Shown one piece after another: positions 1 to 34,565 of a stretch of 34,565 nt of DNA. The position numbers and the translations under genes are program-made. Position 1 is the first letter of the stretch, and every line of letters begins with the position of its first letter. The notes beneath the pieces were generated by a model. It was given only the letters and a program-made list of their open reading frames with translations. It had not been told where the DNA came from and made no database searches. The stretch is from a virus. Taxonomy: Duplodnaviria > Heunggongvirae > Uroviricota > Caudoviricetes. The DNA lies in IMG/VR virus record IMGVR_UViG_2537562189_000007. The stretch is one strand, 5' to 3'.

Positions 1-41
1 ACCTCCATATCCGGCTTCACTTTCCAGCGAAAGGTTTTCAT
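1..41 (-). CDS. M: Minor tail protein M, N-terminal fragment; gene continues beyond window start
   Basis: Reverse complement of 1..41 reads ATG AAA ACC TTT CGC TGG AAA GTG AAG CCG GAT ATG GAG GT (MKTFRWKVKPDME), matching the start of lambda gpM; the ATG overlaps the tape-measure stop (ATGA). Confidence 0.55.
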   Translation of the reverse strand, partial: MKTFRWKVKPDME

Positions 42-2650
42 CGCCCGCTCCCTGATAACATACCGCCATCACGCAACTGCAGCCGGAGTTCATCCTGCGC
101 CCCCTTACGGGCCATGTCATACACCGCCTTCATCAGCTGCGGCCCCGCCTGTCCGTTGATACCGTCGTTCTGAATCACCACGTGATTGTTCTGATTAAAA
201 TTAATACCTTCCGCCCGCCGCATCTGCGCCGGACTTCCGGCACCACCCACATAACCCCCTTCCGCATAGCCGCGCATCAGGCGGTAAAGATTCCCCACAC
301 CTATCCGGCTGGTTGCCTCCTTCGTGAAGACAAACTCCCCGCGGTGAACTATCCCCGCAGGCTCATATTTGCCGCCCGTCCCCGTAAATCCTCCGGTCGC
401 GAAATGGAAGTTCGCCGCCGCAGCCTCAATGGCCGTCCCCGTGGAGGCAGACGCCCCACCACCGAAAGCACCACCAATGGCGCTGCCGATACGCCCGACA
501 ATGCCCACCATGGCCTGTTTAAGCAGGATTTCTGTCATCATGGACAGCACCGAACGGGTGAATCCCCGCCAGTTCTGTTCGCTGCCGGTCAGCATCGCCG
601 CCATATTCTGTGCAATACCGTCAAAGGTCTGCGTGGCCACACTTTTAACCTGCGAAAAACTGTCCGTCGCACTTTCCGCCCACTCCCCCCAGCCGGACTT
701 CAGCCCGGCCAGCCAGTCACCGCGCAGCATGTCTTCATCCGCCCATGTCTGTTTCAGTGCCCCGGTGACCCGGGCCAGCGCCTGCGGATTATCGCCATAC
801 ACGTCACGAAGACGCTGCGCTTCAGACTCCCGCTGCGCCTGACGGTCAGTGAGACCACGGGCTTTTGCGCTGATGGCGGCCTGCTTCGCGCTCTGCTGCT
901 CTTCAAACCGTGCCGCCTGCTGTGCCAGCTCATTCAGGCGTTTCTGGTATTCAACCTTGTCGCCCAGCTCAGCCAGCTGGCGTTTGTACTCCAGCGTCTC
1001 TTTCTCATGGGCCAGCAGGGATTTTTCCTGCCCGGATAACTGTCGTTTCGTGGCGGCCTCTTTCAGGACCGCATACTGACTTTCCGCTTTCCATAAATCA
1101 CGACGCTGCTGGCTGATTTTCTCATTCGCACCGCTGTGCTTCTCCAGCGTCCGGAGCTCAGTTTCAAGCGCCAGCAGGGCTGCATGCGCCCGGTCTTCCT
1201 GACGCTCCCCGGCTGACACTCTGACACCTGACGACTTCGGTTTTTTCTGCGTTGATTCATAATCCTTTTTCGCCGACGCCATCAGCGTGTTGTAATCTGC
1301 CTGCAGGATTTTCCCGTCTTTCAGGGCCTGATTCAGCTCTTTCTGCCGGGCGGTATATTTATCCAGCGGCGACAACAGGCGTTCATACGCTTTCTGCGCC
1401 TCTCCGGTATACTTCAGCTGTGACGCCTCACGCTCAGCCCTGTCCCTTGCCGCCAGTTCACCGGCTTTTTCCATATCCGACTGCAGCGTTGCCGCCGCCA
1501 GCCCCAGACGGGCATTTTCCCGGTCATCCCATGCACCCTGAAGGTTGGCCCGGAAAGAGGAGGTTTTACCGCGGCGCTGGCTCCGGCTCTGGTACCACTG
1601 CCATTTTTTATCCGCCTCATCAAATGCCTTCTGCGCACTGGCGAGCATATCCGCTGAGGATTCAGGACGACCGATATCCAGAATGGCATCCCACATCGAT
1701 TTGAACGCCTTCCCTGTTTTATCTGCCCAGGTTTCCAGCGTCCCCATGTTCTCTTTCAGGCGGCGGGTCTGGTCATCAAAGCCTTTCGTGGCAATATCGT
1801 TCGCCGCCTGTAAGGCACCGGCCTCGTCTCCGGAACGCTGCAGCTGTGCAACATACGCAATCTGCTCTGCCGTCACGTTACGGAACTGGCGCGCCATCGC
1901 CATCAGTCCCGACGTCGGGTCGGTGGTCAGCTTTCCGAAAGCCTCTGCAACCCTGTCCACTTCCACACCGGAGGCAGACGCAAAACGCGCCACACTCTGG
2001 TTAATGGCATCAAACTGCTCACCACCACGCACACCGGCACTGACCAGGGCTGCCAGTGACTCTCCCGCCTGGTTAAACGTCAGCCCTGCTGCCTGTCCGG
2101 CTCTGGAGAGCGCCAGCATGCGATCGGCAGTCAGTCCGGACTGATTACCGGAAAGAACCAGGTTTTTATTAAACGCTGAAAGCGTGGAATCCCCCTGGTA
2201 CCAGGCATACGCCAGCGCACCTGTCGCGGCGACCAGTGATGTGATCCCGACGGCAGGTAGCGAGACGGCTCCCGCCAGTCCCCGGAACATCGGGATAAGA
2301 CCACCGAACGAGTCTTTCACCTGACCGCCCTGTTGCAGCAGGATGAGCCAGGGATTCTGACCACCGGCAAGCTGCGTGGCAACGTCGGTGAACTGCATGG
2401 GTAGCATACGCATGGCGGCTTTATACTGCCCGACGGACATCCCGGCTTTTTGTGCAGCCAGCGCCTGGCGGCTCAGCCCCTGCTCAACGGCAGAGGCCTG
2501 TTTCTTAAAAGACTGGCTGACACGCCCGGCCATCAAATCCGCAAGGTCACTGGTTTCACCCAGTTCTTTCTTTACCCGTGCAGCCTCTTCAGAAAAACGG
2601 GTTGAATCCAGTGTAAGAACAGCTGTCAGATCGGCAAAATTACCCGCCAT
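38..2650 (-). CDS. H: Tail tape measure protein (lambda gpH-like)
   Basis: 873-aa ORF 38..2659 with long stretches that agree with lambda H as recalled (LSRQALAAQKAG, QYKAAMRMLP, KYTARQ, GIVHRGEFVFTKEATSRIGVGNLYRLMRGYA). ORF track start is a GTG at 2659; the ATG at 2650 has better AGGAG spacing. Confidence 0.9.
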   Translation of the reverse strand: MAGNFADLTAVLTLDSTRFSEEAARVKKELGETSDLADLMAGRVSQSFKKQASAVEQGLSRQALAAQKAGMSVGQYKAAMRMLPMQFTDVATQLAGGQNPWLILLQQGGQVKDSFGGLIPMFRGLAGAVSLPAVGITSLVAATGALAYAWYQGDSTLSAFNKNLVLSGNQSGLTADRMLALSRAGQAAGLTFNQAGESLAALVSAGVRGGEQFDAINQSVARFASASGVEVDRVAEAFGKLTTDPTSGLMAMARQFRNVTAEQIAYVAQLQRSGDEAGALQAANDIATKGFDDQTRRLKENMGTLETWADKTGKAFKSMWDAILDIGRPESSADMLASAQKAFDEADKKWQWYQSRSQRRGKTSSFRANLQGAWDDRENARLGLAAATLQSDMEKAGELAARDRAEREASQLKYTGEAQKAYERLLSPLDKYTARQKELNQALKDGKILQADYNTLMASAKKDYESTQKKPKSSGVRVSAGERQEDRAHAALLALETELRTLEKHSGANEKISQQRRDLWKAESQYAVLKEAATKRQLSGQEKSLLAHEKETLEYKRQLAELGDKVEYQKRLNELAQQAARFEEQQSAKQAAISAKARGLTDRQAQRESEAQRLRDVYGDNPQALARVTGALKQTWADEDMLRGDWLAGLKSGWGEWAESATDSFSQVKSVATQTFDGIAQNMAAMLTGSEQNWRGFTRSVLSMMTEILLKQAMVGIVGRIGSAIGGAFGGGASASTGTAIEAAAANFHFATGGFTGTGGKYEPAGIVHRGEFVFTKEATSRIGVGNLYRLMRGYAEGGYVGGAGSPAQMRRAEGINFNQNNHVVIQNDGINGQAGPQLMKAVYDMARKGAQDELRLQLRDGGMLSGSGR

Positions 2651-3095
2651 AGCGTACACCTCCTGGAATTCCCTCAGACACCATCATCAGCATGGCTTCA
2701 TCCTCTGTACTGCTCCGCATGTCATCACTGACCGTAACGATTTCCTTCCCGTCAGCCCCAAAGCGGACACCACCAGAAAGTCCTGCCGCTTTCCGCATCA
2801 GCATATCGTCCTCATCCGGCATCTCCGTCTGCTCATCATCACGTCGGGGTGCCAGCAGACTGAAATCAGAGGGATGCATATCCGGATCGCAAAAAAACAG
2901 GCTGAGTACAGCGTACGTCAGCCCGGAAAAATGCATATCCAGCTGGGTATCATGAAAATAATGCGTGCGGTAAAAACGTCGCCAGTCGGCATATTCGGTG
3001 GATGTCATCCCGGCAAGCATGGCGCGCCAGTCGGGTCTCCCCATCTCACGCGCCAGTCTGAGGGCAAAGTTCAGCTCGCCGTCGAAGACTTTCCC
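2640..3095 (-). CDS. T: T-frame part of tail assembly chaperone GT, expressed as a G-T fusion by -1 ribosomal frameshift
   Basis: -1 frame ORF (MGRPDWRAMLAGMTSTEYADWRRFY...) is open upstream through the G GGA AAG heptamer near the end of G and ends 20 nt inside H, the lambda G/GT arrangement. Confidence 0.75.
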   Translation of the reverse strand, partial: GKVFDGELNFALRLAREMGRPDWRAMLAGMTSTEYADWRRFYRTHYFHDTQLDMHFSGLTYAVLSLFFCDPDMHPSDFSLLAPRRDDEQTEMPDEDDMLMRKAAGLSGGVRFGADGKEIVTVSDDMRSSTEDEAMLMMVSEGIPGGVRYGG

Positions 3096-3502
3096 GCAGA
3101 AAAATCATCATCAGTCAGCGCGTTATTTTTCGCCACTTCAGTAATATCAGTATCCGGACGAACAGCTTCGATCATACCGGACAGGCACAACACCACGTCT
3201 TCCGCCCGGGCAATGGCATCGGCAGGCCAGGTGGTGAGCACTTCCTGCTCTATCTTCATCACGGCCTCATTCATTGACGGTGACTGCGTTTTCTGTGGAT
3301 GGTTATGCCACAGGGACATCGCCACCAGAAACGCGCCGGTTCTGACAAGATCTTCCACACTCACCTGCAGGTTGCCGCTGGCTTCAGCCTCTTCTGCCCG
3401 CCGTTTCAGGAGGGCAAGATGCTCAATACGCTGCAGCGCAGACAGCTCAGAAAGCGTGACAGACACCCCGTTATATTCAAATTGTTCTGTTTTCAGAAAC
3501 AT
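3071..3502 (-). CDS. G: Tail assembly chaperone G
   Basis: 143-aa ORF beginning MFLKTEQFEYNGVSVTLSELSALQRIEHLAL, closely resembling lambda gpG; sits between V and H as in lambda. Confidence 0.85.
   Translation of the reverse strand: MFLKTEQFEYNGVSVTLSELSALQRIEHLALLKRRAEEAEASGNLQVSVEDLVRTGAFLVAMSLWHNHPQKTQSPSMNEAVMKIEQEVLTTWPADAIARAEDVVLCLSGMIEAVRPDTDITEVAKNNALTDDDFSAGKSSTAS
3089..3095 (-). other. Programmed -1 frameshift slippery heptamer G GGA AAG (G to GT)
   Basis: Plus strand ctttccc at 3089..3095 is the reverse complement of GGGAAAG. In the G frame the codons are gcG GGA AAG; the T frame reads GGG AAA GTC and stays open to 2640. Confidence 0.75.
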
Positions 3503-3521
3503 GCTTTATCACTCCCTCAGC

Positions 3522-4271
3522 TTAACCCGCTGCACCATCCGTGACGGTAATTTCCGCCACTGCCGCAAACTCACCATTGCCGGTAACCACAGGGATCTGC
3601 GCTTTACCTGCCGCAACACCTTTCACGGTGATCGTGTTCCCTTTCACGGTAATGGTGGCGAAATTCTGATTCGCCGACGTGGCACGGAAGGTTTTATCCG
3701 TCGCCCCTTCCGGCTGAACAGCCACGGTCAGGGTGATATTCTGACCTTTTGCCACATTGCCCGTTGGTGGCGTCACGGTAATACCGGTGACCGGTGTGAT
3801 GTCCCCCTGATCTTCCGCCAGCGACGGACGACCGATATTGGTGATTTTTACCGTACGGGTGATCACCTCTTTGGCGGTCACCGCTTTACCAATGGCGCTC
3901 ACCCAGCCACGGAACACATCCACCGTACCGTTCGGGAAGCGAATTTTGTAGGCCCGGCTCTCACTGCTGTCAAACCAGGCAATCAAATCGCGCTGCCCTT
4001 TCTCACCCGGCTTCCAGGCCAGCGTAAAACTGGTGTCACCGGCAGATTTCTGCCCCTGCCCGGTGGATACCCAGTCAGCATCCTCATCATCCAGATAGTT
4101 ATCATCGTAGGATTCTGCCGTCATCTCGCCGGGGGTCAGATCCTTCACCTTCGCCAGTCGCTGCCAGTCATCGTCTGACAACGGGTTTGCATAAGCATCA
4201 CCAGTGCCGGTGTACACCCACAGTGTGGTACCGGAACCTTTCACCGGCTCAAGAGGATTTGGTGTTGCCAT
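3522..4271 (-). CDS. V: Major tail protein V with C-terminal Ig-like domain
   Basis: 249 aa; N-terminal two-thirds track lambda gpV ([46 protein letters not shown]); C-terminal ~90 aa ([20 protein letters not shown]...[27 protein letters not shown]) has the Big_2/Ig-like pattern. Confidence 0.9.
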
Positions 4272-4278
4272 ATCGTCC

Positions 4279-4677
4279 TCACATCTCGTAGGTAATTTTC
4301 CACAGGAGATCTGCCGATCCCCACATCATAAACTCATCATCCCGGCGGTAGTCATACCCCTGAAGATTCATTTTCAGCAGTAATGCACTGAGCCCGGGAA
4401 CTGCCTCCAGCGCAGGAAGAATTTTTTCTTCCATCCACATATCCAGTGCCGAGTCCGGTTCTTTTGCCCTGAGAAAAACCTCAATATGCAGTGTCGCCTC
4501 CCAGGTTCCCTCATCAACGAACTCGTCAGCAGCAGACGCATCTGTCAGGTAAACAGCAACAGCAGGCAGTTCCTGTTCATCAATAAAAACCGGGCGACCG
4601 TCAAACCAGCTCACCCTCTCAGAAATATTTTCTTTCAGGGCAGACAGAACTGCCGCCCGTATTTCACGGTGTCTCAT
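4279..4677 (-). CDS. U: Tail terminator protein U
   Basis: 132 aa with lambda gpU-like motifs ([37 protein letters not shown]); position between Z and V. Confidence 0.85.
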
Positions 4678-4689
4678 ACACCCTCCCAG

Positions 4690-5319
4690 TCATTTTCTTT
4701 TCAGCACCAGGCGTAACTGATGCGTCATGGCTTTCATCATCTGCGCCGGTAATTTTTCCCGGTACATCCGGTCCCGTTCACGTTCAAAGGTTTCTGCCAG
4801 CGGTCCGGCAGTCGGAATCTTCACCACTTCGATCGGCAGACGGTGGCGTTTCGGCCTCCCTTTGCTGTCAGCGCCGGTGGACGATGATGCCCACGGCATA
4901 CGCTGCATCACATGCCAGCGTCCGTTAGCCAGCCGGGTGATAAAGGCATCCGGGATCCGTCTTTTCCCCACAATCAGCACGCTGCCACCGCCTTTCGTGA
5001 CCGAACGCTCGCCTTTCTTTCGTCGCTTTCTGCGGGAAAGCAGCACGCTGGCCGTCCCCAGTTTTATGGCGGGCAGATTACCGGTGTTGATGATGACCTT
5101 CGCATAAACCCTGTCTGCGCTGGCCCGTTGCAGGCGGATACGCTCACGGATGAGACGGCGCGGAACCGCCAGCTCCCTGGCAACCGAAGAGGCCGTTTTC
5201 GCGATGATGGACTCCGCCACACGGTTAAGTGTCGTGGCGGCAGCCCGGGGAACGGCACGGCGGTCAATTGCATCCAGATTTTTCATGGCCTGCGCCAGAC
5301 CTTTTATTGCCATACTCAT
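4690..5319 (-). CDS. Z: Tail completion protein Z
   Basis: 209-aa basic protein at the lambda Z position between the head-tail joining gene and U; N-terminal region resembles gpZ-family proteins. Confidence 0.7.
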   Translation of the reverse strand: MSMAIKGLAQAMKNLDAIDRRAVPRAAATTLNRVAESIIAKTASSVARELAVPRRLIRERIRLQRASADRVYAKVIINTGNLPAIKLGTASVLLSRRKRRKKGERSVTKGGGSVLIVGKRRIPDAFITRLANGRWHVMQRMPWASSSTGADSKGRPKRHRLPIEVVKIPTAGPLAETFERERDRMYREKLPAQMMKAMTHQLRLVLKRK

Positions 5320-5597
5320 TCCTGTTCGACAAAAATCCGGGGTTTACCGTTGTACGTGTCATAACGGGTCACCGTCAGTGTGCGCCCCGCAAACACAACA
5401 ACATCATGACGGGCCGGACGGTACCGGGCTGAAAACACCACCAGTGACAACTGGCTGCCCGAAAGCGCCCCCATCTCCGCGGACTCTTCCTCCGGCATCA
5501 CGTCGTACACGACGCCGTTAATCTCCGCCTGTTTGCCCATCATCCGAACGGTCGCCACGTCCATCCGGCAACACATTCGCGTAAACAGATCAGACAT
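5316..5597 (-). CDS. Head-tail joining protein (FII-position)
   Basis: 93-aa ORF translationally coupled between the DUF2190-like gene and Z; assigned by synteny, not by clear lambda FII similarity. Confidence 0.4.
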   Translation of the reverse strand: MSDLFTRMCCRMDVATVRMMGKQAEINGVVYDVMPEEESAEMGALSGSQLSLVVFSARYRPARHDVVVFAGRTLTVTRYDTYNGKPRIFVEQE

Positions 5598-5916
5598 TGA
5601 TTTTTACCGCCACAGCGGCGCTGTTTGCAGGAGCATTTTCCCAGGCTACTCCCGCTGCCACCGCACCGTCTGCAGCCAGCTGCACAACCCCGTCCTTCAG
5701 ATAAACCACCGCGCCGGACTGAATATCGTCAGCAGACTGTTTGGGCAGCAGGAACACGCCTTCGGCAAAACCGTCACCGGCCTCACCGGCAGGAATATCG
5801 GTAATGGCCACGGCCACCATACTGCCGACCACCACCGCAGCACCGCTCAGGATGGTCTGATCTCCGGCATTCACCAGTTCAATGGTGGTACCGTCCTGTA
5901 CAAAATTTTTCGCCAT
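5590..5916 (-). CDS. Small Ala/Val/Gly-rich head protein (DUF2190-like, possible decoration protein)
   Basis: 108 aa, MAKNFVQDGTTIEL...AVVVGSMVAVAITDIPAGEAGDGFAEGVF, composition and position directly after the capsid gene typical of DUF2190 proteins. Confidence 0.45.
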   Translation of the reverse strand: MAKNFVQDGTTIELVNAGDQTILSGAAVVVGSMVAVAITDIPAGEAGDGFAEGVFLLPKQSADDIQSGAVVYLKDGVVQLAADGAVAAGVAWENAPANSAAVAVKINV

Positions 5917-5962
5917 AATGCTGTTTCTCCGGACAGCCCCTGTGGGGCTGTTTTTCAGGCAT

Positions 5963-5981
5963 AAAAAAAGCCCTTTCGGGC
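5963..5981 (-). terminator. Intrinsic terminator downstream of capsid gene
   Basis: Minus strand reads GCCCGAAAGGGC followed by TTTTTTT; a second hairpin (cagcccc-tgt-ggggctg, 5934..5950) followed by TTTTT faces the plus strand. Confidence 0.5.
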
Positions 5982-6003
5982 AGTGATTGTGATAACGCGG
6001 TTA

Positions 6004-7983
6004 TCAGGCCACCGACGAACGCACCAGCCCGCGCCAGTCAAGTGGTGCCACTCCGGCATCAATACGGATTTTTGTGGCAATACCGTCAGTGGTGAAACCT
6101 TCCTGCTGATCAATGTATGGCGTGTCCACACCATCCAGCCAGGCCACTTCAATGGTGTCAGTGCCCTGTGCCGCCGCCAGATACCAGGTTTTCGGATCTG
6201 CCGCATCAAGACGCGCTTCTGCAATCACCTCAGCAAAGTTCTGGATGGGGTTAATGACACCGGCGTTTGCATCCGCCCCTTTCACACTGGCCGATTTGAT
6301 GGTCTGGTTCGCCACCGTCTCCAGTGCCACCGGTACCAGCATAAAGGCCGGACGGATATTCAGGGCGCGATCGCCTTCTTTCTGCAGGCGCATCATCTGA
6401 CGGGCCGCATCCAGTCCGGAAACAGAGATCCCCCCGGTGGCAATATTTTTGTGATCGGCATGGAACAGCGACTTACCGTCGGACAGTTTCGGGTTATCCG
6501 TCAGCACCTTGTAAACCAAGTCACCAATCGTTGCCTTCGCCGCACGCCCCATCTTCATCGGCACGTCCACCAGCATATTCAGATCATCATTGATAATGGC
6601 CTGGCGGGTGATGGAGAAAATCTCCCCGTAGGTGGCCAGAGCAATGGTCTCCTTGCGATCTGAGGTGGTAATGTATTTATACTCCGCCCCCTCACGAACC
6701 TGACGCAGAGAACCAAAACCGCCCATCCCCACGCGATACGCTGTTTTGAAGTCTGACAGGCGTCCCTTACGGGTCCACTTCTGGAAGGTTTCTTCTGATT
6801 CCTCCCAGCCCTGGATCAGCCCCTTGTTCGACACATCCAGCAGGATATTGCCAAAATCAGAGGTGCTGTGCGTAAGCGCCAGCCCGACCATCTGCATGGG
6901 GTTATAACTGGCCACCCCAATACCGCGCTCCGTCAGTGACATACGAGCCCATTCACGCAGGGTCATCCCGTTATAGGCGTTATCCTTCTCGACATTTTCA
7001 AATCCGGCACGGGCCAGCATCGCCTGGCGGATCCCGTCTCCCACAAAATTGCCGTTTCCGGCATAAATATGGGCCGGTGTGTTTTTGTTGGTCGGCGAGG
7101 ACTCCTTGCCCATTTCATTCAGCAGACGTTCACGGGCCATTTCCAGCGAACAGTCAGGATCAGCCACGCACTGTGCCTGAAGCGTCTGATAGCGACCGCC
7201 GAACATGGCAAACAGATCGTTAATGCCTGACATGCGGGCTTTCTGCTCAGCCATAACGCGGGCGCGAATGGTCGCCTCATCAGACACTGCCGGTACCGGT
7301 GATGGTTCTGTTACCGCCGGTGCAGGGATTGTCACTGTGGTATCACGCGGGGCACTGTTGCGTGGTGGAGTAATCATGTTTCGGATGGATTCCGGCATCT
7401 TTTTAAATTCCTCTGTACGTTTTGACTGAATACATGCCATTGCCTCAACAGCGGGTGTCACCTGGTCAGCAAATCCGTGTGCCAGACATTCGGCACCGGA
7501 CATCCAGGTTTCATCCGCCAGCATGGCGGCAATTTCATCGGTGGTTTTTCCGGTTTTCTGCGCATAGGCTGGCAACAGTACCGATTCGACTTTATCCAGC
7601 AAATCAGCATAACTGCGCATATCCTCAGCATCCCCGCCACTGAATCCCCATGGCTTATGGATCATCATGAAGGCATTTTCCGGCATAATGACCGTATCAC
7701 CGGCCATCGCAATCACAGATGCCATCGAGGCGGCAACGCCATCCACATACACGGTAATGGTCGCCCCCTGATTTTTCAGGGAATTAAAAATGGCGATGCC
7801 TTCAAAGACATCGCCACCCGGTGAGTTGATGTGGAGATTAATGTGGGTGATATCACCCAGAGCATTCAGTTCGCTGACAAACTGCTTCGCGGTAACTCCC
7901 CAGAAACCAATCTCGTCATAAATATAAATATCCGCGTCACCCGGCCCCCCAGCCTGCATCCTGAACCAGGATTTATTCTTCAT
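6004..7983 (-). CDS. Prohead protease (ClpP/S14-like) fused to major capsid protein
   Basis: N-terminal ~200 aa have a ClpP-like protease pattern (DADIYIYDEIGFWG, HINSPGGDVFEGIAIFNSL, ASMASVIAMAGD, MMIHKPW); the rest is a long capsid-like domain. The ATG at 7983 (MKNKSWF) overlaps the portal stop; ORF track runs to 8175. Confidence 0.8.
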   Translation of the reverse strand: MKNKSWFRMQAGGPGDADIYIYDEIGFWGVTAKQFVSELNALGDITHINLHINSPGGDVFEGIAIFNSLKNQGATITVYVDGVAASMASVIAMAGDTVIMPENAFMMIHKPWGFSGGDAEDMRSYADLLDKVESVLLPAYAQKTGKTTDEIAAMLADETWMSGAECLAHGFADQVTPAVEAMACIQSKRTEEFKKMPESIRNMITPPRNSAPRDTTVTIPAPAVTEPSPVPAVSDEATIRARVMAEQKARMSGINDLFAMFGGRYQTLQAQCVADPDCSLEMARERLLNEMGKESSPTNKNTPAHIYAGNGNFVGDGIRQAMLARAGFENVEKDNAYNGMTLREWARMSLTERGIGVASYNPMQMVGLALTHSTSDFGNILLDVSNKGLIQGWEESEETFQKWTRKGRLSDFKTAYRVGMGGFGSLRQVREGAEYKYITTSDRKETIALATYGEIFSITRQAIINDDLNMLVDVPMKMGRAAKATIGDLVYKVLTDNPKLSDGKSLFHADHKNIATGGISVSGLDAARQMMRLQKEGDRALNIRPAFMLVPVALETVANQTIKSASVKGADANAGVINPIQNFAEVIAEARLDAADPKTWYLAAAQGTDTIEVAWLDGVDTPYIDQQEGFTTDGIATKIRIDAGVAPLDWRGLVRSSVA

Positions 7984-9475
7984 GCTGGCTTTCGGTGTCA
8001 CGCTGATACTGTCGTTCAGTTCCGGCACTGTTGCCTCCTTTGTCGTTGACGGGGTCAGTATCAAAGACCAGCCCCAGTCTGCTGTTTTCATCAATTTCAG
8101 CCTTGCGGCGACGTTTGACCTCATCCGGATTGCGCCCGCCGGCACGCACCCAGTCAGATTCTGTCGCTGCACCACCCCGGATCTGAATTCTCCAGGCTTC
8201 AGCTTCCTTAACCGGGTCGATCCACGGCATCACCGGACCGGAATACGTCGCGTTATATAGCGTTTTCATCTCCACATCCGCCGGAATTTTCAGCAGACCT
8301 GCCGCAACCACCATATTCAGCCATGTCCGGTACACCGGGCGGGTTACCGCGCCAATAAAACAGTCCTGCAGGATCAGGTAACCATCCGTGGACTCGACCA
8401 GCTCCTGCCGCTGGGCGCTGTAGGTGCCGTTATAGTTACGCGCCGCACTGGAAAAACTCAGACGACTGCCAGCTGCCACTGCACGCAACTGGCCGTTGCG
8501 GAAAGTTTCAAGGTTGGGATTGGGACGGTCAGATTTGACCATGCCGATATCCTCGCCCTTGCGCAAATCGTCATAAATAATACCCGGGGTGATATGGACT
8601 TCCCGCTCGGTTTCTTTGATCCCCGGATCTTCATAGTCCTGTCCGTCACCTTTACGGATATACAGTCCCAGCGCCGCAGCAATACGCGCCGCTGTCAGTT
8701 CCGCATCCTCATACTCTTTAAGGGCACTGATCCGCATCAGCACCCCCGATAACATGGATGAGCCTCGCGTCTGATGCAGACGACGAGTGAACTTCAGGTG
8801 GATCATTTTTCCGGCAGCGATTTCTTTCGTATCACTCTGCCGGCCGCTGACCGGATAATTTTTATAAACCAGATATTTTTTCGGTCTTCCCCACTCATCA
8901 AGAAAAACCCCCTGATTCAGCCCGGCGGATTCATCAGTGCGCATGGGAACAAAATCCGGCTCCATCGCCTCAAGCCAGAATGGCACTCCCGCCGTCCGTT
9001 CCAGACCGTTTCCCGCACCACTGACCATCTGCGCAAACACTTCACCATCCCGCAGCCAGGTCCGCAGCAGTAAACGTTCAAGCACGGGACGGGTATACTG
9101 CCCTGTCACATCCGGACTCACGGACCATTCAGCCCACAACCGGCGGATATCCGCAGCCAGCTCTGCCGCCATTTCCCCGTTTTTTCGTAATGGCTGAGGC
9201 TCCACAATAATTCCCCTGGCACCAATCACCCGCTCTTCCAGCTTGTCAAACACACCAATCACCAGGTCATGATTGATATCCAGAAAACGGGCCTGCTCCC
9301 GCAGGGAAACCGCACCGTATTTACTGAGCTGATCAGCAGAGCGATTTTCCCGCCGGGCTTTATGTGTCCGGGTCGGTTTCACCGCCTCATAGGCCATGAT
9401 TAACGCCCTTGAACGCAGTCTGGCTGCTTTCCATCCGGGGGAAAACACGCCTATCACATCATCAATAATTGCCAT
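7973..9475 (-). CDS. Portal protein
   Basis: 500-aa ORF between W and the protease-capsid gene with a portal-like profile and acidic C-terminus. Confidence 0.85.
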   Translation of the reverse strand: MAIIDDVIGVFSPGWKAARLRSRALIMAYEAVKPTRTHKARRENRSADQLSKYGAVSLREQARFLDINHDLVIGVFDKLEERVIGARGIIVEPQPLRKNGEMAAELAADIRRLWAEWSVSPDVTGQYTRPVLERLLLRTWLRDGEVFAQMVSGAGNGLERTAGVPFWLEAMEPDFVPMRTDESAGLNQGVFLDEWGRPKKYLVYKNYPVSGRQSDTKEIAAGKMIHLKFTRRLHQTRGSSMLSGVLMRISALKEYEDAELTAARIAAALGLYIRKGDGQDYEDPGIKETEREVHITPGIIYDDLRKGEDIGMVKSDRPNPNLETFRNGQLRAVAAGSRLSFSSAARNYNGTYSAQRQELVESTDGYLILQDCFIGAVTRPVYRTWLNMVVAAGLLKIPADVEMKTLYNATYSGPVMPWIDPVKEAEAWRIQIRGGAATESDWVRAGGRNPDEVKRRRKAEIDENSRLGLVFDTDPVNDKGGNSAGTERQYQRDTESQHEE

Positions 9476-9687
9476 TAAAACCTCGCCAGTTTAAATCCCG
9501 GTTTTCCCCGCCTGCGGCTCACCATCGCGGCAAGCCTGCGTTCCCACTCCTGACGTCCGGCGCGGATCTGAGAAAGGCTTTCCAGCGTCAGTTGCTGCCC
9601 GTTGAAGGTGACAGACTTCCCCTCCAGTACAGCCATTTCCGCTTCACGGTACCGCTGTATCATTTCTCTGGCTTCTTCTGTGCTCAC
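9475..9687 (-). CDS. W: Head-tail connector protein gpW-like
   Basis: C-terminus RRRGKPGF resembles lambda gpW (RRRGPAGF). A GTG at 9687 is preceded by AGGAGG and overlaps the terminase stop (GTGA); ORF track start is 9711. Confidence 0.6.
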   Translation of the reverse strand: MSTEEAREMIQRYREAEMAVLEGKSVTFNGQQLTLESLSQIRAGRQEWERRLAAMVSRRRGKPGFKLARF

Positions 9688-11807
9688 AACCAGCCTCCTG
9701 ATGTTATCCATGGATTATCTTCCGCACGCTCCGTCCGCAGTTTTTTCTTCCGGCGACGGCGTTTTTCTGCCCCGGCCGTCAGTTCCGGGGATACCGTTTC
9801 ACCAGAACGCTCCTGCGGGAAGACGAGCCACGTTTCCCGCTGTGCCCAGTCCGGTGCGGAGGGCCAGCGGATCTTTTCATAACCATGCAGAACAGCAAGC
9901 GCATCCGCATAAACCAGCAGGTCAAACGCCTCGTTAGCGCCCCTGCCCGGTTTTCGCCATTTTCCGTCACTGCCGCGCTCTTCATAGGTCAGCTCATCGT
10001 AAAACCACCGCCCCAGCCAGTCGGGAAAGTGGATATAATTCGGCCCTGGTGTGTCACGCCACAGGGCATTATTTACACGGTCCTTAAACGCATCCGTCTG
10101 AACCAGCCACAGCGCAACATCGCCACTGGCTCTGGCACGGCGGGCACTTCTGCCGGTATTATCCGGGAAGGTACGGTTAATCAGCCTGTCACGGCGAAGA
10201 CCATCCCCCTTGAACAGAAACACCCTGTTGCCCAGTCCGTCACTCCGGCAACGACGCCAGAAACGATAGGCGTTATCTGTCACCCCGGCTTCCCCTCCCG
10301 TATCCACCGCCATGGCCATCAGACGCATGCGCACATCCGGATCAGAAGCCAGCGGCCATGTTTTATGGAACACATCCGTCAGCAACAAATCCCAGTCCTC
10401 CGGATATGCCGCCGGATCAACCGGCAGACTTTCACCGTTGGGACTGCAGCGCAGTGAATGCCGGATGTTGTAGCGATCAACAATCCAGCGTTCCCCCTGC
10501 TCTCCGTATCCGGTGATCTGCACAACAAAACGGCGATTTTTACCGCCCTGTACGTCAACCGTTGCCTCAATAAAACGCACACCATCCGGCACAGATCGCC
10601 GGGGAAACGGCTCGGCACGCTGTTCAAGCAGTTCACTTTTACGCTGTTCCGTGGCTGAACGGGGCAGATAGGGTCGTCCGATATCGGTGTTCACCACCGC
10701 TTTCAGGGTCTCTTCACTGCCGGTTCGCTCATACTCTTCTTCTGCCGCCAGCAGTTTAAAAATCAGTTGTTCCCAGGTCTGAAACGCCGCAGCCGGCCCC
10801 TCCATCCAGAATCTCGCTATTCTGGAATTTCGTGGCGTTCCGGTGATACTGCCATCCGCCGCCGCCCGTTCACCTTCACGAAGCCAGATCCCCTGGTTAT
10901 TCAGTTCACGCTTCTGTTCCGGAGCAATCAGGCCGCGGCAGTGCGGACACATCAGGCGGGCCGCCTGCCCGGCAGCCACAAAATCAGGGTTATTCCGGTA
11001 ACCGGTCATGTTATCCATCACCGGCTGAAAATATTCCCCGCAGTGCGGACACGGCCAGTACCACCGGCGGCGGTCTCCCCGGTTATACAGTGACAGGATC
11101 CCCGTTGTTGGCGGTGCCTCATGTGCGCCGCCACAGCGCCATTTGGTGTCAGTGATATCCCGCCCGGGCGAACTTTCGACCAGGGTCATCCCCGAGGACA
11201 TAAAGGTGGTGGTACGCTTTGAGGCCAGGGTGAAGGCATCCCCTTCACCGTCGACGTTCTCAGGAAAACGGTCATAATCCGTCAGCGCCACACGACGGTA
11301 ATCCGAAGAGGAAAATACAGTGATCGACGGCCAGCCAATTTTCAGGAATGAGCCGTCAAGAAACATTTTGTCGTGGACGTTGTTGTCATTACGGGAAGGA
11401 CTGAGGCGCTTACTGACCTCCGGACTGTGGCGAAACGTCCTGGAAAGACGCGTTCTGGAATGCTCACGCGCCTTTGTCTCGGTCATCTGCACCACCAGCA
11501 TATCCGCCGGATCACAGATGATGCCGTACACAATCCAGCCATCAATCAGCCCTTCGGTTTTCCCGGTTCGCGCAGGTCCCACAAACACCACCGCGTCATA
11601 TTCACGGGCTGATAATGTATTAATGGGGTCAATCATATAGGGCGTCAGCGATGACTCCCACGGACCGGAAGTATTGGCTCCCCGTGGTACCCGCATATAA
11701 CGCCTGATGGCTTCCGCTACTGGTAACCGGCCAGGTGGGCGAAACAGCGAGGCCACTTCGCGCCAGATATCGGATGCGCGGCTATGGCTCTCGTTCACCT
11801 GATTCAC
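9684..11807 (-). CDS. Terminase large subunit (lambda gpA family)
   Basis: 707 aa with Walker A-like VFVGPARTGKTE and a zinc-binding CPHCG...CPHC region; GTG start overlaps the small-subunit stop. Confidence 0.9.
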   Translation of the reverse strand: MNQVNESHSRASDIWREVASLFRPPGRLPVAEAIRRYMRVPRGANTSGPWESSLTPYMIDPINTLSAREYDAVVFVGPARTGKTEGLIDGWIVYGIICDPADMLVVQMTETKAREHSRTRLSRTFRHSPEVSKRLSPSRNDNNVHDKMFLDGSFLKIGWPSITVFSSSDYRRVALTDYDRFPENVDGEGDAFTLASKRTTTFMSSGMTLVESSPGRDITDTKWRCGGAHEAPPTTGILSLYNRGDRRRWYWPCPHCGEYFQPVMDNMTGYRNNPDFVAAGQAARLMCPHCRGLIAPEQKRELNNQGIWLREGERAAADGSITGTPRNSRIARFWMEGPAAAFQTWEQLIFKLLAAEEEYERTGSEETLKAVVNTDIGRPYLPRSATEQRKSELLEQRAEPFPRRSVPDGVRFIEATVDVQGGKNRRFVVQITGYGEQGERWIVDRYNIRHSLRCSPNGESLPVDPAAYPEDWDLLLTDVFHKTWPLASDPDVRMRLMAMAVDTGGEAGVTDNAYRFWRRCRSDGLGNRVFLFKGDGLRRDRLINRTFPDNTGRSARRARASGDVALWLVQTDAFKDRVNNALWRDTPGPNYIHFPDWLGRWFYDELTYEERGSDGKWRKPGRGANEAFDLLVYADALAVLHGYEKIRWPSAPDWAQRETWLVFPQERSGETVSPELTAGAEKRRRRKKKLRTERAEDNPWITSGGWL

Positions 11808-12280
11808 ATATCGGCCTCATCACAACAGTCAATGACTGCCTTTTCCAGTGTGTCGCGGATCTCATCAACCACAATCTGTACTTCATTCAGTTGTGATGCG
11901 GTCCACCCCCTGTCCCTCTCCAGCCGGTCAGGCCAGGTTTCCAGTACCTGAACTATCGCTTTCACCACGACAGAAAAGGACCGCCTGACATCACTGACTG
12001 ACACGAGCAGACCGGTTTCCTGCTCAAATTTCAGTCGGTCACGTTCTGACTGGTACCATGCTTTACGCGCATGAGGATCCATTTCCTCGTTATCTACAGG
12101 CAGAGGAGCTTTCATCAGCTCGGCAAGGATATCTGTCAGTCGGTACAGTTTGAGATTGCTCTCATGACCACCGGCTGGGCTTATGTTTTTTACCCGAGCC
12201 GCGACAGTCTGTCGATGAGCACCGGATAATGCAGCCAGTTGGGAAATATTCAGATGCAGATTTTTTAATTCACGATCCAT
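11804..12280 (-). CDS. Terminase small subunit (Nu1-like)
   Basis: 158 aa with N-terminal HTH (LNISQLAALSGAHRQTVAARV), directly upstream of and overlapping the large subunit, about 150 bp from the candidate cosN. Confidence 0.7.
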   Translation of the reverse strand: MDRELKNLHLNISQLAALSGAHRQTVAARVKNISPAGGHESNLKLYRLTDILAELMKAPLPVDNEEMDPHARKAWYQSERDRLKFEQETGLLVSVSDVRRSFSVVVKAIVQVLETWPDRLERDRGWTASQLNEVQIVVDEIRDTLEKAVIDCCDEADM

Positions 12281-12419
12281 AACTTCCCCTGAAAATTATG
12301 TAAATACACGCCAGTGATGAACAAAAACAATCAACTTCGACACTAAAAATTTTTATTATGGTATATATCAATGATTTACACTGGTGGTGATGGTGCCATA
12401 AAAATCAAAAAATGCGCCT

Positions 12420-12445
12420 TTTTCCGCGCCGCCCGCCCCGTGTTC
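12420..12445. other. Candidate cos site (cosN core)
   Basis: Minus strand reads CGGGGCGGGCGGCGCGG, resembling lambda cosN GGGCGGCGACCT, about 150 bp upstream of the Nu1-like start with an A/T-rich stretch between (cosB-like). Confidence 0.4.
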
Positions 12446-12697
12446 AGGCCCATCCCACCAGGAGGACCCGCAAAATAATAATGATTATCATTTTTAATGT
12501 AGTCCGGTTTCTTCCACCATCGCACCGGACAGGCGACTATGAGGGGACAACGCCGCGCTCCGTTAACGCGGTAAACCCCGGTGTGTATCGTTTTTGATTA
12601 TCCCCGCACACTCGCGCAGAGGAGTCTCCCTGTCGGGCTGCGGTCTCTGTTAATGCAGGAATACAGCGACAATACCGCGCATGGATAATAAGGTCGC

Positions 12698-12922
12698 TCA
12701 ACACACTGGCTGTAATGCAGCAGATACCATGCGGCATTTAGCGGCATTCATCGTACACTCAACGGTTAGCTCTTCATTCGTGGCATTCACCTGAAAGGTC
12801 CGGGAGTGTAATTGCGTACATTTACCACTGAACGAACCTTCAACAAGAACACGACCACGCTGCAAAATACGGAACGGAATTGTTCCCTGAAAAGGCTTTA
12901 CGGTTACCAGTAATTTCTTCAT
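12698..12922 (-). CDS. Hypothetical protein downstream of Rz
   Basis: 74-aa ORF whose start overlaps the Rz stop (ATGA); no recognisable motifs. Confidence 0.2.
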
Positions 12923-13413
12923 ATATCTTCCGGATAATAAAAAGACAACTTAATGCACTGAGTACGGATATATTCCTGCGCCCCTTCCAGTTGCTTCTGC
13001 ATCGTCATCAGCCGCTCTCTGAGGGTGAAATAATCCCGTGTAACGGTGTCTGCCAGTTGGGGGCCGGTTGCATTATCCACGCGGGCGGTGCCGGTGGCTT
13101 CACGCACGGGACCTGGACAGGTGGCGTTGATACGCAGGCGCTTACGACCAGCGGCAACGTCAGCGCGAAGAGTTTCATTTTCAGCTCTCGCATCGGCTAA
13201 TTCCCTCGAGTATTTTGCATCGAGCGCAGCAACATCACGCTGGCGCACCTGCATATCAGTAATGGTTGCGTTTGCCAGCTCCAGCTCTCTGGCTTTTTTA
13301 TCGCGCTGCGCTTTGTAAGTGATGGCGTTATCGCGGTAATGATTCAGCCCCAGACTAAGCGCACCACAGGCCACCAGCAGAGCAATGATGACCACACACA
13401 GAACGCGGTTCAT
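12919..13413 (-). CDS. Rz: i-spanin Rz
   Basis: 164 aa with N-terminal TM segment ([16 protein letters not shown]) and coiled-coil periplasmic domain; contains an embedded +1 frame Rz1 ORF. Confidence 0.85.
13008..13193 (-). CDS. Rz1: o-spanin Rz1, embedded in Rz
   Basis: Lipoprotein signal ([15 protein letters not shown]) followed by a proline-rich mature region ([22 protein letters not shown]); wholly inside Rz in another frame. True start probably the internal Met. Confidence 0.75.
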
Positions 13414-13414
13414 T

Positions 13415-13528
13415 TCACCACCAACGGATTGCCCAGATCAGAACAGCAATGGCTATAATACGAATGGCAAAAGCTGCCGCTCTTGTTAAATCCAGACTGG
13501 CTGGCGTCTCCACTTCAATGCCTTTCAT
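13415..13528 (-). CDS. Small membrane peptide (37 aa) immediately upstream of Rz
   Basis: ATG at 13528, [37 protein letters not shown], stop TGA one nt before the Rz ATG; not in the ORF track (below size cutoff). Confidence 0.3.
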
Positions 13529-13621
13529 AATGGACAACCTCAGAAAGAATCTTTTATACTTCCTCACAGGGAAAGCACCTCCCTCACCATAATTTCTCCC
13601 TTGCCTTATCCAAGGTCAGAA

Positions 13622-13655
13622 ACACAAAACCCCGCTTGCTGCCAACAAACGGGGT
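13622..13655. terminator. Bidirectional intrinsic terminator between endolysin and Rz
   Basis: aaaaCCCCGcttgctgccaacaaaCGGGGttttt: GC stem flanked by A-run and T-run, so it can act on either strand. Confidence 0.45.
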
Positions 13656-13748
13656 TTTTACTTTTATTCACTTAGGTTTTGCCAGTTCGCAGGATTTCGT
13701 GTTATCCGTCCGCGTTGGTCAACGTCATTTTTCAGCAAAATATTCTGC

Positions 13749-14282
13749 TTATCTGTCGATTCCCCAGCACGCCAGCGCGCTCTCCTGGTCACGACGGGAT
13801 ACCTGACCGTAACAGTTATTTGAGCGAATACGGCAGTCTCTGCCACCGTCCTTAATCCACCAGCGAATCGCTTCGCATGCTCCCCTGCGATCACCTGCAT
13901 TAATTCGTCTGTAAAACGTCGACGGGAAACACTTACCGGGACCAATGTTGTACGGACAGAATGACGCGATCCCCGCTTTCTGGGGTTCGGTCAGCGGCAC
14001 TCTGATGTTTTTCTCCACCCACGTCAGCGCTTTATCACGCTCAATGGCGTTAACCTGGTCGCATTTCCCCTTCGACAGCTTCATGCCAGGAATCACAGGC
14101 TTACCATCCACCCGGGTGGCTCCACGGCAGATGGTCCAGATACCCGCACCATCACGGTATGCTGTGGTGTGGTTACCTTCTTTTTCGTCAAGCAACTGGT
14201 CGAGGATTTCAGGCGCAGAAGCCCCTGCACCAATCAGCGCCAGAACGGCAGCCGATAAACCATAGCGGAGTTTCCTGCTCAT
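13749..14282 (-). CDS. R: SAR endolysin (T4-lysozyme-like, GH24)
   Basis: N-terminal Gly/Ala-rich signal-anchor-release segment (GLSAAVLALIGAGASAP) followed by lysozyme catalytic region (LDEKEGNHTTAYRDGAGIWTICRGAT). Confidence 0.85.
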   Translation of the reverse strand: MSRKLRYGLSAAVLALIGAGASAPEILDQLLDEKEGNHTTAYRDGAGIWTICRGATRVDGKPVIPGMKLSKGKCDQVNAIERDKALTWVEKNIRVPLTEPQKAGIASFCPYNIGPGKCFPSTFYRRINAGDRRGACEAIRWWIKDGGRDCRIRSNNCYGQVSRRDQESALACWGIDR

Positions 14283-14286
14283 CAGC

Positions 14287-14502
14287 TTACTCTCCCCGCG
14301 CCGCCTTACGACGGTCTTCTTTAATCTTGAAATACAGGTTCGTCAGATATGTCAGCAGCCCAAACAGCAGACTCCCCAGCACACCTATTGCCGCCCACTG
14401 AGACGGGGAAACCCTGTCCAGCAACTGCAGGAACCAGTAGCCCGTTCCCACCGCTGACGTGGTGTATGACACACCTGTTGTGATTTTTTCCATCTGGTAC
14501 AT
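14287..14502 (-). CDS. S: Pinholin (phage 21 S21-like) with dual start
   Basis: 71 aa [71 protein letters not shown], recalled as near-identical in pattern to S21; two Met codons (M1, M4) as in holin/antiholin dual starts. Confidence 0.8.
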
Positions 14503-14578
14503 ACCCCGTCTCCCGCAATCCGGAAGCTCACAACAATATAAAGACCACCGGCACACACCGATGGTCCCTTGCGCATGC

Positions 14579-14824
14579 TTACATCATCATGTCGCTGTCA
14601 GGTGTGGGTTCACCGCCATCTGAAGCACTCCCCTCACCCGCGATGCCTTCCGGCTCCGGAGCTGCCGGTGCGCCCAGCAGTTCATCCAGAATGGCATCCA
14701 CTTCTGCATCAAGACGCAACTCAAGGTTCTGGCGGAGTTTCTGTTTCAGTGCGCTCAGGACTTCTTCAGAGCGCAGGACTTCCTTCACTGCCTCTGCAGT
14801 GACCAGGGATGTGATTTCTGACAT
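14579..14824 (-). CDS. Hypothetical acidic protein (81 aa) upstream of holin
   Basis: Internal ATG at 14824 of ORF 14579..14998 ([17 protein letters not shown]...); acidic Gly/Pro-rich C-terminus; weak RBS. Confidence 0.3.
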
Positions 14825-14870
14825 GGGATTTTCTCGTTGAAAAGGGTTGTTAAGAAAGTTGCCGCTAAAT

Positions 14871-15044
14871 GAGCGGCTCTTCGGGTTTGCTTCCGGCTGA
14901 CTGACTGGCGCTGATTTTCTCTGCGGCCCTTTTATCAATCTGCCTGCGCCAGCAATCGCGCACTGCCCTGTACCCACCCGAAAGAAGATACAGCACACAG
15001 ACCACCGTACAGAAGTACAGCATTAACTGGTTCAGAAATGTCAT
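14871..15044 (-). CDS. Hypothetical small membrane protein (57 aa)
   Basis: ATG at 15044 preceded by GGTGAG; MTFLNQLMLYFCTVVCVLYLLSGGYRAVRDCWRRQ..., one TM segment then a basic tail; not in the ORF track. Confidence 0.3.
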
Positions 15045-15088
15045 GGTTTCTCACCGTGATAGTTGACATGATTTACTTATTTTTGTAG

Positions 15089-15110
15089 AAAAACACCGCA
15101 GACTTCGGTG
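15089..15110 (-). terminator. Intrinsic terminator between nanS-p-like gene and lysis region
   Basis: Minus strand CACCGAAGTCTGCGGTG hairpin followed by TTTTT. Confidence 0.4.
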
Positions 15111-15194
15111 TCATCATGGTCGTTTTACCAGCCGCCAGCATTCATGTAGTGGACAAAGTTCATCCCTTTCCTTCATTGCTGGCGGCCTTTTTTA

Positions 15195-17171
15195 TCATGC
15201 CGCGGCATCCGCGTTGTTCACTTCCACCTTCACACTGTCAATCAGCAACGTATATGTCGCCGCCTTTGATATGTCTGTCAGTTGCAGTTTGTCCGCCGCC
15301 CCTGATGCCGGAGATTTCACCAGTGTGAACGGTGTACCCCGTTTCTCATCCAGTACCGGCGTCACCTGAATGCTGTTGTTTCCGGCAAACTCAAAAGCCA
15401 GTGTGTGCCATCCGTTATCAAAGACCCCGAACGTATCCAGCTTCGCATTCTGCTTCTTGTGGTACATCGCGTTCAGGTTCGTCGCATCCGTCTGCAGGAA
15501 GAAGGACATCAGCATGTCGTTGCCTTCCTCTGACAGCGTCACTCCCTCCGGCAGGGACGACAACTGCCAGTAAATACCCAGGGCAAACTGATTCGGCACC
15601 AGTGCGCCCGGCACCTTAAACCGCACGCTCACACGTCCACCTTTCTTCAGCAACTCTGCTCCCTGCCCGGCGGCATCATGCTCCAGAAACCAGATGTGGC
15701 TTTCCGGTTTGTTCAGTTGCAGGGCCTTACCACCGGTGGCACCCTCATCACTGACCACAGCCTCAGCGATGTTTTTATTAACACTGTCTCCGCTCGCCGG
15801 TTTGTGATAATAGCGCCAGCCCTGTGATGCCAGGTCTTCACCGGACGCCAGCAGACTCATCAGGGTTCGGTTACTGACCGGGGCTTCCGGCTCTCTCTCC
15901 GGGCCTTCACCGGAAGGTCCGGTGGGCTTCACCGTATCAGGCTGTTTTCCGGTAATGAATTCAGCGGTTCTCCCGGCATGCACCAGAATCGCCGTTGCCA
16001 GACGGTCGGAAATAATCCCACGGCGAGCCCATGAACTGAAATGGCTGGCCCTGTCCACAGATGTCCAGGTCTTCTGGTCATTACGCCACTTTGAACCGTA
16101 ATAACCGACGGCTTCCAGGTCCGGGTCTTCTGCCGGGTTATTGGTCTGCACATTCGCACCATTCTCATCCGTCATTAACGGTACAAAGAAAATGTTCTGC
16201 GACTCCTTCCCCTTATACCCTCCGTATACTGATGCATACCCTTCCGCATGACGCTGCTTCCAGAAATACGTTGTGTCCCCGCAAATCCACGGTACCGCTG
16301 ATGCGCTGCCTCCTGTGCTCTGTGATGCCTGACCGGCAAGCTCCGTTCTGAACTGATTCACCATCGCACTAAACAGCCCCGGATGCTGCGCATGCGTCCC
16401 CACTGCCGCATCACCTTCTCCCTGCATCCACACCACCGCAAGCAGACGGTTTTTCGGGTTCTTCGCCAGTGCGGCTTTAGTCCGGCTCACCAAATCCTGA
16501 TACAGCGGCTTACCCACACCCCAGCGCAGTGAATTTTCCGATGCACCGGCTGATTCGCTGTATGTGCCGTCTGCACCCGTTGTGAATGCCGAAGCACCAC
16601 GGCAGCACGGAACCAGCAGAATGCCCGCATTCGCCGGTATAAACGGCAGCAGTTTTTTGGCGATATGCAGCCCCTGCCCCACGGTTCCGTACTGCCCCTT
16701 TGACAGGTCCGCTTTCGGATGGTTAAGACGGCTCATGTCCTGCACATCATGCAGACAATGGTCCGCCGGAATAATGTCGTTATACTTACAGGCGGCACCG
16801 CCCGGTGTCACCGTACTGCGGCGCGCCAGCTGCTTAATACGCGGGTCCGGACGGTCATATGTCTCCGGCAGCGGAAGGCCTTCACCATACGACATGCCGT
16901 TTGACTGCCCTGCCAGAACCACAACAAAGTAATACTCCGGGTCGCTGGTGGCGCTGATTACTGTGCCTTCTCCATCCGACGGCTTCACCACCACAGGTGT
17001 GCTCACATCACCTTCTGCGACAATCGCCTGAATAAGTGCTGCGCCATCATCCGTATACGAAGAAAACGGCCCGCCGTATGGCTGCCATCCTTCACGAATT
17101 TTTTGAGCAAGTGTATCAGCAAGGTCTGACGGCGACGCCGCCCTGACCACGTCATAGTGTTTAAATGCCAT
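15195..17171 (-). CDS. nanS: Prophage sialate O-acetylesterase (NanS-p-like)
   Basis: 658 aa; N-terminal DUF1737-like segment, SASA esterase core with GQSN motif (VVVLAGQSNGMSYGEG), C-terminal carbohydrate-binding-like region; GGGAGG RBS; location between tRNAs and holin as in EHEC lambdoid prophages. Confidence 0.8.
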   Translation of the reverse strand: MAFKHYDVVRAASPSDLADTLAQKIREGWQPYGGPFSSYTDDGAALIQAIVAEGDVSTPVVVKPSDGEGTVISATSDPEYYFVVVLAGQSNGMSYGEGLPLPETYDRPDPRIKQLARRSTVTPGGAACKYNDIIPADHCLHDVQDMSRLNHPKADLSKGQYGTVGQGLHIAKKLLPFIPANAGILLVPCCRGASAFTTGADGTYSESAGASENSLRWGVGKPLYQDLVSRTKAALAKNPKNRLLAVVWMQGEGDAAVGTHAQHPGLFSAMVNQFRTELAGQASQSTGGSASAVPWICGDTTYFWKQRHAEGYASVYGGYKGKESQNIFFVPLMTDENGANVQTNNPAEDPDLEAVGYYGSKWRNDQKTWTSVDRASHFSSWARRGIISDRLATAILVHAGRTAEFITGKQPDTVKPTGPSGEGPEREPEAPVSNRTLMSLLASGEDLASQGWRYYHKPASGDSVNKNIAEAVVSDEGATGGKALQLNKPESHIWFLEHDAAGQGAELLKKGGRVSVRFKVPGALVPNQFALGIYWQLSSLPEGVTLSEEGNDMLMSFFLQTDATNLNAMYHKKQNAKLDTFGVFDNGWHTLAFEFAGNNSIQVTPVLDEKRGTPFTLVKSPASGAADKLQLTDISKAATYTLLIDSVKVEVNNADAAA

Positions 17172-17367
17172 GAATCCTCCCGGCCGGGATAATGTTGTGA
17201 GTCAGATAAGGGGCGGGCTGAAGTCCGGAAGTTACAGGACAATGACAGAAGGAAGACTACAGCCCGCAATACGAAAAAGGCCGCGCAGTTGCGCAGAGTG
17301 ATTACTGTCGGGTATTATTCGCCAGCTGAAAAATTGATTACTTCACGTTTTGTTGTTTATTCCTTGC

Positions 17368-17397
17368 TGCCCGCGTCTCCCGGCGCGGGCTTTTTTT
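17368..17397 (+). terminator. Intrinsic terminator (plus strand)
   Basis: GCCCGCGtctcccggCGCGGGC followed by TTTTTTT. Confidence 0.55.
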
Positions 17398-17427
17398 GCA
17401 TGTAAAAAGGCTCCTGCGATGAGGAGC
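17397..17427 (-). terminator. Intrinsic terminator (minus strand)
   Basis: Minus strand AGGCTCCTcatcgcAGGAGCCT (8-bp stem) followed by TTTTT; back-to-back with the plus-strand terminator. Confidence 0.5.
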
Positions 17428-17456
17428 CTGGATATATGCCTAATCTCTGTATACAG

Positions 17457-17650
17457 CATGATGCCGGGTGCCTCCCGGTGAATTCTGCAATGACCAGACA
17501 GAATCCGCAACTTGCCTATACAATACGCAACCAAACATCTGTCATTATGCCCCTCCGCTCAGGGGGATTCATCATGCAGGATTTTTTTAACAAATGCTCA
17601 GCCAGACAGGCAACCGTCAACTGACTGAATTGTGAGTGATTTAACATTTC
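17457..17650. repeat. Tandem direct repeat, copy 1 (period ~269 bp)
   Basis: Shares with copy 2 the blocks catg(a/g)tgccgggtgcctcccggtga, atgcccctccgc(t/a)cagggggattca(t/c)catgc and ttttaacaaat(g/a)ctcag...gacaggcaac(c/t)gtcaactgactgaattgtgag; the middle ~70 bp is diverged. Confidence 0.6.
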
Positions 17651-17674
17651 ACTGCCCGGTGCCTTCCCCTCATT

Positions 17675-17697
17675 AAAAAGCCCCTCCGGAGAGGGGC
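17675..17697 (-). terminator. Intrinsic terminator between the two repeat copies
   Basis: Palindrome GCCCCTCcggaGAGGGGC preceded on the plus strand by AAAAA, so the minus strand has hairpin plus TTTTT. Confidence 0.55.
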
Positions 17698-17725
17698 TAA
17701 AGCCGCGTATCTGTATCATCATGCG

Positions 17726-17916
17726 CATGGTGCCGGGTGCCTCCCGGTGAGTTCAGTATCAGCACCTGAACCCGCACCAGATAAGGGATATAACCAACCA
17801 CCTGTCGCTGATATGCCCCTCCGCACAGGGGGATTCACCATGCCAGTTTCTTTTAACAAATACTCAGTCTGACAGGCAACTGTCAACTGACTGAATTGTG
17901 AGACATTTAAAATTTT
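17726..17916. repeat. Tandem direct repeat, copy 2
   Basis: See copy 1; begins 269 bp after it with the same conserved blocks. Confidence 0.6.
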
Positions 17917-18005
17917 CGGGGCATGACTGATACCCGGCTAACCACCTGATGCTTCCTTTTTTAGCAACAAACAGGTCCACCAAAGTGAGACAGAAAAAAT
18001 AAGTG

Positions 18006-18082
18006 TGGCGCGTTGTACTGGATTCGAACCAGTGACCGATTGCTTAGAAGGCAATTGCTCTGTCCGGCTGAGCTAACAACGC
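18006..18082 (-). tRNA. argO: tRNA-Arg (anticodon UCU)
   Basis: Minus strand folds as a 77-nt cloverleaf GCGTTGT/ACAACGC acceptor, anticodon loop CUUCUAA, T-loop GGTTCGAATCC, encoded CCA. Confidence 0.8.
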
Positions 18083-18095
18083 TGAATACCGATAA

Positions 18096-18172
18096 TGGAC
18101 CGCCATCGAGGACTCGAACCCCGCGCAACCAGCTTCGAAGGCTGACGCTCTATCCCGATGAGCTAATGGCGG
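18096..18172 (-). tRNA. argN: tRNA-Arg (anticodon UCG)
   Basis: 77-nt cloverleaf with acceptor CCGCCAT/ATGGCGG, anticodon loop CUUCGAA, T-loop GGTTCGAGTCC, encoded CCA. Gene symbol by synteny with the ileZ-argN-argO cluster. Confidence 0.7.
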
Positions 18173-18181
18173 TATGTGATA

Positions 18182-18257
18182 TGGTGGCCCTTGCTGGATT
18201 TGAACCAGCGACCTGGCGATTATGAGTCGCTCGCTCTCACCACTGAGCTAAAGGGCC
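18182..18257 (-). tRNA. ileZ: tRNA with CAU anticodon, ileX-like (tRNA-Ile2; Met not excluded)
   Basis: 76-nt cloverleaf GGCCCTT...AAGGGCC-A-CCA, anticodon loop CUCAUAA; overall close to E. coli ileX as recalled. Confidence 0.65.
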
Positions 18258-18297
18258 GAGTGCAGGATAATAACGGTACGTAACTAATCCTGCAATA

Positions 18298-19356
18298 TCA
18301 TCCGTTCTGACTGGCTAAATCCTGAACTTCCCTGACCGTCTGCTCAAAACGTTCAGTCTCCAGCTCAACACCAGTTGCACGACGCCCCAGTGCCATCGCG
18401 GCTTTGGCTGTCGAACCCGACCCCATGAAAAAATCTGCAACCAGGTCCCCCGGACGACTGCTCGCGCTGATTATCTGCTGCAGCATTTCTGCCGGTTTTT
18501 CGCACGGATGTTTCCCGGGATAGTACTGCACCGGTTTATGCGTCCACACATCGGTGTACGGCACCTGCGCCGTCACGCCAAAATACCGCCGCTGATGCTT
18601 ATATTCACTCTGCAGTTCCGCATACTGCCGGTTCAGTGAAGTATACGTCTCCAGCAGCTGGTGGTGGGGCTTCTCCAGTTCACCCCGCTGATGCTTCTCT
18701 TCTGCCACCCGGGCAAACAGCGCCTGTAATTTCAGATAATCACTTTCGTTCGGCAGTTGCCACTGACTGGCACTGAACCAGTGCGACACCATGTTTTTCT
18801 TTCCTGTGGCATCCACTATCTGTTTTGCCGTTATCCCCAGGGCAGCACGCGCATCACGAAAGTAAGCAATCAGCGGAGCCATCACATGCTGTTTCAGTGC
18901 CCTGCCCTTCGCCTCATACCCGGCATCTTTCGGACGATACGGCCCCTGATAATGTTCCGCGAACAGAATGCGCTCTGTGGCGGGGAAATACGCCCTCAGG
19001 CTTTCCTTGTTGCACCCGTTCCAGCGTCCGGACGGCTTCGCCCAGATAATATGGTTCAGCACACTGAAGCGTTCACGCATCATGATTTCAATGTCAGATG
19101 CCAGGCGATGGCCACAGAACAGGTAAAGACTTCCGGCAGGTTTCAGCACCCGCCAGAACTGCGCAAGACACTGGTCCAGCCACTTCAGGTAATCATCGTC
19201 GCCCTTCCACTGGTTATCCCAGCCCTCAGGCTTCACTTTAAAGTACGGCGGATCCGTGACTATCAGGTCAACAGAATTTTCGGGTAACGACCGGATAAAT
19301 TCCAGGCAGTCGGCGTTGATTAACTCACAACTGGATATTTTTACAGTGTTAAACAT
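18298..19356 (-). CDS. DNA methyltransferase (N6-adenine/N4-cytosine, beta class)
   Basis: 352 aa with motif IV DPPY near the N-terminus (LIVTDPPY) and AdoMet motif I near the C-terminus (DFFMGSGST). Confidence 0.85.
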   Translation of the reverse strand: MFNTVKISSCELINADCLEFIRSLPENSVDLIVTDPPYFKVKPEGWDNQWKGDDDYLKWLDQCLAQFWRVLKPAGSLYLFCGHRLASDIEIMMRERFSVLNHIIWAKPSGRWNGCNKESLRAYFPATERILFAEHYQGPYRPKDAGYEAKGRALKQHVMAPLIAYFRDARAALGITAKQIVDATGKKNMVSHWFSASQWQLPNESDYLKLQALFARVAEEKHQRGELEKPHHQLLETYTSLNRQYAELQSEYKHQRRYFGVTAQVPYTDVWTHKPVQYYPGKHPCEKPAEMLQQIISASSRPGDLVADFFMGSGSTAKAAMALGRRATGVELETERFEQTVREVQDLASQNG

Positions 19357-19492
19357 GGATCATTAAGCCTGTCTCTGATAGGCTCATTCTGCTTTTGCGC
19401 AAAGCAGTGGGCCTGAGGTTTGCTTGTGATCCAGACGCATGAGCAGATGGCTGGTGAGTGCCCCTAACACCCACCAGCCGCCCATTTACCAC

Positions 19493-19516
19493 AAATAAAA
19501 AAGCCTTCATGACTGA
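19493..19516 (-). terminator. Intrinsic terminator after the 77-aa ORF
   Basis: Minus strand GCCTTCAgtcaTGAAGGC followed by TTTTTT. Confidence 0.45.
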
Positions 19517-19740
19517 AGGCGTCTGTAACAACCGAACTGATAGTCTGCCAGACCCGCCATAACAAGCTGGGTCAGTATTAACTGGCAGCGTTCGCGTGAA
19601 AGGTAAGTATTCTGCGCAATCTCCCCGACTGTCGCCGGTTCGGTGACGCTTAATTCATTAAACACCACTCTGGCGGTTTCGGTCATATCCTGCTGTTTCA
19701 GCATGTCTTTTTCCCTTTTCCGGTTAACGTGACACACCAA
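19507..19740 (-). CDS. Hypothetical small protein, possible winged-helix
   Basis: 77-aa ORF (likely start MLKQQDMTETARVVFNEL...) between the candidate tR' and the methyltransferase. Confidence 0.35.
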   Translation of the reverse strand: MVCHVNRKREKDMLKQQDMTETARVVFNELSVTEPATVGEIAQNTYLSRERCQLILTQLVMAGLADYQFGCYRRLQS

Positions 19741-19826
19741 TAACTCTTGTCAAAAAAGCCAGCAAGCTGAAAGACCGGTATTAATAACCACCTGCACATT
19801 TTATGTACTGGCGTGATTTCAGTCAT

Positions 19827-19851
19827 AAAAAAACCCGCCTGGCGACGGGTG
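19827..19851 (-). terminator. Candidate tR' intrinsic terminator
   Basis: Minus strand CACCCGTCGCCAGGCGGG followed by TTTTTTT, about 70 nt downstream of the candidate late promoter. Confidence 0.5.
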
Positions 19852-19896
19852 TAAAAATCTTCTAACGTCAGGCATAAAACGCCCATCGTTAGGGCA

Positions 19897-19924
19897 AATT
19901 TACCACAGATTCGGGAAAAATCAA
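19897..19924 (-). promoter_or_regulatory. Candidate late promoter pR' (with qut region)
   Basis: Minus strand TTGATT - 16 nt - TGGTAAATT (extended -10 like) directly downstream of the Q-like gene stop. Confidence 0.35.
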
Positions 19925-19929
19925 CAAAG

Positions 19930-20751
19930 CTATCTGGTCACCTTTTTCAGTTGTTGTTCTGCCCATGCTTCTTCAATATCAAACTGCACCACCAGCGTAT
20001 CGTAAAAACGTTTAACTGTTTTTTTCCATGTATCAAGAGATATGGCATCGGTTACATTACATATGGCATTAAATGCCTCCGTTGAAGGTAATCTTTCATA
20101 GCCACGCCCACCACAACGCTGGCAGTTTCTGAAAACCGGCACACCCTGTTTTTCCGACTCTTCACGATGAATGGCAACACCGCGCCCACGACAATCTTTA
20201 CAGGCGGTGGAAACCTCCCCCTTTCCGCCACACTCCGGACAGGCAACTTTTACCACCTCCCTGACTTTTTTCCATTCCTCCCAGTAAGACGGATACACGC
20301 CTTTTGTGCACTTTGCCCACACTGGCGGCTTACCATCCGGATACTGGATCTTGTTTGTAAAAACCTCGCTTTCAATAAATTTTTTTCCGTGACAGCAGGG
20401 GCACTGTTTTTTGCTCGCCGCGCTACGGGCATAATCTTCAAACGCATACGAAGCCATAATACGCATCACTGCCGGTTTTATTTCTGCCGGGAGTTTTCTT
20501 AACGCCGCCACGCGATCACACCGACTGAGTGCATATTCTGTCAGCAATTCTGTTGCCCGCTCTCTGTCATTCATACTAATGCCCATTCTCCCAAGGAACG
20601 CAGAAAACCCCATCTCAGCCCGATTCTGTGTCATGCCCTGCGCGGCCATCACATCAGTGATACTCAGCGCATCTTTTGACGTTGAGGCCGATGCATCAGT
20701 CAGGCCGGGGGATTTTGGGGAGTAGTATTTCGGTAAATCTTCCAGTTTCAT
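19930..20751 (-). CDS. Putative late antiterminator Q-like protein with DnaJ-type zinc-finger repeats
   Basis: 273 aa; position (after rusA and DUF968, before pR'/tR'-like elements and the late genes) matches Q; three CxxCxGxG repeats (CPECGGKG, CKDCRGRG, CQRCGGRG) plus CPCCHG. Confidence 0.55.
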   Translation of the reverse strand: MKLEDLPKYYSPKSPGLTDASASTSKDALSITDVMAAQGMTQNRAEMGFSAFLGRMGISMNDRERATELLTEYALSRCDRVAALRKLPAEIKPAVMRIMASYAFEDYARSAASKKQCPCCHGKKFIESEVFTNKIQYPDGKPPVWAKCTKGVYPSYWEEWKKVREVVKVACPECGGKGEVSTACKDCRGRGVAIHREESEKQGVPVFRNCQRCGGRGYERLPSTEAFNAICNVTDAISLDTWKKTVKRFYDTLVVQFDIEEAWAEQQLKKVTR

Positions 20752-21122
20752 TTTTTGACCTGCCCTTCAAGCATTATGGGGTAAATCTTCACCCCCAGAC
20801 GTCCACCAGATACTGGCTGACCACGTACAATATTGATTTCATCAAACTGTTCATCGTCGATAAGCAGTCCCGCATGCGTCAGCGCATCCAGCGGTGCTTT
20901 CAGAATGTTGTCCAGGTCACGACGACGCTTATCCGGTGGCTCTGCAATAATTTTTATTGCCAGCCGTCCGGACAGGCTTAATTTCAGTCGCTGCTGGCGA
21001 ACAATAAACGCCACTGCCCGGCGATAACGCTCCCCGGCTTTTGATACAAAATATGTGCTGCCACGACGTCGCCAGTAAGTATTCACCGTCGGCGGGTAAG
21101 GCAAAACAAACTCTATACACAT
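20748..21122 (-). CDS. rusA: Holliday junction resolvase RusA
   Basis: RusA-like sequence (LPYPPTVNTYW..., PPDKRRRDLDNILKAPLDALTHAGLLIDDEQ); ATG at 21122 preceded by AAGGGGGG. Confidence 0.8.
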   Translation of the reverse strand: MCIEFVLPYPPTVNTYWRRRGSTYFVSKAGERYRRAVAFIVRQQRLKLSLSGRLAIKIIAEPPDKRRRDLDNILKAPLDALTHAGLLIDDEQFDEINIVRGQPVSGGRLGVKIYPIMLEGQVKK

Positions 21123-21135
21123 CAATACCCCCCTT

Positions 21136-22185
21136 TTACCCAAGCACACCGGTTGCAAAGGCGTGATCAAGAAAACGAAAAATTAAATCAACCTGAGAAC
21201 CATGCTTTTCTTCGAACGCCAGCGGATCCGCATGAAGCTCGTTATGATGCTCCCGACACAGCGGTAGCGTGAAAATATCGTGGGCTTTTGTTCCCATTCC
21301 CCCCTGACCATGACCAATCAGGTGATGCGGATCGTCAGCTGGCTTACCACAACACGCACACGGCTGTGTCTTTACCCAGCGCGTGTATTTCTCATTAACC
21401 CAACGGCGATGTTTAGGCCGCTTCATAAACGATTCAGGAGACTCCGGATCAACGGCGATACTGGCAACCGTTTTTTTCTGTGGTGGATTTTGTTGCTGGT
21501 GGACGTGAAGTGGCAGCGCAATATTTTTTGTGCGCTGCTTCAGTATGCTGATGGCTGTCTGTTCTCCCGGTACGATGTCACTCTCACGGTATACGGAGCG
21601 GATTTTTTCCACCGGTAATCCCAGCGAACGACGCGCTACTGCCTCAGGTAGTGCATCCACCACCTGATTGCAGGCCGCCCACCAGGATAATTCGGCCAGC
21701 GATAACTCCCTCTCCTGCGTACCGTTTATTGCGTGACGTATAACATCAATCATCCAGACTGCCAGATTCTGCTGAGCAAGTTGATCGAGTGATTCTGATG
21801 TCTGGTCGCGCAGCTGGTTGTCACAGTGCCAGCACAACACCATCGCGCCGGTACCGTAACGGTGAATGACGGTTTCGCTGTGATGATAATCGCCGTGTGG
21901 CCACTGGCAGGATTTCACGTGACGTAATAACCAGTCAGACAGTGCACCTGCACCACCTGCTGCACGAATAACCCGCTCATCGCTGAAAAATGGCAGTAAT
22001 GTTTTATCCTCTGCCAGCGGCTGGCGAACGGCAGGAACGACTCCGGACGGCAGACCGCGCATGTTTTTCGGTTCCGGCTCCACCAATATTCTGCCGTTAT
22101 GGAATGCTGACATTGATTCACGGCCCGGCTTAAGGAGCACCATCCCGAGTTCCGGTACCAGAACAGGTCGAAGTAATACCCGCAC
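21136..22185 (-). CDS. DUF968-family phage protein with C-terminal HNH-like zinc motif
   Basis: 349 aa; C-terminus CACCGKPADDPHHLIGHGQGGMGTKAHDIFTLPLCREHHNELH; GTG start preceded by GGAGG. Confidence 0.6.
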   Translation of the reverse strand: MRVLLRPVLVPELGMVLLKPGRESMSAFHNGRILVEPEPKNMRGLPSGVVPAVRQPLAEDKTLLPFFSDERVIRAAGGAGALSDWLLRHVKSCQWPHGDYHHSETVIHRYGTGAMVLCWHCDNQLRDQTSESLDQLAQQNLAVWMIDVIRHAINGTQERELSLAELSWWAACNQVVDALPEAVARRSLGLPVEKIRSVYRESDIVPGEQTAISILKQRTKNIALPLHVHQQQNPPQKKTVASIAVDPESPESFMKRPKHRRWVNEKYTRWVKTQPCACCGKPADDPHHLIGHGQGGMGTKAHDIFTLPLCREHHNELHADPLAFEEKHGSQVDLIFRFLDHAFATGVLG

Positions 22186-22186
22186 G

Positions 22187-22519
22187 TTACCTCCAGATAC
22201 GCTGCTGGAATGTGCGGGACGGACGCGGTGGGCGTTCGGAATAAGGGAGCCTGACGGAGATTATCCAGTGACGACGATCGAAGCTGAGATCTTTCTGAAA
22301 CTCGTAACCACGTCTGCGGTAGCACTGGATCAGCCATTCGGCCTGTTCTTCAGTGCATGGGTCATGCTGGAACCAGTCAGATTTGAATGCATGAGAACGC
22401 CGCCCGTGCCTGCTGGCAGGGGCGGCGGAGTTATCCGAATTGTGTAATTTGGTATCTTGCGCCATCGGTTGTCTCTGCTGGCGCAGCAGGTGCCAGTTGT
22501 TCAGGCTGGCGTGCGGCAA
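22187..22519 (-). CDS. Hypothetical nin-region protein
   Basis: 110-aa ORF abutting the DUF968 gene; no confident motif. Confidence 0.35.
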   Translation of the reverse strand: MPHASLNNWHLLRQQRQPMAQDTKLHNSDNSAAPASRHGRRSHAFKSDWFQHDPCTEEQAEWLIQCYRRRGYEFQKDLSFDRRHWIISVRLPYSERPPRPSRTFQQRIWR

Positions 22520-22537
22520 TATTGTCTCTGATTTCTG

Positions 22538-22565
22538 TTGTCGTCAACAGGCAGCGTGCTATCAT
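22538..22565 (+). promoter_or_regulatory. Candidate sigma70 promoter for the parDE moron
   Basis: TTGTCG - 16 nt - TATCAT about 35 nt upstream of the ParD ATG. Confidence 0.3.
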
Positions 22566-22600
22566 CGAATAGTGTTCTATCCTACTCCGTGAGGTTTACC

Positions 22601-22858
22601 ATGCGTACAACCCAACAATTCAGCATTACATTAACTAACGAGATGGCTGACATGGTGCGCGCCCGTGTGGCTTCCGGTGCCTATGCTTCAGAAAGCGAGG
22701 TCATTCGTGAAGGGCTTCGCGCACTGAATGAGCGCGATAAAGCAATCGAAGCGTGGTTAACGCATTCAGCCGCCCCCTCTCTTGATTCTATCCGCGAAAA
22801 CCCAAACAACGGACGCTCCATTTCACAGGTTCGCGCCGCGATTCGATCCGGGAAGTAA
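22601..22858 (+). CDS. parD: ParD-family antitoxin (RHH)
   Basis: 85 aa from ATG 22601 (GAGG 6 nt upstream); FSITLTNEMADMVRARVASGAYASESEVIREGLRAL matches the ParD/COG3609 pattern. Confidence 0.75.
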   Translation: MRTTQQFSITLTNEMADMVRARVASGAYASESEVIREGLRALNERDKAIEAWLTHSAAPSLDSIRENPNNGRSISQVRAAIRSGK

Positions 22859-22863
22859 TCTGC

Positions 22864-23163
22864 ATGACATATGAAGTCATCATTACTCCTGAGGCCGAAC
22901 AACAAATAATCAACCTGCACAGATATATAACGGAGAAAGCAGGGAACATCATTGCTGACAATTATGCCAATGCGCTTCTTGATTATCTTGATGGGTTTTC
23001 TACATTCCCGCATCGGGGCAATAAACGCGATGATATTCGCCAGGGGATGCGGGTAACTCATTTCCGCCACAGAACGATTATTGCTTTTGCCGTTGATGGC
23101 AGAAAAGTCTTTATTGTCGGTATCTATCATGGTGGGCAAAGTTATGAAACCGATTTCTTATAA
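22864..23163 (+). CDS. parE: ParE/RelE-family toxin
   Basis: 99 aa, starts 5 nt after ParD stop; ParE-like sequence (VIITPEAEQQIINLHRYI...FIVGIYHGGQ). Confidence 0.75.
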   Translation: MTYEVIITPEAEQQIINLHRYITEKAGNIIADNYANALLDYLDGFSTFPHRGNKRDDIRQGMRVTHFRHRTIIAFAVDGRKVFIVGIYHGGQSYETDFL

Positions 23164-23244
23164 ACTTTTACCCACATCATTCCGGTGTTAGAATAAACCG
23201 TCTGCCCCTCTCTTACTGCGGATTCGTAGGCTATATAAATCAAA

Positions 23245-23278
23245 GATCCCGGCTCATGTTTGTGGCGGGATCTTTTTT
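23245..23278 (+). terminator. Intrinsic terminator after parE
   Basis: GATCCCG - 14-nt loop - CGGGATC followed by TTTTTT. Confidence 0.55.
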
Positions 23279-23285
23279 CGGCGAT

Positions 23286-23369
23286 TTATCCCCAGCGGCA
23301 AATCGAATACACCACCAGCGCCACCGCCATTGCAATACCAACATTTGAGAAGGCCTCAGGCCAGCTCAT
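23286..23369 (-). CDS. Small hydrophobic peptide (27 aa)
   Basis: ATG overlaps the DUF551 stop (caATGAgc) with AAGGAGG 7 nt upstream; MSWPEAFSNVGIAMAVALVVYSICRWG. Confidence 0.25.
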   Translation of the reverse strand: MSWPEAFSNVGIAMAVALVVYSICRWG

Positions 23370-23719
23370 TGGCGCACCTCCTTCGGCGGTTCTGGTAGCG
23401 GCATCCAGTGTGTGGCTTCACACACGATAGGCGCACCGAAACACTGCGCATACTGGAAGTCACCCGTATTATCCAGGTTAAAACCTGTAAACTGTTCACC
23501 CGTGCTGGACACAAACAGTAGTACATCAACACCAACTGGCGGCATTCGCTCACTACAGCTTATCCAACCATCCGGAGTTACCGGAGAATTGCCAGCCTTG
23601 CGCATGGCAATCTCCATGATTTCAACCATATCCCTTGGTGGAATTTTACAATGCTGACCAGTATGCTTCTGCTGCCTGGCATATTCGAGGATGTGCTCCA
23701 GCTTGATACGATTAATCAT
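23366..23719 (-). CDS. DUF551-family phage protein
   Basis: 117 aa ending ...CEATHWMPLPEPP, the characteristic DUF551 C-terminal pattern. Confidence 0.55.
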   Translation of the reverse strand: MINRIKLEHILEYARQQKHTGQHCKIPPRDMVEIMEIAMRKAGNSPVTPDGWISCSERMPPVGVDVLLFVSSTGEQFTGFNLDNTGDFQYAQCFGAPIVCEATHWMPLPEPPKEVRQ

Positions 23720-24069
23720 GATTTATCTCCCTGAAGCATGGCTTCGCGGCAGTCGTTCCAGCCTTCAGCATAATCACTATATGCAAGAGGCCAACCGTTT
23801 CTGTATTCACGCGGCAACTTACTAGGCACTGGCGGGGCGGCGTAAAGCTGGTGCGTTCCATCAGGCAGCGAGTGACCAACATACTCACCGAACCCGTCAA
23901 CACACATGCCCCCATCTTCAATAATACATGAAGCTACAGGCTTCGCTTCCAGCGATGCCAGCGCGATAAGCGCCAGCTCACGAATTTCACCGCCGTCTAT
24001 ATCGTCAATGTCATCGCGGCCAGAAATGTTAGCCAGCCATTGCAGTCGCTCTTTGGTAATAGTGGTCAT
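23716..24069 (-). CDS. Hypothetical phage protein
   Basis: 117-aa ORF translationally coupled to neighbours. Confidence 0.45.
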   Translation of the reverse strand: MTTITKERLQWLANISGRDDIDDIDGGEIRELALIALASLEAKPVASCIIEDGGMCVDGFGEYVGHSLPDGTHQLYAAPPVPSKLPREYRNGWPLAYSDYAEGWNDCREAMLQGDKS

Positions 24070-24070
24070 C

Positions 24071-24415
24071 TCACTCTCCTTCTATGCGAATACCAGCAGC
24101 AGTCAGTGCGGCATTGACCTCATCAGCGTAGTAGTACGTTAATCCACTTGATGATTTAGCCAGCTTGAATGGTTCTGGTAACTTCACTATGCGGGACTCC
24201 TGCTCGTCGATACGCTGTTTTGCTTCCTCCAGTTCATCCAGCAAATCAGCGATAATATCCACTTCACGATGACGGATTTCACGCTTAAACGCAGCCAAAG
24301 CTGCATCACAATCCTGCTCAGCGTTTGGACTGTCTGGTTTCTCCTGATACCACGCCAGCATCGACTGATAGTTTTGTGCCGCCTCACGCAGCGCCTGATA
24401 ATTAATCCCACTCAC
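24071..24415 (-). CDS. Hypothetical coiled-coil protein
   Basis: GTG at 24415 preceded by AGGAGG; ORF track start 24442 would overlap the DUF4406 gene. Confidence 0.4.
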   Translation of the reverse strand: MSGINYQALREAAQNYQSMLAWYQEKPDSPNAEQDCDAALAAFKREIRHREVDIIADLLDELEEAKQRIDEQESRIVKLPEPFKLAKSSSGLTYYYADEVNAALTAAGIRIEGE

Positions 24416-24707
24416 TGGTTGCCTCCTGGAAAATAACTGCATGCCCCAGTTTCTCCGCCAGTGCCAGTTCTGCCTTAGCGCCTGCCGACCGCTGCCAGCC
24501 TTTCAGCATATAAACCGCATCCACACAACGAATCATTGCCATGCAAATATCCATGTAATGTGGCTGAGTCAGCCCGTCCGGAAGTACTGACGGGTTTAAA
24601 ACGGTATGCCCTTCCCGTTTCAGTGCTTCTTCCGCCTTGTGAAATGCCTCGCGGTTGAAATTTTCATATCCCGTCATTGGACCGGCGATATAAATTCTCA
24701 CCCTCAC
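24402..24707 (-). CDS. DUF4406 / nucleoside 2-deoxyribosyltransferase-like protein
   Basis: 101 aa, VRIYIAGPMTGYENFNREAF... pattern; GTG start preceded by AGGAGGG. Confidence 0.55.
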   Translation of the reverse strand: MRVRIYIAGPMTGYENFNREAFHKAEEALKREGHTVLNPSVLPDGLTQPHYMDICMAMIRCVDAVYMLKGWQRSAGAKAELALAEKLGHAVIFQEATSEWD

Positions 24708-24958
24708 GCCTGAACCCTCCTGTCGAAATAAACGTAGTTATTCACTATGCGCAGCGGCATGCCTAATTTTCTGGCAATTTCCCTTCTTTGCATGCCTCTC
24801 TGATGCAGTTGCCGCGCCTGCTCAATATCACGCTGAGAATATTTTGCTGACTGGTGAAAATCACCACGTAACATCATGCTGATGCCCAACTCCCGTGCCT
24901 TCGTTCTCACTGCCGCTTCAGTTCGTCCGATAAGTGCGCCAATGCTTTTTACCTTCAT
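24704..24958 (-). CDS. Small HTH DNA-binding protein
   Basis: Internal ATG 24958 (MKVKSIGALIGRTEAAVRTKARELG...RREIARKLGMPLRIVNNYV), two HTH-like segments. Confidence 0.4.
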   Translation of the reverse strand: MKVKSIGALIGRTEAAVRTKARELGISMMLRGDFHQSAKYSQRDIEQARQLHQRGMQRREIARKLGMPLRIVNNYVYFDRRVQA

Positions 24959-25017
24959 TGTTCCCGCGCACTGCCGGAGTATCAGAATTTCAGCCCGGCA
25001 CCACGTCTTCCACCCAC

Positions 25018-25734
25018 TCACCGCTGCTGTTCTCTGGTGGCGGTAATATCCCGGAGAATATCCCGGCACTTGTTCAGCTCCCGCAGCGCGGCGCAGACTC
25101 GCTCCCACTTCTGAACCTGACCTTTTGCCCGGCGCAGCTCGCGGTTAGCCACATGCAGCGATGGTAGAATCAGGTCATCTGCTTTCGTTTCGGTGACCGA
25201 TGGCTGTAACTTCACAATGTCTTCCACGATTTCTGTTTTCATTTCTTCCTGTGTCGTCGTTTCCTGGACTGGTAACGCAACACCTGCTGGCTGAGGAAAG
25301 GCTTTACCATCGGTTTCCGCTACGGATGCAGCTTCCGGCTCTGCCGGTAAATCAGCGCCCGGTATGCAGTAACGAAATTTACCGCCCTGATTTACGCGAA
25401 TCAGACGCCCTTTGCTGATTGCCATGGCCAGCGATGAATTCGCCCGGCGGGAGGTAATCCCGAACATAAGTGCCAGCTCATCCGCCGTTTGTGGGCCATG
25501 TTGTTCAATCGCCTCAGTCAGCATTTGCGCTGTCACTTTCGGTACCGGTGACACTGGTTCACTTTCACCTGCCTGAGTCAGCCACCACATCGACCCCTTG
25601 TTATCCGCTTCACCACGGCGCTTCAGTTTCCACAGTTCGTTGACCGCATCTTCACGGCTGATTCCAAGGCGGGCCGCCACTACCTGTGAAGAGGCTCTTT
25701 TCAGTGCTTTCAGTGCGTCAAATACGGTTTCCAT
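25018..25734 (-). CDS. Hypothetical phage protein with N-terminal winged-helix-like region
   Basis: ATG 25734 preceded by GGAGGAAA ([31 protein letters not shown]...); C-terminal coiled coil. Confidence 0.45.
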
Positions 25735-25767
25735 TAAAATTTCCTCCGACAAAATCGTTTCCCAGAT

Positions 25768-26430
25768 TCAAATAAAACCAGCAGCCTTCCGGCGTTCGTA
25801 TTCCTGTTTCAGCCGTTCAATTGGCGTTGGCCCTTGCGGGTGTTTCGCCCCTTCCAGTTGTCGTCGCACTGGCGGAACACTCATCCCGTTACCAACATGC
25901 TTTGCCCATTTCGTCAGTTGCCGTTCCGCAAGTCGTTTTAACTCACCCTGCGTCATCTGGCGCTCAATCCCTCTGGTACGCATTTCGAGGCAGATGTGGT
26001 ACAGCACAGGCTGTGGCCACGGGTATTTATCACTCCCGTCGTATCGCCAGGATTCATTGCGCCAGCGCCGGTACTCTTCCATCACGGCATCCACCGTAAG
26101 ACCAAATGGATTTGCCCCACTCTCCGAAATCAGTGCAACAAACTCAGCCAGGTCCGGGGGCCACGTTTCACCCGCCCGGCAGCGGTCCATGCACTGACGG
26201 CAGACCAGACGGATTTGCTGTTCAGTCATCGCACCAATCTGGGCAATCCAGAGCTTCGAAGGTGCGGCCCCGTTCTTCTGAGTCCAGCGGTTCGAATACA
26301 CCTCCCCCATAAGCTCCCACAGCTTCCAGGCCGTTTCCGTTGCTGATAAATCCGTTGTCACGTTCCCACTGTTCGCGTGCTGCCCGGATTTCCTGAACTG
26401 CCCGTGATGCCGTGCCACCTGATGCTGCAT
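25768..26430 (-). CDS. Replication protein P-like (helicase loader)
   Basis: 220-aa ORF downstream of the O-like gene with lambda P-like segments (YPWPQPVLYHICLEMRTRGIERQMTQGELKRLAERQ); start uncertain because the first ~70 codons overlap the O-like gene. Confidence 0.55.
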   Translation of the reverse strand: MQHQVARHHGQFRKSGQHANSGNVTTDLSATETAWKLWELMGEVYSNRWTQKNGAAPSKLWIAQIGAMTEQQIRLVCRQCMDRCRAGETWPPDLAEFVALISESGANPFGLTVDAVMEEYRRWRNESWRYDGSDKYPWPQPVLYHICLEMRTRGIERQMTQGELKRLAERQLTKWAKHVGNGMSVPPVRRQLEGAKHPQGPTPIERLKQEYERRKAAGFI

Positions 26431-27259
26431 GGCTTACCCCCTTGCTGACTGGTTTTACCTGTGCCCAGACGTGCTGCACGTGACGGGCAAATTTCTGCTC
26501 CCACTGAACCTGCGTGAAAACCTTCCCCTCTGCCATCCAGTAATCCCGGAATGCGGCAAGCTCAGCAGGTGTAAATTCCGGCTCAGGCAGAGCCATACCC
26601 CACACTGCTGCCCGTTGTCGAAAATCCGGCGACGGCTGCCAGACAGTAGTCATCGAAAATTTCCCGATGGGTTCGCTCAGGCCGTCCAGGTATTCAGGTT
26701 CGGCTGTCTGCAACGGCGCACCATTCGACTCACTGGTCGGAATACTCTCGCGCGCGTTATGTGTGGGGTTTAATTCTGTATCTGTATCTTTATCTGTCGT
26801 GACTTGTCGTGACAGATGCGTGACACGTCGTGACTCATCGTGACAATCAGCATTATGTTTCCGCAGCTTTTCCCGCTCCCGCTGCGCTCTCTTACGCTCT
26901 GCCGGGGATTTTGCCGTTTGCGAAACGTTACCATTGTCCTCTTTCAGCACCTGACGTTTTTCCCATCCGGAAATAAGGTCACCATCCAGAACCCGCCCCT
27001 GCATTGCATGCAAAATTGAATCAATTACGTCTTCCGTCACATCAAGCGCACTTGCTAAATCTTCCGTCGTGACATCAATGTGACCACGTAGTGACACGCC
27101 GTGACATGTCGTGACATTTCGTGACGCGCTCACCAGAAGGTGGATATACACTGCCATCACTGTTGCGATTGGCTGTCCTGATACCCTGGCAATCGTTCGC
27201 CACTTGGGGTCATTTGGCATGTCATGCCACAATCTGAGCCAGGCATTAGCCATACTCAC
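26222..27259 (-). CDS. Replication initiator (lambda O-like), carrying ori-type iterons
   Basis: 345 aa at the O position after ydaS/ydaT-like genes; two arrays of CGTGAC direct repeats at helical periodicity inside the coding sequence. Confidence 0.55.
   Translation of the reverse strand: MSMANAWLRLWHDMPNDPKWRTIARVSGQPIATVMAVYIHLLVSASRNVTTCHGVSLRGHIDVTTEDLASALDVTEDVIDSILHAMQGRVLDGDLISGWEKRQVLKEDNGNVSQTAKSPAERKRAQREREKLRKHNADCHDESRRVTHLSRQVTTDKDTDTELNPTHNARESIPTSESNGAPLQTAEPEYLDGLSEPIGKFSMTTVWQPSPDFRQRAAVWGMALPEPEFTPAELAAFRDYWMAEGKVFTQVQWEQKFARHVQHVWAQVKPVSKGVSHAASGGTASRAVQEIRAAREQWERDNGFISNGNGLEAVGAYGGGVFEPLDSEERGRTFEALDCPDWCDD
26777..26844. repeat. Iteron array 1 (5 x ~10.4-bp CGTGAC repeats) with adjacent tctgta repeats
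   Basis: CGTGAC ends at 26803, 26813, 26824, 26834, 26844; preceded by tctgtatctgtatctttatctg. Confidence 0.6.
27044..27124. repeat. Iteron array 2 (6 x GTGAC repeats plus one inverted copy)
   Basis: GTGAC ends at 27072, 27083, 27094, 27104, 27114, 27124 (spacing 10-11 bp); inverted CGTCAC at 27044..27049. Confidence 0.6.
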
Positions 27260-27321
27260 CTCTTCTGATACCGAACTTTACCCACGAACTTCCGGAAGAA
27301 ATCCGGTATAAATATTGTTGG

Positions 27322-27747
27322 TCAATGCACAACAACTGCATTACCAGGCTGACCACCACTGTTAGTCAGGGTGCCCCAGGCGATCGCTACAGCGACAAAA
27401 TCATCCACATCTTTCACCAGCCGATCCCGTCGTTCGACGATCTCCCGGTAATATTCAGAACTGTGACTGCGCATACGGGCCACCAGCAAAGGCGGCATCG
27501 CCTTTTCGATCGCCGGTAACAGCGCCTGAATTTTTTCAACAGCATCAGACGTGTCCTTCTCCACCCAGCGGAAAATTTTCTGGGTATTACGAGCCAGGGC
27601 TTCCGGATGGCTGTCGTCGTACAGTTCCGGGAACGTCATCCCCAGCTCGAAATAAATCCGGGCTATTTCAGCTGCGGGAACTTTCTCACCATCAGGATGT
27701 GCCCAGGCATTCATCGCCATGCGGATGTGTTCATGCTTGATTTTCAT
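27322..27747 (-). CDS. ydaT: YdaT-like regulator
   Basis: 141 aa beginning MKIKHEHI and ending VVVH, resembling Rac YdaT as recalled; downstream of ydaS-like gene. Confidence 0.65.
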   Translation of the reverse strand: MKIKHEHIRMAMNAWAHPDGEKVPAAEIARIYFELGMTFPELYDDSHPEALARNTQKIFRWVEKDTSDAVEKIQALLPAIEKAMPPLLVARMRSHSSEYYREIVERRDRLVKDVDDFVAVAIAWGTLTNSGGQPGNAVVVH

Positions 27748-27750
27748 GAA

Positions 27751-28032
27751 TCAACCTCCATCAGCCTTTTTGGTGTTAAGTTCATATTTGTGACGTGAAG
27801 GGGACGTGATTCCAGTGTATTCGGGCCATATAAGCTCCCAGTCATTAGGTCTCAATTCTCGTCTTGTAACATGTCCTCCAGTTTCTGCTTCTATCATCAA
27901 CGCACGAACAGGAGACACAGGTGAAGTTCCAGATGCCATTTGGGACAAGAAAGACGGAGACACACCAAGATTGGTCGCAAATTTTTTTGCTTCTCCAGTT
28001 TTTAATGATTTGATGAATTCCTTTAGCGTCAT
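27751..28032 (-). CDS. ydaS: YdaS-like Cro-type HTH regulator
   Basis: 93 aa with HTH and ...GHVTRRELRPNDWELIWPE; first gene of the rightward operon, divergent from the repressor genes. Confidence 0.65.
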   Translation of the reverse strand: MTLKEFIKSLKTGEAKKFATNLGVSPSFLSQMASGTSPVSPVRALMIEAETGGHVTRRELRPNDWELIWPEYTGITSPSRHKYELNTKKADGG

Positions 28033-28067
28033 AATTTTTATCTCAGCACATTTAGAACAAGTAAAAG

Positions 28068-28095
28068 TTTATACACAACTAAATAAACCAGTCAA
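28068..28095 (-). promoter_or_regulatory. Candidate pR-like promoter for ydaS, overlapped by an inverted-repeat operator
   Basis: Minus strand TTGACT - 16 nt - TATAAA; inverted repeat GTTTAT(N10)ATAAAC at 28067..28088 covers the -10 and spacer. Confidence 0.45.
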
Positions 28096-28099
28096 GTAT

Positions 28100-28128
28100 T
28101 TGCTTATTTTGCGATTACTAAAGATAAT
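28100..28128 (+). promoter_or_regulatory. Candidate pRM-like promoter giving a leaderless repressor mRNA
   Basis: TTGCTT - 17 nt - GATAAT; predicted start ~7 nt downstream coincides with the A of the ATG at 28135; no SD sequence. Confidence 0.4.
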
Positions 28129-28134
28129 GTATGT

Positions 28135-28506
28135 ATGGAAACAAAAGAGATTCGGCGTTTACGCCTCAAAGAGTGGTTCAAAGACAGGACTTTGCCGCCT
28201 AAAGAGAAAAGTTACTTATCTCAGTTAATGAGCGGTAAAGCTACGTTTGGCGAAAAGGCAGCTAGACGTATTGAACAAACATATGGGATGCCTGGGGGAT
28301 ATCTTGATATTGAACCAGAAGACATAACAGAGTCTCCATCATCAAGATCTATAGCATTAACCCCTAACCAATTAGAATTGCTACAAATATTTAGTGCTTT
28401 CCCTGATAATGAGCAGCAGGAGATCATAAAAGAACTAAAAAACAAAAAAGAGGCTATGGAAGATCTTGTCGCACGTTGGTTGGCACGACAAGGTCGCCGA
28501 GCCTGA
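28135..28506 (+). CDS. HTH repressor-like protein, paralog of the downstream PaaR2-like regulator
   Basis: 123 aa; N-terminal HTH; C-terminal 45 aa (LTPNQLELLQIFSAFPDNEQQEIIKELKNKKEAMEDLVARWLA) closely parallels the C-terminus of the next gene. Confidence 0.6.
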   Translation: METKEIRRLRLKEWFKDRTLPPKEKSYLSQLMSGKATFGEKAARRIEQTYGMPGGYLDIEPEDITESPSSRSIALTPNQLELLQIFSAFPDNEQQEIIKELKNKKEAMEDLVARWLARQGRRA

Positions 28507-28525
28507 CGGGATATATAGATATCAG

Positions 28526-28987
28526 ATGGGCGTACTCGAAATTAGTGCTCTTAGAATTAAGATGCTTCTATTGGCAAAAGGCTGGAGCCAAGCAGGACTT
28601 GCGCGCAGAATTGGTATTGCTCAACAATCCGTGCAACGGTGGGTTTGTGGTATCTCAAGCCCTACGGCAGCTAATCTAGATAAACTATCTGAAGTAACGG
28701 GACTTCCTCAGTATTGGTTTTTCTTACCATTAAATGAAGAAAAAAAAGACAGGGCACAGGATATATTAAAAATAACCCCTAATCAAAAGGAACTACTTCA
28801 AACATTTGAGGCATTTCCAGAGGAAGATCAACAGCAAATGCTTAAAGATATGAAGGAGAAAAAAGAAGCAATGGATCGTATAGTTGCAAGGTGGTTAGCA
28901 GCACAACAAAAAGTCAACCAAGCAGAATACCAGCACTTACAAAACGAGGTTCACCATGAACACAGCCCTTTCACCGATGGTTTCTGA
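28526..28987 (+). CDS. paaR2: PaaR2-like HTH transcriptional regulator
   Basis: Internal ATG 28526 (MGVLEISALRIKMLLLAKGWSQAGLARRIGIAQQSVQRWV...); directly precedes the antitoxin-toxin pair, as in three-component paaR-paaA-parE systems. Confidence 0.65.
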   Translation: MGVLEISALRIKMLLLAKGWSQAGLARRIGIAQQSVQRWVCGISSPTAANLDKLSEVTGLPQYWFFLPLNEEKKDRAQDILKITPNQKELLQTFEAFPEEDQQQMLKDMKEKKEAMDRIVARWLAAQQKVNQAEYQHLQNEVHHEHSPFTDGF

Positions 28988-29147
28988 ATTTGAAACTGTC
29001 GAGCAAGAAAACAGTTACAACGAATGGCTGCGTGCGAAAGTAGCAGCGAGCCTTGCAGATCCGCGCCCAGCAATTCCCCATGACGAGGTTGAGCGTAGAA
29101 TGGCAGAACGCTTTGCTAAAATGCGCAAGGAACGGAGTGAGCAGTAA
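28956..29147 (+). CDS. paaA2: PaaA2-like antitoxin
   Basis: 63 aa (MNTALSPMVSEFETVEQENSYNEWLRAKVAASLADPRPAIPHDEVERRMAERFAKMRKERSEQ), GAGG RBS; stop overlaps toxin start (TAAATG). Confidence 0.7.
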   Translation: MNTALSPMVSEFETVEQENSYNEWLRAKVAASLADPRPAIPHDEVERRMAERFAKMRKERSEQ

Positions 29148-29435
29148 ATGTTACCCGTGTTATGGCTTGAAAGCGCAGATACCGACTTGGATGATATAAC
29201 CAGCTATATTGCACGCTTTGACATAGATGCGGCAGAACGTTTATGGAAACGCTTAAGGACTTGCGTTCAGCCATTATCTGAGCATCCGTATTTATACCCG
29301 CCAAGTGACAGAGTGCCAGGTTTGCGTGAAATTGTAGCTCACCCCAATTACATTATTCTGTACCGAGTGACAATTTCAGGCATTGAAATTGTTAACGTAG
29401 TTCACGCCCGCCGACAGTTCCCTGTAACACCTTAA
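29148..29435 (+). CDS. parE2: ParE-family toxin (ParE2-like)
   Basis: 95 aa with ParE/RelE-like features (LPVLWLESADTDLDDITSYIARFD...IVNVVHARR). Confidence 0.75.
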   Translation: MLPVLWLESADTDLDDITSYIARFDIDAAERLWKRLRTCVQPLSEHPYLYPPSDRVPGLREIVAHPNYIILYRVTISGIEIVNVVHARRQFPVTP

Positions 29436-29452
29436 TCCCCCTAAAGCAAAAC

Positions 29453-29482
29453 CTTCCCCCTCTCAAGAGGGAGGGTTATTCC
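29453..29482 (+). terminator. Possible intrinsic terminator after parE2
   Basis: C-rich/G-rich hairpin (ccttccccctc tcaa gagggaggg) followed by ttatt; weak U-tract. Confidence 0.3.
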
Positions 29483-29627
29483 CGCCCATCAGTTAAGTTA
29501 GATATTGACCGTTTAGTTTATTTTTGTATAAACTAATTTCACCAACCCACCCTGCCCCACAGAACGCCAGGCAATACTTCGAGTTACCCGGCAGTGGTCA
29601 GGGGTTAAGTAGCCAGCCCGAGGCGTA

Positions 29628-29656
29628 TGAACATGACGGCGGGAACACTTTATATA
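29628..29656 (+). promoter_or_regulatory. Candidate sigma70 promoter
   Basis: TGAACA - 17 nt - TATATA, about 55 nt upstream of the 50-aa ORF. Confidence 0.3.
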
Positions 29657-29712
29657 ACAGCGCAGCAGGTTTTTAGTTCCGCGCCCCGGCGTTAAGGGGA
29701 AATGAGGTCAAC

Positions 29713-29865
29713 ATGGATACGCTCAATCTTGGCAACAACGAATCTCTGGTATGCGGTGTGTTCCCTAACCAGGACGGCACGTTTACCGCGATGACGTATA
29801 CCAAAAGTAAAAAGTTTAAAACCGAAGCTGGCGCGCGTCGCTGGTTAGCCAGAAACACTAACTGA
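29713..29865 (+). CDS. Hypothetical small protein (50 aa)
   Basis: ATG with GAGG 5 nt upstream; MDTLNLGNNESLVCGVFPNQDGTFTAMTYTKSKKFKTEAGARRWLARNTN; not in the ORF track. Confidence 0.3.
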   Translation: MDTLNLGNNESLVCGVFPNQDGTFTAMTYTKSKKFKTEAGARRWLARNTN

Positions 29866-30354
29866 TTAGCACCAGTAAAAACAGGTTGCCACTGGTTAAT
29901 TTACCCTGAAAAGTCAGGGCATAACACGAAAGCGCACGGCGAAGTTCGTATATCTGTACGGCGTCGTTAAATTTTCTTCGACCGTGCACTTCCGGTTGTG
30001 GCAATCCGCGAAATGGCGCGGCGGTAAGTATGGCTGGGGTTTCCTCCATTGCTCCAGAAAATGCACCGGGTTGTCAGGTTGACCATACGCTTAAGTGACA
30101 GCCCCGCCACAATACCCATGTGTAGTCTTTGGTGGCATCAGTTCTACTCCGTGACTGCTCTGCCACCCTTTTTAAAGTGAATTTTGTGATGCGGTGAATG
30201 CGGCTAAGCGCACGCGGAACAGTTAAAACCGTAAAGTGGTCTTTTACTGGCGTAACAGACATCAACTAACAATCCGGCGTTAATTGTTAACTGGTTAACG
30301 TCACCTGGAGGCACCAGGCACCACATCACAAAATTCATTGTTGAGGACGCGATA

Positions 30355-30543
30355 ATGGAAACGTCACTACCAAACGTTAATACGTCTGAAGGGTGTTTTA
30401 ATATTGGTATTCTGCTCAGTAACCGGGAGTTTACTGAGGACGCCATCAGGATGAGAAAATATGAGCCTTATCTTCTCAATGATAATTCCATACTCTCCAG
30501 AATTGCCCTTCTTGAACTTGGCATTTTCGGAGGGCAGCAGTGA
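30355..30543 (+). CDS. Hypothetical small protein (62 aa)
   Basis: ATG with GAGGA RBS; stop overlaps the next gene's GTG (GTGA). Confidence 0.35.
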   Translation: METSLPNVNTSEGCFNIGILLSNREFTEDAIRMRKYEPYLLNDNSILSRIALLELGIFGGQQ

Positions 30544-30728
30544 GTTCAGCGTTTGCACTGATGATGACGGTTTTTCTTATAACAGGTGAGCCACAGAATG
30601 TGATTACCGGAATTTATGCCAGTAAAGGATCCTGCCTCCAGGCAAGAGACGAGCAAAAAATTTCTGGTGAATGTCTCCCGTTAAACAAAGTATCGCTGTA
30701 CCTGAATAACGAAACACCGGCTGGATAA
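30540..30728 (+). CDS. Hypothetical small protein with hydrophobic N-terminus
   Basis: GTG start preceded by GGAGGG; MSSAFALMMTVFLITG... then two Cys (signal-peptide-like). Confidence 0.4.
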   Translation: MSSAFALMMTVFLITGEPQNVITGIYASKGSCLQARDEQKISGECLPLNKVSLYLNNETPAG

Positions 30729-30823
30729 CCCACCAGCCATATTAACGCCATACCAACGGATTAAAAATGCCAGCAATGGCAGGGATTCGTTCACCCTGAA
30801 ATCTGTAATGAGGTTTAAACACA

Positions 30824-33259
30824 ATGAGTAAAATATTTATTTGCGCCGCCATTCCTGACGAACAGGCAATAAAAAACGAGGGCGCTGTTGCTGTGGCCAC
30901 TGCCATTAAAGCCGGTGATGAACGTCGCGCCCGCGCAAAATTTCACTGGCAATTCCTTGAACATTATCCGGCTGCTCAGGACTGCGCTTATAAATTTCTT
31001 GTCTGTGAGGATAAACCCGGTACACACCGCCCAGCCCTCGACTCCTGGGATGCTGAATATATGCTGGAAAACCGCTGGGATGAGGAGTCTGCTTCCTTTG
31101 TCCCGGTTGAGACTGAATCAGATCCTATGAACGTCACTTTTGACAAGCTGTCCCCTGAAGTACAGAACGCTGTCATGGTTAAGTTCGATACATGTGAAAA
31201 CATCACCGTTGATATGGTGATTAGCGCACAGGAATTGTTGCAGGAAGACATGGCAACCTTCGACGGACATATCGTTGAAGCGTTGATGAAAATGCCAGAA
31301 GTTAACGCCATGTATCCGGAGATTAAACTGCATGCCATCGGGTGGGTTAAGCATAAATGTAAGCCTGGTGCCAAATGGCCAGAAATTCAGGCAGAGATGC
31401 GCATCTGGAAAAAACGTCGCGAAGGTGAACGCAAGGAAACCGGAAAATACACGTCTGTTGTTGATCTCGCCCGCGCCAAAGCCAATCAACAGTACACTGA
31501 AAATTCAACAGGAAAAATCAGCCCGGTCATTGCTGCCATTCATCGCGAATACAGGCAGACATGGAAAACACTGGATGACGAACTGGCCTACGCTCTCTGG
31601 CCTGGTGATGTGGATGCCGGAAACATTGACGGCAACATCCATCGCTGGGCAAAAAAAGAAGTTATCGACAACGACCGCGAAGACTGGAAGCGTATCTCGG
31701 CATCAATGCGCAAACAACCTGATGCACTTCTATACAGCCGTCAGACTATTTTCGGCCTTGTTCGTGAACGTCCGATCGACATTCATAAAGATCCCGTGGC
31801 GCTGAACAAATACATCACTGAATACCTGACTACAAAGGGCGTATTTGAACATGAAGAAACAGACCAGAGCCCTGCTGATGCTCTCCACCTGTCAGCAGAA
31901 CAAACTGATTCAGTGGAGACGGCAGAATCCGATACTCAAAAAAATGAAATCCTGGTGGAAGCTGAACCATCTGTAGAGCGTGAAGGGCCTTTTTATTTCG
32001 TCTTTACCGATAAGGACGGGGAAAAATACGGTCGCGCAAACAAACTTTCTGGTCTGGACAAGGCGCTGGCTGCCGGGGCTACTGAAATCACGAAAGAAGA
32101 ATATTTTGCCCGCAAAAACGGCACATACACGGGCTTACCGCAAAATACAGATATATCTGAACATTCAGAACAACCAGAGCCGGTAAAAGTTACCGCTGAC
32201 GAAGTAAACAAAATTATGCAGGCAGCCAATATCAGCCAGCCTGACTCCGATAAGTTGCTTGCTGCATCACGTGGTGAGTTTGTTGAAGGGATTAGCGACC
32301 CGAATGATCCGAAATGGGTGAAGGGGATTGAAACCTGCGATTCTGTGAACCAGAACCAGTCAGAAACGGAACAGAACGACCAAAAAGCGGAACAAAACAG
32401 CCCAAATGCGTTACAAGACGAGCCAGAAACGAAACAATCCGAACCAGTAGCGCAACAGGAAGAGGAAAAAGTCTGTACCGCCTGCGGTCAGAGCAGTGGC
32501 GGCAACTGCCCTGATTGTGGCGCGGTGATGGGCAACGCAACCTACCAGGAAACACTCGATGAAGAAAATCAGGCTGCAGCTCAGGAGGAAATGGAAGGCT
32601 CTGGCGGCGATCACTACCACACCACAGATAATGAAAGTGGCGAGACAGCAAATCCCTTAATTAAGGTGAACGGTCATCGTGAAAGCACATCCACCAGCAG
32701 GTTGTGGCACCATCTGATGATTGACCTTGAAACAATGGGCAAAAATCCTGATGCCCCAATAAACGCTCTGGCCGGTAAGTTTTTTGATCCGGCAACCGGA
32801 GAGATGGGGCCAGAATTCAGCAAAACTATCGATCTGGAAACCGCAGGCGGAGTCATCGATCGGGACACCATTAAGTGGTGGCTGAAACAGTCACGGGAAG
32901 CACAATCAGCCATTCTGACCGATGAAATCCCGTTGGATGACGCACTGTTGCAATTACGGGAATTTATCGACGAAAACTCCGGTGAATTTTTTGTTCAGGT
33001 CTGGGGAAATGGAGCCAACTTCGACAACGTGATTTTACGCCGTTCATATGAACGGCAGGAGATCCCCTGCCCGTGGCGTTACACCAATGATCGTGATGTA
33101 AGAACGATTGTTGCCCTGGGGCTGGTGATGGATTTCGATGCTCGAAGTGTCATCACATTTGAGGGTGAACGCCATAATGCCCTGCACGATGCGCGTTACC
33201 AGGCAAAATACGTTTCAGCTATCTGGCAAAAACTGTTCCCGAATCAGGCTGATTTTTAA
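30824..33259 (+). CDS. Multidomain exonuclease with C-terminal DnaQ-like (DEDDh) 3'-5' exonuclease domain
   Basis: 811 aa; C-terminal ~180 aa carry Exo I (LMIDLETMG), Exo II (VWGNGANFDNVIL) and Exo III (HNALHDARYQAKY) motifs; upstream acidic linker and a Cys4 cluster (CTACGQSSGGNCPDCG); occupies the recE/exo position of the early-left operon. Confidence 0.75.
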   Translation: MSKIFICAAIPDEQAIKNEGAVAVATAIKAGDERRARAKFHWQFLEHYPAAQDCAYKFLVCEDKPGTHRPALDSWDAEYMLENRWDEESASFVPVETESDPMNVTFDKLSPEVQNAVMVKFDTCENITVDMVISAQELLQEDMATFDGHIVEALMKMPEVNAMYPEIKLHAIGWVKHKCKPGAKWPEIQAEMRIWKKRREGERKETGKYTSVVDLARAKANQQYTENSTGKISPVIAAIHREYRQTWKTLDDELAYALWPGDVDAGNIDGNIHRWAKKEVIDNDREDWKRISASMRKQPDALLYSRQTIFGLVRERPIDIHKDPVALNKYITEYLTTKGVFEHEETDQSPADALHLSAEQTDSVETAESDTQKNEILVEAEPSVEREGPFYFVFTDKDGEKYGRANKLSGLDKALAAGATEITKEEYFARKNGTYTGLPQNTDISEHSEQPEPVKVTADEVNKIMQAANISQPDSDKLLAASRGEFVEGISDPNDPKWVKGIETCDSVNQNQSETEQNDQKAEQNSPNALQDEPETKQSEPVAQQEEEKVCTACGQSSGGNCPDCGAVMGNATYQETLDEENQAAAQEEMEGSGGDHYHTTDNESGETANPLIKVNGHRESTSTSRLWHHLMIDLETMGKNPDAPINALAGKFFDPATGEMGPEFSKTIDLETAGGVIDRDTIKWWLKQSREAQSAILTDEIPLDDALLQLREFIDENSGEFFVQVWGNGANFDNVILRRSYERQEIPCPWRYTNDRDVRTIVALGLVMDFDARSVITFEGERHNALHDARYQAKYVSAIWQKLFPNQADF

Positions 33260-33325
33260 TGTTCAACCCATATCGCCGCCCACCAGCTATAGTGGCGGCG
33301 GTCATGCTGTAAGGCACGTGACCAC

Positions 33326-33577
33326 ATGTACGAATTAACTCTATCGCCAGCAGAAATTCAAGAGATCACGAGATACGAACGGTATACAAAACAGCAACAA
33401 CAGTTAAGGTTGCACGGTATCCCATTTGTACCCGGTCCTAAAAACGAACCAATAGTTCTTCGCAGTGATGTCCCGCGCGGACTGACTGCGATACCGAAAG
33501 TATCTGAACTGGTTTCTGCTGACCCCGATTTTGAGGCGCTGAACAATGGGAAGACCAAGAAAAAACAAAAAAGATAA
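33326..33577 (+). CDS. Excisionase-like protein
   Basis: 83-aa basic protein immediately upstream of and overlapping int. Confidence 0.45.
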   Translation: MYELTLSPAEIQEITRYERYTKQQQQLRLHGIPFVPGPKNEPIVLRSDVPRGLTAIPKVSELVSADPDFEALNNGKTKKKQKR

Positions 33578-34565
33578 TGCACTACCGCCACGTGTTAGAT
33601 CGAATGGTTACAGTTACGTATGGAAACCCGAAGGAAGCACAAAAACTATAGGGCTCGGAAGAGTGCGGGAAACCACCATAGCTAAAGTCTGGCAGAATTA
33701 TGAACTGGAAAAAGCAAAACGCCACAACATAATGACCGTCGCTAAATTATGGCACATGTTTATGGATTCCCCCGCATTTACAGAACTGGCCCCCAGAACC
33801 CAAAAAGATTATCGGCAACATCAGAGGGCGTTGCTGGCAGTCTTCGGAAAAGTACTGGCTGATAATGTAAAAATTGAGCAGGTAAGAATTTTCATGGATA
33901 AACGGGGGATTGAGAGCAAGACCCAGGCAAACCATGAACTGGCAAGTCTCAGTCGTGTATACGGGTGGGGATATGAACGTGGATATGTGAAGAATAACCC
34001 ATGCAAAGGAGTCAGGAAATTTACGCTTAAAGCCCGCACTGTTTACATCACAGATGAACAGTATGCGGCGATATATGCGGAAGCAATACCACAGTTACGC
34101 ATTGCAATGGAGATATCCTATCTTTGTGCGGCAAGACTCGGTGATGTGCTCGAGCTGAAATGGCAGGATATTATGGATAAAGGGATCTACATTGAGCAAA
34201 ACAAGACCGGCACCAAACAAATCAAGGAATGGTCTCCACGATTACGAACCGCGATCCAGTTAGCCAGAAATGTATCTTCAGGCACATGTGAATATGTGAT
34301 CAACACAACCAAGGGCGGGAAGGTCATAGCTAAAACGCTAAACAACTGGTGGAACCAAGCTAAACACGCAGCCGAGAAAAAATCCGGCGTCCCGTTTGGG
34401 TGCAATTTCCATGACATAAAAGCCAAAGGGATATCAGATTACGAAGGAAGCAGTCGCGACAAACAGATTTTCAGTGGACATAAAACAGAAAATCAGGTGT
34501 TGATTTATGATCGTAAAACAAAAATCACGCCGACACTGGATTTGCCACTTGTGGTCAGCAAGTAG
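33546..34565 (+). CDS. int: Tyrosine integrase (complete)
   Basis: 339 aa with a tyrosine-recombinase C-terminal catalytic region (CNFHDIKAKG..., GHKTENQVLIYDRK with candidate catalytic Tyr); stop codon is the last triplet of the window. Confidence 0.85.
   Translation: MGRPRKNKKDNALPPRVRSNGYSYVWKPEGSTKTIGLGRVRETTIAKVWQNYELEKAKRHNIMTVAKLWHMFMDSPAFTELAPRTQKDYRQHQRALLAVFGKVLADNVKIEQVRIFMDKRGIESKTQANHELASLSRVYGWGYERGYVKNNPCKGVRKFTLKARTVYITDEQYAAIYAEAIPQLRIAMEISYLCAARLGDVLELKWQDIMDKGIYIEQNKTGTKQIKEWSPRLRTAIQLARNVSSGTCEYVINTTKGGKVIAKTLNNWWNQAKHAAEKKSGVPFGCNFHDIKAKGISDYEGSSRDKQIFSGHKTENQVLIYDRKTKITPTLDLPLVVSK

Follow-up and report, generated by a model that had tools for sequence, protein, structure and literature searches.

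A replication gene in viral record IMGVR_UViG_2537562189_000007 (IMG/VR; Caudoviricetes) raises the question of why one coding sequence should carry two separate arrays of short phased repeats, and what the second of them does. The whole 34,565-nt stretch of DNA analysed is referred to here as the window. Iterons together with a DNA-unwinding element (DUE) inside an initiator gene are already known as a principle, and in phage lambda iterons followed by an A+T-rich tract are found within the initiator gene (PMC7466680). A sequence-only reading of the window had noticed both arrays in an "O-like" gene, and had suggested either a bipartite origin or one origin plus a separate regulatory binding site.

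Genomic context and domain structure of the initiator

The window is an E. coli prophage that is 99.7% identical to strain ECA64 and 98% identical to O157:H7. The genes surrounding the replication gene are those of a lambdoid early-right operon:

28135–28506, + strand, CI-like gene
27751–28032, − strand, Cro/YdaS-like gene
27322–27747, − strand, CII/YdaT-like gene
26222–27253, − strand, replication initiator gene (343 aa with the RefSeq-style ATG start at 27253; a GTG at 27259 opens the longest ORF)
25768–26229, − strand, lambda-P-like helicase loader gene
25018–25752, − strand, DUF1627 gene

The loader matches the Pfam model Phage_lambda_P (PF06992, 1.3e-15) and PHROG 109, which is annotated as "P-like helicase loader", and carries the RefSeq name "replication protein P". 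Its gene overlaps the initiator stop by 8 nt. For the initiator, an AlphaFold2 model built from 58 homologues comprises the following parts:

aa 1–100, predicted winged-helix N-domain, confident in the model
aa 117–142, basic helix
aa 143–195, disordered linker (pLDDT < 50)
aa ~195–266, DnaT-like single-stranded DNA (ssDNA)-binding domain, confident in the model and followed by a C-terminal tail

The only Pfam match on the whole protein is to the DnaT ssDNA-binding domain (aa 201–267, 1.6e-17). A full-length DnaT equivalog was considered and rejected, as the score against NCBIfam NF002770 is 90.6 bits compared with a cut-off of 201 and the match is confined to aa 192–265; only this domain is DnaT-like. 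For the N-terminal 110 aa, no Pfam family was matched at thresholds as loose as E ≤ 10, including Phage_rep_O and the G38P N-domain model. The initiator also has no Pfam match to the RepA_N domain (PF06970), and a 58-sequence profile of the N-domain found no match among PDB sequences. Close relatives are named "phage replisome organizer" in RefSeq, even though the G38P N-domain model is unmatched. The label "O-like" thus fits the gene by position and by its P-like neighbour, but not by content, as a lambda O Pfam match is lacking and the C-terminal part is DnaT-like. We describe the initiator as a putative winged helix of DnaD/RepA_N-like type followed by a DnaT-like domain.

The initiator gene is mosaic. 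Its N-half, which contains both arrays (26775–27259), shares ~85% identity with phages Evi and Tritos and with many E. coli prophages having another C-half. The C-half (26222–26795) matches the YdaU of Rac-SA53, whose N-domain differs. No GTCAC array was found in Rac-SA53 YdaU, where only scattered two- or three-copy repeats occur and no comparable phased array. The mosaic junction falls within a run of 6-nt repeats at 26775–26795.

Two phased arrays of one motif

The repeats within the initiator gene are arranged as follows, array A being proximal and array B distal in the gene (arrays 2 and 1, respectively, of the sequence-only reading):

27068–27125, − strand, array A, six direct copies of GTCAC(G) at gene nt 129–186 from the ATG
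27036–27040, + strand, single inverted motif copy (GTCAC on the + strand), 33 nt downstream of the final repeat of array A as the gene is read
26798–26844, − strand, array B, five direct copies of GTCACG at gene nt 410–456

On the + strand, CGTGAC starts at 26798, 26808, 26819, 26829 and 26839 in array B (spacing 10, 11, 10 and 10 nt), in agreement with the five copies at 10–11-bp spacing described earlier. GTGAC starts at 27069, 27080, 27091, 27101, 27111 and 27121 in array A (spacing 11, 11, 10, 10 and 10 nt), so that the earlier count of six copies plus one inverted copy was also correct. Seen along the coding (minus) strand, the motif is GTCAC(G) and has the same orientation in both arrays, and the gap between them, previously put at about 220 bp, measures 224 nt.

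An origin of the arrays by chance was assessed in several ways. CGTGAC occurs 32 times in the window compared with 16.8 ± 3.8 times in shuffled sequences, and 32 copies were reached in 0 of 100 shuffles. Under a Poisson model, each array has a probability of 1e-9 to 4e-11. The maximum same-strand count of GTGAC per 60 nt is six, compared with no more than three in 300 order-2 Markov simulations, and arrays A and B are the only clusters of three or more sites in the entire 34.5-kb window.

With a 10-nt period, which is not a multiple of three, the motif rotates through all three reading frames and is translated as V-T, x-H (C/G/R-H) and S-R. The earlier description of the repeats as VT/RH dipeptide runs was therefore incomplete: V-T and x-H are present, but S-R occurs too and all three frames are used. 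The resulting peptides include SRNVTTCHGVSLRGHIDVT in array A and CHDESRRVTHLSRQVT in array B, while the inverted copy at 27036–27040 encodes the V-T of "LDVTE". In the model, the array A peptide forms a surface loop of the winged-helix domain (aa 46–60). Within this region aa 46–57 are without secondary structure and blocks of aa 41–60 have lower confidence (mean pLDDT 71–74), and the loop varies in length among relatives. The array B peptide (aa 137–153) covers the end of the helix at aa 117–142 and the start of the disordered linker.

Other sequence signals were scarce. The DnaA box (TTWTNCACA) matches at just two places in the window, both away from the arrays and in a number that does not exceed chance expectation, and a promoter and terminator scan of 25700–28600 gave counts at or below shuffle expectation. 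The sole promoter-like match inside array B was rejected, as it is the repeat itself.

Conservation of the arrays among relatives

A scan of one genome per species yielded 39 loci with the N-domain. GTCAC is found at gene nt 129, 139, 149 and 160 in 24 of these loci, together with three to five further copies near nt 387–430, and most loci of this GTCAC class have the inverted copy at gene nt 193. Their hosts include Enterobacteria, Serratia, Pseudomonas, Bordetella, Chromobacterium and Acidovorax, and locus GC ranges from 0.34 (Entomomonas) to 0.69 (Pseudothauera). The basic form consists of 4 + 3 copies, to which the lineage of the window has added two copies in array A via a 21-nt insertion. 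Array B is present in all motif-bearing relatives, where three to five copies occupy the corresponding position and the cores are conserved while the spacers vary. Among the 80 closest IMG/VR contigs, copy numbers in arrays A and B are 6 + 5 in 59, 6 + 4 in 11 and 4 + 5 in 10. The spacing between the arrays is 229 nt in most loci; because this distance is fixed by the conserved length of the protein, it is uninformative on helical phasing.

Codon usage was compared across 20 loci that share the same register, with 64–99% pairwise amino acid identity and a locus GC of 0.34–0.69. At eight motif codons the modal codon accounts for 99%, compared with 55% for 40 other invariant residues (Mann–Whitney p = 5e-6):

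S44 (motif), TCA in 19/20 loci
V47 (motif), GTC in 20/20
T48 (motif), ACG in 20/20
G50 (motif), GGT in 20/20
H51 (motif), CAC in 20/20
V54 (motif), GTC in 20/20
T55 (motif), ACG in 20/20
V65 (inverted copy), GTG in 18/18

Synonymous codons of invariant residues outside the motif are scrambled; R7, for instance, is written with six codons and L8 with five. Reading GTCACG in three frames yields the conserved peptide imprints "SRNVTRGHxDVT" and "CHxESRxVT".

These data bear on the reading in which the arrays are a by-product of a protein repeat, or a chance or slippage repeat with no function as DNA. The SR, VT and xH peptides are conserved in protein alignments, as such a reading would expect. 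However, a period of 10–11 nt is incompatible with a peptide repeat, the loop is predicted to be unstructured and is variable in length, and chance is excluded by the shuffle, Markov and Poisson statistics. Two loci in which the N-domain is fused to another domain (L045 and L047) keep the fold although both arrays and the peptide imprints are absent. Periodicity retained only at the amino acid level, which had been raised as the counter-case in the sequence-only reading, is excluded because codons are frozen inside the motif and scrambled elsewhere, and we give practically no credence to the by-product reading as a whole. Rotating frames, codons frozen across distant hosts and the joint change of both arrays all uphold the earlier view of the arrays as iteron-like DNA elements. 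Judged by these patterns, both arrays are under selection at the DNA level and are functional DNA elements.

An A+T-rich tract beside array B

Two further features lie downstream of array B in the gene direction:

26769–26797, − strand, A+T-rich tract of 6-nt AGATAA/AGATAC repeats that adjoins array B, has a purine-rich coding strand and encodes TDKDTDTELN
26749–26756, no strand assigned, remnant of a G+C-rich inverted repeat (CGCGCGCG), placed by alignment and affected by a 6-nt deletion in the window

The short tctgta repeats reported next to array B were recovered by Tandem Repeats Finder as 3.8 copies of TCTGTA at 26775–26797. They correspond to the conserved A+T-rich tract, whose conservation the sequence-only reading had missed, and which makes array B resemble a lambda-like core. 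At a GC of 0.375, the tract shares the lowest 40-nt value in 26000–27600 with 27000–27039 and 27300–27339. AGATAA-type repeats come straight after array B in nearly all loci. Among motif-bearing sequences, the 40 nt after array B are 62–82% A+T in 29 of 33, compared with 31–58% gene-wide, and this holds even in hosts of 62–69% GC. The tract is read in different frames among relatives (as DKDK or IREE), which again points to selection on the DNA. The copy number of its 6-nt repeat varies from three to nine among close relatives (the 80 closest IMG/VR contigs). We regard the tract as a candidate DUE, and array B and the tract together would form the melting core of an origin. The A+T-rich dip at 27000–27039 was also considered as a DUE for array A and rejected, as codons there vary freely in relatives.

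In relatives, the tract is followed by a G+C-rich inverted repeat (e.g., CGCGCAC/GTGCGCG), which is weak in the window itself. Of 33 loci, 11 have a perfect stem of at least seven pairs in the 100 nt that follow array B, compared with 7% of control windows.

Motif classes and the candidate binding protein

By locus, the motif falls into three classes, GTCACG (24 loci), GTAACG (4) and CGAACG(C) (4), and each class is found in both arrays. Both arrays encode one and the same peptide, TTGNAGVTQG, in locus L012, and in a locus of the GTAACG class from Enterobacter hormaechei (L035) the inverted copy has switched to GTTAC. Five loci are without a clear motif, among them the two fusions L045 and L047. 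In L034, L038 and L043 no clear motif was found, only degenerate GAAC-like remnants and an AGATAA tract. This co-variation shows that the two arrays share one specificity, which differs between lineages. The N-domain protein sequences are very similar among the three classes, and no clear specificity-determining residues were seen by eye across the translated N-domains.

The recognition site of T7-type primase is of the GTC type (PMC12839067). Primase recognition sites of this kind were rejected for the arrays, as the GTAACG and CGAACG classes have no GTC.

Which protein binds the arrays? The N-domain alone is universal across the 39 loci, whereas the C-domain, P-like loader, YdaT/CII-like and Cro-like genes of the window are found in 5, 6, 6 and 3 of the 39, respectively. 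In Pseudomonas phage P7869 the next gene encodes a primase/helicase, yet 4 + 4 array copies and the inverted copy are present. Rac-SA53 YdaU, which shares the C-half but has another N-domain and no arrays, points the same way. In these comparisons, then, the arrays travel with the N-domain. Because it is the only part of the gene common to all 39 loci, the initiator's own winged-helix N-domain is the most economical candidate binder. For array A, co-inheritance with the N-domain is trivial and does not prove binding, because the array lies inside the N-domain coding sequence. A literature search of partial coverage found no binding or replication experiment on this initiator family.

The possibility that the binder is a host protein or a different phage protein, such as the CII/YdaT-like or Cro-like regulator, draws on this same circumstance, as binding by the N-domain is inferred and array A would be inherited with it regardless. 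We nevertheless consider another binder quite unlikely. No other phage gene is conserved beside the arrays across the 39 loci, and hosts range from Entomomonas to Pseudothauera. Moreover, related hosts differ in motif class: the E. hormaechei locus L035 is GTAACG, while the Enterobacter proteins P0099 and P0104 have the imprint SQNVTRGH, which is of the GTCAC type; this difference speaks against a conserved host factor.

A proposed origin and the role of array A

We propose, with moderate confidence, that the arrays and the A+T-rich tract (with the G+C-rich inverted repeat in relatives) constitute a replication origin inside the gene of its own initiator, in which array A has a cooperative role. 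The N-terminal winged-helix domain would recognize the 6–7-nt word (T/G)GTCACG, and copies one helical turn apart would align initiator molecules on one face of the DNA in both arrays. Array B (26798–26844) and the tract (26769–26797), in linker-coding DNA, would serve as the origin core where the duplex opens. The opened strand may then be held by the DnaT-like ssDNA-binding domain, while the C-terminal part of the initiator would recruit the P-like loader with host DnaB; both the DnaT-like domain and the loader would thus act at this core. Array A (27068–27125, with the inverted copy) would be a second site for the same protein, contributing through cooperative loading or DNA looping. As in lambda, transcription that starts at the early promoter would cross both arrays.

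The role of array A could also be purely regulatory, which we regard as a possible but less probable arrangement. Array B and the tract would then be the origin and array A a feedback, titration or pairing site. Array A might block transcription of the initiator and loader genes, or limit firing like the P1 incA iterons. A regulator of this kind would be consistent with the same motif in both arrays, with the position of array A early in the transcription unit that makes initiator and loader, and with the lack of a conserved A+T-rich tract at array A, the dip at 27000–27039 not being conserved at the DNA level. The arrays also vary separately: array A has four or six copies and array B four or five in IMG/VR, and in one E. 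coli prophage (L008) an in-frame 90-nt deletion has removed array B and the tract while array A is kept and the ORF remains intact. This deletion shows only that the two arrays are separable. Against a regulator, the arrays have one orientation and are kept together in ~30 lineages, whatever the downstream loader, and such near-universal joint retention favours a shared role. Furthermore, copy-number limitation is not obviously needed in the lytic replication of a lambdoid phage. As the arrays are retained together whatever the module, share an orientation and belong to a lytic replicon with little need of copy limitation, we lean towards a cooperative array A, on balance and with about even confidence, over a purely regulatory one.

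The roles might instead be reversed, with array A, part of the ever-present N-domain module, as the essential origin and array B and the tract as an accessory element or a recombination linker through which N-modules are combined with various C-terminal and loader modules. It is within the 6-nt repeats (26775–26795) that the N-half of Evi/Tritos type meets the C-half of Rac type, the number of these repeats is unstable (three to nine) and L008 retains array A only. We consider this reversal improbable, as the A+T-rich tract and the inverted repeat, the usual hallmarks of a melting site, are both found beside array B rather than array A, and in published analogues it is the linker region that contains the origin (PMC5703833; PMC7466680).

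A stronger version of the proposed cooperative origin, which we find rather doubtful, is an obligate two-part and self-referential one. Both arrays would have to be occupied, and the ~230 nt between them, which encode the initiator's DNA-binding domain, bridged or wrapped, in order to open the tract, and a change of class (among GTCACG, GTAACG and CGAACG) would be a concerted conversion that rewrites the loop. If true, such conversion would make binding site and protein evolve together within a single DNA segment.

Comparison with known origins

The proposed origin is like that of lambda in several respects. It lies in the initiator gene between a putative DNA-binding N-domain and a putative loader-binding C-terminal part, array B is followed by an A+T-rich tract in DNA coding for a disordered linker, and early transcription of the rightward type would pass through it. 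A P-type loader is encoded directly downstream in the window, although this is so in only 6 of the 39 relatives. Unlike lambda O, the initiator of the window has an N-domain without sequence homology to it and a C-terminal part that contains a DnaT-like ssDNA-binding domain. Whereas lambda has four larger iterons (six in Stx phages) in one array, the window has 6–7-nt direct words every 10–11 nt and a second array 224 nt upstream, inside the coding sequence for the DNA-binding domain. Lambda iterons are ~19 bp long and internally symmetric, and in lambda a palindrome follows the A+T-rich region. The G+C-rich inverted repeat in relatives of the window resembles this palindrome.

In staphylococcal RepA_N plasmids of the pSK41 type, Rep boxes in the middle of the initiator gene are bound by the initiator's DnaD-like winged-helix N-domain, the linker encoded by this DNA is dispensable, and the C-domain of the initiator is a host- or partner-specific module (PMC5703833). 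Likewise, array B lies in central linker-coding DNA, at the edge of the segment with pLDDT < 50, and the in-frame deletion in L008 is a natural loss of the linker array. The two differ in that the window initiator has no RepA_N Pfam match, belongs to a phage of a Gram-negative host with a P-like or other loader and has two arrays, and that antisense-RNA copy control is not evident in the window system.

In phage SPP1, G38P binds boxes and an A+T-rich DUE in its own gene (oriL), and a second region, oriR, is bound with similar affinity (PMC5737612). The window is similar in having boxes and a candidate DUE in the initiator gene plus a second, separate site. Iterons with an A+T-rich region within the initiator gene are thus a layout common to lambda, SPP1 and pSK41 (PMC7466680; PMC5737612; PMC5703833). 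The second site is far off in the SPP1 genome but only 224 nt away and in the same gene in the window, and the Pfam model of the G38P N-domain is unmatched.

Origins with two clusters of short repeats served by one initiator include ori and crr of satellite phage P4, incC and incA of P1 and the SaPI ori. The second cluster is needed in cis in P4 (crr), limits copy number in P1 (incA) and flanks the A+T-rich region in SaPI. In none of P4, P1 and SaPI is either cluster known to lie within the DNA that codes for the DNA-binding domain of the initiator itself. These systems also differ from the window in initiator family, distances and repeat lengths. With E. coli DnaT, only the ssDNA-binding domain is shared, the window protein being a phage initiator and not a restart primosome factor.

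Distribution and significance

No description of the origin of this initiator family was found in the literature, although coverage was partial and this is weak evidence of absence. Relative to the literature that was found, novelty lies in the origin of this initiator family, in a conserved second array embedded where the DNA-binding domain is encoded, and in the motif classes together with a clear signature of dual coding. The dual coding is clean in that the repeats in the DNA fix the amino acids both of the linker between domains and of one loop of the DNA-binding domain, overriding codon usage even in hosts of 69% or 34% GC. The three motif classes offer natural variants for specificity swaps and possibly orthogonal replicons. 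A defined origin would make prophage replication, and incompatibility among co-resident lambdoid prophages of pathogenic E. coli, testable.

The initiator type is common. Among 5,426 complete E. coli genomes, O157:H7 included, roughly 2,000–2,500 contain DNA of this kind. Relatives are encoded on at least 583 viral contigs in IMG/VR, and isolated phages of Pseudomonas, Aeromonas and E. coli carry this initiator type as well.

A mosaic initiator gene and its junction

The initiator gene is a mosaic whose junction lies within the 6-nt repeats that directly follow array B (window 26775-26795). Its N-half, including both arrays, is common to phages Evi and Tritos, while its C-half and the P gene are common to YdaU/YdaV of Rac-SA53. 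The C-terminal part (window 26222-26700) contains a domain (aa ~195-266) that is 54-57% identical to the single-stranded DNA-binding domain of DnaT, the host restart protein. Between a phage and its host, such a close match is unusual, and it suggests that the domain was captured recently. The conserved AT tract may have a second role as a recombination linker in module swapping.

The AGATAA/AGATAC repeat (26775-26797) itself varies from 3 to 9 copies across near-identical E. coli prophages (the window, L001, L002, and L050-L129), and two O157-type strains carry an additional 12 and 24 nt in the repeat after array B. As the copy number changes, the DK/DT run in the protein linker becomes longer or shorter.

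Two forms of the gene were found among N-domain relatives in Pseudomonas aeruginosa. Protein P0096 is only 160 aa long and stops directly past the AT tract that follows array B. In Pseudomonas phage P7869 (L049) the gene encodes 299 aa, its C-terminal part is unrelated, and the next gene is a primase/helicase. The N-domain-plus-origin unit thus joins several helicase-recruiting modules. The N-domain is also joined to a different C-terminal region of ~300 aa in L045 (a Serratia MAG) and L047 (Pantoea); this region carries a 'YVYYV...GISRNPWAR' motif together with CTACGTAGTA-type DNA repeats. Neither array is present in these two loci, and the fusion probably serves a different function.

Variation in the arrays and their flanks

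Two further array words were observed among N-domain relatives, each at both array positions: GTAACG in L012, L033, L035, and L042, and CGAACG in L039, L040, L041, and L046. Together with GTCACG, all three words share the ending ACG. Both arrays of L012 encode the same peptide, TTGNAGVTQG, an identity suggesting that the two have undergone gene conversion with each other.

The prophage of E. coli MMC-J-0020 (L008; accession no. NZ_CM128549.1) has a 90-nt in-frame deletion at gene nt ~407-496 relative to Evi/Tritos, which removes array B and the entire AT-rich tract and leaves array A and the reading frame in place. This may represent a natural loss of the origin core in a resident prophage.

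Beyond the AT tract, at a distance of 45-60 nt from array B, many lineages contain a G+C-rich inverted repeat, examples being CCCCCC-TGCC-GGGGGG and CGCGCAC/GTGCGCG:

L010, L013, L015, L020, L021, L023, L026, L029, L030 and other relatives: G+C-rich inverted repeat
Window 26749-26756: only CGCGCGCG left of this repeat

Immunity region and neighbouring genes

Two genes upstream of the initiator, one Cro-like and one CII-like, have conflicting names: in Pfam they are 'YdaS toxin' and 'YdaT toxin', and in PHROGs the first is a transcriptional repressor and the second a CII-like activator. The immunity region and its surroundings comprise:

27322-28032, minus strand: Cro-like and CII-like genes
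28135-28506 and 28466-28987, plus strand: two consecutive, overlapping ORFs with repressor-like features
28956-29435, plus strand: PaaA2-type antitoxin (PF21217, 1.1e-20) and ParE toxin (PF05016, 1.2e-16)

The second repressor-like ORF has an HTH_3 domain, and the C-terminal motif is alike in both (…FSAFPDNEQQEIIKELKNKKEAMEDLVARWLA… and …FEAFPEEDQQQMLKDMKEKKEAMDRIVARWLA…). The two ORFs may be a duplicated immunity repressor. The PaaA2-type antitoxin and ParE form a toxin-antitoxin pair adjoining the immunity region.

Follow-up and report, generated by a model that had tools for sequence, protein, structure and literature searches.

The window, which is the whole stretch of DNA analysed here and is 34,565 nucleotides long, contains a switch region made of a 102-bp gap (28033-28134) between ydaS on the minus strand and a paaR gene for a 123-aa protein on the plus strand. 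The genes on both sides of the gap are:

27322..27747, minus strand: ydaT, a CII-like activator (Pfam PF06254 YdaT_toxin, E=3e-10; PHROG 163 CII-like activator, E=4e-45)
27751..28032, minus strand: ydaS, a Cro-like repressor (Pfam PF15943, E=1e-9)
28135..28506, plus strand: paaR, a CI analogue of the PaaR2 type, 123 aa, lacking an S24 domain
28526..28987, plus strand: a second repressor paralog of the HTH_3 type (Pfam HTH_3), 153 aa, in tandem behind paaR
28956-29147, plus strand: paaA antitoxin (Pfam PaaA2, E=1e-20)
29148-29435, plus strand: parE toxin (Pfam ParE_toxin, E=1e-16)

The paaR gene heads the toxin-antitoxin operon, and its RefSeq annotation uses the same start codon, 28135. The domain scan of the flanking genes gave no Pfam match for the 123-aa PaaR, and Pfam together with a reading of the protein sequence found neither an S24 peptidase domain nor a GDSM motif. 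PaaR is 74-75% identical over its full length to PaaR2 of prophage CP-933P. Its first 58 residues share 52 of 58 positions with the solved PaaR2 N-terminal domain, and this portion matches PDB entries 7nkv, 8c3k and 8c3l (E=2e-31), which are titled 'Phage repressor protein CI'; a literature search on these PaaR2 N-terminal-domain structures (7NKV, 8C3K, 8C3L) found no relevant paper. YdaS is 75% identical to the YdaS of CP-933P over 72 aa. Judging from the sequence, a lambdoid immunity module of the PaaR2/YdaS/YdaT kind is present in an E. coli prophage, and 28033-28134 forms its OR-type control region. Lysis, terminase and head genes were recognised in the window by similarity, which suggests a lambdoid prophage more complete than CP-933P. 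When 27000-30200 was compared with Rfam, the intergenic region gave no match to any RNA family; the only match was DicF, further downstream.

The closest characterised relative of the region belongs to CP-933P, a cryptic prophage of E. coli O157:H7, whose paaR2-ydaS gap of 97 bp has been studied experimentally (Jurenas 2021; PMC8630535). The start of PRM933P was placed on the A of the paaR2 ATG by 5' RACE, the N-terminus of PaaR2 was read as MQKKE by N-terminal sequencing, and the intact mass from mass spectrometry confirms the protein; paaR2 is described by the authors as leaderless in the manner of lambda cI (PMC8630535). The CP-933P region contains 18-bp palindromes with the half-site consensus GTTTAGTAA, and both promoters are covered by the PaaR2 and YdaS footprints (PMC8630535). 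Each of the two proteins represses both promoters, PRM is activated at low PaaR2, and the switch is backed by EMSA, footprints and gfp fusions (PMC8630535). PaaR2 also represses PR and PL, and YdaT activates the PRE promoter (PMC8630535), acting through a TTGATT-N6-AATCAA site (PMC9986795).

The EDL933 locus (L002) was aligned with the window. The DNA of the window and CP-933P is about 69% identical over ydaS-paaR, and both have the gene order ydaT-ydaS, switch, then paaR-paaA-parE, as in CP-933P/Sp12. Two blocks are invariant between the window and EDL933, namely AGTCAAGTATTTGCTT, which holds both -35 hexamers, and GATTACTAAAGATAAT, which holds the right operator half and the PRM -10. The two sequences do not differ in the PR -35, in either PRM hexamer, in the 17-nt length of the PRM spacer or in the 6 nt that separate the -10 from the ATG. 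Both elements also have operators of the GTTTA(G/T) type at OR with a second set at PL, and a YdaT operator TTGATT-N6-AATCAA. In contrast, the gap is 102 bp in the window and 97 bp in CP-933P, and the operator half-sites of the window have diverged, with a degenerate left half in PRM and a 4-bp shift of the outer half-site at PR. The window has an extra HTH_3 paralog between paaR and paaA, whereas the CP-933P operon consists of paaR2-paaA2-parE2. When compared to the locus of NCTC9112, the gap of the window has four substitutions, all of them outside the four hexamers.

The promoter elements of the gap are:

28100..28105, plus strand: PRM -35, TTGCTT, 4 bp from the PR -35 and identical in CP-933P
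28123..28128, plus strand: PRM -10, GATAAT, identical in CP-933P; CAAAAT or CACAAT at the same position in the family
28135, plus strand: predicted transcription start A28135, the first base of the paaR ATG (28135..28137), at a -10-to-ATG distance of 6 nt, as in CP-933P
28095..28090, minus strand: PR -35, TTGACT, identical in CP-933P, with TTGACN conserved across the family
28073..28066, minus strand: PR -10 region, in which TAAACT (28071..28066, 18-nt spacer) overlaps TATAAA (28073..28068, 16-nt spacer)

PRM is composed of TTGCTT, a 17-nt spacer, GATAAT, the six nucleotides GTATGT and the ATG. The A of the paaR ATG is thus the seventh nucleotide after the -10, which is the usual +1 position. 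The sequence-only reading had proposed TTGCTT-17-GATAAT on the plus strand, a start on the A of the repressor ATG, and the lack of a Shine-Dalgarno. Direct reading bears out the two hexamers at 28100-28105 and 28123-28128 and the six nucleotides between the -10 and the ATG, and the 20 nt upstream of the ATG are free of GGAG, GAGG, AGGA, AAGG, GGA, GAG and AGG. That reading also named an upstream in-frame start with a ribosome binding site as one of two observations that would speak against a leaderless gene. Such a start is excluded, since the frame is closed by TAA at 28084-28086, no ATG, GTG or TTG occurs in the paaR frame between this stop and 28135, and no Shine-Dalgarno trinucleotide is present. 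The paaR mRNA is predicted to be leaderless and to start on A28135. Gene callers repeatedly over-extend this gene upstream; the versions P0001, P0004 and P0006 are annotated as 130-150 aa, as against a true length of 123 aa.

The resemblance of these hexamers to the sigma-70 consensus is limited. PRM matches it at 8 of 12 positions, its -35 at only 3 of 6, and it falls under the threshold of the scanner. A consensus scan of 1.1 kb found one site where 2.0 were expected, and this sole site is PR, reported as TTGACT-18-TAAACT. By consensus match alone the promoters are not above chance, and the scan is uninformative alone. These figures are what would be expected if the hexamers were chance matches in AT-rich DNA and paaR depended solely on a promoter further upstream, for instance the YdaT-dependent PRE, which would give a leadered mRNA, and a PRE analogue is indeed present in the window. 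This explanation is extremely unlikely, because the PRM core is identical to an experimentally mapped promoter, the region has no Shine-Dalgarno that could serve a leadered paaR mRNA, and the elements are conserved position by position across genera, with a six-nucleotide discriminator that is fixed in length and free in sequence. The significance of the promoters comes from their identity to the mapped CP-933P promoters and from their conservation in dozens of loci from many genera. The proposal of back-to-back immunity promoters with a leaderless repressor, as in lambda pRM-cI, is supported, and the arrangement has been demonstrated experimentally in the homologous CP-933P.

Conservation was assessed by scanning the PaaR alignment against one genome per species, which yielded 46 loci. 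They come from many genera, among them Photorhabdus, Xenorhabdus, Arsenophonus, Erwinia, Yersinia, Proteus and Raoultella, as well as Citrobacter, Pantoea, Massilia, Mycoavidus, Gilliamella and Mannheimia. Together with the window, EDL933 and NCTC9112 they form a set of 49 loci. The pattern TTG(C/A)TT-17-nAnnAT, with ACTAA ending the spacer, is present in 41 of the 49. Among these 41 loci, the distance from the -10 to the ATG is exactly 6 nt in 25, 5 nt in one and 7 nt in one; in L022 and L049, which the search pattern missed, visual inspection reveals the 6-nt geometry as well. Among the 25 loci with exactly 6 nt, conservation is 90-100% in columns -36 to -7, falls to 30-50% in the six discriminator columns and reaches 100% in the ATG, which is preceded by 20 distinct 6-mers. 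The six bases are GTATGT in the window and TACCAC in EDL933, while their number is the same. A fixed 6-nt length with free sequence is, on this alignment, far beyond chance. This is as expected if the distance from the -10 to a 5'-terminal AUG is selected.

The ATG lies further downstream in five loci of the Orbaceae and Pasteurellaceae (L039, L041, L044, L046 and L047), and there AGGAG or GAGG is found 5-6 nt before it. These five loci form a natural control in which a textbook Shine-Dalgarno is confined to loci with a leader. In Xenorhabdus and Photorhabdus the leader measures 54-85 nt and shows no clear Shine-Dalgarno.

The short-spacing loci do not all encode the same kind of repressor. 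S24 (LexA-like) repressors, which have only the N-terminal 58 residues in common with PaaR, are encoded by 11 of the 27 (L024-L026, L030, L031, L033-L035, L037, L040 and L043). In these repressors, which occur in Erwinia, Yersinia, Proteus, Brenneria and others, the 58-aa DNA-binding domain is shared at 60-78% identity, and their loci contain the same PR/PRM block with the -10, 6 nt and the ATG. Their C-terminus, in contrast, is a self-cleaving S24 peptidase with the GDSM motif, whereas PaaR2 has an oligomerisation domain. S24 repressors with a PaaR2 N-terminal domain are presumably SOS-inducible; the literature searched held no characterised member of this group. The occurrence of S24 repressors at 11 of the 27 loci, with only the N-terminus in common, indicates that the promoter-operator block travels with the DNA-binding domain and not with the C-terminal domain. 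The 6-nt length persists in many genera and with both kinds of C-terminal domain although the nucleotides themselves vary, and this lends independent evolutionary support to the view that leaderless expression of the maintenance repressor is selected and not incidental.

On the minus strand, the proposal of TTGACT-16-TATAAA as the ydaS promoter holds in part. Both motifs are present where they had been placed, but the family conserves a different -10, TAAACT, which in the window follows the -35 after 18 nt. Across about 35 relatives, PR consists of TTGACN, 16-18 nt, and then almost always TAAACT. In the window TAAACT and TATAAA overlap by four bases, and the starts predicted from the two lie just 2-4 nt apart. 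The PR -10 of CP-933P was derived from the statement in PMC8630535 that PL933P and PR933P share their -35 and -10, combined with the sequences; TTGACT and TAAACT are read in common in L002. On these comparisons, TAAACT with the 18-nt spacer is favoured as the PR -10, because TTGACT and TAAACT are common to PR933P and PL933P, and the register of TATAAA in CP-933P reads CACTAA, which is not -10-like.

It is possible, but rather unlikely, that RNA polymerase recognises TATAAA (28073..28068) behind a 16-nt spacer and that transcription begins near A28062. TATAAA matches TATAAT at 5 of 6 positions, and the purine A28062 sits 6 nt downstream of it. The PL of the window has the same TGTATAAACT arrangement, meaning that TATAAA and TAAACT co-occur twice, and the spacer of PL in CP-933P is 16 nt. 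However, TATAAA lacks the highly conserved T at -7, whereas TAAACT has T-12, A-11 and T-7. The near invariance of TAAACT at this position in about 35 related loci also weighs against TATAAA, as does the hexamer in its register, which is not -10-like in most relatives, CP-933P among them. The sigma-70 scanner likewise reported the 18-nt-spacer version. TAAACT thus remains the preferred -10 of PR.

The operators and associated control elements are:

28067..28084, no strand: operator over the PR -10 and spacer, with halves GTTTATACA and CAACTAAAT; second-best 18-bp match in the window, homologous to IR3 of CP-933P
28106..28123, no strand: operator in the PRM spacer, with halves ATTTTGCGA and TTACTAAAG; third-best match in the window, the right half identical to IR1 of CP-933P
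29505..29536, plus strand: PL/OL analogue, TTGACC followed by TATAAA (16 nt) or TAAACT (18 nt); corresponds to PL933P
27737..27754, no strand: YdaT operator of the PRE analogue, TTGATTTTCATGAATCAA; covers the stop codon of ydaS and the start codon of ydaT

In the family, the operator is a palindrome of 18 bp, GTTTAx-N6-xTAAAC, whose register falls at 28067-28084 in the window. A half-site matrix was trained on other loci with the window excluded, and 18-bp palindromic matches were ranked over the whole 34.5 kb. The three best matches in the window are, in order, 29516-29533 (OL), 28067-28084 and 28106-28123. Half-sites of at least 7 bits are concentrated at OR, with four in 57 bp against 0.09 expected, and at OL, with four in 42 bp against 0.07 expected (P about 1e-6 at each). 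The PL/OL site contains a perfect inverted repeat, TTAGTTTAT-N6-ATAAACTAA, with the canonical N6 spacing. At OR, two of the half-sites are either weak or displaced. The left half of the PRM operator, ATTTTGCGA, is degenerate and scores -0.6 bits. At PR, the half-site in the canonical register (28076-28084) is weak at 3.8 bits, whereas the shifted half-site at 28080-28088 is strong at 11.0 bits. Because of the degenerate left half in PRM and the weak or shifted half-site at PR, the occupancy of the operators may differ from that in CP-933P.

The inverted repeat GTTTAT(N10)ATAAAC, which the sequence-only reading had noticed over the ydaS -10, is related to these half-sites. Its arms at 28067-28072 and 28083-28088 are genuine half-sites of the operator type, as the left arm is a conserved half-site and the right arm lies within the half-site 28080-28088. 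Its spacing does not hold, since the family has N6 rather than N10, and the right arm is 4 bp outside the 18-bp register. Within the same 221 bp there are six further inverted repeats with 6-nt arms. The N10 repeat is made of real operator elements, but with this spacing it is probably not the bound unit.

The YdaT operator at 27737-27754 is the only perfect match to TTGATT-N6-AATCAA in the window, and the CP-933P PRE primer ATGCGGATGTGTTCATGCTT matches the window at 27720-27739 by direct reading.

The second repressor gene, 28526-28987, begins 19 nt after the paaR stop and has no operator region of its own, and neither a promoter nor a Shine-Dalgarno is recognisable for it after the paaR stop. 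Its product and PaaR share 40% identity in the C-terminal domain. The homology to the three-gene arrangement of NCTC9112 ends directly after the paaR stop codon, and NCTC9112 has the same immunity region and lacks the HTH_3 paralog. The tandem arrangement of paaR and the HTH_3 gene is found in 17 genomes. In other E. coli prophages (L004, L005), a repressor of the HTH_3 type lies directly opposite ydaS, with paaA-parE behind it. L004 and L005 also have a 6-nt spacing, there between a TAAAAT hexamer and an in-frame ATG.

The HTH_3 position in these prophages raises the question of which gene encodes the immunity repressor of the window. If the product of the gene at 28135 were only an autoregulator of the toxin-antitoxin operon, the true immunity repressor would be the HTH_3 paralog at 28526, which has a canonical HTH_3 domain and whose type occupies the CI position in the other prophages, as against a 123-aa protein with no Pfam match. 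This assignment is very unlikely. The operators at OR and OL match the half-site of the PaaR2 type, and in CP-933P it is PaaR2 that represses PR and PL. As for the paralog, its own operator region has been lost, and ACAC-N7-GTGT, a tentative operator guessed from L004, is no more frequent in the window than expected by chance. NCTC9112 has the same immunity region without the paralog. PaaR is therefore kept as the candidate immunity repressor.

With high probability, the gap is the OR-type switch of a CP-933P-like lambdoid prophage, with a leaderless paaR transcribed from PRM. The anatomy of the DNA, the homology and the conserved geometry are observed directly; the exact transcription starts, the binding of the proteins and the bistability of the switch would follow from CP-933P by homology. 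Transcripts of ydaS-ydaT and the replication genes would come from PR on the minus strand and carry a leader of about 26-30 nt. PRM on the plus strand would start on A28135, and ribosomes would recognise the paaR mRNA by its 5'-terminal AUG. PaaR and YdaS are expected to bind overlapping half-sites of the GTTTA(G/T) type in the PR -10 and spacer (28067-28088) and in the PRM spacer (28106-28123), with a second operator cluster at PL (29505-29536). PaaR at the PR-proximal operators would shut off ydaS-ydaT and the replication genes, and would itself be made from the weak PRM as a leaderless product, together with the toxin-antitoxin pair. YdaS would bind the same region with the opposite preference. 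YdaT acting at 27737-27754 would add a second paaR transcript, one with a leader. For annotation, the promoter mapped in CP-933P can be carried over to the window allele with confidence. As the mechanism has been published for the close relative CP-933P, the locus opens no new question; its additions are modest and consist of the family-wide conserved leaderless geometry and the tandem orphan repressor. The family is also a ready-made natural series for studying leaderless initiation.

In the OR of lambda, too, divergent promoters lie back to back and share operators, PRM is weak, and PL has another set of operators. Lambda likewise has a leaderless repressor mRNA starting on AUG, and a CII-type activator that gives an alternative, leadered repressor transcript. 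In contrast, lambda CI has an S24 self-cleavage domain, which PaaR lacks. The operators are 18-bp repeats of the GTTTAGTAA type (four in CP-933P) rather than the three 17-bp sites of lambda, and the repressor operon contains a ParE toxin-antitoxin pair in the window and rexAB in lambda. As read from its DNA, the region would function like lambda OR, although at the level of sequence it does not belong to the lambda CI/Cro switch.

A third switch is known from the Rac prophage, in which three racR promoters have been mapped and the strongest, PracR3, gives a leaderless transcript (PMC9638921). Like the window, the racR-ydaS region has a Cro analogue of the ydaS type opposite a CI analogue. It differs from the window in its three mapped racR promoters, in its protein family and operators, and in the absence of paaA-parE. 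A leaderless repressor is now known three times, in lambda cI, CP-933P paaR2 and Rac racR (PMC9638921).

The distribution of the family allows a tentative reading, held with somewhat less than even confidence, in which the promoter-operator block and the 58-aa domain form an ancient mobile 'immunity cassette', and the window has captured a second repressor behind the first. Such a cassette may range over the Enterobacterales, the Orbaceae, the Pasteurellaceae and even endosymbionts of the Burkholderiales, and may be joined interchangeably to a self-cleaving S24 domain or to an oligomerisation domain of the PaaR2 type. Selection within the cassette may hold the -10, any six nucleotides and the ATG, with a few lineages carrying a Shine-Dalgarno leader instead. 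The captured paralog, having no operators of its own, would be expressed only as a passenger of the leaderless operon. If this is true, a captured repressor of a different immunity type perhaps gives immunity to a second type of phage.

The window was also considered as the Stx2a prophage of strain RM7190. This identification was rejected: the window is only a mosaic relative of the RM7190 prophage, and no stx ORFs occur in it between the tRNA genes and the esterase gene. The window allele, compared as ydaS-paaR DNA, is present at an identity of at least 90% in only 19 of 5,426 complete E. coli genomes, and 593 of the 5,426 fall in the 60-80% identity band, which is where the genomes of the CP-933P type are found.

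Automatic gene calls in the PaaR family often run upstream through the promoter, as for the related proteins P0001, P0004, P0006, and P0020, and the extended calls have 130-150 aa versus 121-123 aa. The apparent start of one NCBI model is an ATT codon at 28114. Such upstream extension looks like an annotation artefact of the kind typical for leaderless genes.

The repressor start varies among related loci. In the S24-type Erwinia loci L024 and L025 (positions 1995-2009), the first ATG occupies the leaderless position, preceded by GGGAGG or AGGAGG as the 6-nt discriminator, and another ATG lies two codons after it. This Shine-Dalgarno motif would be at the correct spacing for the second ATG whenever the transcript carries a leader (PRE type), and the Erwinia loci may have a dual-start arrangement. 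The Morganella psychrotolerans locus L016 (~1985-2015) has an ATG at the canonical distance of 6 nt from CAAAAT, in a different frame from the downstream PaaR homology, and a run of seven A residues lies between the two. A frameshift or an error in the assembly may explain the mismatch, or the run may be slippery. The Xenorhabdus and Photorhabdus loci L006-L013, L027, and L028 retain the TTGCTT-17-CACAAT block, with the repressor ATG 54-85 nt downstream of it and no clear Shine-Dalgarno sequence before that ATG. A second promoter nearer the ATG is possible in these loci, for example with TTATAA 5 nt upstream in Photorhabdus.

Further features lie on both sides of paaR:

27737-27754: perfect YdaT operator, TTGATTTTCATGAATCAA, covering the stop codon of ydaS and the start codon of ydaT
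28526-28987, plus strand: second repressor paralog of the HTH_3 type, 153 aa, starting 19 nt past the paaR stop
29505-29536, plus strand: PL/OL analogue, 3' of parE, with TTGACC-16-TATAAA or TTGACC-18-TAAACT
30117-30168, plus strand: DicF small RNA (Rfam RF00039, 61 bits, E=3e-12)

The YdaT operator matches the published OM site of the E. coli O157:H7 cryptic prophage CP-933P, and the published PRE primer sequence of that prophage is identical to 27720-27739. The PL/OL analogue contains a perfect 9-bp inverted repeat, TTAGTTTAT-N6-ATAAACTAA, and the top operator-matrix match of the whole window falls inside it. DicF lies in a dicB-type region downstream of the predicted PL.

The HTH_3 paralog and PaaR share 40% identity in their C-terminal domains. 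The paralog gene (28526-28987) lacks its own promoter, operator region, and Shine-Dalgarno sequence, and there is a 32-nt overlap between its 3' end and paaA. In the other E. coli prophages L004 and L005, the HTH_3-type paralog is itself the CI analogue and faces ydaS. Among 5,426 complete genomes, 17 carry paaR and the HTH_3 paralog in tandem.

The layout of the late region (15195-18257, minus strand) is similar to that of Stx phage, with two features:

15195-17171, minus strand: SASA/NanS-type esterase
18006-18257, minus strand: tRNA trio Met-CAT, Arg-TCG, and Arg-TCT

No stxA or stxB ORF occurs between the esterase and the tRNA trio in the window. The related prophage of strain RM7190 has stx2a at the corresponding position. 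The Met-CAT tRNA of the trio is annotated as tRNA-Ile by RefSeq in the RM7190 record.

Follow-up and report, generated by a model that had tools for sequence, protein, structure and literature searches.

A second repressor of another subtype between paaR and paaA in a PaaR2/YdaS/YdaT-type prophage immunity region

Few immunity regions other than that of lambda have been examined in detail. One of them is the PaaR2/YdaS/YdaT switch, which serves as a model for a toxin-antitoxin (TA) system wired into a bistable phage switch. It belongs to CP-933P, a cryptic prophage of E. coli O157:H7 with the genes paaR2-paaA2-parE2 and ydaS-ydaT (Hallez 2010; Jurenas 2021, PMC8630535; YdaT structure PMC9986795). 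For this prophage, paaR-paaA-parE has been described as lying across from ydaS/ydaT within a lambdoid immunity region (Jurenas 2021, PMC8630535), and the motif TTGATT-N6-AATCAA has been defined for its YdaT (PMC9986795). The GfoR, GfhR and GtgR repressors of the Gifsy phages are non-cleavable and are controlled in trans by antirepressors, which act on heteroimmune repressors (Lemire 2011, PMC3121763).

The locus described here lies in the window, a stretch of 34,565 nucleotides of viral DNA (Caudoviricetes; IMG/VR record IMGVR_UViG_2537562189_000007), and its features are listed in Table 1. It appears to be a rare, conserved four-gene version of the published system, to which a further repressor, from another subtype, has been added. 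An earlier note on this DNA had reported two helix-turn-helix (HTH) genes followed by a 63-aa antitoxin and a ParE toxin in a paaR-paaA-parE layout. All four ORFs are present, the antitoxin and toxin match PF21217/3zbe and PF05016/5cw7_B, and the three-component layout contains one regulator in excess of the published order, which is the order of the E. coli loci L002 and L003.

Table 1. Features of the immunity region in the window
Feature	Position	Strand	Evidence or remarks
ydaT, CII-like regulator	27322..27747	-	Pfam YdaT_toxin; PDB 8bt1 (CP-933P YdaT), E 2e-77; phrog_163, CII-like activator
Putative YdaT operator, OM-like inverted repeat TTGATT-N6-AATCAA	27737..27754		Palindrome scan
ydaS, Cro-like regulator	27751..28032	-	Pfam YdaS_toxin, 1.3e-9; phrog_35
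Divergent operator/promoter region	28033..28134		Putative PR and PRM; GTTTAG/GTTTAT-type repeats resembling PaaR2 operators
PR-like promoter	28095 to 28066	-	TTGACT-18-TAAACT
PRM-like promoter	28100-28105 (-35); 28123-28128 (-10)		TTGCTT and GATAAT; 6 nt upstream of reg1 ATG
reg1, orthologue of PaaR2 and analogue of CI, 123 aa	28135..28506	+	Probably leaderless
Non-coding 19-nt spacer	28507..28525	+	Clear Shine-Dalgarno absent
reg2, putative extra repressor of another subtype, 153 aa	28526..28987	+	HTH_3 head, PaaR-type helical tail, read-through extension of ~25 aa
paaA, antitoxin, 63 aa	28956..29147	+	PF21217, 1.1e-20; PDB PaaA2 chains 3zbe/5cw7, E 9e-35
parE, toxin, 95 aa	29148..29435	+	PF05016 (ParE_toxin), 1.2e-16; ParE2 chain 5cw7_B, E 6e-56
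GC-rich terminator-like hairpin 3' of parE	29455..29472
PL-like promoter	29505..29537	+	TTGACC-18-TAAACT; overlaps perfect 9+9 bp palindrome

The features found are those of a PaaR2/YdaS/YdaT-type lambdoid immunity region, to which we assign the locus. The ydaS and ydaT genes are divergent, PR/PRM operators and a PL operator after the TA genes are present, and replication genes, O-like (with a DnaT domain) and P, are located beyond ydaT at 25768-27259. The palindrome at PL (TTAGTTTAT-N6-ATAAACTAA, 29513-29536) is of the same motif type as in the divergent region. This promoter and its palindrome match the published PL/OL of CP-933P and are also found in L003, which has no reg2. The locus shares with CP-933P the order ydaT-ydaS, divergent paaR-...-paaA-parE, the leaderless PRM geometry, a PL with the same operator motif after parE and the YdaT operator, and its TA and YdaT proteins are at least 90% identical to those of CP-933P. 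PaaA is identical to PaaA2 (PDB 3zbe) at 58 of 62 residues (~94%), and ParE has ~91% identity to ParE2 (PDB 5cw7_B) over 93 aa. The window differs from CP-933P in the extra 153-aa repressor gene between paaR and paaA, and its ydaS and that half of the operator region which lies towards PR are of another type; hence the immunity specificity is probably different. Furthermore, CP-933P is cryptic, whereas the element in the window has a complete complement of genes for morphogenesis and lysis.

As in the three-component TA systems of the RAE2 type, a ParE2-like toxin, a short antitoxin of the PaaA2 type that lacks a DNA-binding domain and a separate PaaR in first position were found. However, such systems have three genes only, with paaA directly after paaR, and here reg2 intervenes, making the locus a four-gene variant. 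Promoter-like sites are absent between the reg1 start and reg2 and also from reg1 to paaA, and paaA-parE can be regarded as the published addictive TA cargo of the PRM operon. The observation in the earlier note that the TA pair is fused to the immunity switch is true of this locus but is not new, since the same placement was described for CP-933P (Jurenas 2021, PMC8630535).

The equivalent of PaaR2 and CI is reg1, not reg2. Residues 1-62 of reg1 show 85% identity to the solved N-terminal domain of PaaR2 (PDB 7nkv/8c3k, E 2e-31), over its full length reg1 is 75% identical to the PaaR of CP-933P type from L002, and its tail is ~73% identical to the PaaR2 tail (hand count, alignment A2). The dN/dS of reg1 is 0.06-0.28. 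The assignment is based on this PaaR2-like head, on the position of reg1 beside the divergent promoter region, on a leaderless PRM geometry equal to that of CP-933P paaR2, and on an operator that is nearly unchanged without reg2. Transcription of reg1 from PRM as a leaderless message is probable. Only 2 nt of the 28033-28134 region differ from L003, where reg2 is missing, and the PL region is essentially the same there. The earlier note suggested that the extra regulator, arising by an old local duplication, could be the true CI-like repressor. The homologous tails and the tandem position agree with this suggestion, and the PaaR2 sites within the operator region are only partly defined in the literature, so that a reg2 site there is conceivable. 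Nevertheless, it is largely refuted and we consider it very improbable, as reg1 is the PaaR2 orthologue and is placed at PRM, the motifs at the operator and at PL resemble those of PaaR2 and persist where reg2 is missing (the operator is nearly unchanged in two genomes without reg2), and the whole of reg2 groups with stand-alone repressors of other prophages.

The reg2 product has an HTH_3 head (Pfam, 2e-11) and no S24 peptidase domain in Pfam. In its AF2 model, the head has a pLDDT of 83-92, the tail is helical with a pLDDT of 54-67, and the extension is below 50. SinR is among the fold matches, and the tail has no informative match in solved structures. The protein is a member of the PaaR/Gifsy-type (GfoR/GtgR) family of small non-cleavable repressors, in a subtype different from that of reg1. 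It shows 36% identity to GtgR of Gifsy-1/2 over aa 6-117, comprising head and tail (E 2e-14), with similar size and no S24 domain, and 27% identity to DicA of the Qin prophage. Relatives of reg2 hold the CI position, as in the Gifsy phages. In E. coli (L004-L006), such relatives, of 132-133 aa and 51-69% identity, are found alone in this position, opposite cro/ydaT and upstream of paaA-parE, and in four loci of other genera (L019-L022) a relative is the only such gene. Strains with a lone reg2-like repressor include OkiPb01712, P13-6 and RM9088. The Gifsy phages differ from the window in having one repressor per immunity region instead of two, and the likeness of reg1 to their repressors is limited to the shared tail and phrog_5736.

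Residues 45-119 of reg1 and 53-127 of reg2 were aligned by BLASTP over 75 aa without gaps (40% identity, 67% positives, E 9e-19), and no BLASTP alignment was obtained for the N-terminal parts. Thus the homologous tails claimed in the earlier note are present. Its claim of unrelated heads does not hold, because the phrog_5736 profile matches both proteins over nearly their full length; the heads are HTH domains of one broad family, beyond detection by BLASTP. The strong divergence noted at the DNA level was also confirmed, the shared core of 45 codons being 67% identical (91/135). The description of the two genes as duplicated paralogs, in turn, was not upheld. The tail core of reg2 is 81% identical to stand-alone repressors in the CI position and ~62% to reg1 (hand count, alignment A2), and overall reg2 is 66-69% identical to stand-alone repressors elsewhere and ~30% to reg1. 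Copies duplicated in situ should be mutual closest relatives, and reg1 and reg2 are not. Each tail is nearer to its own subtype than to its partner, and therefore the two lineages separated before the genes came to lie side by side. The standard layout in E. coli (L002, L003) consists of a lone 123-aa paaR, ~20 nt and then paaA, and the window equals this layout with ~430 bp inserted immediately 3' of the paaR stop codon. The sequence that runs from reg2 across the spacer and into the 5' end of paaA matches the other subtype, that of the reg2 relatives, an indication that heteroimmune prophages recombined and not that a gene was duplicated on the spot. By this evidence, a recombination event attached reg2 just after the stop codon of reg1.

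The ATG at 28526 was taken as the start of reg2, since the indels in the spacer among tandem loci, which is 30-34 nt long in the others, are not multiples of three. A 173-aa ORF with a TTG start (28466) was rejected on account of spacer indels of 11-15 nt among variants and because all homologues begin at ATG. At the other end, the stop codon of reg2 lies 32 nt within paaA (overlap 28956-28987). The C-terminal tail '...KGRRA', found throughout the family, is replaced in the reg2 of the window, whose end seems to be a derived read-through and not the normal C-terminus. Among tandem loci reg2 has 131, 132, 139 or 153 aa, with tail and spacer varying by indels, and the extended frame has been reached in two lineages through different mutations. 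A weak AAGAG ribosome-binding site, present in other variants, has been lost from the 19-nt spacer of the window. Together with the replaced KGRRA tail and a dN/dS about twice that of reg1, this loss hints at relaxed constraint or low expression of reg2 in the window lineage.

The tandem layout is rare, with 17 occurrences among the 5426 complete genomes of E. coli, and yet it prevails within this immunity type, being present in 17 of the 19 genomes having this type of ydaS, operator and reg1; two genomes retain the reg1/ydaS switch without reg2. All ten further contigs with the DNA of the reg2 recognition helix (nine viral, one metagenomic) are tandem, as are all three metagenome contigs carrying P0003. 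On every contig that carries it, the reg2 head is found only behind reg1. The core of reg2 is under purifying selection and intact through substantial divergence, with dN/dS of ~0.15-0.25 (range 0.13-0.40), dS up to 0.46 and Fisher p of 1e-4 to 1e-7; each pair has 12-27 synonymous differences. Among the tandem variants compared, the HTH hardly varies and the recognition helix is invariant. The reg2 ORF is intact at the inspected tandem loci (L001, L008-L013 and other extra contigs), except in L047, a viral contig with frameshifts in both reg1 and reg2.

These results make it improbable that reg2 is a passenger, that is, a recombination leftover caught between an essential repressor and an addictive TA and no longer useful. 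A dN/dS well under 1 at this number of synonymous differences, the intact ORFs and the invariant recognition helix all argue against it, and the extended frame was gained twice by separate mutations, rather than by decay. Even so, the junction fits one illegitimate join 3' of the reg1 stop with homologous DNA rightward, and the indels in tail and spacer, the missing ribosome-binding site of the window variant and the double frameshift in L047 are in line with a passenger. Tight linkage between reg1 and the addictive TA could by itself explain the co-inheritance of reg2, and according to a proposal by Jurenas et al. (PMC8630535), rearrangement of the region is disfavoured by the TA.

The best explanation, with a probability of roughly 0.4, is that reg2 is a captured second repressor, functional and co-expressed with reg1, which acts in trans and not on the PR and PL of its prophage. 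In the lysogen it would be made along with reg1, as another DNA-binding repressor with a target other than the operators of the prophage's own PR/PL. Most likely it would act in trans on promoters of a second class, belonging to phages or prophages, and repress them, which may lead to wider superinfection immunity or to crosstalk between prophages. Since the C-terminal domain is common to both, reg1 and reg2 would probably be released together by one inducing factor, an antirepressor, as in the Gifsy phages. The search for targets in cis used the operators of three related solo subtypes, not the operator of reg2 itself. The L004 palindrome ACACTTWTAAAGTTA, the L005 (AAACTGT-N7-ACAGTTT) and L006 (TTACAC-N7-GTGTAA) operators and a generalised TTACA-N9-TGTAA pattern had zero or chance-level matches in the whole 34.5 kb of the window. 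A scan of 27300-29720 for palindromes kept in tandem loci but missing from those without reg2 yielded only the YdaT operator, that of PL and two palindromes in coding regions, at chance frequency. Inactivation of Gifsy-type repressors depends on an antirepressor under LexA control from another part of the prophage. No antirepressor domain was detected among the 20 window ORFs scanned, and all LexA-box-like matches in the window lie inside coding regions. The nearest stand-alone relatives have 68% identity in the reg2 head, and the sampled subtypes at such divergence have differing operators. A phage with a reg2-type head as its own repressor was not found in a search of 5.8 billion proteins, GenBank phages, one genome per species and viral and metagenome contigs. 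The lack of a matching target phage in these searches counts against action in trans, and the hints of relaxed constraint or low expression in the window lineage, together with the linkage of reg1 to the TA, count against a functional reg2.

A less likely but serious alternative is that reg2 instead pairs with reg1 via the C-terminal oligomerisation domain that both have. In that case, mixed oligomers would tune the strength or cooperativity of repression by reg1, and hence inducibility, or would give a complex with two specificities. The similarity of the tails (40% over 75 aa, ~62% over their core of 45 residues), in which both subtypes conserve over a dozen positions, is consistent with pairing, as are the octameric state of PaaR2 in solution (PMC8630535) and the restriction of the known reg2 heads to the neighbourhood of this reg1 type. 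The window and L009 lineages also share a few reg1-like tail residues (TPNQ, KKEAM) that are absent from stand-alone relatives. However, the two genomes that keep the reg1/ydaS switch without reg2 indicate that reg2 is not required for the switch. Tails nearer to their own subtype than to the neighbour give no clear sign of homogenisation, and the strongly conserved reg2 head suggests that DNA binding matters, and not titration alone.

Two HTH heads per oligomerisation module recur in single-chain proteins in the CI position (P0030, P0038 and P0043), which also speaks for pairing. Opposite cro/ydaT, these join a reg2-like HTH and a PaaR-type tail to a second, different HTH upstream. They differ from the window in that both heads share one tail in a single chain of 244-246 aa, the first head resembles that of lambda CI and not that of PaaR2, and the downstream cargo is HipA_2 and DUF3037 instead of PaaA-ParE. 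No description of these single-chain proteins was found in the literature searched, nor anything relevant on tandem or second prophage repressors. In Bacillus subtilis, the SinR-SlrR and SinR-SinI pairs are paralogous HTH_3 repressors with a short helical C-terminal oligomerisation module, and their heteromers alter activity. As in these pairs, reg1 and reg2 are HTH repressors with a common tail module, and reg1-reg2 heteromers are hypothetical. The two systems have no sequence relationship past the HTH fold, and the Bacillus genes are chromosomal while reg1 and reg2 are phage-borne. Somewhat less probable than pairing as such is that a mixed reg1-reg2 oligomer reads two operator alphabets as one complex, could bridge its own operators to sites in other prophages or the host, and is turned off as a unit via one antirepressor. 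If this were the case, the single-chain repressors with two HTHs would represent this design in fused form, and the repressor architecture would be one not described for lambdoid switches. It could then affect how induction of a toxin phage is controlled, because the module is also found in the Stx2a prophage of RM7190.

The four-gene locus does not overturn current understanding. It illustrates a modular repressor family, with exchangeable heads on one oligomerisation tail, and suggests that recombination between heteroimmune prophages is able to stack repressors rather than swap them. It is also a natural test case for whether prophages gain broader immunity from a repressor they have captured and whether related repressors assemble with each other. 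Positions 24394-29866 of the window are ~98% identical to a stretch of the Stx2a prophage of RM7190. An identification of the window with that prophage was rejected, as the similarity is limited to these positions and no stx genes lie between the tRNAs and the esterase. The same tandem module is present in the Stx2a-converting prophage of RM7190, which gives its effect on induction some medical relevance.

The four-gene variant carries two consecutive repressor genes, reg1 and reg2, directly before a toxin-antitoxin pair (table below). Pfam recognizes HTH_3 in reg2, not in reg1; past ydaT it detects an O-like protein with a DnaT domain, and lambda P. Comparison with solved structures puts this locus close to the CP-933P system. 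The assignment of the pair and of the immunity switch in an earlier note is correct, but it is already published and so not new. At the ydaS/ydaT junction there is a perfect repeat of the YdaT operator motif of CP-933P, TTGATT-N6-AATCAA (PMC9986795). In the standard layout, found in the CP-933P type (L002) and in L003, a single 123-aa paaR is followed by paaA about 20 nt on. A three-way DNA alignment showed that the window corresponds to L003 plus ~430 bp directly after the paaR stop codon, and therefore has one regulator beyond the published order, as had been proposed. Parts of the region match ~3000 of 5426 complete E. coli genomes, with an end-to-end match in 17 only. The variant with an extra repressor is genuine, conserved and, as far as our searches show, undescribed.

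Features of the immunity region and candidate sites in the window, with dN/dS (Nei-Gojobori, six tandem reg1-reg2 variants)
Feature	Position	Strand	Matches or sequence	dN/dS
ydaT-like	27322-27747	-	Pfam YdaT_toxin; CP-933P YdaT structure, E 2e-77	
YdaT operator motif	27737-27754			
ydaS-like	27751-28032	-	Pfam YdaS_toxin	
reg1 promoter, -35	28100-28105		TTGCTT	
reg1 promoter, -10	28123-28128		GATAAT	
reg1, 123 aa	28135-28506	+	residues 1-62 85% identical to 7nkv/8c3k	0.06-0.28
reg2, 153 aa	28526-28987	+	Pfam HTH_3	0.13-0.40, mostly 0.15-0.25 (codons 1-127; dS up to 0.46)
paaA, 63 aa	28956-29147	+	Pfam PaaA2; 58/62 residues as in PaaA2	0.02-0.06
parE, 95 aa	29148-29435	+	Pfam ParE_toxin; ~91% identical to ParE2	0.03-0.25
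Inverted repeat	29368-29394		TGACAATTTC-N7-GAAATTGTTA	
CTGT-N8-ACAG	532-547, 5921-5936, 12133-12148, 22535-22550			
Most LexA-box-like site	19329-19348		inside methylase gene	

The C-terminal ends of the two regulators are 40% identical over 75 residues without gaps (BLASTP, E 9e-19), and the coding DNA of the shared tail core is only 67% identical, so the homologous tails and strong DNA divergence noted earlier both hold. The heads had been called unrelated. No BLASTP alignment was obtained between the N-terminal parts, but the phrog_5736 profile matches both proteins over almost their full length, and the heads are thus strongly diverged forms of a single helix-turn-helix type rather than unrelated folds. 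In the AlphaFold2 model, the reg2 head (residues 1-67) is a confident five-helix domain (pLDDT 83-92), the linker has low confidence, the tail (85-127) forms a helix-turn-long-helix (pLDDT 54-67, as would be expected when the monomer of an oligomerisation module is modelled) and the last 25 residues are disordered. A fold search with this model matched only XRE/434/P22-C2/SinR-type heads.

The 7nkv/8c3k chains carry the name 'Phage repressor protein CI', and their residues 1-62 equal the N-terminus of the 123-aa protein of L002, whose gene precedes a PaaA2-identical start. We infer from this that 7nkv is the PaaR2 N-terminal domain, consistent with De Bruyn et al. 2021. reg1 adjoins a 102-bp divergent region, and its promoter (17-nt spacer, 6 nt from the -10 to the ATG) has the same leaderless geometry as that of CP-933P paaR2, for which the arrangement was demonstrated (PMC8630535). 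GTTTAG/GTTTAT...ATAAAC repeats occur in the divergent region and 3' of parE, each region also containing one TTGAC(T/C)-18-TAAACT promoter of a pair; repeats and promoters resemble the published PR/PL of CP-933P. Both regions are nearly unchanged in L003, which lacks reg2. reg1 is the resident repressor and, given its PaaR2 head, its PRM position and these unchanged operator regions, reg2 is the added gene. The same features, together with the kinship of reg2 to solo repressors of other loci, disfavour the proposal of the extra regulator as the true CI.

That kinship also bears on origin. Relatives of reg2 of 132-133 aa with 51-69% identity were found in E. coli, Salmonella, Klebsiella and Raoultella in a large protein collection. 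In three annotated E. coli loci (L004-L006) the relative is the sole repressor, lying opposite cro/ydaT with paaA-parE immediately downstream, and loci from Rahnella, Klebsiella spallanzanii, Pectobacterium and Arsenophonus likewise have no other gene of this kind. The reg2 tail core is 81% identical to that of the solo relatives versus ~62% to that of reg1, whose tail is ~73% identical to that of PaaR2 (the last two by hand count in a protein alignment of the repressors). Furthermore, the reg2-paaA spacer and first paaA codons (MNTALSP) match solo reg2-like loci, not the PaaR2 type (MNRALSP). These data contradict a local duplication of paralogs. The simplest history would be an illegitimate join of the paaR end of one immunity type to the repressor-gene start of another, the DNA to the right being homologous. 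GtgR, the Gifsy-1/2 repressor, is 36% identical to reg2 across head and tail (aa 6-117); the alignment with DicA is weaker. GtgR-type proteins are small non-cleavable repressors inactivated by antirepressors, which can target heteroimmune repressors (PMC3121763). None of the 20 window ORFs scanned showed an antirepressor domain.

A ydaS-operator-reg1 segment of this type is present in 19 complete genomes, 17 of them with reg2 (the exceptions are STEC17-183 and NCTC9112). The recognition-helix DNA pattern of reg2 retrieved nine viral contigs and one metagenome contig, all ydaT-ydaS/reg1-reg2-paaA-parE, and all three metagenome contigs reached via protein P0003 are also tandem. No solo gene with the reg2 head appeared in protein, genome, viral or metagenome searches, the closest being 68% identical in the head. 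Low dN/dS, a significant synonymous excess (Fisher p 1e-4 to 1e-7) and a helix-turn-helix almost invariant among tandem variants show that reg2 is a maintained gene, under somewhat weaker constraint than reg1. The selection data make it quite improbable that reg2 is a pure relic. Against three tandem loci (L008, L009, L013), paaA of the window has dS ~0.75, versus 0.1-0.3 for the adjacent reg1 and reg2, which indicates a separate recombination event within the toxin-antitoxin genes. One IMG/VR contig (L047, 6470-7338) is the sole tandem locus with both regulators apparently frameshifted and may be a decaying copy. In E. coli Z1323CEC0012 (L011, ~2410-2420) reg1 is cut short just past the head by the loss of 1 nt from a G-run, with reg2, paaA and parE intact; the locus may represent a natural tail-less mutant or reflect a homopolymer error in sequencing.

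The edges of reg2 drift. GF60 (132 aa) keeps the family-wide end '...AAQKGRRA', replaced in other tandem variants; SCU-171 ends at QQKVT (131 aa) with its stop kept, and one metagenome variant has 139 aa. In the L009 group, a 1-nt deletion before the SCU-171-type stop gives a 32-nt read into paaA (153 aa), and the window reaches this extended frame through a TAG-to-CAA change and a different 1-nt deletion (window 28890-28987, set against L008 and L009). The extension shows poor conservation and is predicted to be disordered; the overlap may be under selection, for instance through coupling to paaA translation. Other variants have a 30-34 nt spacer with a weak AAGAG before reg2. The window has 19 nt without a Shine-Dalgarno; re-initiation after reg1 may thus be needed to translate reg2 here. 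No sequence inside reg1 resembled a promoter.

Our tentative reading (probability about 40%) is that reg2, as a repressor captured from another subtype, is expressed from PRM and acts outside this prophage. PRM would drive it together with reg1 and the toxin-antitoxin pair, at the location of rexAB in lambda, and it would repress promoters elsewhere, with wider immunity or prophage crosstalk as the outcome. Given the common tail, it would probably share the inactivation route of reg1. The main alternative, cross-assembly of reg1 and reg2 via that tail, seems rather unlikely; in its favour, PaaR2 is octameric (PMC8630535), the two subtypes conserve more than 12 tail positions in common, and natural single chains in the CI position join a lambda-CI-like HTH, a reg2-like HTH and one PaaR-type tail. 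The latter (P0030, P0038 and P0043; 244-246 aa; L016 4001-4735, L017 1512-2246) face cro/ydaT and have HipA_2 and DUF3037 genes downstream. Only one palindrome type, AATAGCAwTGtTATT, occurs in the operator and PL regions of these loci, in four copies, and nothing there matches the L004-type operator.

In each solo subtype (L004-L006), a distinct set of palindromes recurs at the divergent region and 3' of parE. Neither these three motifs nor a generalised TTACA-N9-TGTAA, all derived from relatives and not from reg2's own operator, occur beyond chance in the 34.5-kb window, and no element specific to reg2-bearing loci is conserved in the shared immunity segment. Most tandem loci conserve the inverted repeat inside the 3' end of parE (10+10 bp, one mismatch), which is weaker in loci lacking reg2; it lies in coding sequence and its frequency is compatible with chance. 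CTGT-N8-ACAG has four exact matches in the window versus 0.35 expected, all with GC-rich spacers, the third inside ORF 11804-12280.

The window looks like a complete lambdoid prophage segment, with an integrase, a protein with an exonuclease domain (Rv2179c-like 3'-5' exoribonuclease), the immunity region with O/P-like replication genes, a nin region, RusA, Q, a methylase, three tRNAs and a 658-aa ORF whose matches are annotated as SASA-family esterase, as well as holin, lysozyme and Rz. Large ORFs lie in its left part. Q, the methylase, the tRNAs and the esterase-like ORF are common to Stx phages, but no stx gene is present in the 835-bp gap of the window (17172-18005; compared with RM7190 locus L007, 17436-18676). 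The immunity module is 99.9% identical to that of E. coli O91 RM7190, where it belongs to a Stx2a prophage. Identity with that prophage was ruled out, since only 24394-29866 is ~98% identical and no stx genes lie at the usual site; the window is a mosaic relative of it.

Follow-up and report, generated by a model that had tools for sequence, protein, structure and literature searches.

The stretch 29436-30354 of a 34,565-nucleotide virus DNA (Caudoviricetes; IMG/VR record IMGVR_UViG_2537562189_000007), the whole of which is called the window here, is very probably the half of a Qin-type dicBF operon that lies next to the promoter, on the early-left (PL) side of a lambdoid prophage; the transcription start of this copy, its repression, and the precise sites of cutting are inferred. 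The locus is the already known dicB/DicF cell-division-inhibitor operon and not a new element, and it has been under study since the late 1980s. The analysis itself identifies the parts and demonstrates their homology and their conservation or covariation; the processing steps have been demonstrated for K-12 only, in the literature. Within this known operon, the spacer between dicF and dicB is a pseudoknotted domain, supported by covariation, with homology to the core of the prophage sRNA STnc100, and the leader of the PL transcript is conserved above ydfA across many immunity types (about 15-20); both appear to be unreported.

Identity and layout of the region

In a profile search ydfA (PF07151), dicB (PF05358), and a ydfD-like DUF1482 gene (PF07358) were found to flank dicF on one strand and in the K-12 order. 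The DNA identity to K-12 Qin is 87% and 79.5% on the two sides of the missing ydfBC. Phage Tritos has an identical layout in which DicF is annotated, and the layout without ydfBC recurs in other genomes, the close relative L002 included, with 94-96% identity in other genomes. The region was matched in 4732 of 5426 complete E. coli genomes and in 1918 of them at least 80% of it was covered at one place. The features are as follows.

29455-29472, strand not assigned: hairpin just 3' of the ParE toxin gene, terminator-like on the minus strand in the scan
29505-29536, plus strand: predicted PL-type promoter/operator of the dicBF operon (consensus scan and comparative evidence)
29541-29712, plus strand: untranslated leader of the PL transcript (conservation among relatives)
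29713-29865, plus strand: ydfA, first gene of the operon, 50-aa DUF1391 protein (PF07151, E 1.5e-29; phrog_751)
29857-29900, plus strand: junction replacing ydfB-ydfC, which holds the ACCAGT/ACTGGT hairpin (alignment to L001, K-12 Qin)
29927-29994, plus strand: long imperfect hairpin H1 of the DicF precursor (MFE and alignment fold)
29995-30113, plus strand: remaining DicF precursor, hairpins inside a long-range stem (29995-30002 / 30106-30113)
30116-30168, plus strand: DicF sRNA, 53 nt (Rfam RF00039)
30178-30337, plus strand: STnc100-like structured domain of about 160 nt in the DicF-dicB spacer (fold, covariance models, covariation)
30343-30347, plus strand: dicB Shine-Dalgarno GAGGA, where the gene-poor stretch ends
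30355-30543, plus strand: dicB (PF05358 DicB, E 7e-34)
30540-30728, plus strand: ydfD-like DUF1482 gene after dicB (profile match, PF07358)
30824-33259: 811-aa exonuclease gene after the ydfD-like gene

The preliminary description had called this a region without a gene and without an ORF above 80 aa on either strand, and had proposed that it holds regulatory RNA or binding sites. It is gene-poor, and the longest ORF on the two strands is indeed 80 aa (30204-30446, minus strand; it overlaps the start of dicB and has no family match), but it is not gene-free, as the RBS-equipped 50-aa ORF noted there is the conserved gene ydfA. The proposal itself was borne out by DicF, whose terminator is the third of the hairpins described, and by the predicted PL-type promoter/operator; the suggested Rfam search settled the question directly as it found DicF above threshold. 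The stretch is poor in genes because most of its sequence acts as DNA control sites and RNA.

Promoter, operator, and leader

The PL-type promoter found in the consensus scan has a -35 hexamer TTGACC (29505-29510) and a -10 hexamer that is either TATAAA (29527-29532) or TAAACT (29529-29534), and transcription is predicted to start at about 29541. The scan returned 4 promoter-like sites in the region against 5.3 in shuffles, i.e. no excess. A palindromic sequence, TTAGTTTAT-N6-ATAAACTAA (29513-29536), overlaps the promoter as a putative operator, and the promoter 30-mer recurs in inverted orientation, at 80% identity, as the minus-strand promoter 28095-28066 that precedes a cro-like gene. Judged by sequence, 29505-29534 and 28095-28066 look like an OL/OR-type pair with a putative operator function. 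L002 shows the identical promoter/operator geometry with sequences of its own, and among the relatives about 15-20 different, immunity-specific promoter/operator modules are fused to one leader at this point. The HTH repressor gene at 28135-28506 belongs to phrog_5736; the repressor of this prophage is not DicA. In K-12 dicBp is repressed by DicA and has lambda-like operators (PMC10448788). Further upstream, the plus-strand form of the hairpin 29455-29472 has one C-A mismatch and a weak T-run, and its counterpart in L002 is a canonical plus-strand hairpin followed by TTTTTTT; by analogy with lambda tIMM it may take the place of a terminator for the transcript of the repressor and the toxin-antitoxin (TA) module. 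As a plus-strand terminator the hairpin after the TA module is weak, and read-through from the immunity transcript is possible.

The leader begins with 30 C-rich nucleotides (16 C, 4 G), and its core, 29561-29640, is almost invariant, with a column identity among relatives of 0.966 compared to 0.94, 0.93, and 0.83 at codon positions 1, 2, and 3 of ydfA. K-12 Qin lacks a leader segment of about 130 nt (29545-29674), and because of this absence the segment has never been studied. The folding z-scores of the leader are +1.1 and +0.3, but the genuine putL also scores only -0.37, so that folding z cannot decide here. No Rfam family reached threshold in the leader, and when a second copy was sought across the window, the PR side included, only chance matches of 9-14 nt were found. 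Published dicBF biology accounts for neither this conserved leader nor the STnc100-like domain, which is one of the points that stand against reading the region as the dicBF operon, another being the absence of ydfB and ydfC.

The preliminary description had placed a promoter at 29628-29656 (TGAACA-17-TATATA), about 120 nt downstream of the site to which the comparative evidence points. It could be argued that TGAACA (29628-29633) and TATATA (29651-29656) form a second, internal promoter for ydfA and DicF, since a -10-like hexamer is kept at the equivalent place in relatives, as TTTAAT, and the site lies partly inside the highly conserved block. We regard this as unlikely: the two hexamers match the consensus at only 4/6 and 4/6 positions, the scan does not report the site, the -35 reads AGAACA in most relatives, and no promoter besides dicBp was found in K-12 (PMC10448788), though K-12 lacks this segment. 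A different proposal is a nut- or put-type antitermination site, located in the leader 29541-29712 or in the hairpin 29904-29919, which would let RNA polymerase pass the DicF terminator and those that follow it. The leader directly follows PL, the position of lambda nutL and HK022 putL, an N-like gene is absent, the leader core common to many immunity types is more conserved than the adjacent coding gene, and CCCTGAAAAGTCAGGG is superficially like a boxB hairpin. Nevertheless this is highly improbable, given that a comparison by eye showed no likeness to HK022 putL/putR, that the HK022 region and the leader are both below every Rfam threshold, that there is no twin of the leader on the PR side or elsewhere in the window, that K-12 Qin expresses the operon although 29545-29674 is missing, and that the hairpin 29904-29919 is poorly conserved, with a loop of 4 nt (AAAG); the folding energy is uninformative on this point.

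ydfA, the ydfBC junction, and other reading frames

A GAGG sequence stands 5 nt before the ATG of ydfA, which is named a DUF1391 family protein in RefSeq and is 87% identical in DNA to K-12 ydfA. Among its relatives the third codon positions are the most variable, and ydfA is a real conserved gene. A literature search gave no description of the function of YdfA, and no solved structure matched it. Downstream of ydfA, 29675-29856 aligns to L001 2970-3152 and 29901-30459 to L001 3655-4214 and nothing aligns between them: ydfB and ydfC are absent, there is no homology to L001 3153-3654, and a 44-nt junction stands in their place. In K-12 and in most relatives ydfB-ydfC (about 500 bp) are present at this junction, and the junction sequence is common to only about 4 of 50 related viral loci. 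The first two hairpins in the preliminary description, ACCAGT 29872-29877 / ACTGGT 29891-29896 and CCCTGA-AAAG-TCAGGG (29904-29919), exist as described and lie at or beside this recombination junction. When conservation across related prophages was examined, as had been suggested there, the leader, the arms of H1, and the spacer domain were conserved whereas these two hairpins were conserved poorly.

The absence of ydfBC and the rarity of the junction in relatives would also fit a decaying, non-functional remnant of a ydfB/ydfC deletion in a cryptic prophage. This is hardly credible, as all other blocks are conserved in numerous phages and prophages, where their neighbours are intact, the substitutions in ydfA follow a coding pattern, DicF exceeds its Rfam threshold, and the layout without ydfBC is found elsewhere at 94-96% identity. 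That small protein genes besides ydfA are hidden in the region, namely a 50-aa ORF at 29524-29676 and a 22-aa frame at 29627-29695, is also quite improbable. The former does match phrog_19140 (E 2e-31), and 14 of 19 related leaders have, at the position equivalent to 29633, an ATG in the ydfA frame that would give a protein of 76-78 aa. Against this, the TTG start at 29524 overlaps the -10 hexamer and lies upstream of the predicted transcription start in immunity-variable sequence, no downstream start codon is available in that frame, and an in-frame TAA (GCG TAA GAA) interrupts it in most homologues; the frame that would extend ydfA is broken in the window, the DUF1391 profile spans the short form only, and seven further ORFs of 43-80 aa have no PHROG match. 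The phrog_19140 frame was rejected as a gene and is probably spurious.

DicF and its precursor

DicF, a regulatory sRNA whose Hfq-dependent action is known for K-12 only, was matched by Rfam RF00039 over the full length of the model (1-52/52) at 30117-30168; its 61.1 bits (E 3.2e-11) exceed the gathering score of 48. Its terminator is formed by GGTGGCA (30131-30137) and TGCCACC (30161-30167) followed by CTTTTT with the U-tract at 30169-30173, and is the last hairpin of the preliminary description. In the alignment with K-12 dicF the 3' two-thirds are conserved, with two compensated stem changes, and the 5' 13 nt are different. Since the whole-DicF duplex energy with ftsZ was equalled by 54 of 300 shuffles and is not discriminating, ftsZ pairing was judged by the sequence identity of the known pairing core: ACTCCGTGACTGCTCTGCC, in the conserved ftsZ-pairing 3' region, does not differ from K-12, and immediately before it a single U is changed to C. 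In K-12 xylR is a target of the 5' seed of DicF. The difference in the 5' 13 nt therefore means that the RNase E site and the 5'-seed targets may differ in this copy.

It has been shown in K-12 that the 190-nt DicF precursor has an RNase III-dependent 5' end and that the 53-nt form depends on RNase E (PMC10448788), and that RNase III acting on the full-length mRNA yields a 72-nt DicF (PMC5069750, PMC9438474). Counting here from the 3' end of DicF, a step of 190 nt back leads into the 3' arm of the hairpin 29927-29994 and one of 19 nt forward into the 5' arm of the duplex that closes the spacer domain. H1, the arms of which are nearly invariant in 29 homologues, is thus predicted by this count to be the RNase III site that would give the 5' end of the 190-nt precursor at about 29979-29983. 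Folding beyond chance was found both for 29866-30175 (z = -3.0 vs dinucleotide shuffles) and for 30169-30354 (z = -4.3). In the remaining precursor a GGGTTGTCA...TGACAGCCC hairpin (about 30069-30107) lies inside the long-range stem. The sequence 29901-30116 is too conserved to test covariation, and the modelled structure of 29995-30113 draws on energy and conservation with little covariation.

An STnc100-like domain between dicF and dicB

The spacer domain consists of the following elements, all on the plus strand.

30178-30196 / 30319-30337: P1, closing duplex (inverted repeat I3, 19 nt, 95% complementary)
30197-30199: J1/2, AAU
30200-30204 / 30210-30215: P2, with A30212 bulged
30220-30226 / 30287-30293: pseudoknot CAGTTAA / TTAACTG
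30276-30283 / 30295-30302: P4
30304-30308 / 30314-30318: P5, loop AGGCA

With the Rfam STnc100 model (RF02076) the spacer scored 31.5 bits, which is below the gathering score of 47, and the spacers of K-12, Tritos, and L002 scored 31-34; the two true STnc100 copies in the window scored 183 and 146 bits. When R1, a core-only covariance model built solely from STnc100-type copies, was used instead, the spacer domain scored 62.4 bits (E 3.5e-13) and the K-12 spacer 66 bits. P1, P2, and P4 were paired in 92%, 99%, and 91%, with 5, 3, and 6 pair changes on both sides, respectively, and over these helices 82.5% of cells pair compared to 66.7% in shuffles and 38-44% in slid controls. For the pseudoknot, self complementarity was 7.2 and non-self complementarity 4.9. 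The junction and loop nucleotides of the domain are invariant, and the domain is more conserved than the neighbouring DicF slot. In three loci (L031, L036, and L084) a closing duplex of 21-22 bp is kept with a wholly different sequence. The free variation of the bulged nucleotide contradicts the P2 register of the Rfam STnc100 model, with its U-A closing pair, and the bulge model was used in its place. No earlier description of a structure in the DicF-dicB spacer was found in a literature search. In the loci examined, the fold is near the start of two phage operons: here it follows PL, and as STnc100 it stands between Q and the genes for lysis.

The invariant loops of the STnc100/PasD core would suggest a specific macromolecular partner. 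The RNase III cut for the 72-nt DicF is predicted at 30187/30188, in the closing duplex. The domain could be more than a processing site, namely a third RNA of the operon, released by RNase III cuts on both arms of P1 as an STnc100-family RNA of about 140 nt with a partner and function of its own, or it could act in cis on dicB. We consider this a tentative possibility with the balance somewhat against it. The R1 scores here and in K-12, the many compensatory changes in P1, P2, and P4, the excess complementarity of the pseudoknot, the invariant junctions and loops, the long closing duplexes of unrelated sequence, and the conservation above the adjoining DicF slot all argue for it, as does the documented 5'-arm RNase III cut in K-12 (PMC5069750). 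On the other side, no RNA of about 140 nt from the K-12 operon is described in PMC10448788, PMC5069750, or PMC9438474, the 3'-arm cut is a conjecture, STnc100 itself has no established function, and the needs of RNase III processing and dicB translation could by themselves explain the conservation.

Proposed working of the operon

A probable course of events is that in the lysogen the phage repressor would sit on the operator overlapping the PL-type promoter, and that upon derepression transcription would run from near 29541 through the conserved untranslated leader, ydfA, the structured spacer, and DicF, where the DicF hairpin and U-tract would end most transcripts. The long hairpin upstream of DicF would be cut by RNase III, and trimming by RNase E would then give the 53-nt DicF, which would pair with host mRNAs, ftsZ among them. 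In transcripts that continue past the DicF terminator the multi-helix pseudoknotted domain with its 19-bp closing duplex would form, and an RNase III cut of this duplex would yield the 72-nt DicF and a new 5' end just before the dicB ribosome-binding site.

Comparison with known systems

The closest system is K-12 Qin dicBF (dicBp-ydfA-ydfB-ydfC-dicF-dicB-ydfD), which is alike in gene order and lies, as here, on the PL side after a CI-like repressor. Homology to the window covers its ydfA, DicF, dicB, and ydfD and extends to the long untranslated DNA that surrounds DicF, with the DicF terminator and the hairpins where RNase III is published to cut. The window differs in that ydfB and ydfC are missing, in its repressor and operators, in a paaR-paaA-parE-type toxin-antitoxin module between repressor and promoter, in the extra conserved leader segment, and in the 5' end of DicF.

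With the STnc100 (RF02076)/PasD sRNAs the spacer has in common P1, the GGUGAAU junction, P2 with its UNNGC loop and one bulge, the pseudoknot that joins J2/3 to the P4 loop, P4 itself, and, directly against P1, the P5 hairpin CCNGG-AGGCA-CCNGG, all of them supported by compensatory changes. Unlike STnc100 it is below the Rfam gathering score, lacks the 5' leader and the 3' seed/terminator part, has a closing stem extended to 19-22 bp, and lies inside a polycistronic mRNA of the early-left operon, before dicB and without a terminator of its own, and not as a stand-alone unit; the STnc100-type copies of the examined loci are found in the late region from Q to holin, with a terminator after them.

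Lambda PL-nutL-N and OL/OR have, as is predicted here, a repressor-controlled leftward promoter paired with a similar rightward one and a long structured leader that RNase III cuts just before the first toxic or regulatory gene, and lambda rexAB is an accessory module between the repressor gene and PL as the TA module is here. In contrast to lambda, an N gene, boxA, and boxB were not found, and in the leader there are ydfA and an sRNA that ends in a terminator of its own. A lambda-type nut site was rejected because the boxB-like hairpin lacks conservation and no gene resembling N occurs from PL up to the exonuclease gene. HK022 putL/putR occupy the equivalent position at the start of the early operons of a lambdoid phage without N; they show no sequence likeness by eye, and the window has no second leader copy. 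A put-type antiterminator was likewise set aside after putL/putR were read, with no Rfam family at threshold there and no match of R1 in HK022. Finally, as in the immI of the P1/P7 c4 - P22 sar type, L002 has isrK and C4 antisense RNA genes and a Rha/Ant-like gene directly after the STnc100-like domain, which makes these RNA cassettes neighbours within one modular region; in the window c4 and isrK are absent and dicB is directly next.

Implications

As such the finding is of little weight, as it is a rediscovery of the DicF/dicB locus, which is present in most E. coli genomes. What it adds is that the "untranslated" spacer of a classic operon is tied to the functionally uncharacterised STnc100/PasD family, for which an improved structural model with a revised P2 register and a pseudoknot is given, and that an ultra-conserved PL leader is flagged for those who work on prophage RNA. 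A testable prediction is an RNase III-excised RNA in K-12. Conceivably, though we hold this with less than even confidence, the dicBF operon of this prophage and of K-12 Qin carries an unrecognised member of the STnc100/PasD core, a widespread family of pseudoknotted prophage RNAs, which would either be excised by RNase III at a length of about 140 nt or regulate dicB in cis, and the PL leader at 29561-29640 may be a second functional element.

Identity and layout of the locus

From its flanking reading frames, its DicF match and its alignment to the K-12 Qin locus, the gene-poor region is the 5' half of a dicBF operon without ydfBC, and this identification, of the locus as a whole and of its components, can be regarded as secure, with very little doubt. 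The features are:

29505-29510 (TTGACC) and 29527-29534 (TATAAA/TAAACT), operon promoter, from consensus scan and comparison
29713-29865, ydfA/DUF1391, dicBF operon ORF (E 1.5e-29)
30117-30168, plus strand, DicF (RF00039), 61.1 bits (gathering score 48) with Rfam run on the whole window
30355-30543, dicB, dicBF operon ORF (E 7e-34)
30540-30728, ydfD-like DUF1482, dicBF operon ORF
28956-29435, PaaA2-type antitoxin and ParE toxin, upstream of the gene-poor region

In the alignment to K-12 Qin, window 29675-29856 is ydfA and 29901-30459 corresponds to K-12 sequence that starts 228 nt ahead of dicF and reaches into dicB; ydfB and ydfC (~500 bp in K-12 Qin) are missing from the window. Of 5426 complete E. 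coli genomes, 4732 have a match to the region's DNA, and the DUF1391 protein is all that RefSeq annotates there in the gene-poor stretch; phages match it too, for example Tritos, in which DicF is annotated.

The preliminary description had found no ORF above 80 aa and one 50-aa ORF with an RBS; both observations hold, the ORF being ydfA (29713-29865). Its reading of the region as regulatory RNA or binding sites is supported in substance, since the Rfam search it proposed placed DicF above gathering score at 30117-30168. All the hairpins it listed are present: ggtggca/tgccacc with its T-run is the DicF terminator, and those at ~29872 and ~29904, which showed no conservation among the homologues compared, sit on or next to the junction where ydfBC are missing, which only ~4 of 50 related viral loci have in common.

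Promoter, putative operator and neighbouring genes

The promoter had been placed at 29628-29656, a site that matches at only 4/6 + 4/6 and is not reported by the consensus scan; that position is wrong and the real promoter is 29505-29534. Overall, the scan gave no excess of promoter-like sites in the region over shuffles. The real promoter is 80% identical, in inverted orientation, to the minus-strand promoter 28095-28066, which faces the cro-like gene, and it holds a perfect 9+9 palindrome, TTAGTTTAT-N6-ATAAACTAA; judged by sequence, promoter pair and palindrome are the classic OL/OR arrangement. In L002 (E. coli 2012EL-2448), a close relative of other immunity, the two promoters, located at the same positions, are likewise similar to one another. 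Across related loci, ~15-20 promoter/operator modules that are unrelated to one another and have separate -35 and -10 sequences all join one common leader starting at ~29541. In K-12, DicA represses dicBp through lambda-like operators (PMC10448788).

Ahead of the toxin-antitoxin genes are two HTH genes and a divergent YdaS/YdaT pair (cro-side), and the module takes the position held in lambda by rexAB. An HTH_3 gene precedes the PaaA2-type antitoxin and ParE toxin (28135-28506, 28466/28550-28987, 28956-29435), and the three genes look like a paaR-paaA-parE module of three components. Its HTH protein and an upstream 123-aa repressor-like protein are similar in their C-terminal half (…TPNQ.ELLQ.F.AFP…KKEAM..…VARWLA). 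An 811-aa protein (30824-33259), an exonuclease by annotation in relatives, has a long, acidic, low-complexity middle part and a C-terminal Rv2179c-like 3'-5' exoribonuclease domain (PF16473, E 3e-60).

The conserved leader

The leader (29541-29712) is untranslated. Its sole sizeable frame, 29524-29676, matches phrog_19140 and is probably not a gene: it starts inside the -10 hexamer, is without an internal start codon and is interrupted by TAA in most homologues. Column identity in the core, 29561-29640, is 0.966 compared to 0.94/0.93/0.83 at ydfA codon positions 1/2/3, and K-12 is without segment 29545-29674. The first 30 nt contain 16 C and 4 G, the leader folds no better than shuffles, no second copy was found within the window, and comparison by eye showed no resemblance to put of HK022, a lambdoid phage with putL/putR antiterminator RNAs. 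That it loads Rho, or acts during transcription in some other way, is no more than conjecture.

Segment TGGTCAGGGGTTAA (29595-29608) is 13/14 complementary to 28357-28370 and 28773-28785, one site per HTH gene. This is probably coincidence: about one such match in the region is expected by chance, and there are two because the HTH genes are paralogous. Of 19 related leaders, 14 have an ATG at the counterpart of 29633 that shares the ydfA frame, for a putative long-form product of 76-78 aa (MTAGFNFNNYAAGF…); in the window and L002 the ATG frame (window 29627-29695) is a separate 22-aa frame.

DicF, its precursor and processing

Window DicF keeps the ftsZ-pairing core, with two compensated stem changes relative to K-12 dicF; its first 13 nt are unlike K-12, and therefore the targets of its 5' seed may differ. 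Segment 29866-30175 folds with z = -3.0. Two of its elements hardly vary among 29 homologues, the long imperfect hairpin 29927-29994 and the stem 29995-30002 / 30106-30113. Because these show little covariation, the precursor structure is a prediction from folding energy and conservation. In K-12, RNase III forms the 5' end of the 190-nt DicF precursor and RNase E forms 53-nt DicF (PMC10448788); in the window, a 190-nt precursor with the DicF 3' end would begin in the 3' arm of hairpin 29927-29994.

Between DicF and dicB, 30169-30354 folds with z = -4.3, and an inverted repeat of 19 nt with 95% complementarity (30178-30196 / 30319-30337) closes the spacer domain. In K-12, 72-nt DicF results from RNase III acting on the full-length mRNA (PMC5069750; PMC9438474), and its end, 19 nt beyond the 53-nt end, falls in the 5' arm of this duplex (30187/30188 in the window). 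The processing steps of the window copy would be those of K-12, carried over by homology. We infer that the 3' arm may be a further RNase III target; cutting there would release a ~140-nt RNA and free the ribosome-binding site of dicB, which pairs weakly with the U-tract region in the minimum-energy fold.

An STnc100-like core in the spacer

A permissive Rfam scan of 29400-30400 added solely a sub-threshold STnc100 match (30166-30387), which was found again in K-12, Tritos and L002. Viral contigs scanned with the shared motif TCACCNGGAGGCACCNGGCAC, which is present in many Enterobacterales genera, gave 143 sites in two classes, CCUGG/CCAGG downstream of DicF or DicF-like terminators and CCGGG/CCCGG of STnc100 type. 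In a 31-sequence alignment, 82.5% of cells are paired in the common structure compared to 66.7% in shuffles, none of 500 reaching the observed value, and 38-44% in slid controls. Pairs changed on both sides number 5 in P1, 3 in P2 and 6 in P4; the search pattern constrained P5, which leaves its central pair as the one informative position, and this is U-A or G-C, never other. A putative pseudoknot of the strand after P2 with the P4 loop is supported by complementarity, the mean being 7.2 for an element's own two segments versus 4.9 for mismatched partners, with 93% versus 27% scoring >=5.5 and many different sequences involved.

A covariance model built from 22 STnc100-type elements only, whose E-values are rough, recovers the spacers:

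window spacer, 62.4 bits (E 3.5e-13, rough)
K-12 Qin, 66.1 bits (E 4.4e-14, rough)
Tritos, 68.9 bits (E 9.1e-15, rough)

It gave no match on HK022. STnc100-type copies have a closing stem of 6-9 bp, versus 19-22 bp in the dicB type; in loci L031, L036 and L084 the spacer-type elements lie after a CI-type repressor gene and their 21-22 bp duplex has a wholly different sequence. An intrinsic terminator comes after most of the STnc100-type copies examined, and copies with nameable flanking genes have Q upstream and a holin downstream.

In viral contigs L010, L044, L056, L059 and L072 the DicF slot, which directly precedes the spacer domain, is occupied by terminator hairpins whose stem is of the same kind, e.g. 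GGCGGCATCAG…CTGATGTCCGCC, and whose loop/seed sequences are different, and the gene downstream is not dicB; the spacer domain is conserved more strongly than the sRNA in front. L002 (NZ_CP027586; region 3861-4062) has the toxin-antitoxin module, leader, ydfA, DicF and spacer domain as in the window, and between spacer domain and dicB an insert with a Rha-family gene, isrK (63.5 bits) and C4 antisense RNA (79.3 bits), an arrangement suggestive of modular RNA cassettes stacked together.

The window also holds, on the minus strand:

17398-17606 and 17668-17872, a tandem pair of full-length STnc100 copies (183 and 146 bits)
18009-18257, three tRNA genes

The tandem copies are preceded by the tRNA genes and a gene for a DNA methylase, and followed by a 658-aa ORF (15195-17171). 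Because they add to the spacer domain, one RNA fold is present in three copies in two operons within the window. Published work describes STnc100 as a prophage sRNA without known function, related to PasD, and in open-access papers we found no link between it and the dicBF spacer. The finding is real, yet already accounted for by a well-known system, and what goes beyond current descriptions is only the STnc100-like domain and the conserved leader.

Follow-up and report, generated by a model that had tools for sequence, protein, structure and literature searches.

The gene at 30,824–33,259 of the 34,565-nt window (the whole stretch of viral DNA analyzed, Caudoviricetes record IMGVR_UViG_2537562189_000007) is ydfE, a gene of E. 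coli prophages, in intact form; it stands last in the dicBF early-left operon of a lambdoid prophage of the Qin/Tritos type. As judged from sequence comparison, its 811-aa product is a RecE/YdfE scaffold with an exchanged catalytic domain, not a novel large protein: homology to RecE stops where the PD-(D/E)XK domain of RecE begins, and a DEDDh 3′-5′ exonuclease domain stands in its place. The gene is real and ordinary in its distribution, and was catalogued in 2025 as the sole recombination gene of the Tritos-type phages (Zheng et al., 2025; PMC12315714). As a sequence observation it is therefore neither new nor anomalous. A role in processing the ends of phage DNA, with the phage depending on the host RecBCD-Chi-RecA pathway, is tentatively preferred here, at slightly less than even confidence.

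Domain organization of the gene product

The gene and the regions of its product are laid out as follows.

30824–33259, + strand: full-length ydfE-type exonuclease gene, ATG start, 811 aa (phrog_2082 over the full length)
30824–31591, + strand: head, YdfE_N region, residues 1–256
31655–32662, + strand: RecE-like middle region, residues ~278–613 (BLASTP to Rac RecE; NCBIfam PRK09709)
32474–32518, + strand: Cys4 zinc-ribbon-like cluster C551/C554/C562/C565 (CxxC-x7-CxxC, residues 551–565)
32708–33226, + strand: DEDDh 3′-5′ exonuclease domain, DexA-like, residues 629–801 (PF16473)

The closest E. coli match is in strain ST130 (99.3% nucleotide identity), where a CDS of equal length, 2436 nt, is annotated as “exonuclease”; the identical 811-aa protein is present on 584 contigs. 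The original prediction could assign no motif to the N-terminal ~600 residues, but these prove to have clear relatives. Residues 1–256 are 94% identical to ydfE of the K-12 Qin prophage, and both YdfE families, PF27430 (YdfE_N) and PF27432 (YdfE_C), are detected among the precomputed Pfam matches for the identical protein. The head is predicted by AF2 to consist of an alpha/beta subdomain (~1–95) and a helical subdomain (~103–204), for which a recognizable fold relative was sought and none found.

The second part of the N-terminal region resembles RecE. Residues ~278–613 match residues 293–591 of Rac RecE (BLASTP E 3e-44), with 45% identity over 474–613, and residues 246–611 align to positions 271–600 of the NCBIfam RecE model PRK09709. 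The score against the RecE equivalog model is 219 bits relative to a cutoff of 1269, from model positions 271–600 only. The region includes a helical YdfE_C-type domain reaching ~340 and the conserved islands GPFYF..GRANK (~386–435) and DKLLAASRGEF..DPNDPKWVKGI (~474–503). It is long and partly disordered. The acidic low-complexity linker and Cys4 cluster noted originally are both there: the linkers are acidic, and the segments flanking C551/C554/C562/C565 are rich in D/E and in Q/N/S/T. The cluster itself has a weak match to Pfam DZR (E 0.034) and is kept in Rac RecE (CNACGQTGGDNCPDCG). Homology of the scaffold ends at the catalytic-domain boundary of RecE, a bona fide recombination nuclease (boundary from PMC11611040). 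In a Pfam scan there was no match to the RecE PD-(D/E)XK domain (PF12684) at E ≤ 1, and the sole C-terminal domain was PF16473.

Profile searches confirmed the DEDD fold that had been proposed for the C-terminus, with all three motifs. PF16473 (Rv2179c-like 3′-5′ exonuclease) matches with E 2.7e-60 and 203.5 bits (cutoff 27), residues 629–801 aligning to positions 1–177 of 177, which is the entire model. The DEDDh residues are complete (Exo I D634 and E636; Exo II D734; Exo III H784-x4-D789) and unchanged in 43–44 of 44 aligned homologues. Searched against the PDB, the profile of this DEDDh family finds T4 DexA (8KEL), a 3′-5′ DNA exonuclease (PMC12153337), at E 1.5e-22, followed by DnaQ and oligoribonuclease at ~1e-4. 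Enzymatic activity as a 3′-5′ DNA exonuclease thus appears fairly secure, with DNA the probable substrate by analogy to DexA, the closest characterized relative. RNA may be an alternative, PF16473 being named after an exoribonuclease, and this would count against a DNA exonuclease. The ISG20/TONDO exonucleases belong to another DEDDh clade.

Operon context and absence of partner genes

The gene order around the exonuclease gene is dicF-dicB-ydfD-exo-xis-int, with the following flanking features.

30117–30168, + strand: DicF sRNA, part of the dicBF early-left operon as well (Rfam RF00039, 61 bits, gathering score 48)
30355–30543, + strand: dicB, cell-division inhibitor (Pfam DicB, E 7e-34)
30540–30728, + strand: ydfD-like DUF1482 gene, directly upstream of the exonuclease gene (Pfam DUF1482)
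33326–33577, + strand: excisionase gene (phrog_1266, E 1e-19)
33546–34565, + strand: tyrosine integrase gene, its ORF ending on the last base of the window (homologue annotated as tyrosine-type recombinase/integrase)

The gene thus lies just upstream of xis-int, in the recE/exo position originally recognized. The adjacent order ydfD-exonuclease also occurs in K-12 Qin, strain ST130, and phage Tritos, and the Rec-module slot adjoining xis-int is held by the exonuclease gene in the window, ST130, HannyBb, vB_EcoS-640R1, 377323_2f, and Tritos. The absence of an annealing partner was likewise upheld. When all sizeable ORFs between 11.8 and 34.5 kb, those of the early-left, early-right, and nin regions included, were scanned with PHROG and Pfam, none belonged to the Bet, RecT, Erf, Sak, Rad52, SSB, or Gam families, and no annealase was found by the same means among the small ORFs upstream.

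Distribution and the Tritos class

This arrangement had been presented as a departure from the usual pairing of exonuclease and annealing protein, but it is a common and published one. Of 5426 complete E. coli genomes, 3441 (~63%) contain matches to at least 80% of its length, with 80–99% nucleotide identity and at up to 10 places in one genome. The gene is carried by the plaque-forming phages HannyBb, Tritos, mEp460, and PhiR42_1, and also by defective E. coli prophages. It is therefore among the commonest E. coli prophage genes, yet has no assigned role; among the papers listed in literature searches for ydfE or the PF16473 phage protein there was no functional study of it, several of those naming ydfE being unrelated or about a Bacillus gene of that name.

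In Table 1 of Zheng, Casjens, Davidson, Amundsen, and Smith (2025, Genome Res; PMC12315714), the Tritos class is entered as Chi-rich and as having a nuclease only. The Tritos-type Rec module has a nuclease and lacks SAP, SSB, and anti-RecBCD functions, with Chi strand counts for the type ranging from 21/6 to 7/2. The same source shows that RecBCD aids the growth of the class A phage LLS, a Chi-rich lambdoid with no Rec-module genes at all. The window has the properties of the Tritos type: a nuclease gene without SAP, SSB, or anti-RecBCD genes, and 11 Chi in the active orientation, where at least four define the type. The scaffold and effector architecture of the Tritos nuclease does not appear in the text of PMC12315714 consulted here.

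Chi sites

Chi sites are distributed over the window as follows.

13371, 13857, 19471, 19989, 23312, 27480, 30730, 32691, and 33280 (range 13371–33287), − strand: nine of the 11 minus-strand Chi, in the right arm
6567 and 11492, − strand: the remaining two minus-strand Chi
16944, 18657, and 21495, + strand: three Chi on the opposite strand
32691–32698, − strand: the Chi (GCTGGTGG) in the scaffold-nuclease linker, at codons S623-T624-S625

There are 14 in all, with 1.49 expected; the maximum in 100 shuffled sequences was four, none reaching 14. Their distribution is 11:3 in favor of the lambda-active (top-strand) orientation, here the minus strand because the terminase and head genes are on that strand. 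On the vegetative map, the nine minus-strand sites of the right arm lie between the lysis genes and int. The homologous exonuclease genes of loci L001, L002, L006, and L007 also contain a minus-strand Chi, in L001 exactly as far from the gene start as here and in the other three at a similar distance. The E. coli genome averages about one Chi per 4.5 kb. The enrichment in the window is ~9-fold over shuffled sequence but, by estimate from that average, only ~2-fold over the host genome.

Other effectors on the same scaffold

In other prophages, the RecE/YdfE scaffold is joined to a PD-(D/E)XK nuclease or to a putative Rad52-fold annealase domain, the latter in a Klebsiella protein, and swapping of effectors on it is frequent. 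The Rad52-fold assignment comes from structural comparison; by sequence, phmmer and profile searches of PDB sequences were negative for Rad52 likeness, and an hhalign comparison with human RAD52 (RAD52 sequence approximate) gave a collinear but weak alignment (E 0.026). Conservation of the head and middle regions extends across genera, to identities as low as ~30–50%.

Possible roles of the exonuclease

In the tentatively preferred model, the 811-aa protein would be a Mg2+-dependent 3′-5′ DNA exonuclease, brought by its RecE-type scaffold to RecE's site of action, that is, to the ends of phage DNA and to intermediates of recombination or replication. Since annealase, SSB, and RecBCD inhibitor are all lacking and correctly oriented Chi are many, the phage would form its concatemers via host RecBCD-Chi-RecA recombination. 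The exonuclease would then be an accessory end-processing enzyme and not half of an exo/annealase pair, trimming 3′ tails or flaps and so making ends and joints usable by RecBCD, RecA, or polymerase. The original suggestion of recombination, anti-defence, or host takeover was a broad one; the Chi enrichment and the other fusion partners of the scaffold favor a role in recombination or at DNA ends. The architecture, the homologies, the lack of a partner, the Chi enrichment, and the identity with the Tritos class are observed directly, whereas we infer the biological role, DNA as substrate, the targeting by the scaffold, and the cooperation with RecBCD; that the head in particular serves in targeting is conjecture.

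Several observations count against this model or make it less obvious. Lambda-type cos ends have 5′ overhangs and already admit RecBCD, so the need for 3′-end trimming is not obvious; a lambda-like cos sequence was sought in connection with end polarity, with no convincing match. The Chi enrichment is, by estimate, only about twofold over the host genome. Host 3′-5′ exonucleases, as remarked by Zheng et al., usually inhibit recombination (PMC12315714).

One alternative is a nuclease of the HREX/EcD kind serving in superinfection exclusion or defence. As a DexA homologue, it would spare unmodified DNA and digest the modified-cytosine DNA of incoming phages such as the T-even group, supplementing the exclusion function known for DicB of the same operon. 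The match of the DEDDh family profile to DexA (E 1.5e-22) is consistent with this, and EcD, the E. coli DexA homologue, is reported to protect against T4 by digesting 5hmC DNA, DexA homologues being most frequent in Escherichia (PMC12153337). The very wide spread in E. coli prophages, defective ones included, is also what would be expected for a gene benefiting the lysogen. Membership in this group was nevertheless rejected on the class-defining residues of PMC12153337, since neither the 5hmC-reading nor the EcD “dimer-only” signature is matched. The equivalent of DexA W152 is T754 in both HMMER alignments, where 29 of 44 standalone homologues have W or Y, and the tetramerization Asp D90 is kept as D705/D706, whereas EcD has Ala. 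DexA D169 corresponds to D770 in one HMMER alignment and to V768 in the other. There was no match to the gene among PADLOC models of defence systems. In K-12, DicA represses the dicBF operon, and on that precedent the early-left operon with the exonuclease gene is probably silent in a lysogen. This explanation also leaves the 600-aa RecE-type scaffold unaccounted for, EcD probably being a short stand-alone protein, as its A78 position suggests. It is considered unlikely.

An anti-defence or host-takeover nuclease, acting in lytic growth on host nucleic acids with a free 3′ end, seems less likely still. Its targets could be retron msDNA, products of reverse-transcriptase defence systems, or 3′ ends of host DNA or RNA, and an arms race with defence sensors would then lie behind the exchange of nuclease domains on the scaffold of RecE. 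Rac RecE does degrade retron msDNA, triggering retron toxin/antitoxin systems, and an anti-restriction function has been ascribed to it (bioRxiv 10.1101/2020.06.22.160242). Conflict systems typically show such frequent exchange of effectors on a single scaffold, and the founding member of PF16473 is, by its Pfam name, an exoribonuclease. The other two effectors of the scaffold, the RecE nuclease and the putative Rad52-fold annealase, are however classical recombination functions. Degradation of host DNA is not, to our knowledge, known for lambdoid phages. The association with Chi richness, in the window and in Tritos, again points to recombination (PMC12315714). Highly improbable, finally, is a functionless or decaying remnant, in which recombination has deprived a RecE-like gene of its true nuclease and of its RecT partner, and the gene merely lingers in prophages. 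The K-12 copy is indeed an IS2-truncated pseudogene, one RecE-head variant is frameshifted, and one- and two-gene Rec modules are called “somewhat suspect” by Zheng et al. (PMC12315714). It would be hard to reconcile with an intact reading frame of 811 codons, invariant catalytic residues, cross-genus conservation of the head and middle regions, the 3441 genomes with matches of at least 80% coverage (80–99% nucleotide identity), and the presence of the gene in the plaque-forming HannyBb, Tritos, mEp460, and PhiR42_1.

The preferred reading, end processing in a RecBCD-dependent phage, can be extended to a more speculative one, which we regard as rather doubtful. The RecE/YdfE scaffold might be a general adaptor bringing interchangeable DNA-end effectors (5′-3′ PD-(D/E)XK nuclease, 3′-5′ DEDDh nuclease, Rad52-fold annealase) to a single place in infected cells. 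In its DEDDh form, the protein would be a phage-encoded accessory factor of the host RecBCD-Chi pathway, preparing or editing 3′ ends and thereby letting a Chi-rich phage that lacks a recombinase carry out recombination-dependent replication. If true, this would amount to a new way in which phage and host cooperate in recombination, and would provide the first function for the N-terminal two-thirds of RecE, a part to which no function has been assigned (PMC11611040).

In a recently recognized Chi-rich lambdoid class thought to depend on host RecBCD, the gene is the sole candidate for a recombination gene. Knowledge of the role of a 3′-5′ exonuclease there would test the RecBCD-dependence model and would explain why exonucleases that normally oppose recombination occupy recombination modules. 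It might also reveal the purpose of the N-terminal 560–600 residues of RecE, with a bearing on RecET direct-cloning technology.

Comparison with known systems

Among related proteins, Rac RecE (exodeoxyribonuclease VIII) shares the DPNDPKWVKGI island and the Cys4 ribbon, and its gene occupies the same slot in a lambdoid early-left operon. It differs in its catalytic domain (PD-(D/E)XK, 5′-3′, where the window has DEDDh, 3′-5′), in its head (PF06630 instead of the YdfE type), and in being paired with RecT; in the window no recT adjoins, the next genes being xis and int. By sequence, no solved structure is nearer to the C-terminal domain than T4 DexA (8KEL), which has every DEDDh catalytic residue in common with it. 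DexA (227 aa) and EcD are however apparently single-domain proteins, while here the nuclease domain is the tail of a protein of 811 aa. The host enzymes ExoI, ExoX, and the epsilon subunit belong to the same catalytic superfamily, with the same expected polarity; similarity to host exonucleases of the DnaQ superfamily is only distant (E ~1e-4 to DnaQ and Orn structures), and these lack the RecE-type scaffold.

The prophage and phage versions of the gene itself are much closer. In K-12 Qin, ydfE (b1577) is in the same operon as in the window, with the order ydfA-...-dicF-dicB-ydfD-ydfE-(int), but it is a pseudogene cut by IS2E after codon 256, without the scaffold middle region and nuclease domain. 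The nuclease of phage Tritos, gp27, the prototype of its class, is 86% identical over its full length, and its gene lies in the same order, int-xis-exo-ydfD-dicB-DicF. Tritos and the window are both nuclease-only and both Chi-rich with a strand bias (9:2 and 11:3, respectively). Nothing essential sets them apart: the window holds a prophage copy, and the two differ in their immunity and late regions.

The exonuclease and its domains

The ORF at 30824-33259 (+, ATG start) encodes a protein of 811 aa. Its closest E. coli match, in strain ST130, is an equal-length CDS (2436 nt) labelled "exonuclease", with 99.3% nucleotide identity. Pfam domain PF16473 (Rv2179c-like DEDDh) is complete at residues 629-801 (E 2.7e-60, 203 bits vs. 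a threshold of 27). Exo I contributes D634 and E636, Exo II D734, and Exo III H784-x4-D789; these catalytic residues show no or almost no variation when aligned with 43 stand-alone homologues. The original prediction of a C-terminal DEDDh domain with all its motifs, an acidic linker, and a Cys4 cluster is thus real and accurately described; the cluster is C551, C554, C562, and C565, and the linkers are acidic and Q/N/S/T-rich.

The N-terminal ~600 aa, for which no motif could initially be assigned, turned out not to be an orphan. Residues 1-256 share 94% identity with what ydfE (b1577) encodes, a K-12 Qin prophage pseudogene cut by IS2E after codon 256, and a protein identical to the one in the window, found on 584 public contigs, has precomputed Pfam matches to PF27430 (YdfE_N) and PF27432 (YdfE_C). 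The gene is a full-length ydfE. Residues ~278-613 align with 293-591 of Rac RecE (BLASTP E 3e-44), with 45% identity over the last 140 residues, which take in a DPNDPKWVKGI island and the Cys4 ribbon. The alignment to the NCBIfam RecE model is likewise confined to model positions 271-600 (219 bits vs. an equivalog cutoff of 1269). Because the homology ends at RecE residue 591, where the PD-(D/E)XK nuclease domain (crystallised as 606-866) starts, the protein is a scaffold of the RecE/YdfE type in which a DEDDh domain has taken the catalytic domain's place.

Matches to the gene (at least 80% coverage, 80-99% nucleotide identity) are found in 3441 of 5426 complete E. coli genomes, at up to 10 places per genome, and in plaque-forming phages as well. 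PGAP labels it "exonuclease", "3'-5' exonuclease", or "3'-5' exoribonuclease". The exodeoxyribonuclease VIII label in several phage records is wrong for the catalytic domain.

A modular family

Relatives of the scaffold were collected by exhaustively searching 1.84 billion representative proteins with HMMER and were then scanned against Pfam and PHROG.

Head and C-terminal effector combinations (P-numbers are representative proteins)
YdfE-type head, DEDDh: window protein, P0121
RecE-type head (PF06630), DEDDh: P0124, P0126, P0134, P0137, P0138, and others
RecE-type head, PD-(D/E)XK: Rac RecE, P0154
YdfE-type head, PD-(D/E)XK: P0140
YdfE-type head, ~290-aa domain without Pfam annotation: P0136, P0143, P0144, P0193

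The group with the ~290-aa domain is frequent in prophages of Klebsiella, Salmonella, Enterobacter, and Citrobacter, under the erroneous name exodeoxyribonuclease VIII. This distribution shows that scaffold and effector combine freely, with two head types and at least three effector types, one of them a putative Rad52-fold annealase as judged by structural comparison. The scaffold is thus a recombination-module element whose effector may be a nuclease of 5'-3' or 3'-5' polarity or a probable annealase. P0130 (702 aa) has a fourth effector type on a YdfE scaffold, with a ~250-aa C-terminus that has no Pfam match and matches only phrog_26058 (function unassigned).

Operon context

The exonuclease is the last gene ahead of xis-int in a dicBF-type early-left operon, where excisionase and integrase follow these features:

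29713-29865, ydfA-like DUF1391 gene
30117-30168, DicF sRNA (Rfam)
30355-30543, dicB
30540-30728, ydfD-like DUF1482 gene
30824-33259 (+), exonuclease

K-12 Qin, E. coli ST130, and phages HannyBb, vB_EcoS-640R1, and Tritos share this order, as does the neighbourhood of a RecE-headed variant that strain 377323_2f carries at the Qin attachment site; recT and bet are absent from all of these loci. The last (locus L007, 6669-9085, beside rspB, the K-12 Qin attachment site) has a RecE-type head with DEDDh, is annotated as frameshifted, and occupies the dicB-DUF1482-exo-xis-int slot, showing that both head types circulate in one operon context, with occasional decay.

Scanning every sizeable ORF from 11.8 kb to the window end against PHROG and Pfam identified repressors, Cro, a CII-like protein, replication proteins of the O and P types, nin-region genes, an HNH/DUF968 protein, RusA, Q, a methyltransferase, lysis genes, and terminase. 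Annealases of the Bet, RecT, Erf, Sak, or Rad52 families did not appear, in agreement with the earlier view that the exonuclease has no annealing partner, nor did SSB, Gam, or Abc2. Two putative nin-region ORFs, 22681-23139 (-, 152 aa) and 21915-22337 (-, 140 aa), have no PHROG match, and the former no Pfam match either.

The interval from the immunity region to the dicBF genes holds a toxin-antitoxin module directly downstream of tandem ORFs (28135-28506 and 28466-28987) that both match the phrog_5736 regulator family, the second with Pfam HTH_3 and the first without a Pfam match:

28956-29147 (+), PaaA2-type antitoxin (PF21217, E 1e-20)
29148-29435 (+), ParE toxin (PF05016, E 1e-16)

We take this arrangement to resemble the three-component paaR2-paaA2-parE2 module of O157 prophages. 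The late region 15195-18257 (-) is Stx-phage-like, but without space for stx, and encodes a 658-aa NanS-p-like esterase (DUF1737, SASA, and DUF6645) along with:

17398-17606 and 17668-17872 (-), two tandem copies of STnc100 sRNA
18009-18257 (-), three tRNA genes

Chi sites and the Tritos class

The window contains 14 Chi octamers, where 1.49 are expected from dinucleotide-preserving shuffles (maximum 4 in 100). Eleven are on the - strand, where the terminase and head genes also lie, which makes it equivalent to the top strand of the lambda map. Nine of these eleven sites are in the right arm, from the lysis genes to int. No Chi was found in the Rac recET arm or the K-12 Qin fragment compared.

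An analysis of 325 lambdoid phages (Zheng, Casjens, Davidson, Amundsen, and Smith, Genome Res 2025; PMC12315714) reports that the Rec module is wholly absent from 22% of 314 Enterobacteriales phages, that the phages lacking it are rich in correctly oriented Chi, and that RecBCD aids growth of one class A phage with zero Rec-module genes, LLS. It also describes a "Tritos" functional type with a nuclease but no SAP, SSB, or anti-RecBCD function (four phages), with top/bottom-strand Chi counts from 21/6 to 7/2. Phage Tritos itself has nine and two. Along its full length, the Tritos nuclease (823 aa) shares 86% identity with the window protein, and the gene order is the same. Together with the Chi enrichment, this identifies the window as a Tritos-type prophage, and the missing annealase as a known property of a class apparently dependent on host RecBCD-Chi-RecA.

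One Chi lies in the short linker between scaffold and DEDDh domain:

32691-32698 (-), Chi octamer, codons S623-T624-S625

Two others flank the gene (30730 and 33280). A minus-strand Chi was present inside the homologous gene in four of four loci checked, at an identical offset in L001 (13868) and similar ones in L002 (9904), L006 (6545), and L007 (8517). A hotspot for recombination at the junction of the swapped domain may have made it easier for effectors to be exchanged.

Possible roles

A profile of the nuclease-domain family matches T4 DexA, a 3'-5' DNA exonuclease, best (PDB 8KEL, E 1.5e-22), with DnaQ and oligoribonucleases next (~1e-4), which suggests DNA as the substrate. An E. coli DexA homologue, EcD, is reported to protect against T4 by digesting 5hmC-containing DNA (PMC12153337), and an EcD-like exclusion nuclease is a conceivable but unlikely role here. 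The window protein does not qualify as an EcD-type enzyme by that paper's own criteria: the equivalent of DexA W152 is T754, a position with W or Y in 29 of 44 stand-alone homologues, while the tetramerisation Asp is kept and the D169 equivalent is ambiguous. PADLOC matched it to no defence model. An anti-defence or takeover nuclease seems less likely still, and a decaying remnant highly improbable; part of the probability goes to no named reading.

The reading we tentatively prefer, at slightly less than even chances, is a scaffold-targeted 3'-5' DNA exonuclease that is not one half of an exo/annealase pair. The scaffold, shared with RecE and with the presumed Rad52-fold fusion, may recruit it to the ends of phage DNA or to intermediates of recombination. 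There it would act as an accessory end-processor in recombination-dependent replication driven by the host and stimulated by Chi, presumably in cooperation with RecBCD. Against this end-processing role, 3'-5' exonucleases usually antagonise recombination, and RecBCD can already enter at ends of the lambda type.

This is an extremely widespread gene that already carries annotations and Pfam family assignments. A 2025 catalogue lists it as the only Rec-module gene that Tritos-type phages have, and it drew the word "curious" from a specialist paper. The present analysis adds that the gene is a full-length ydfE, where the domain swap falls on the RecE sequence, that heads and effectors (the probable Rad52-fold annealase included) combine freely, that the EcD signature fails, and that this element is enriched in Chi.
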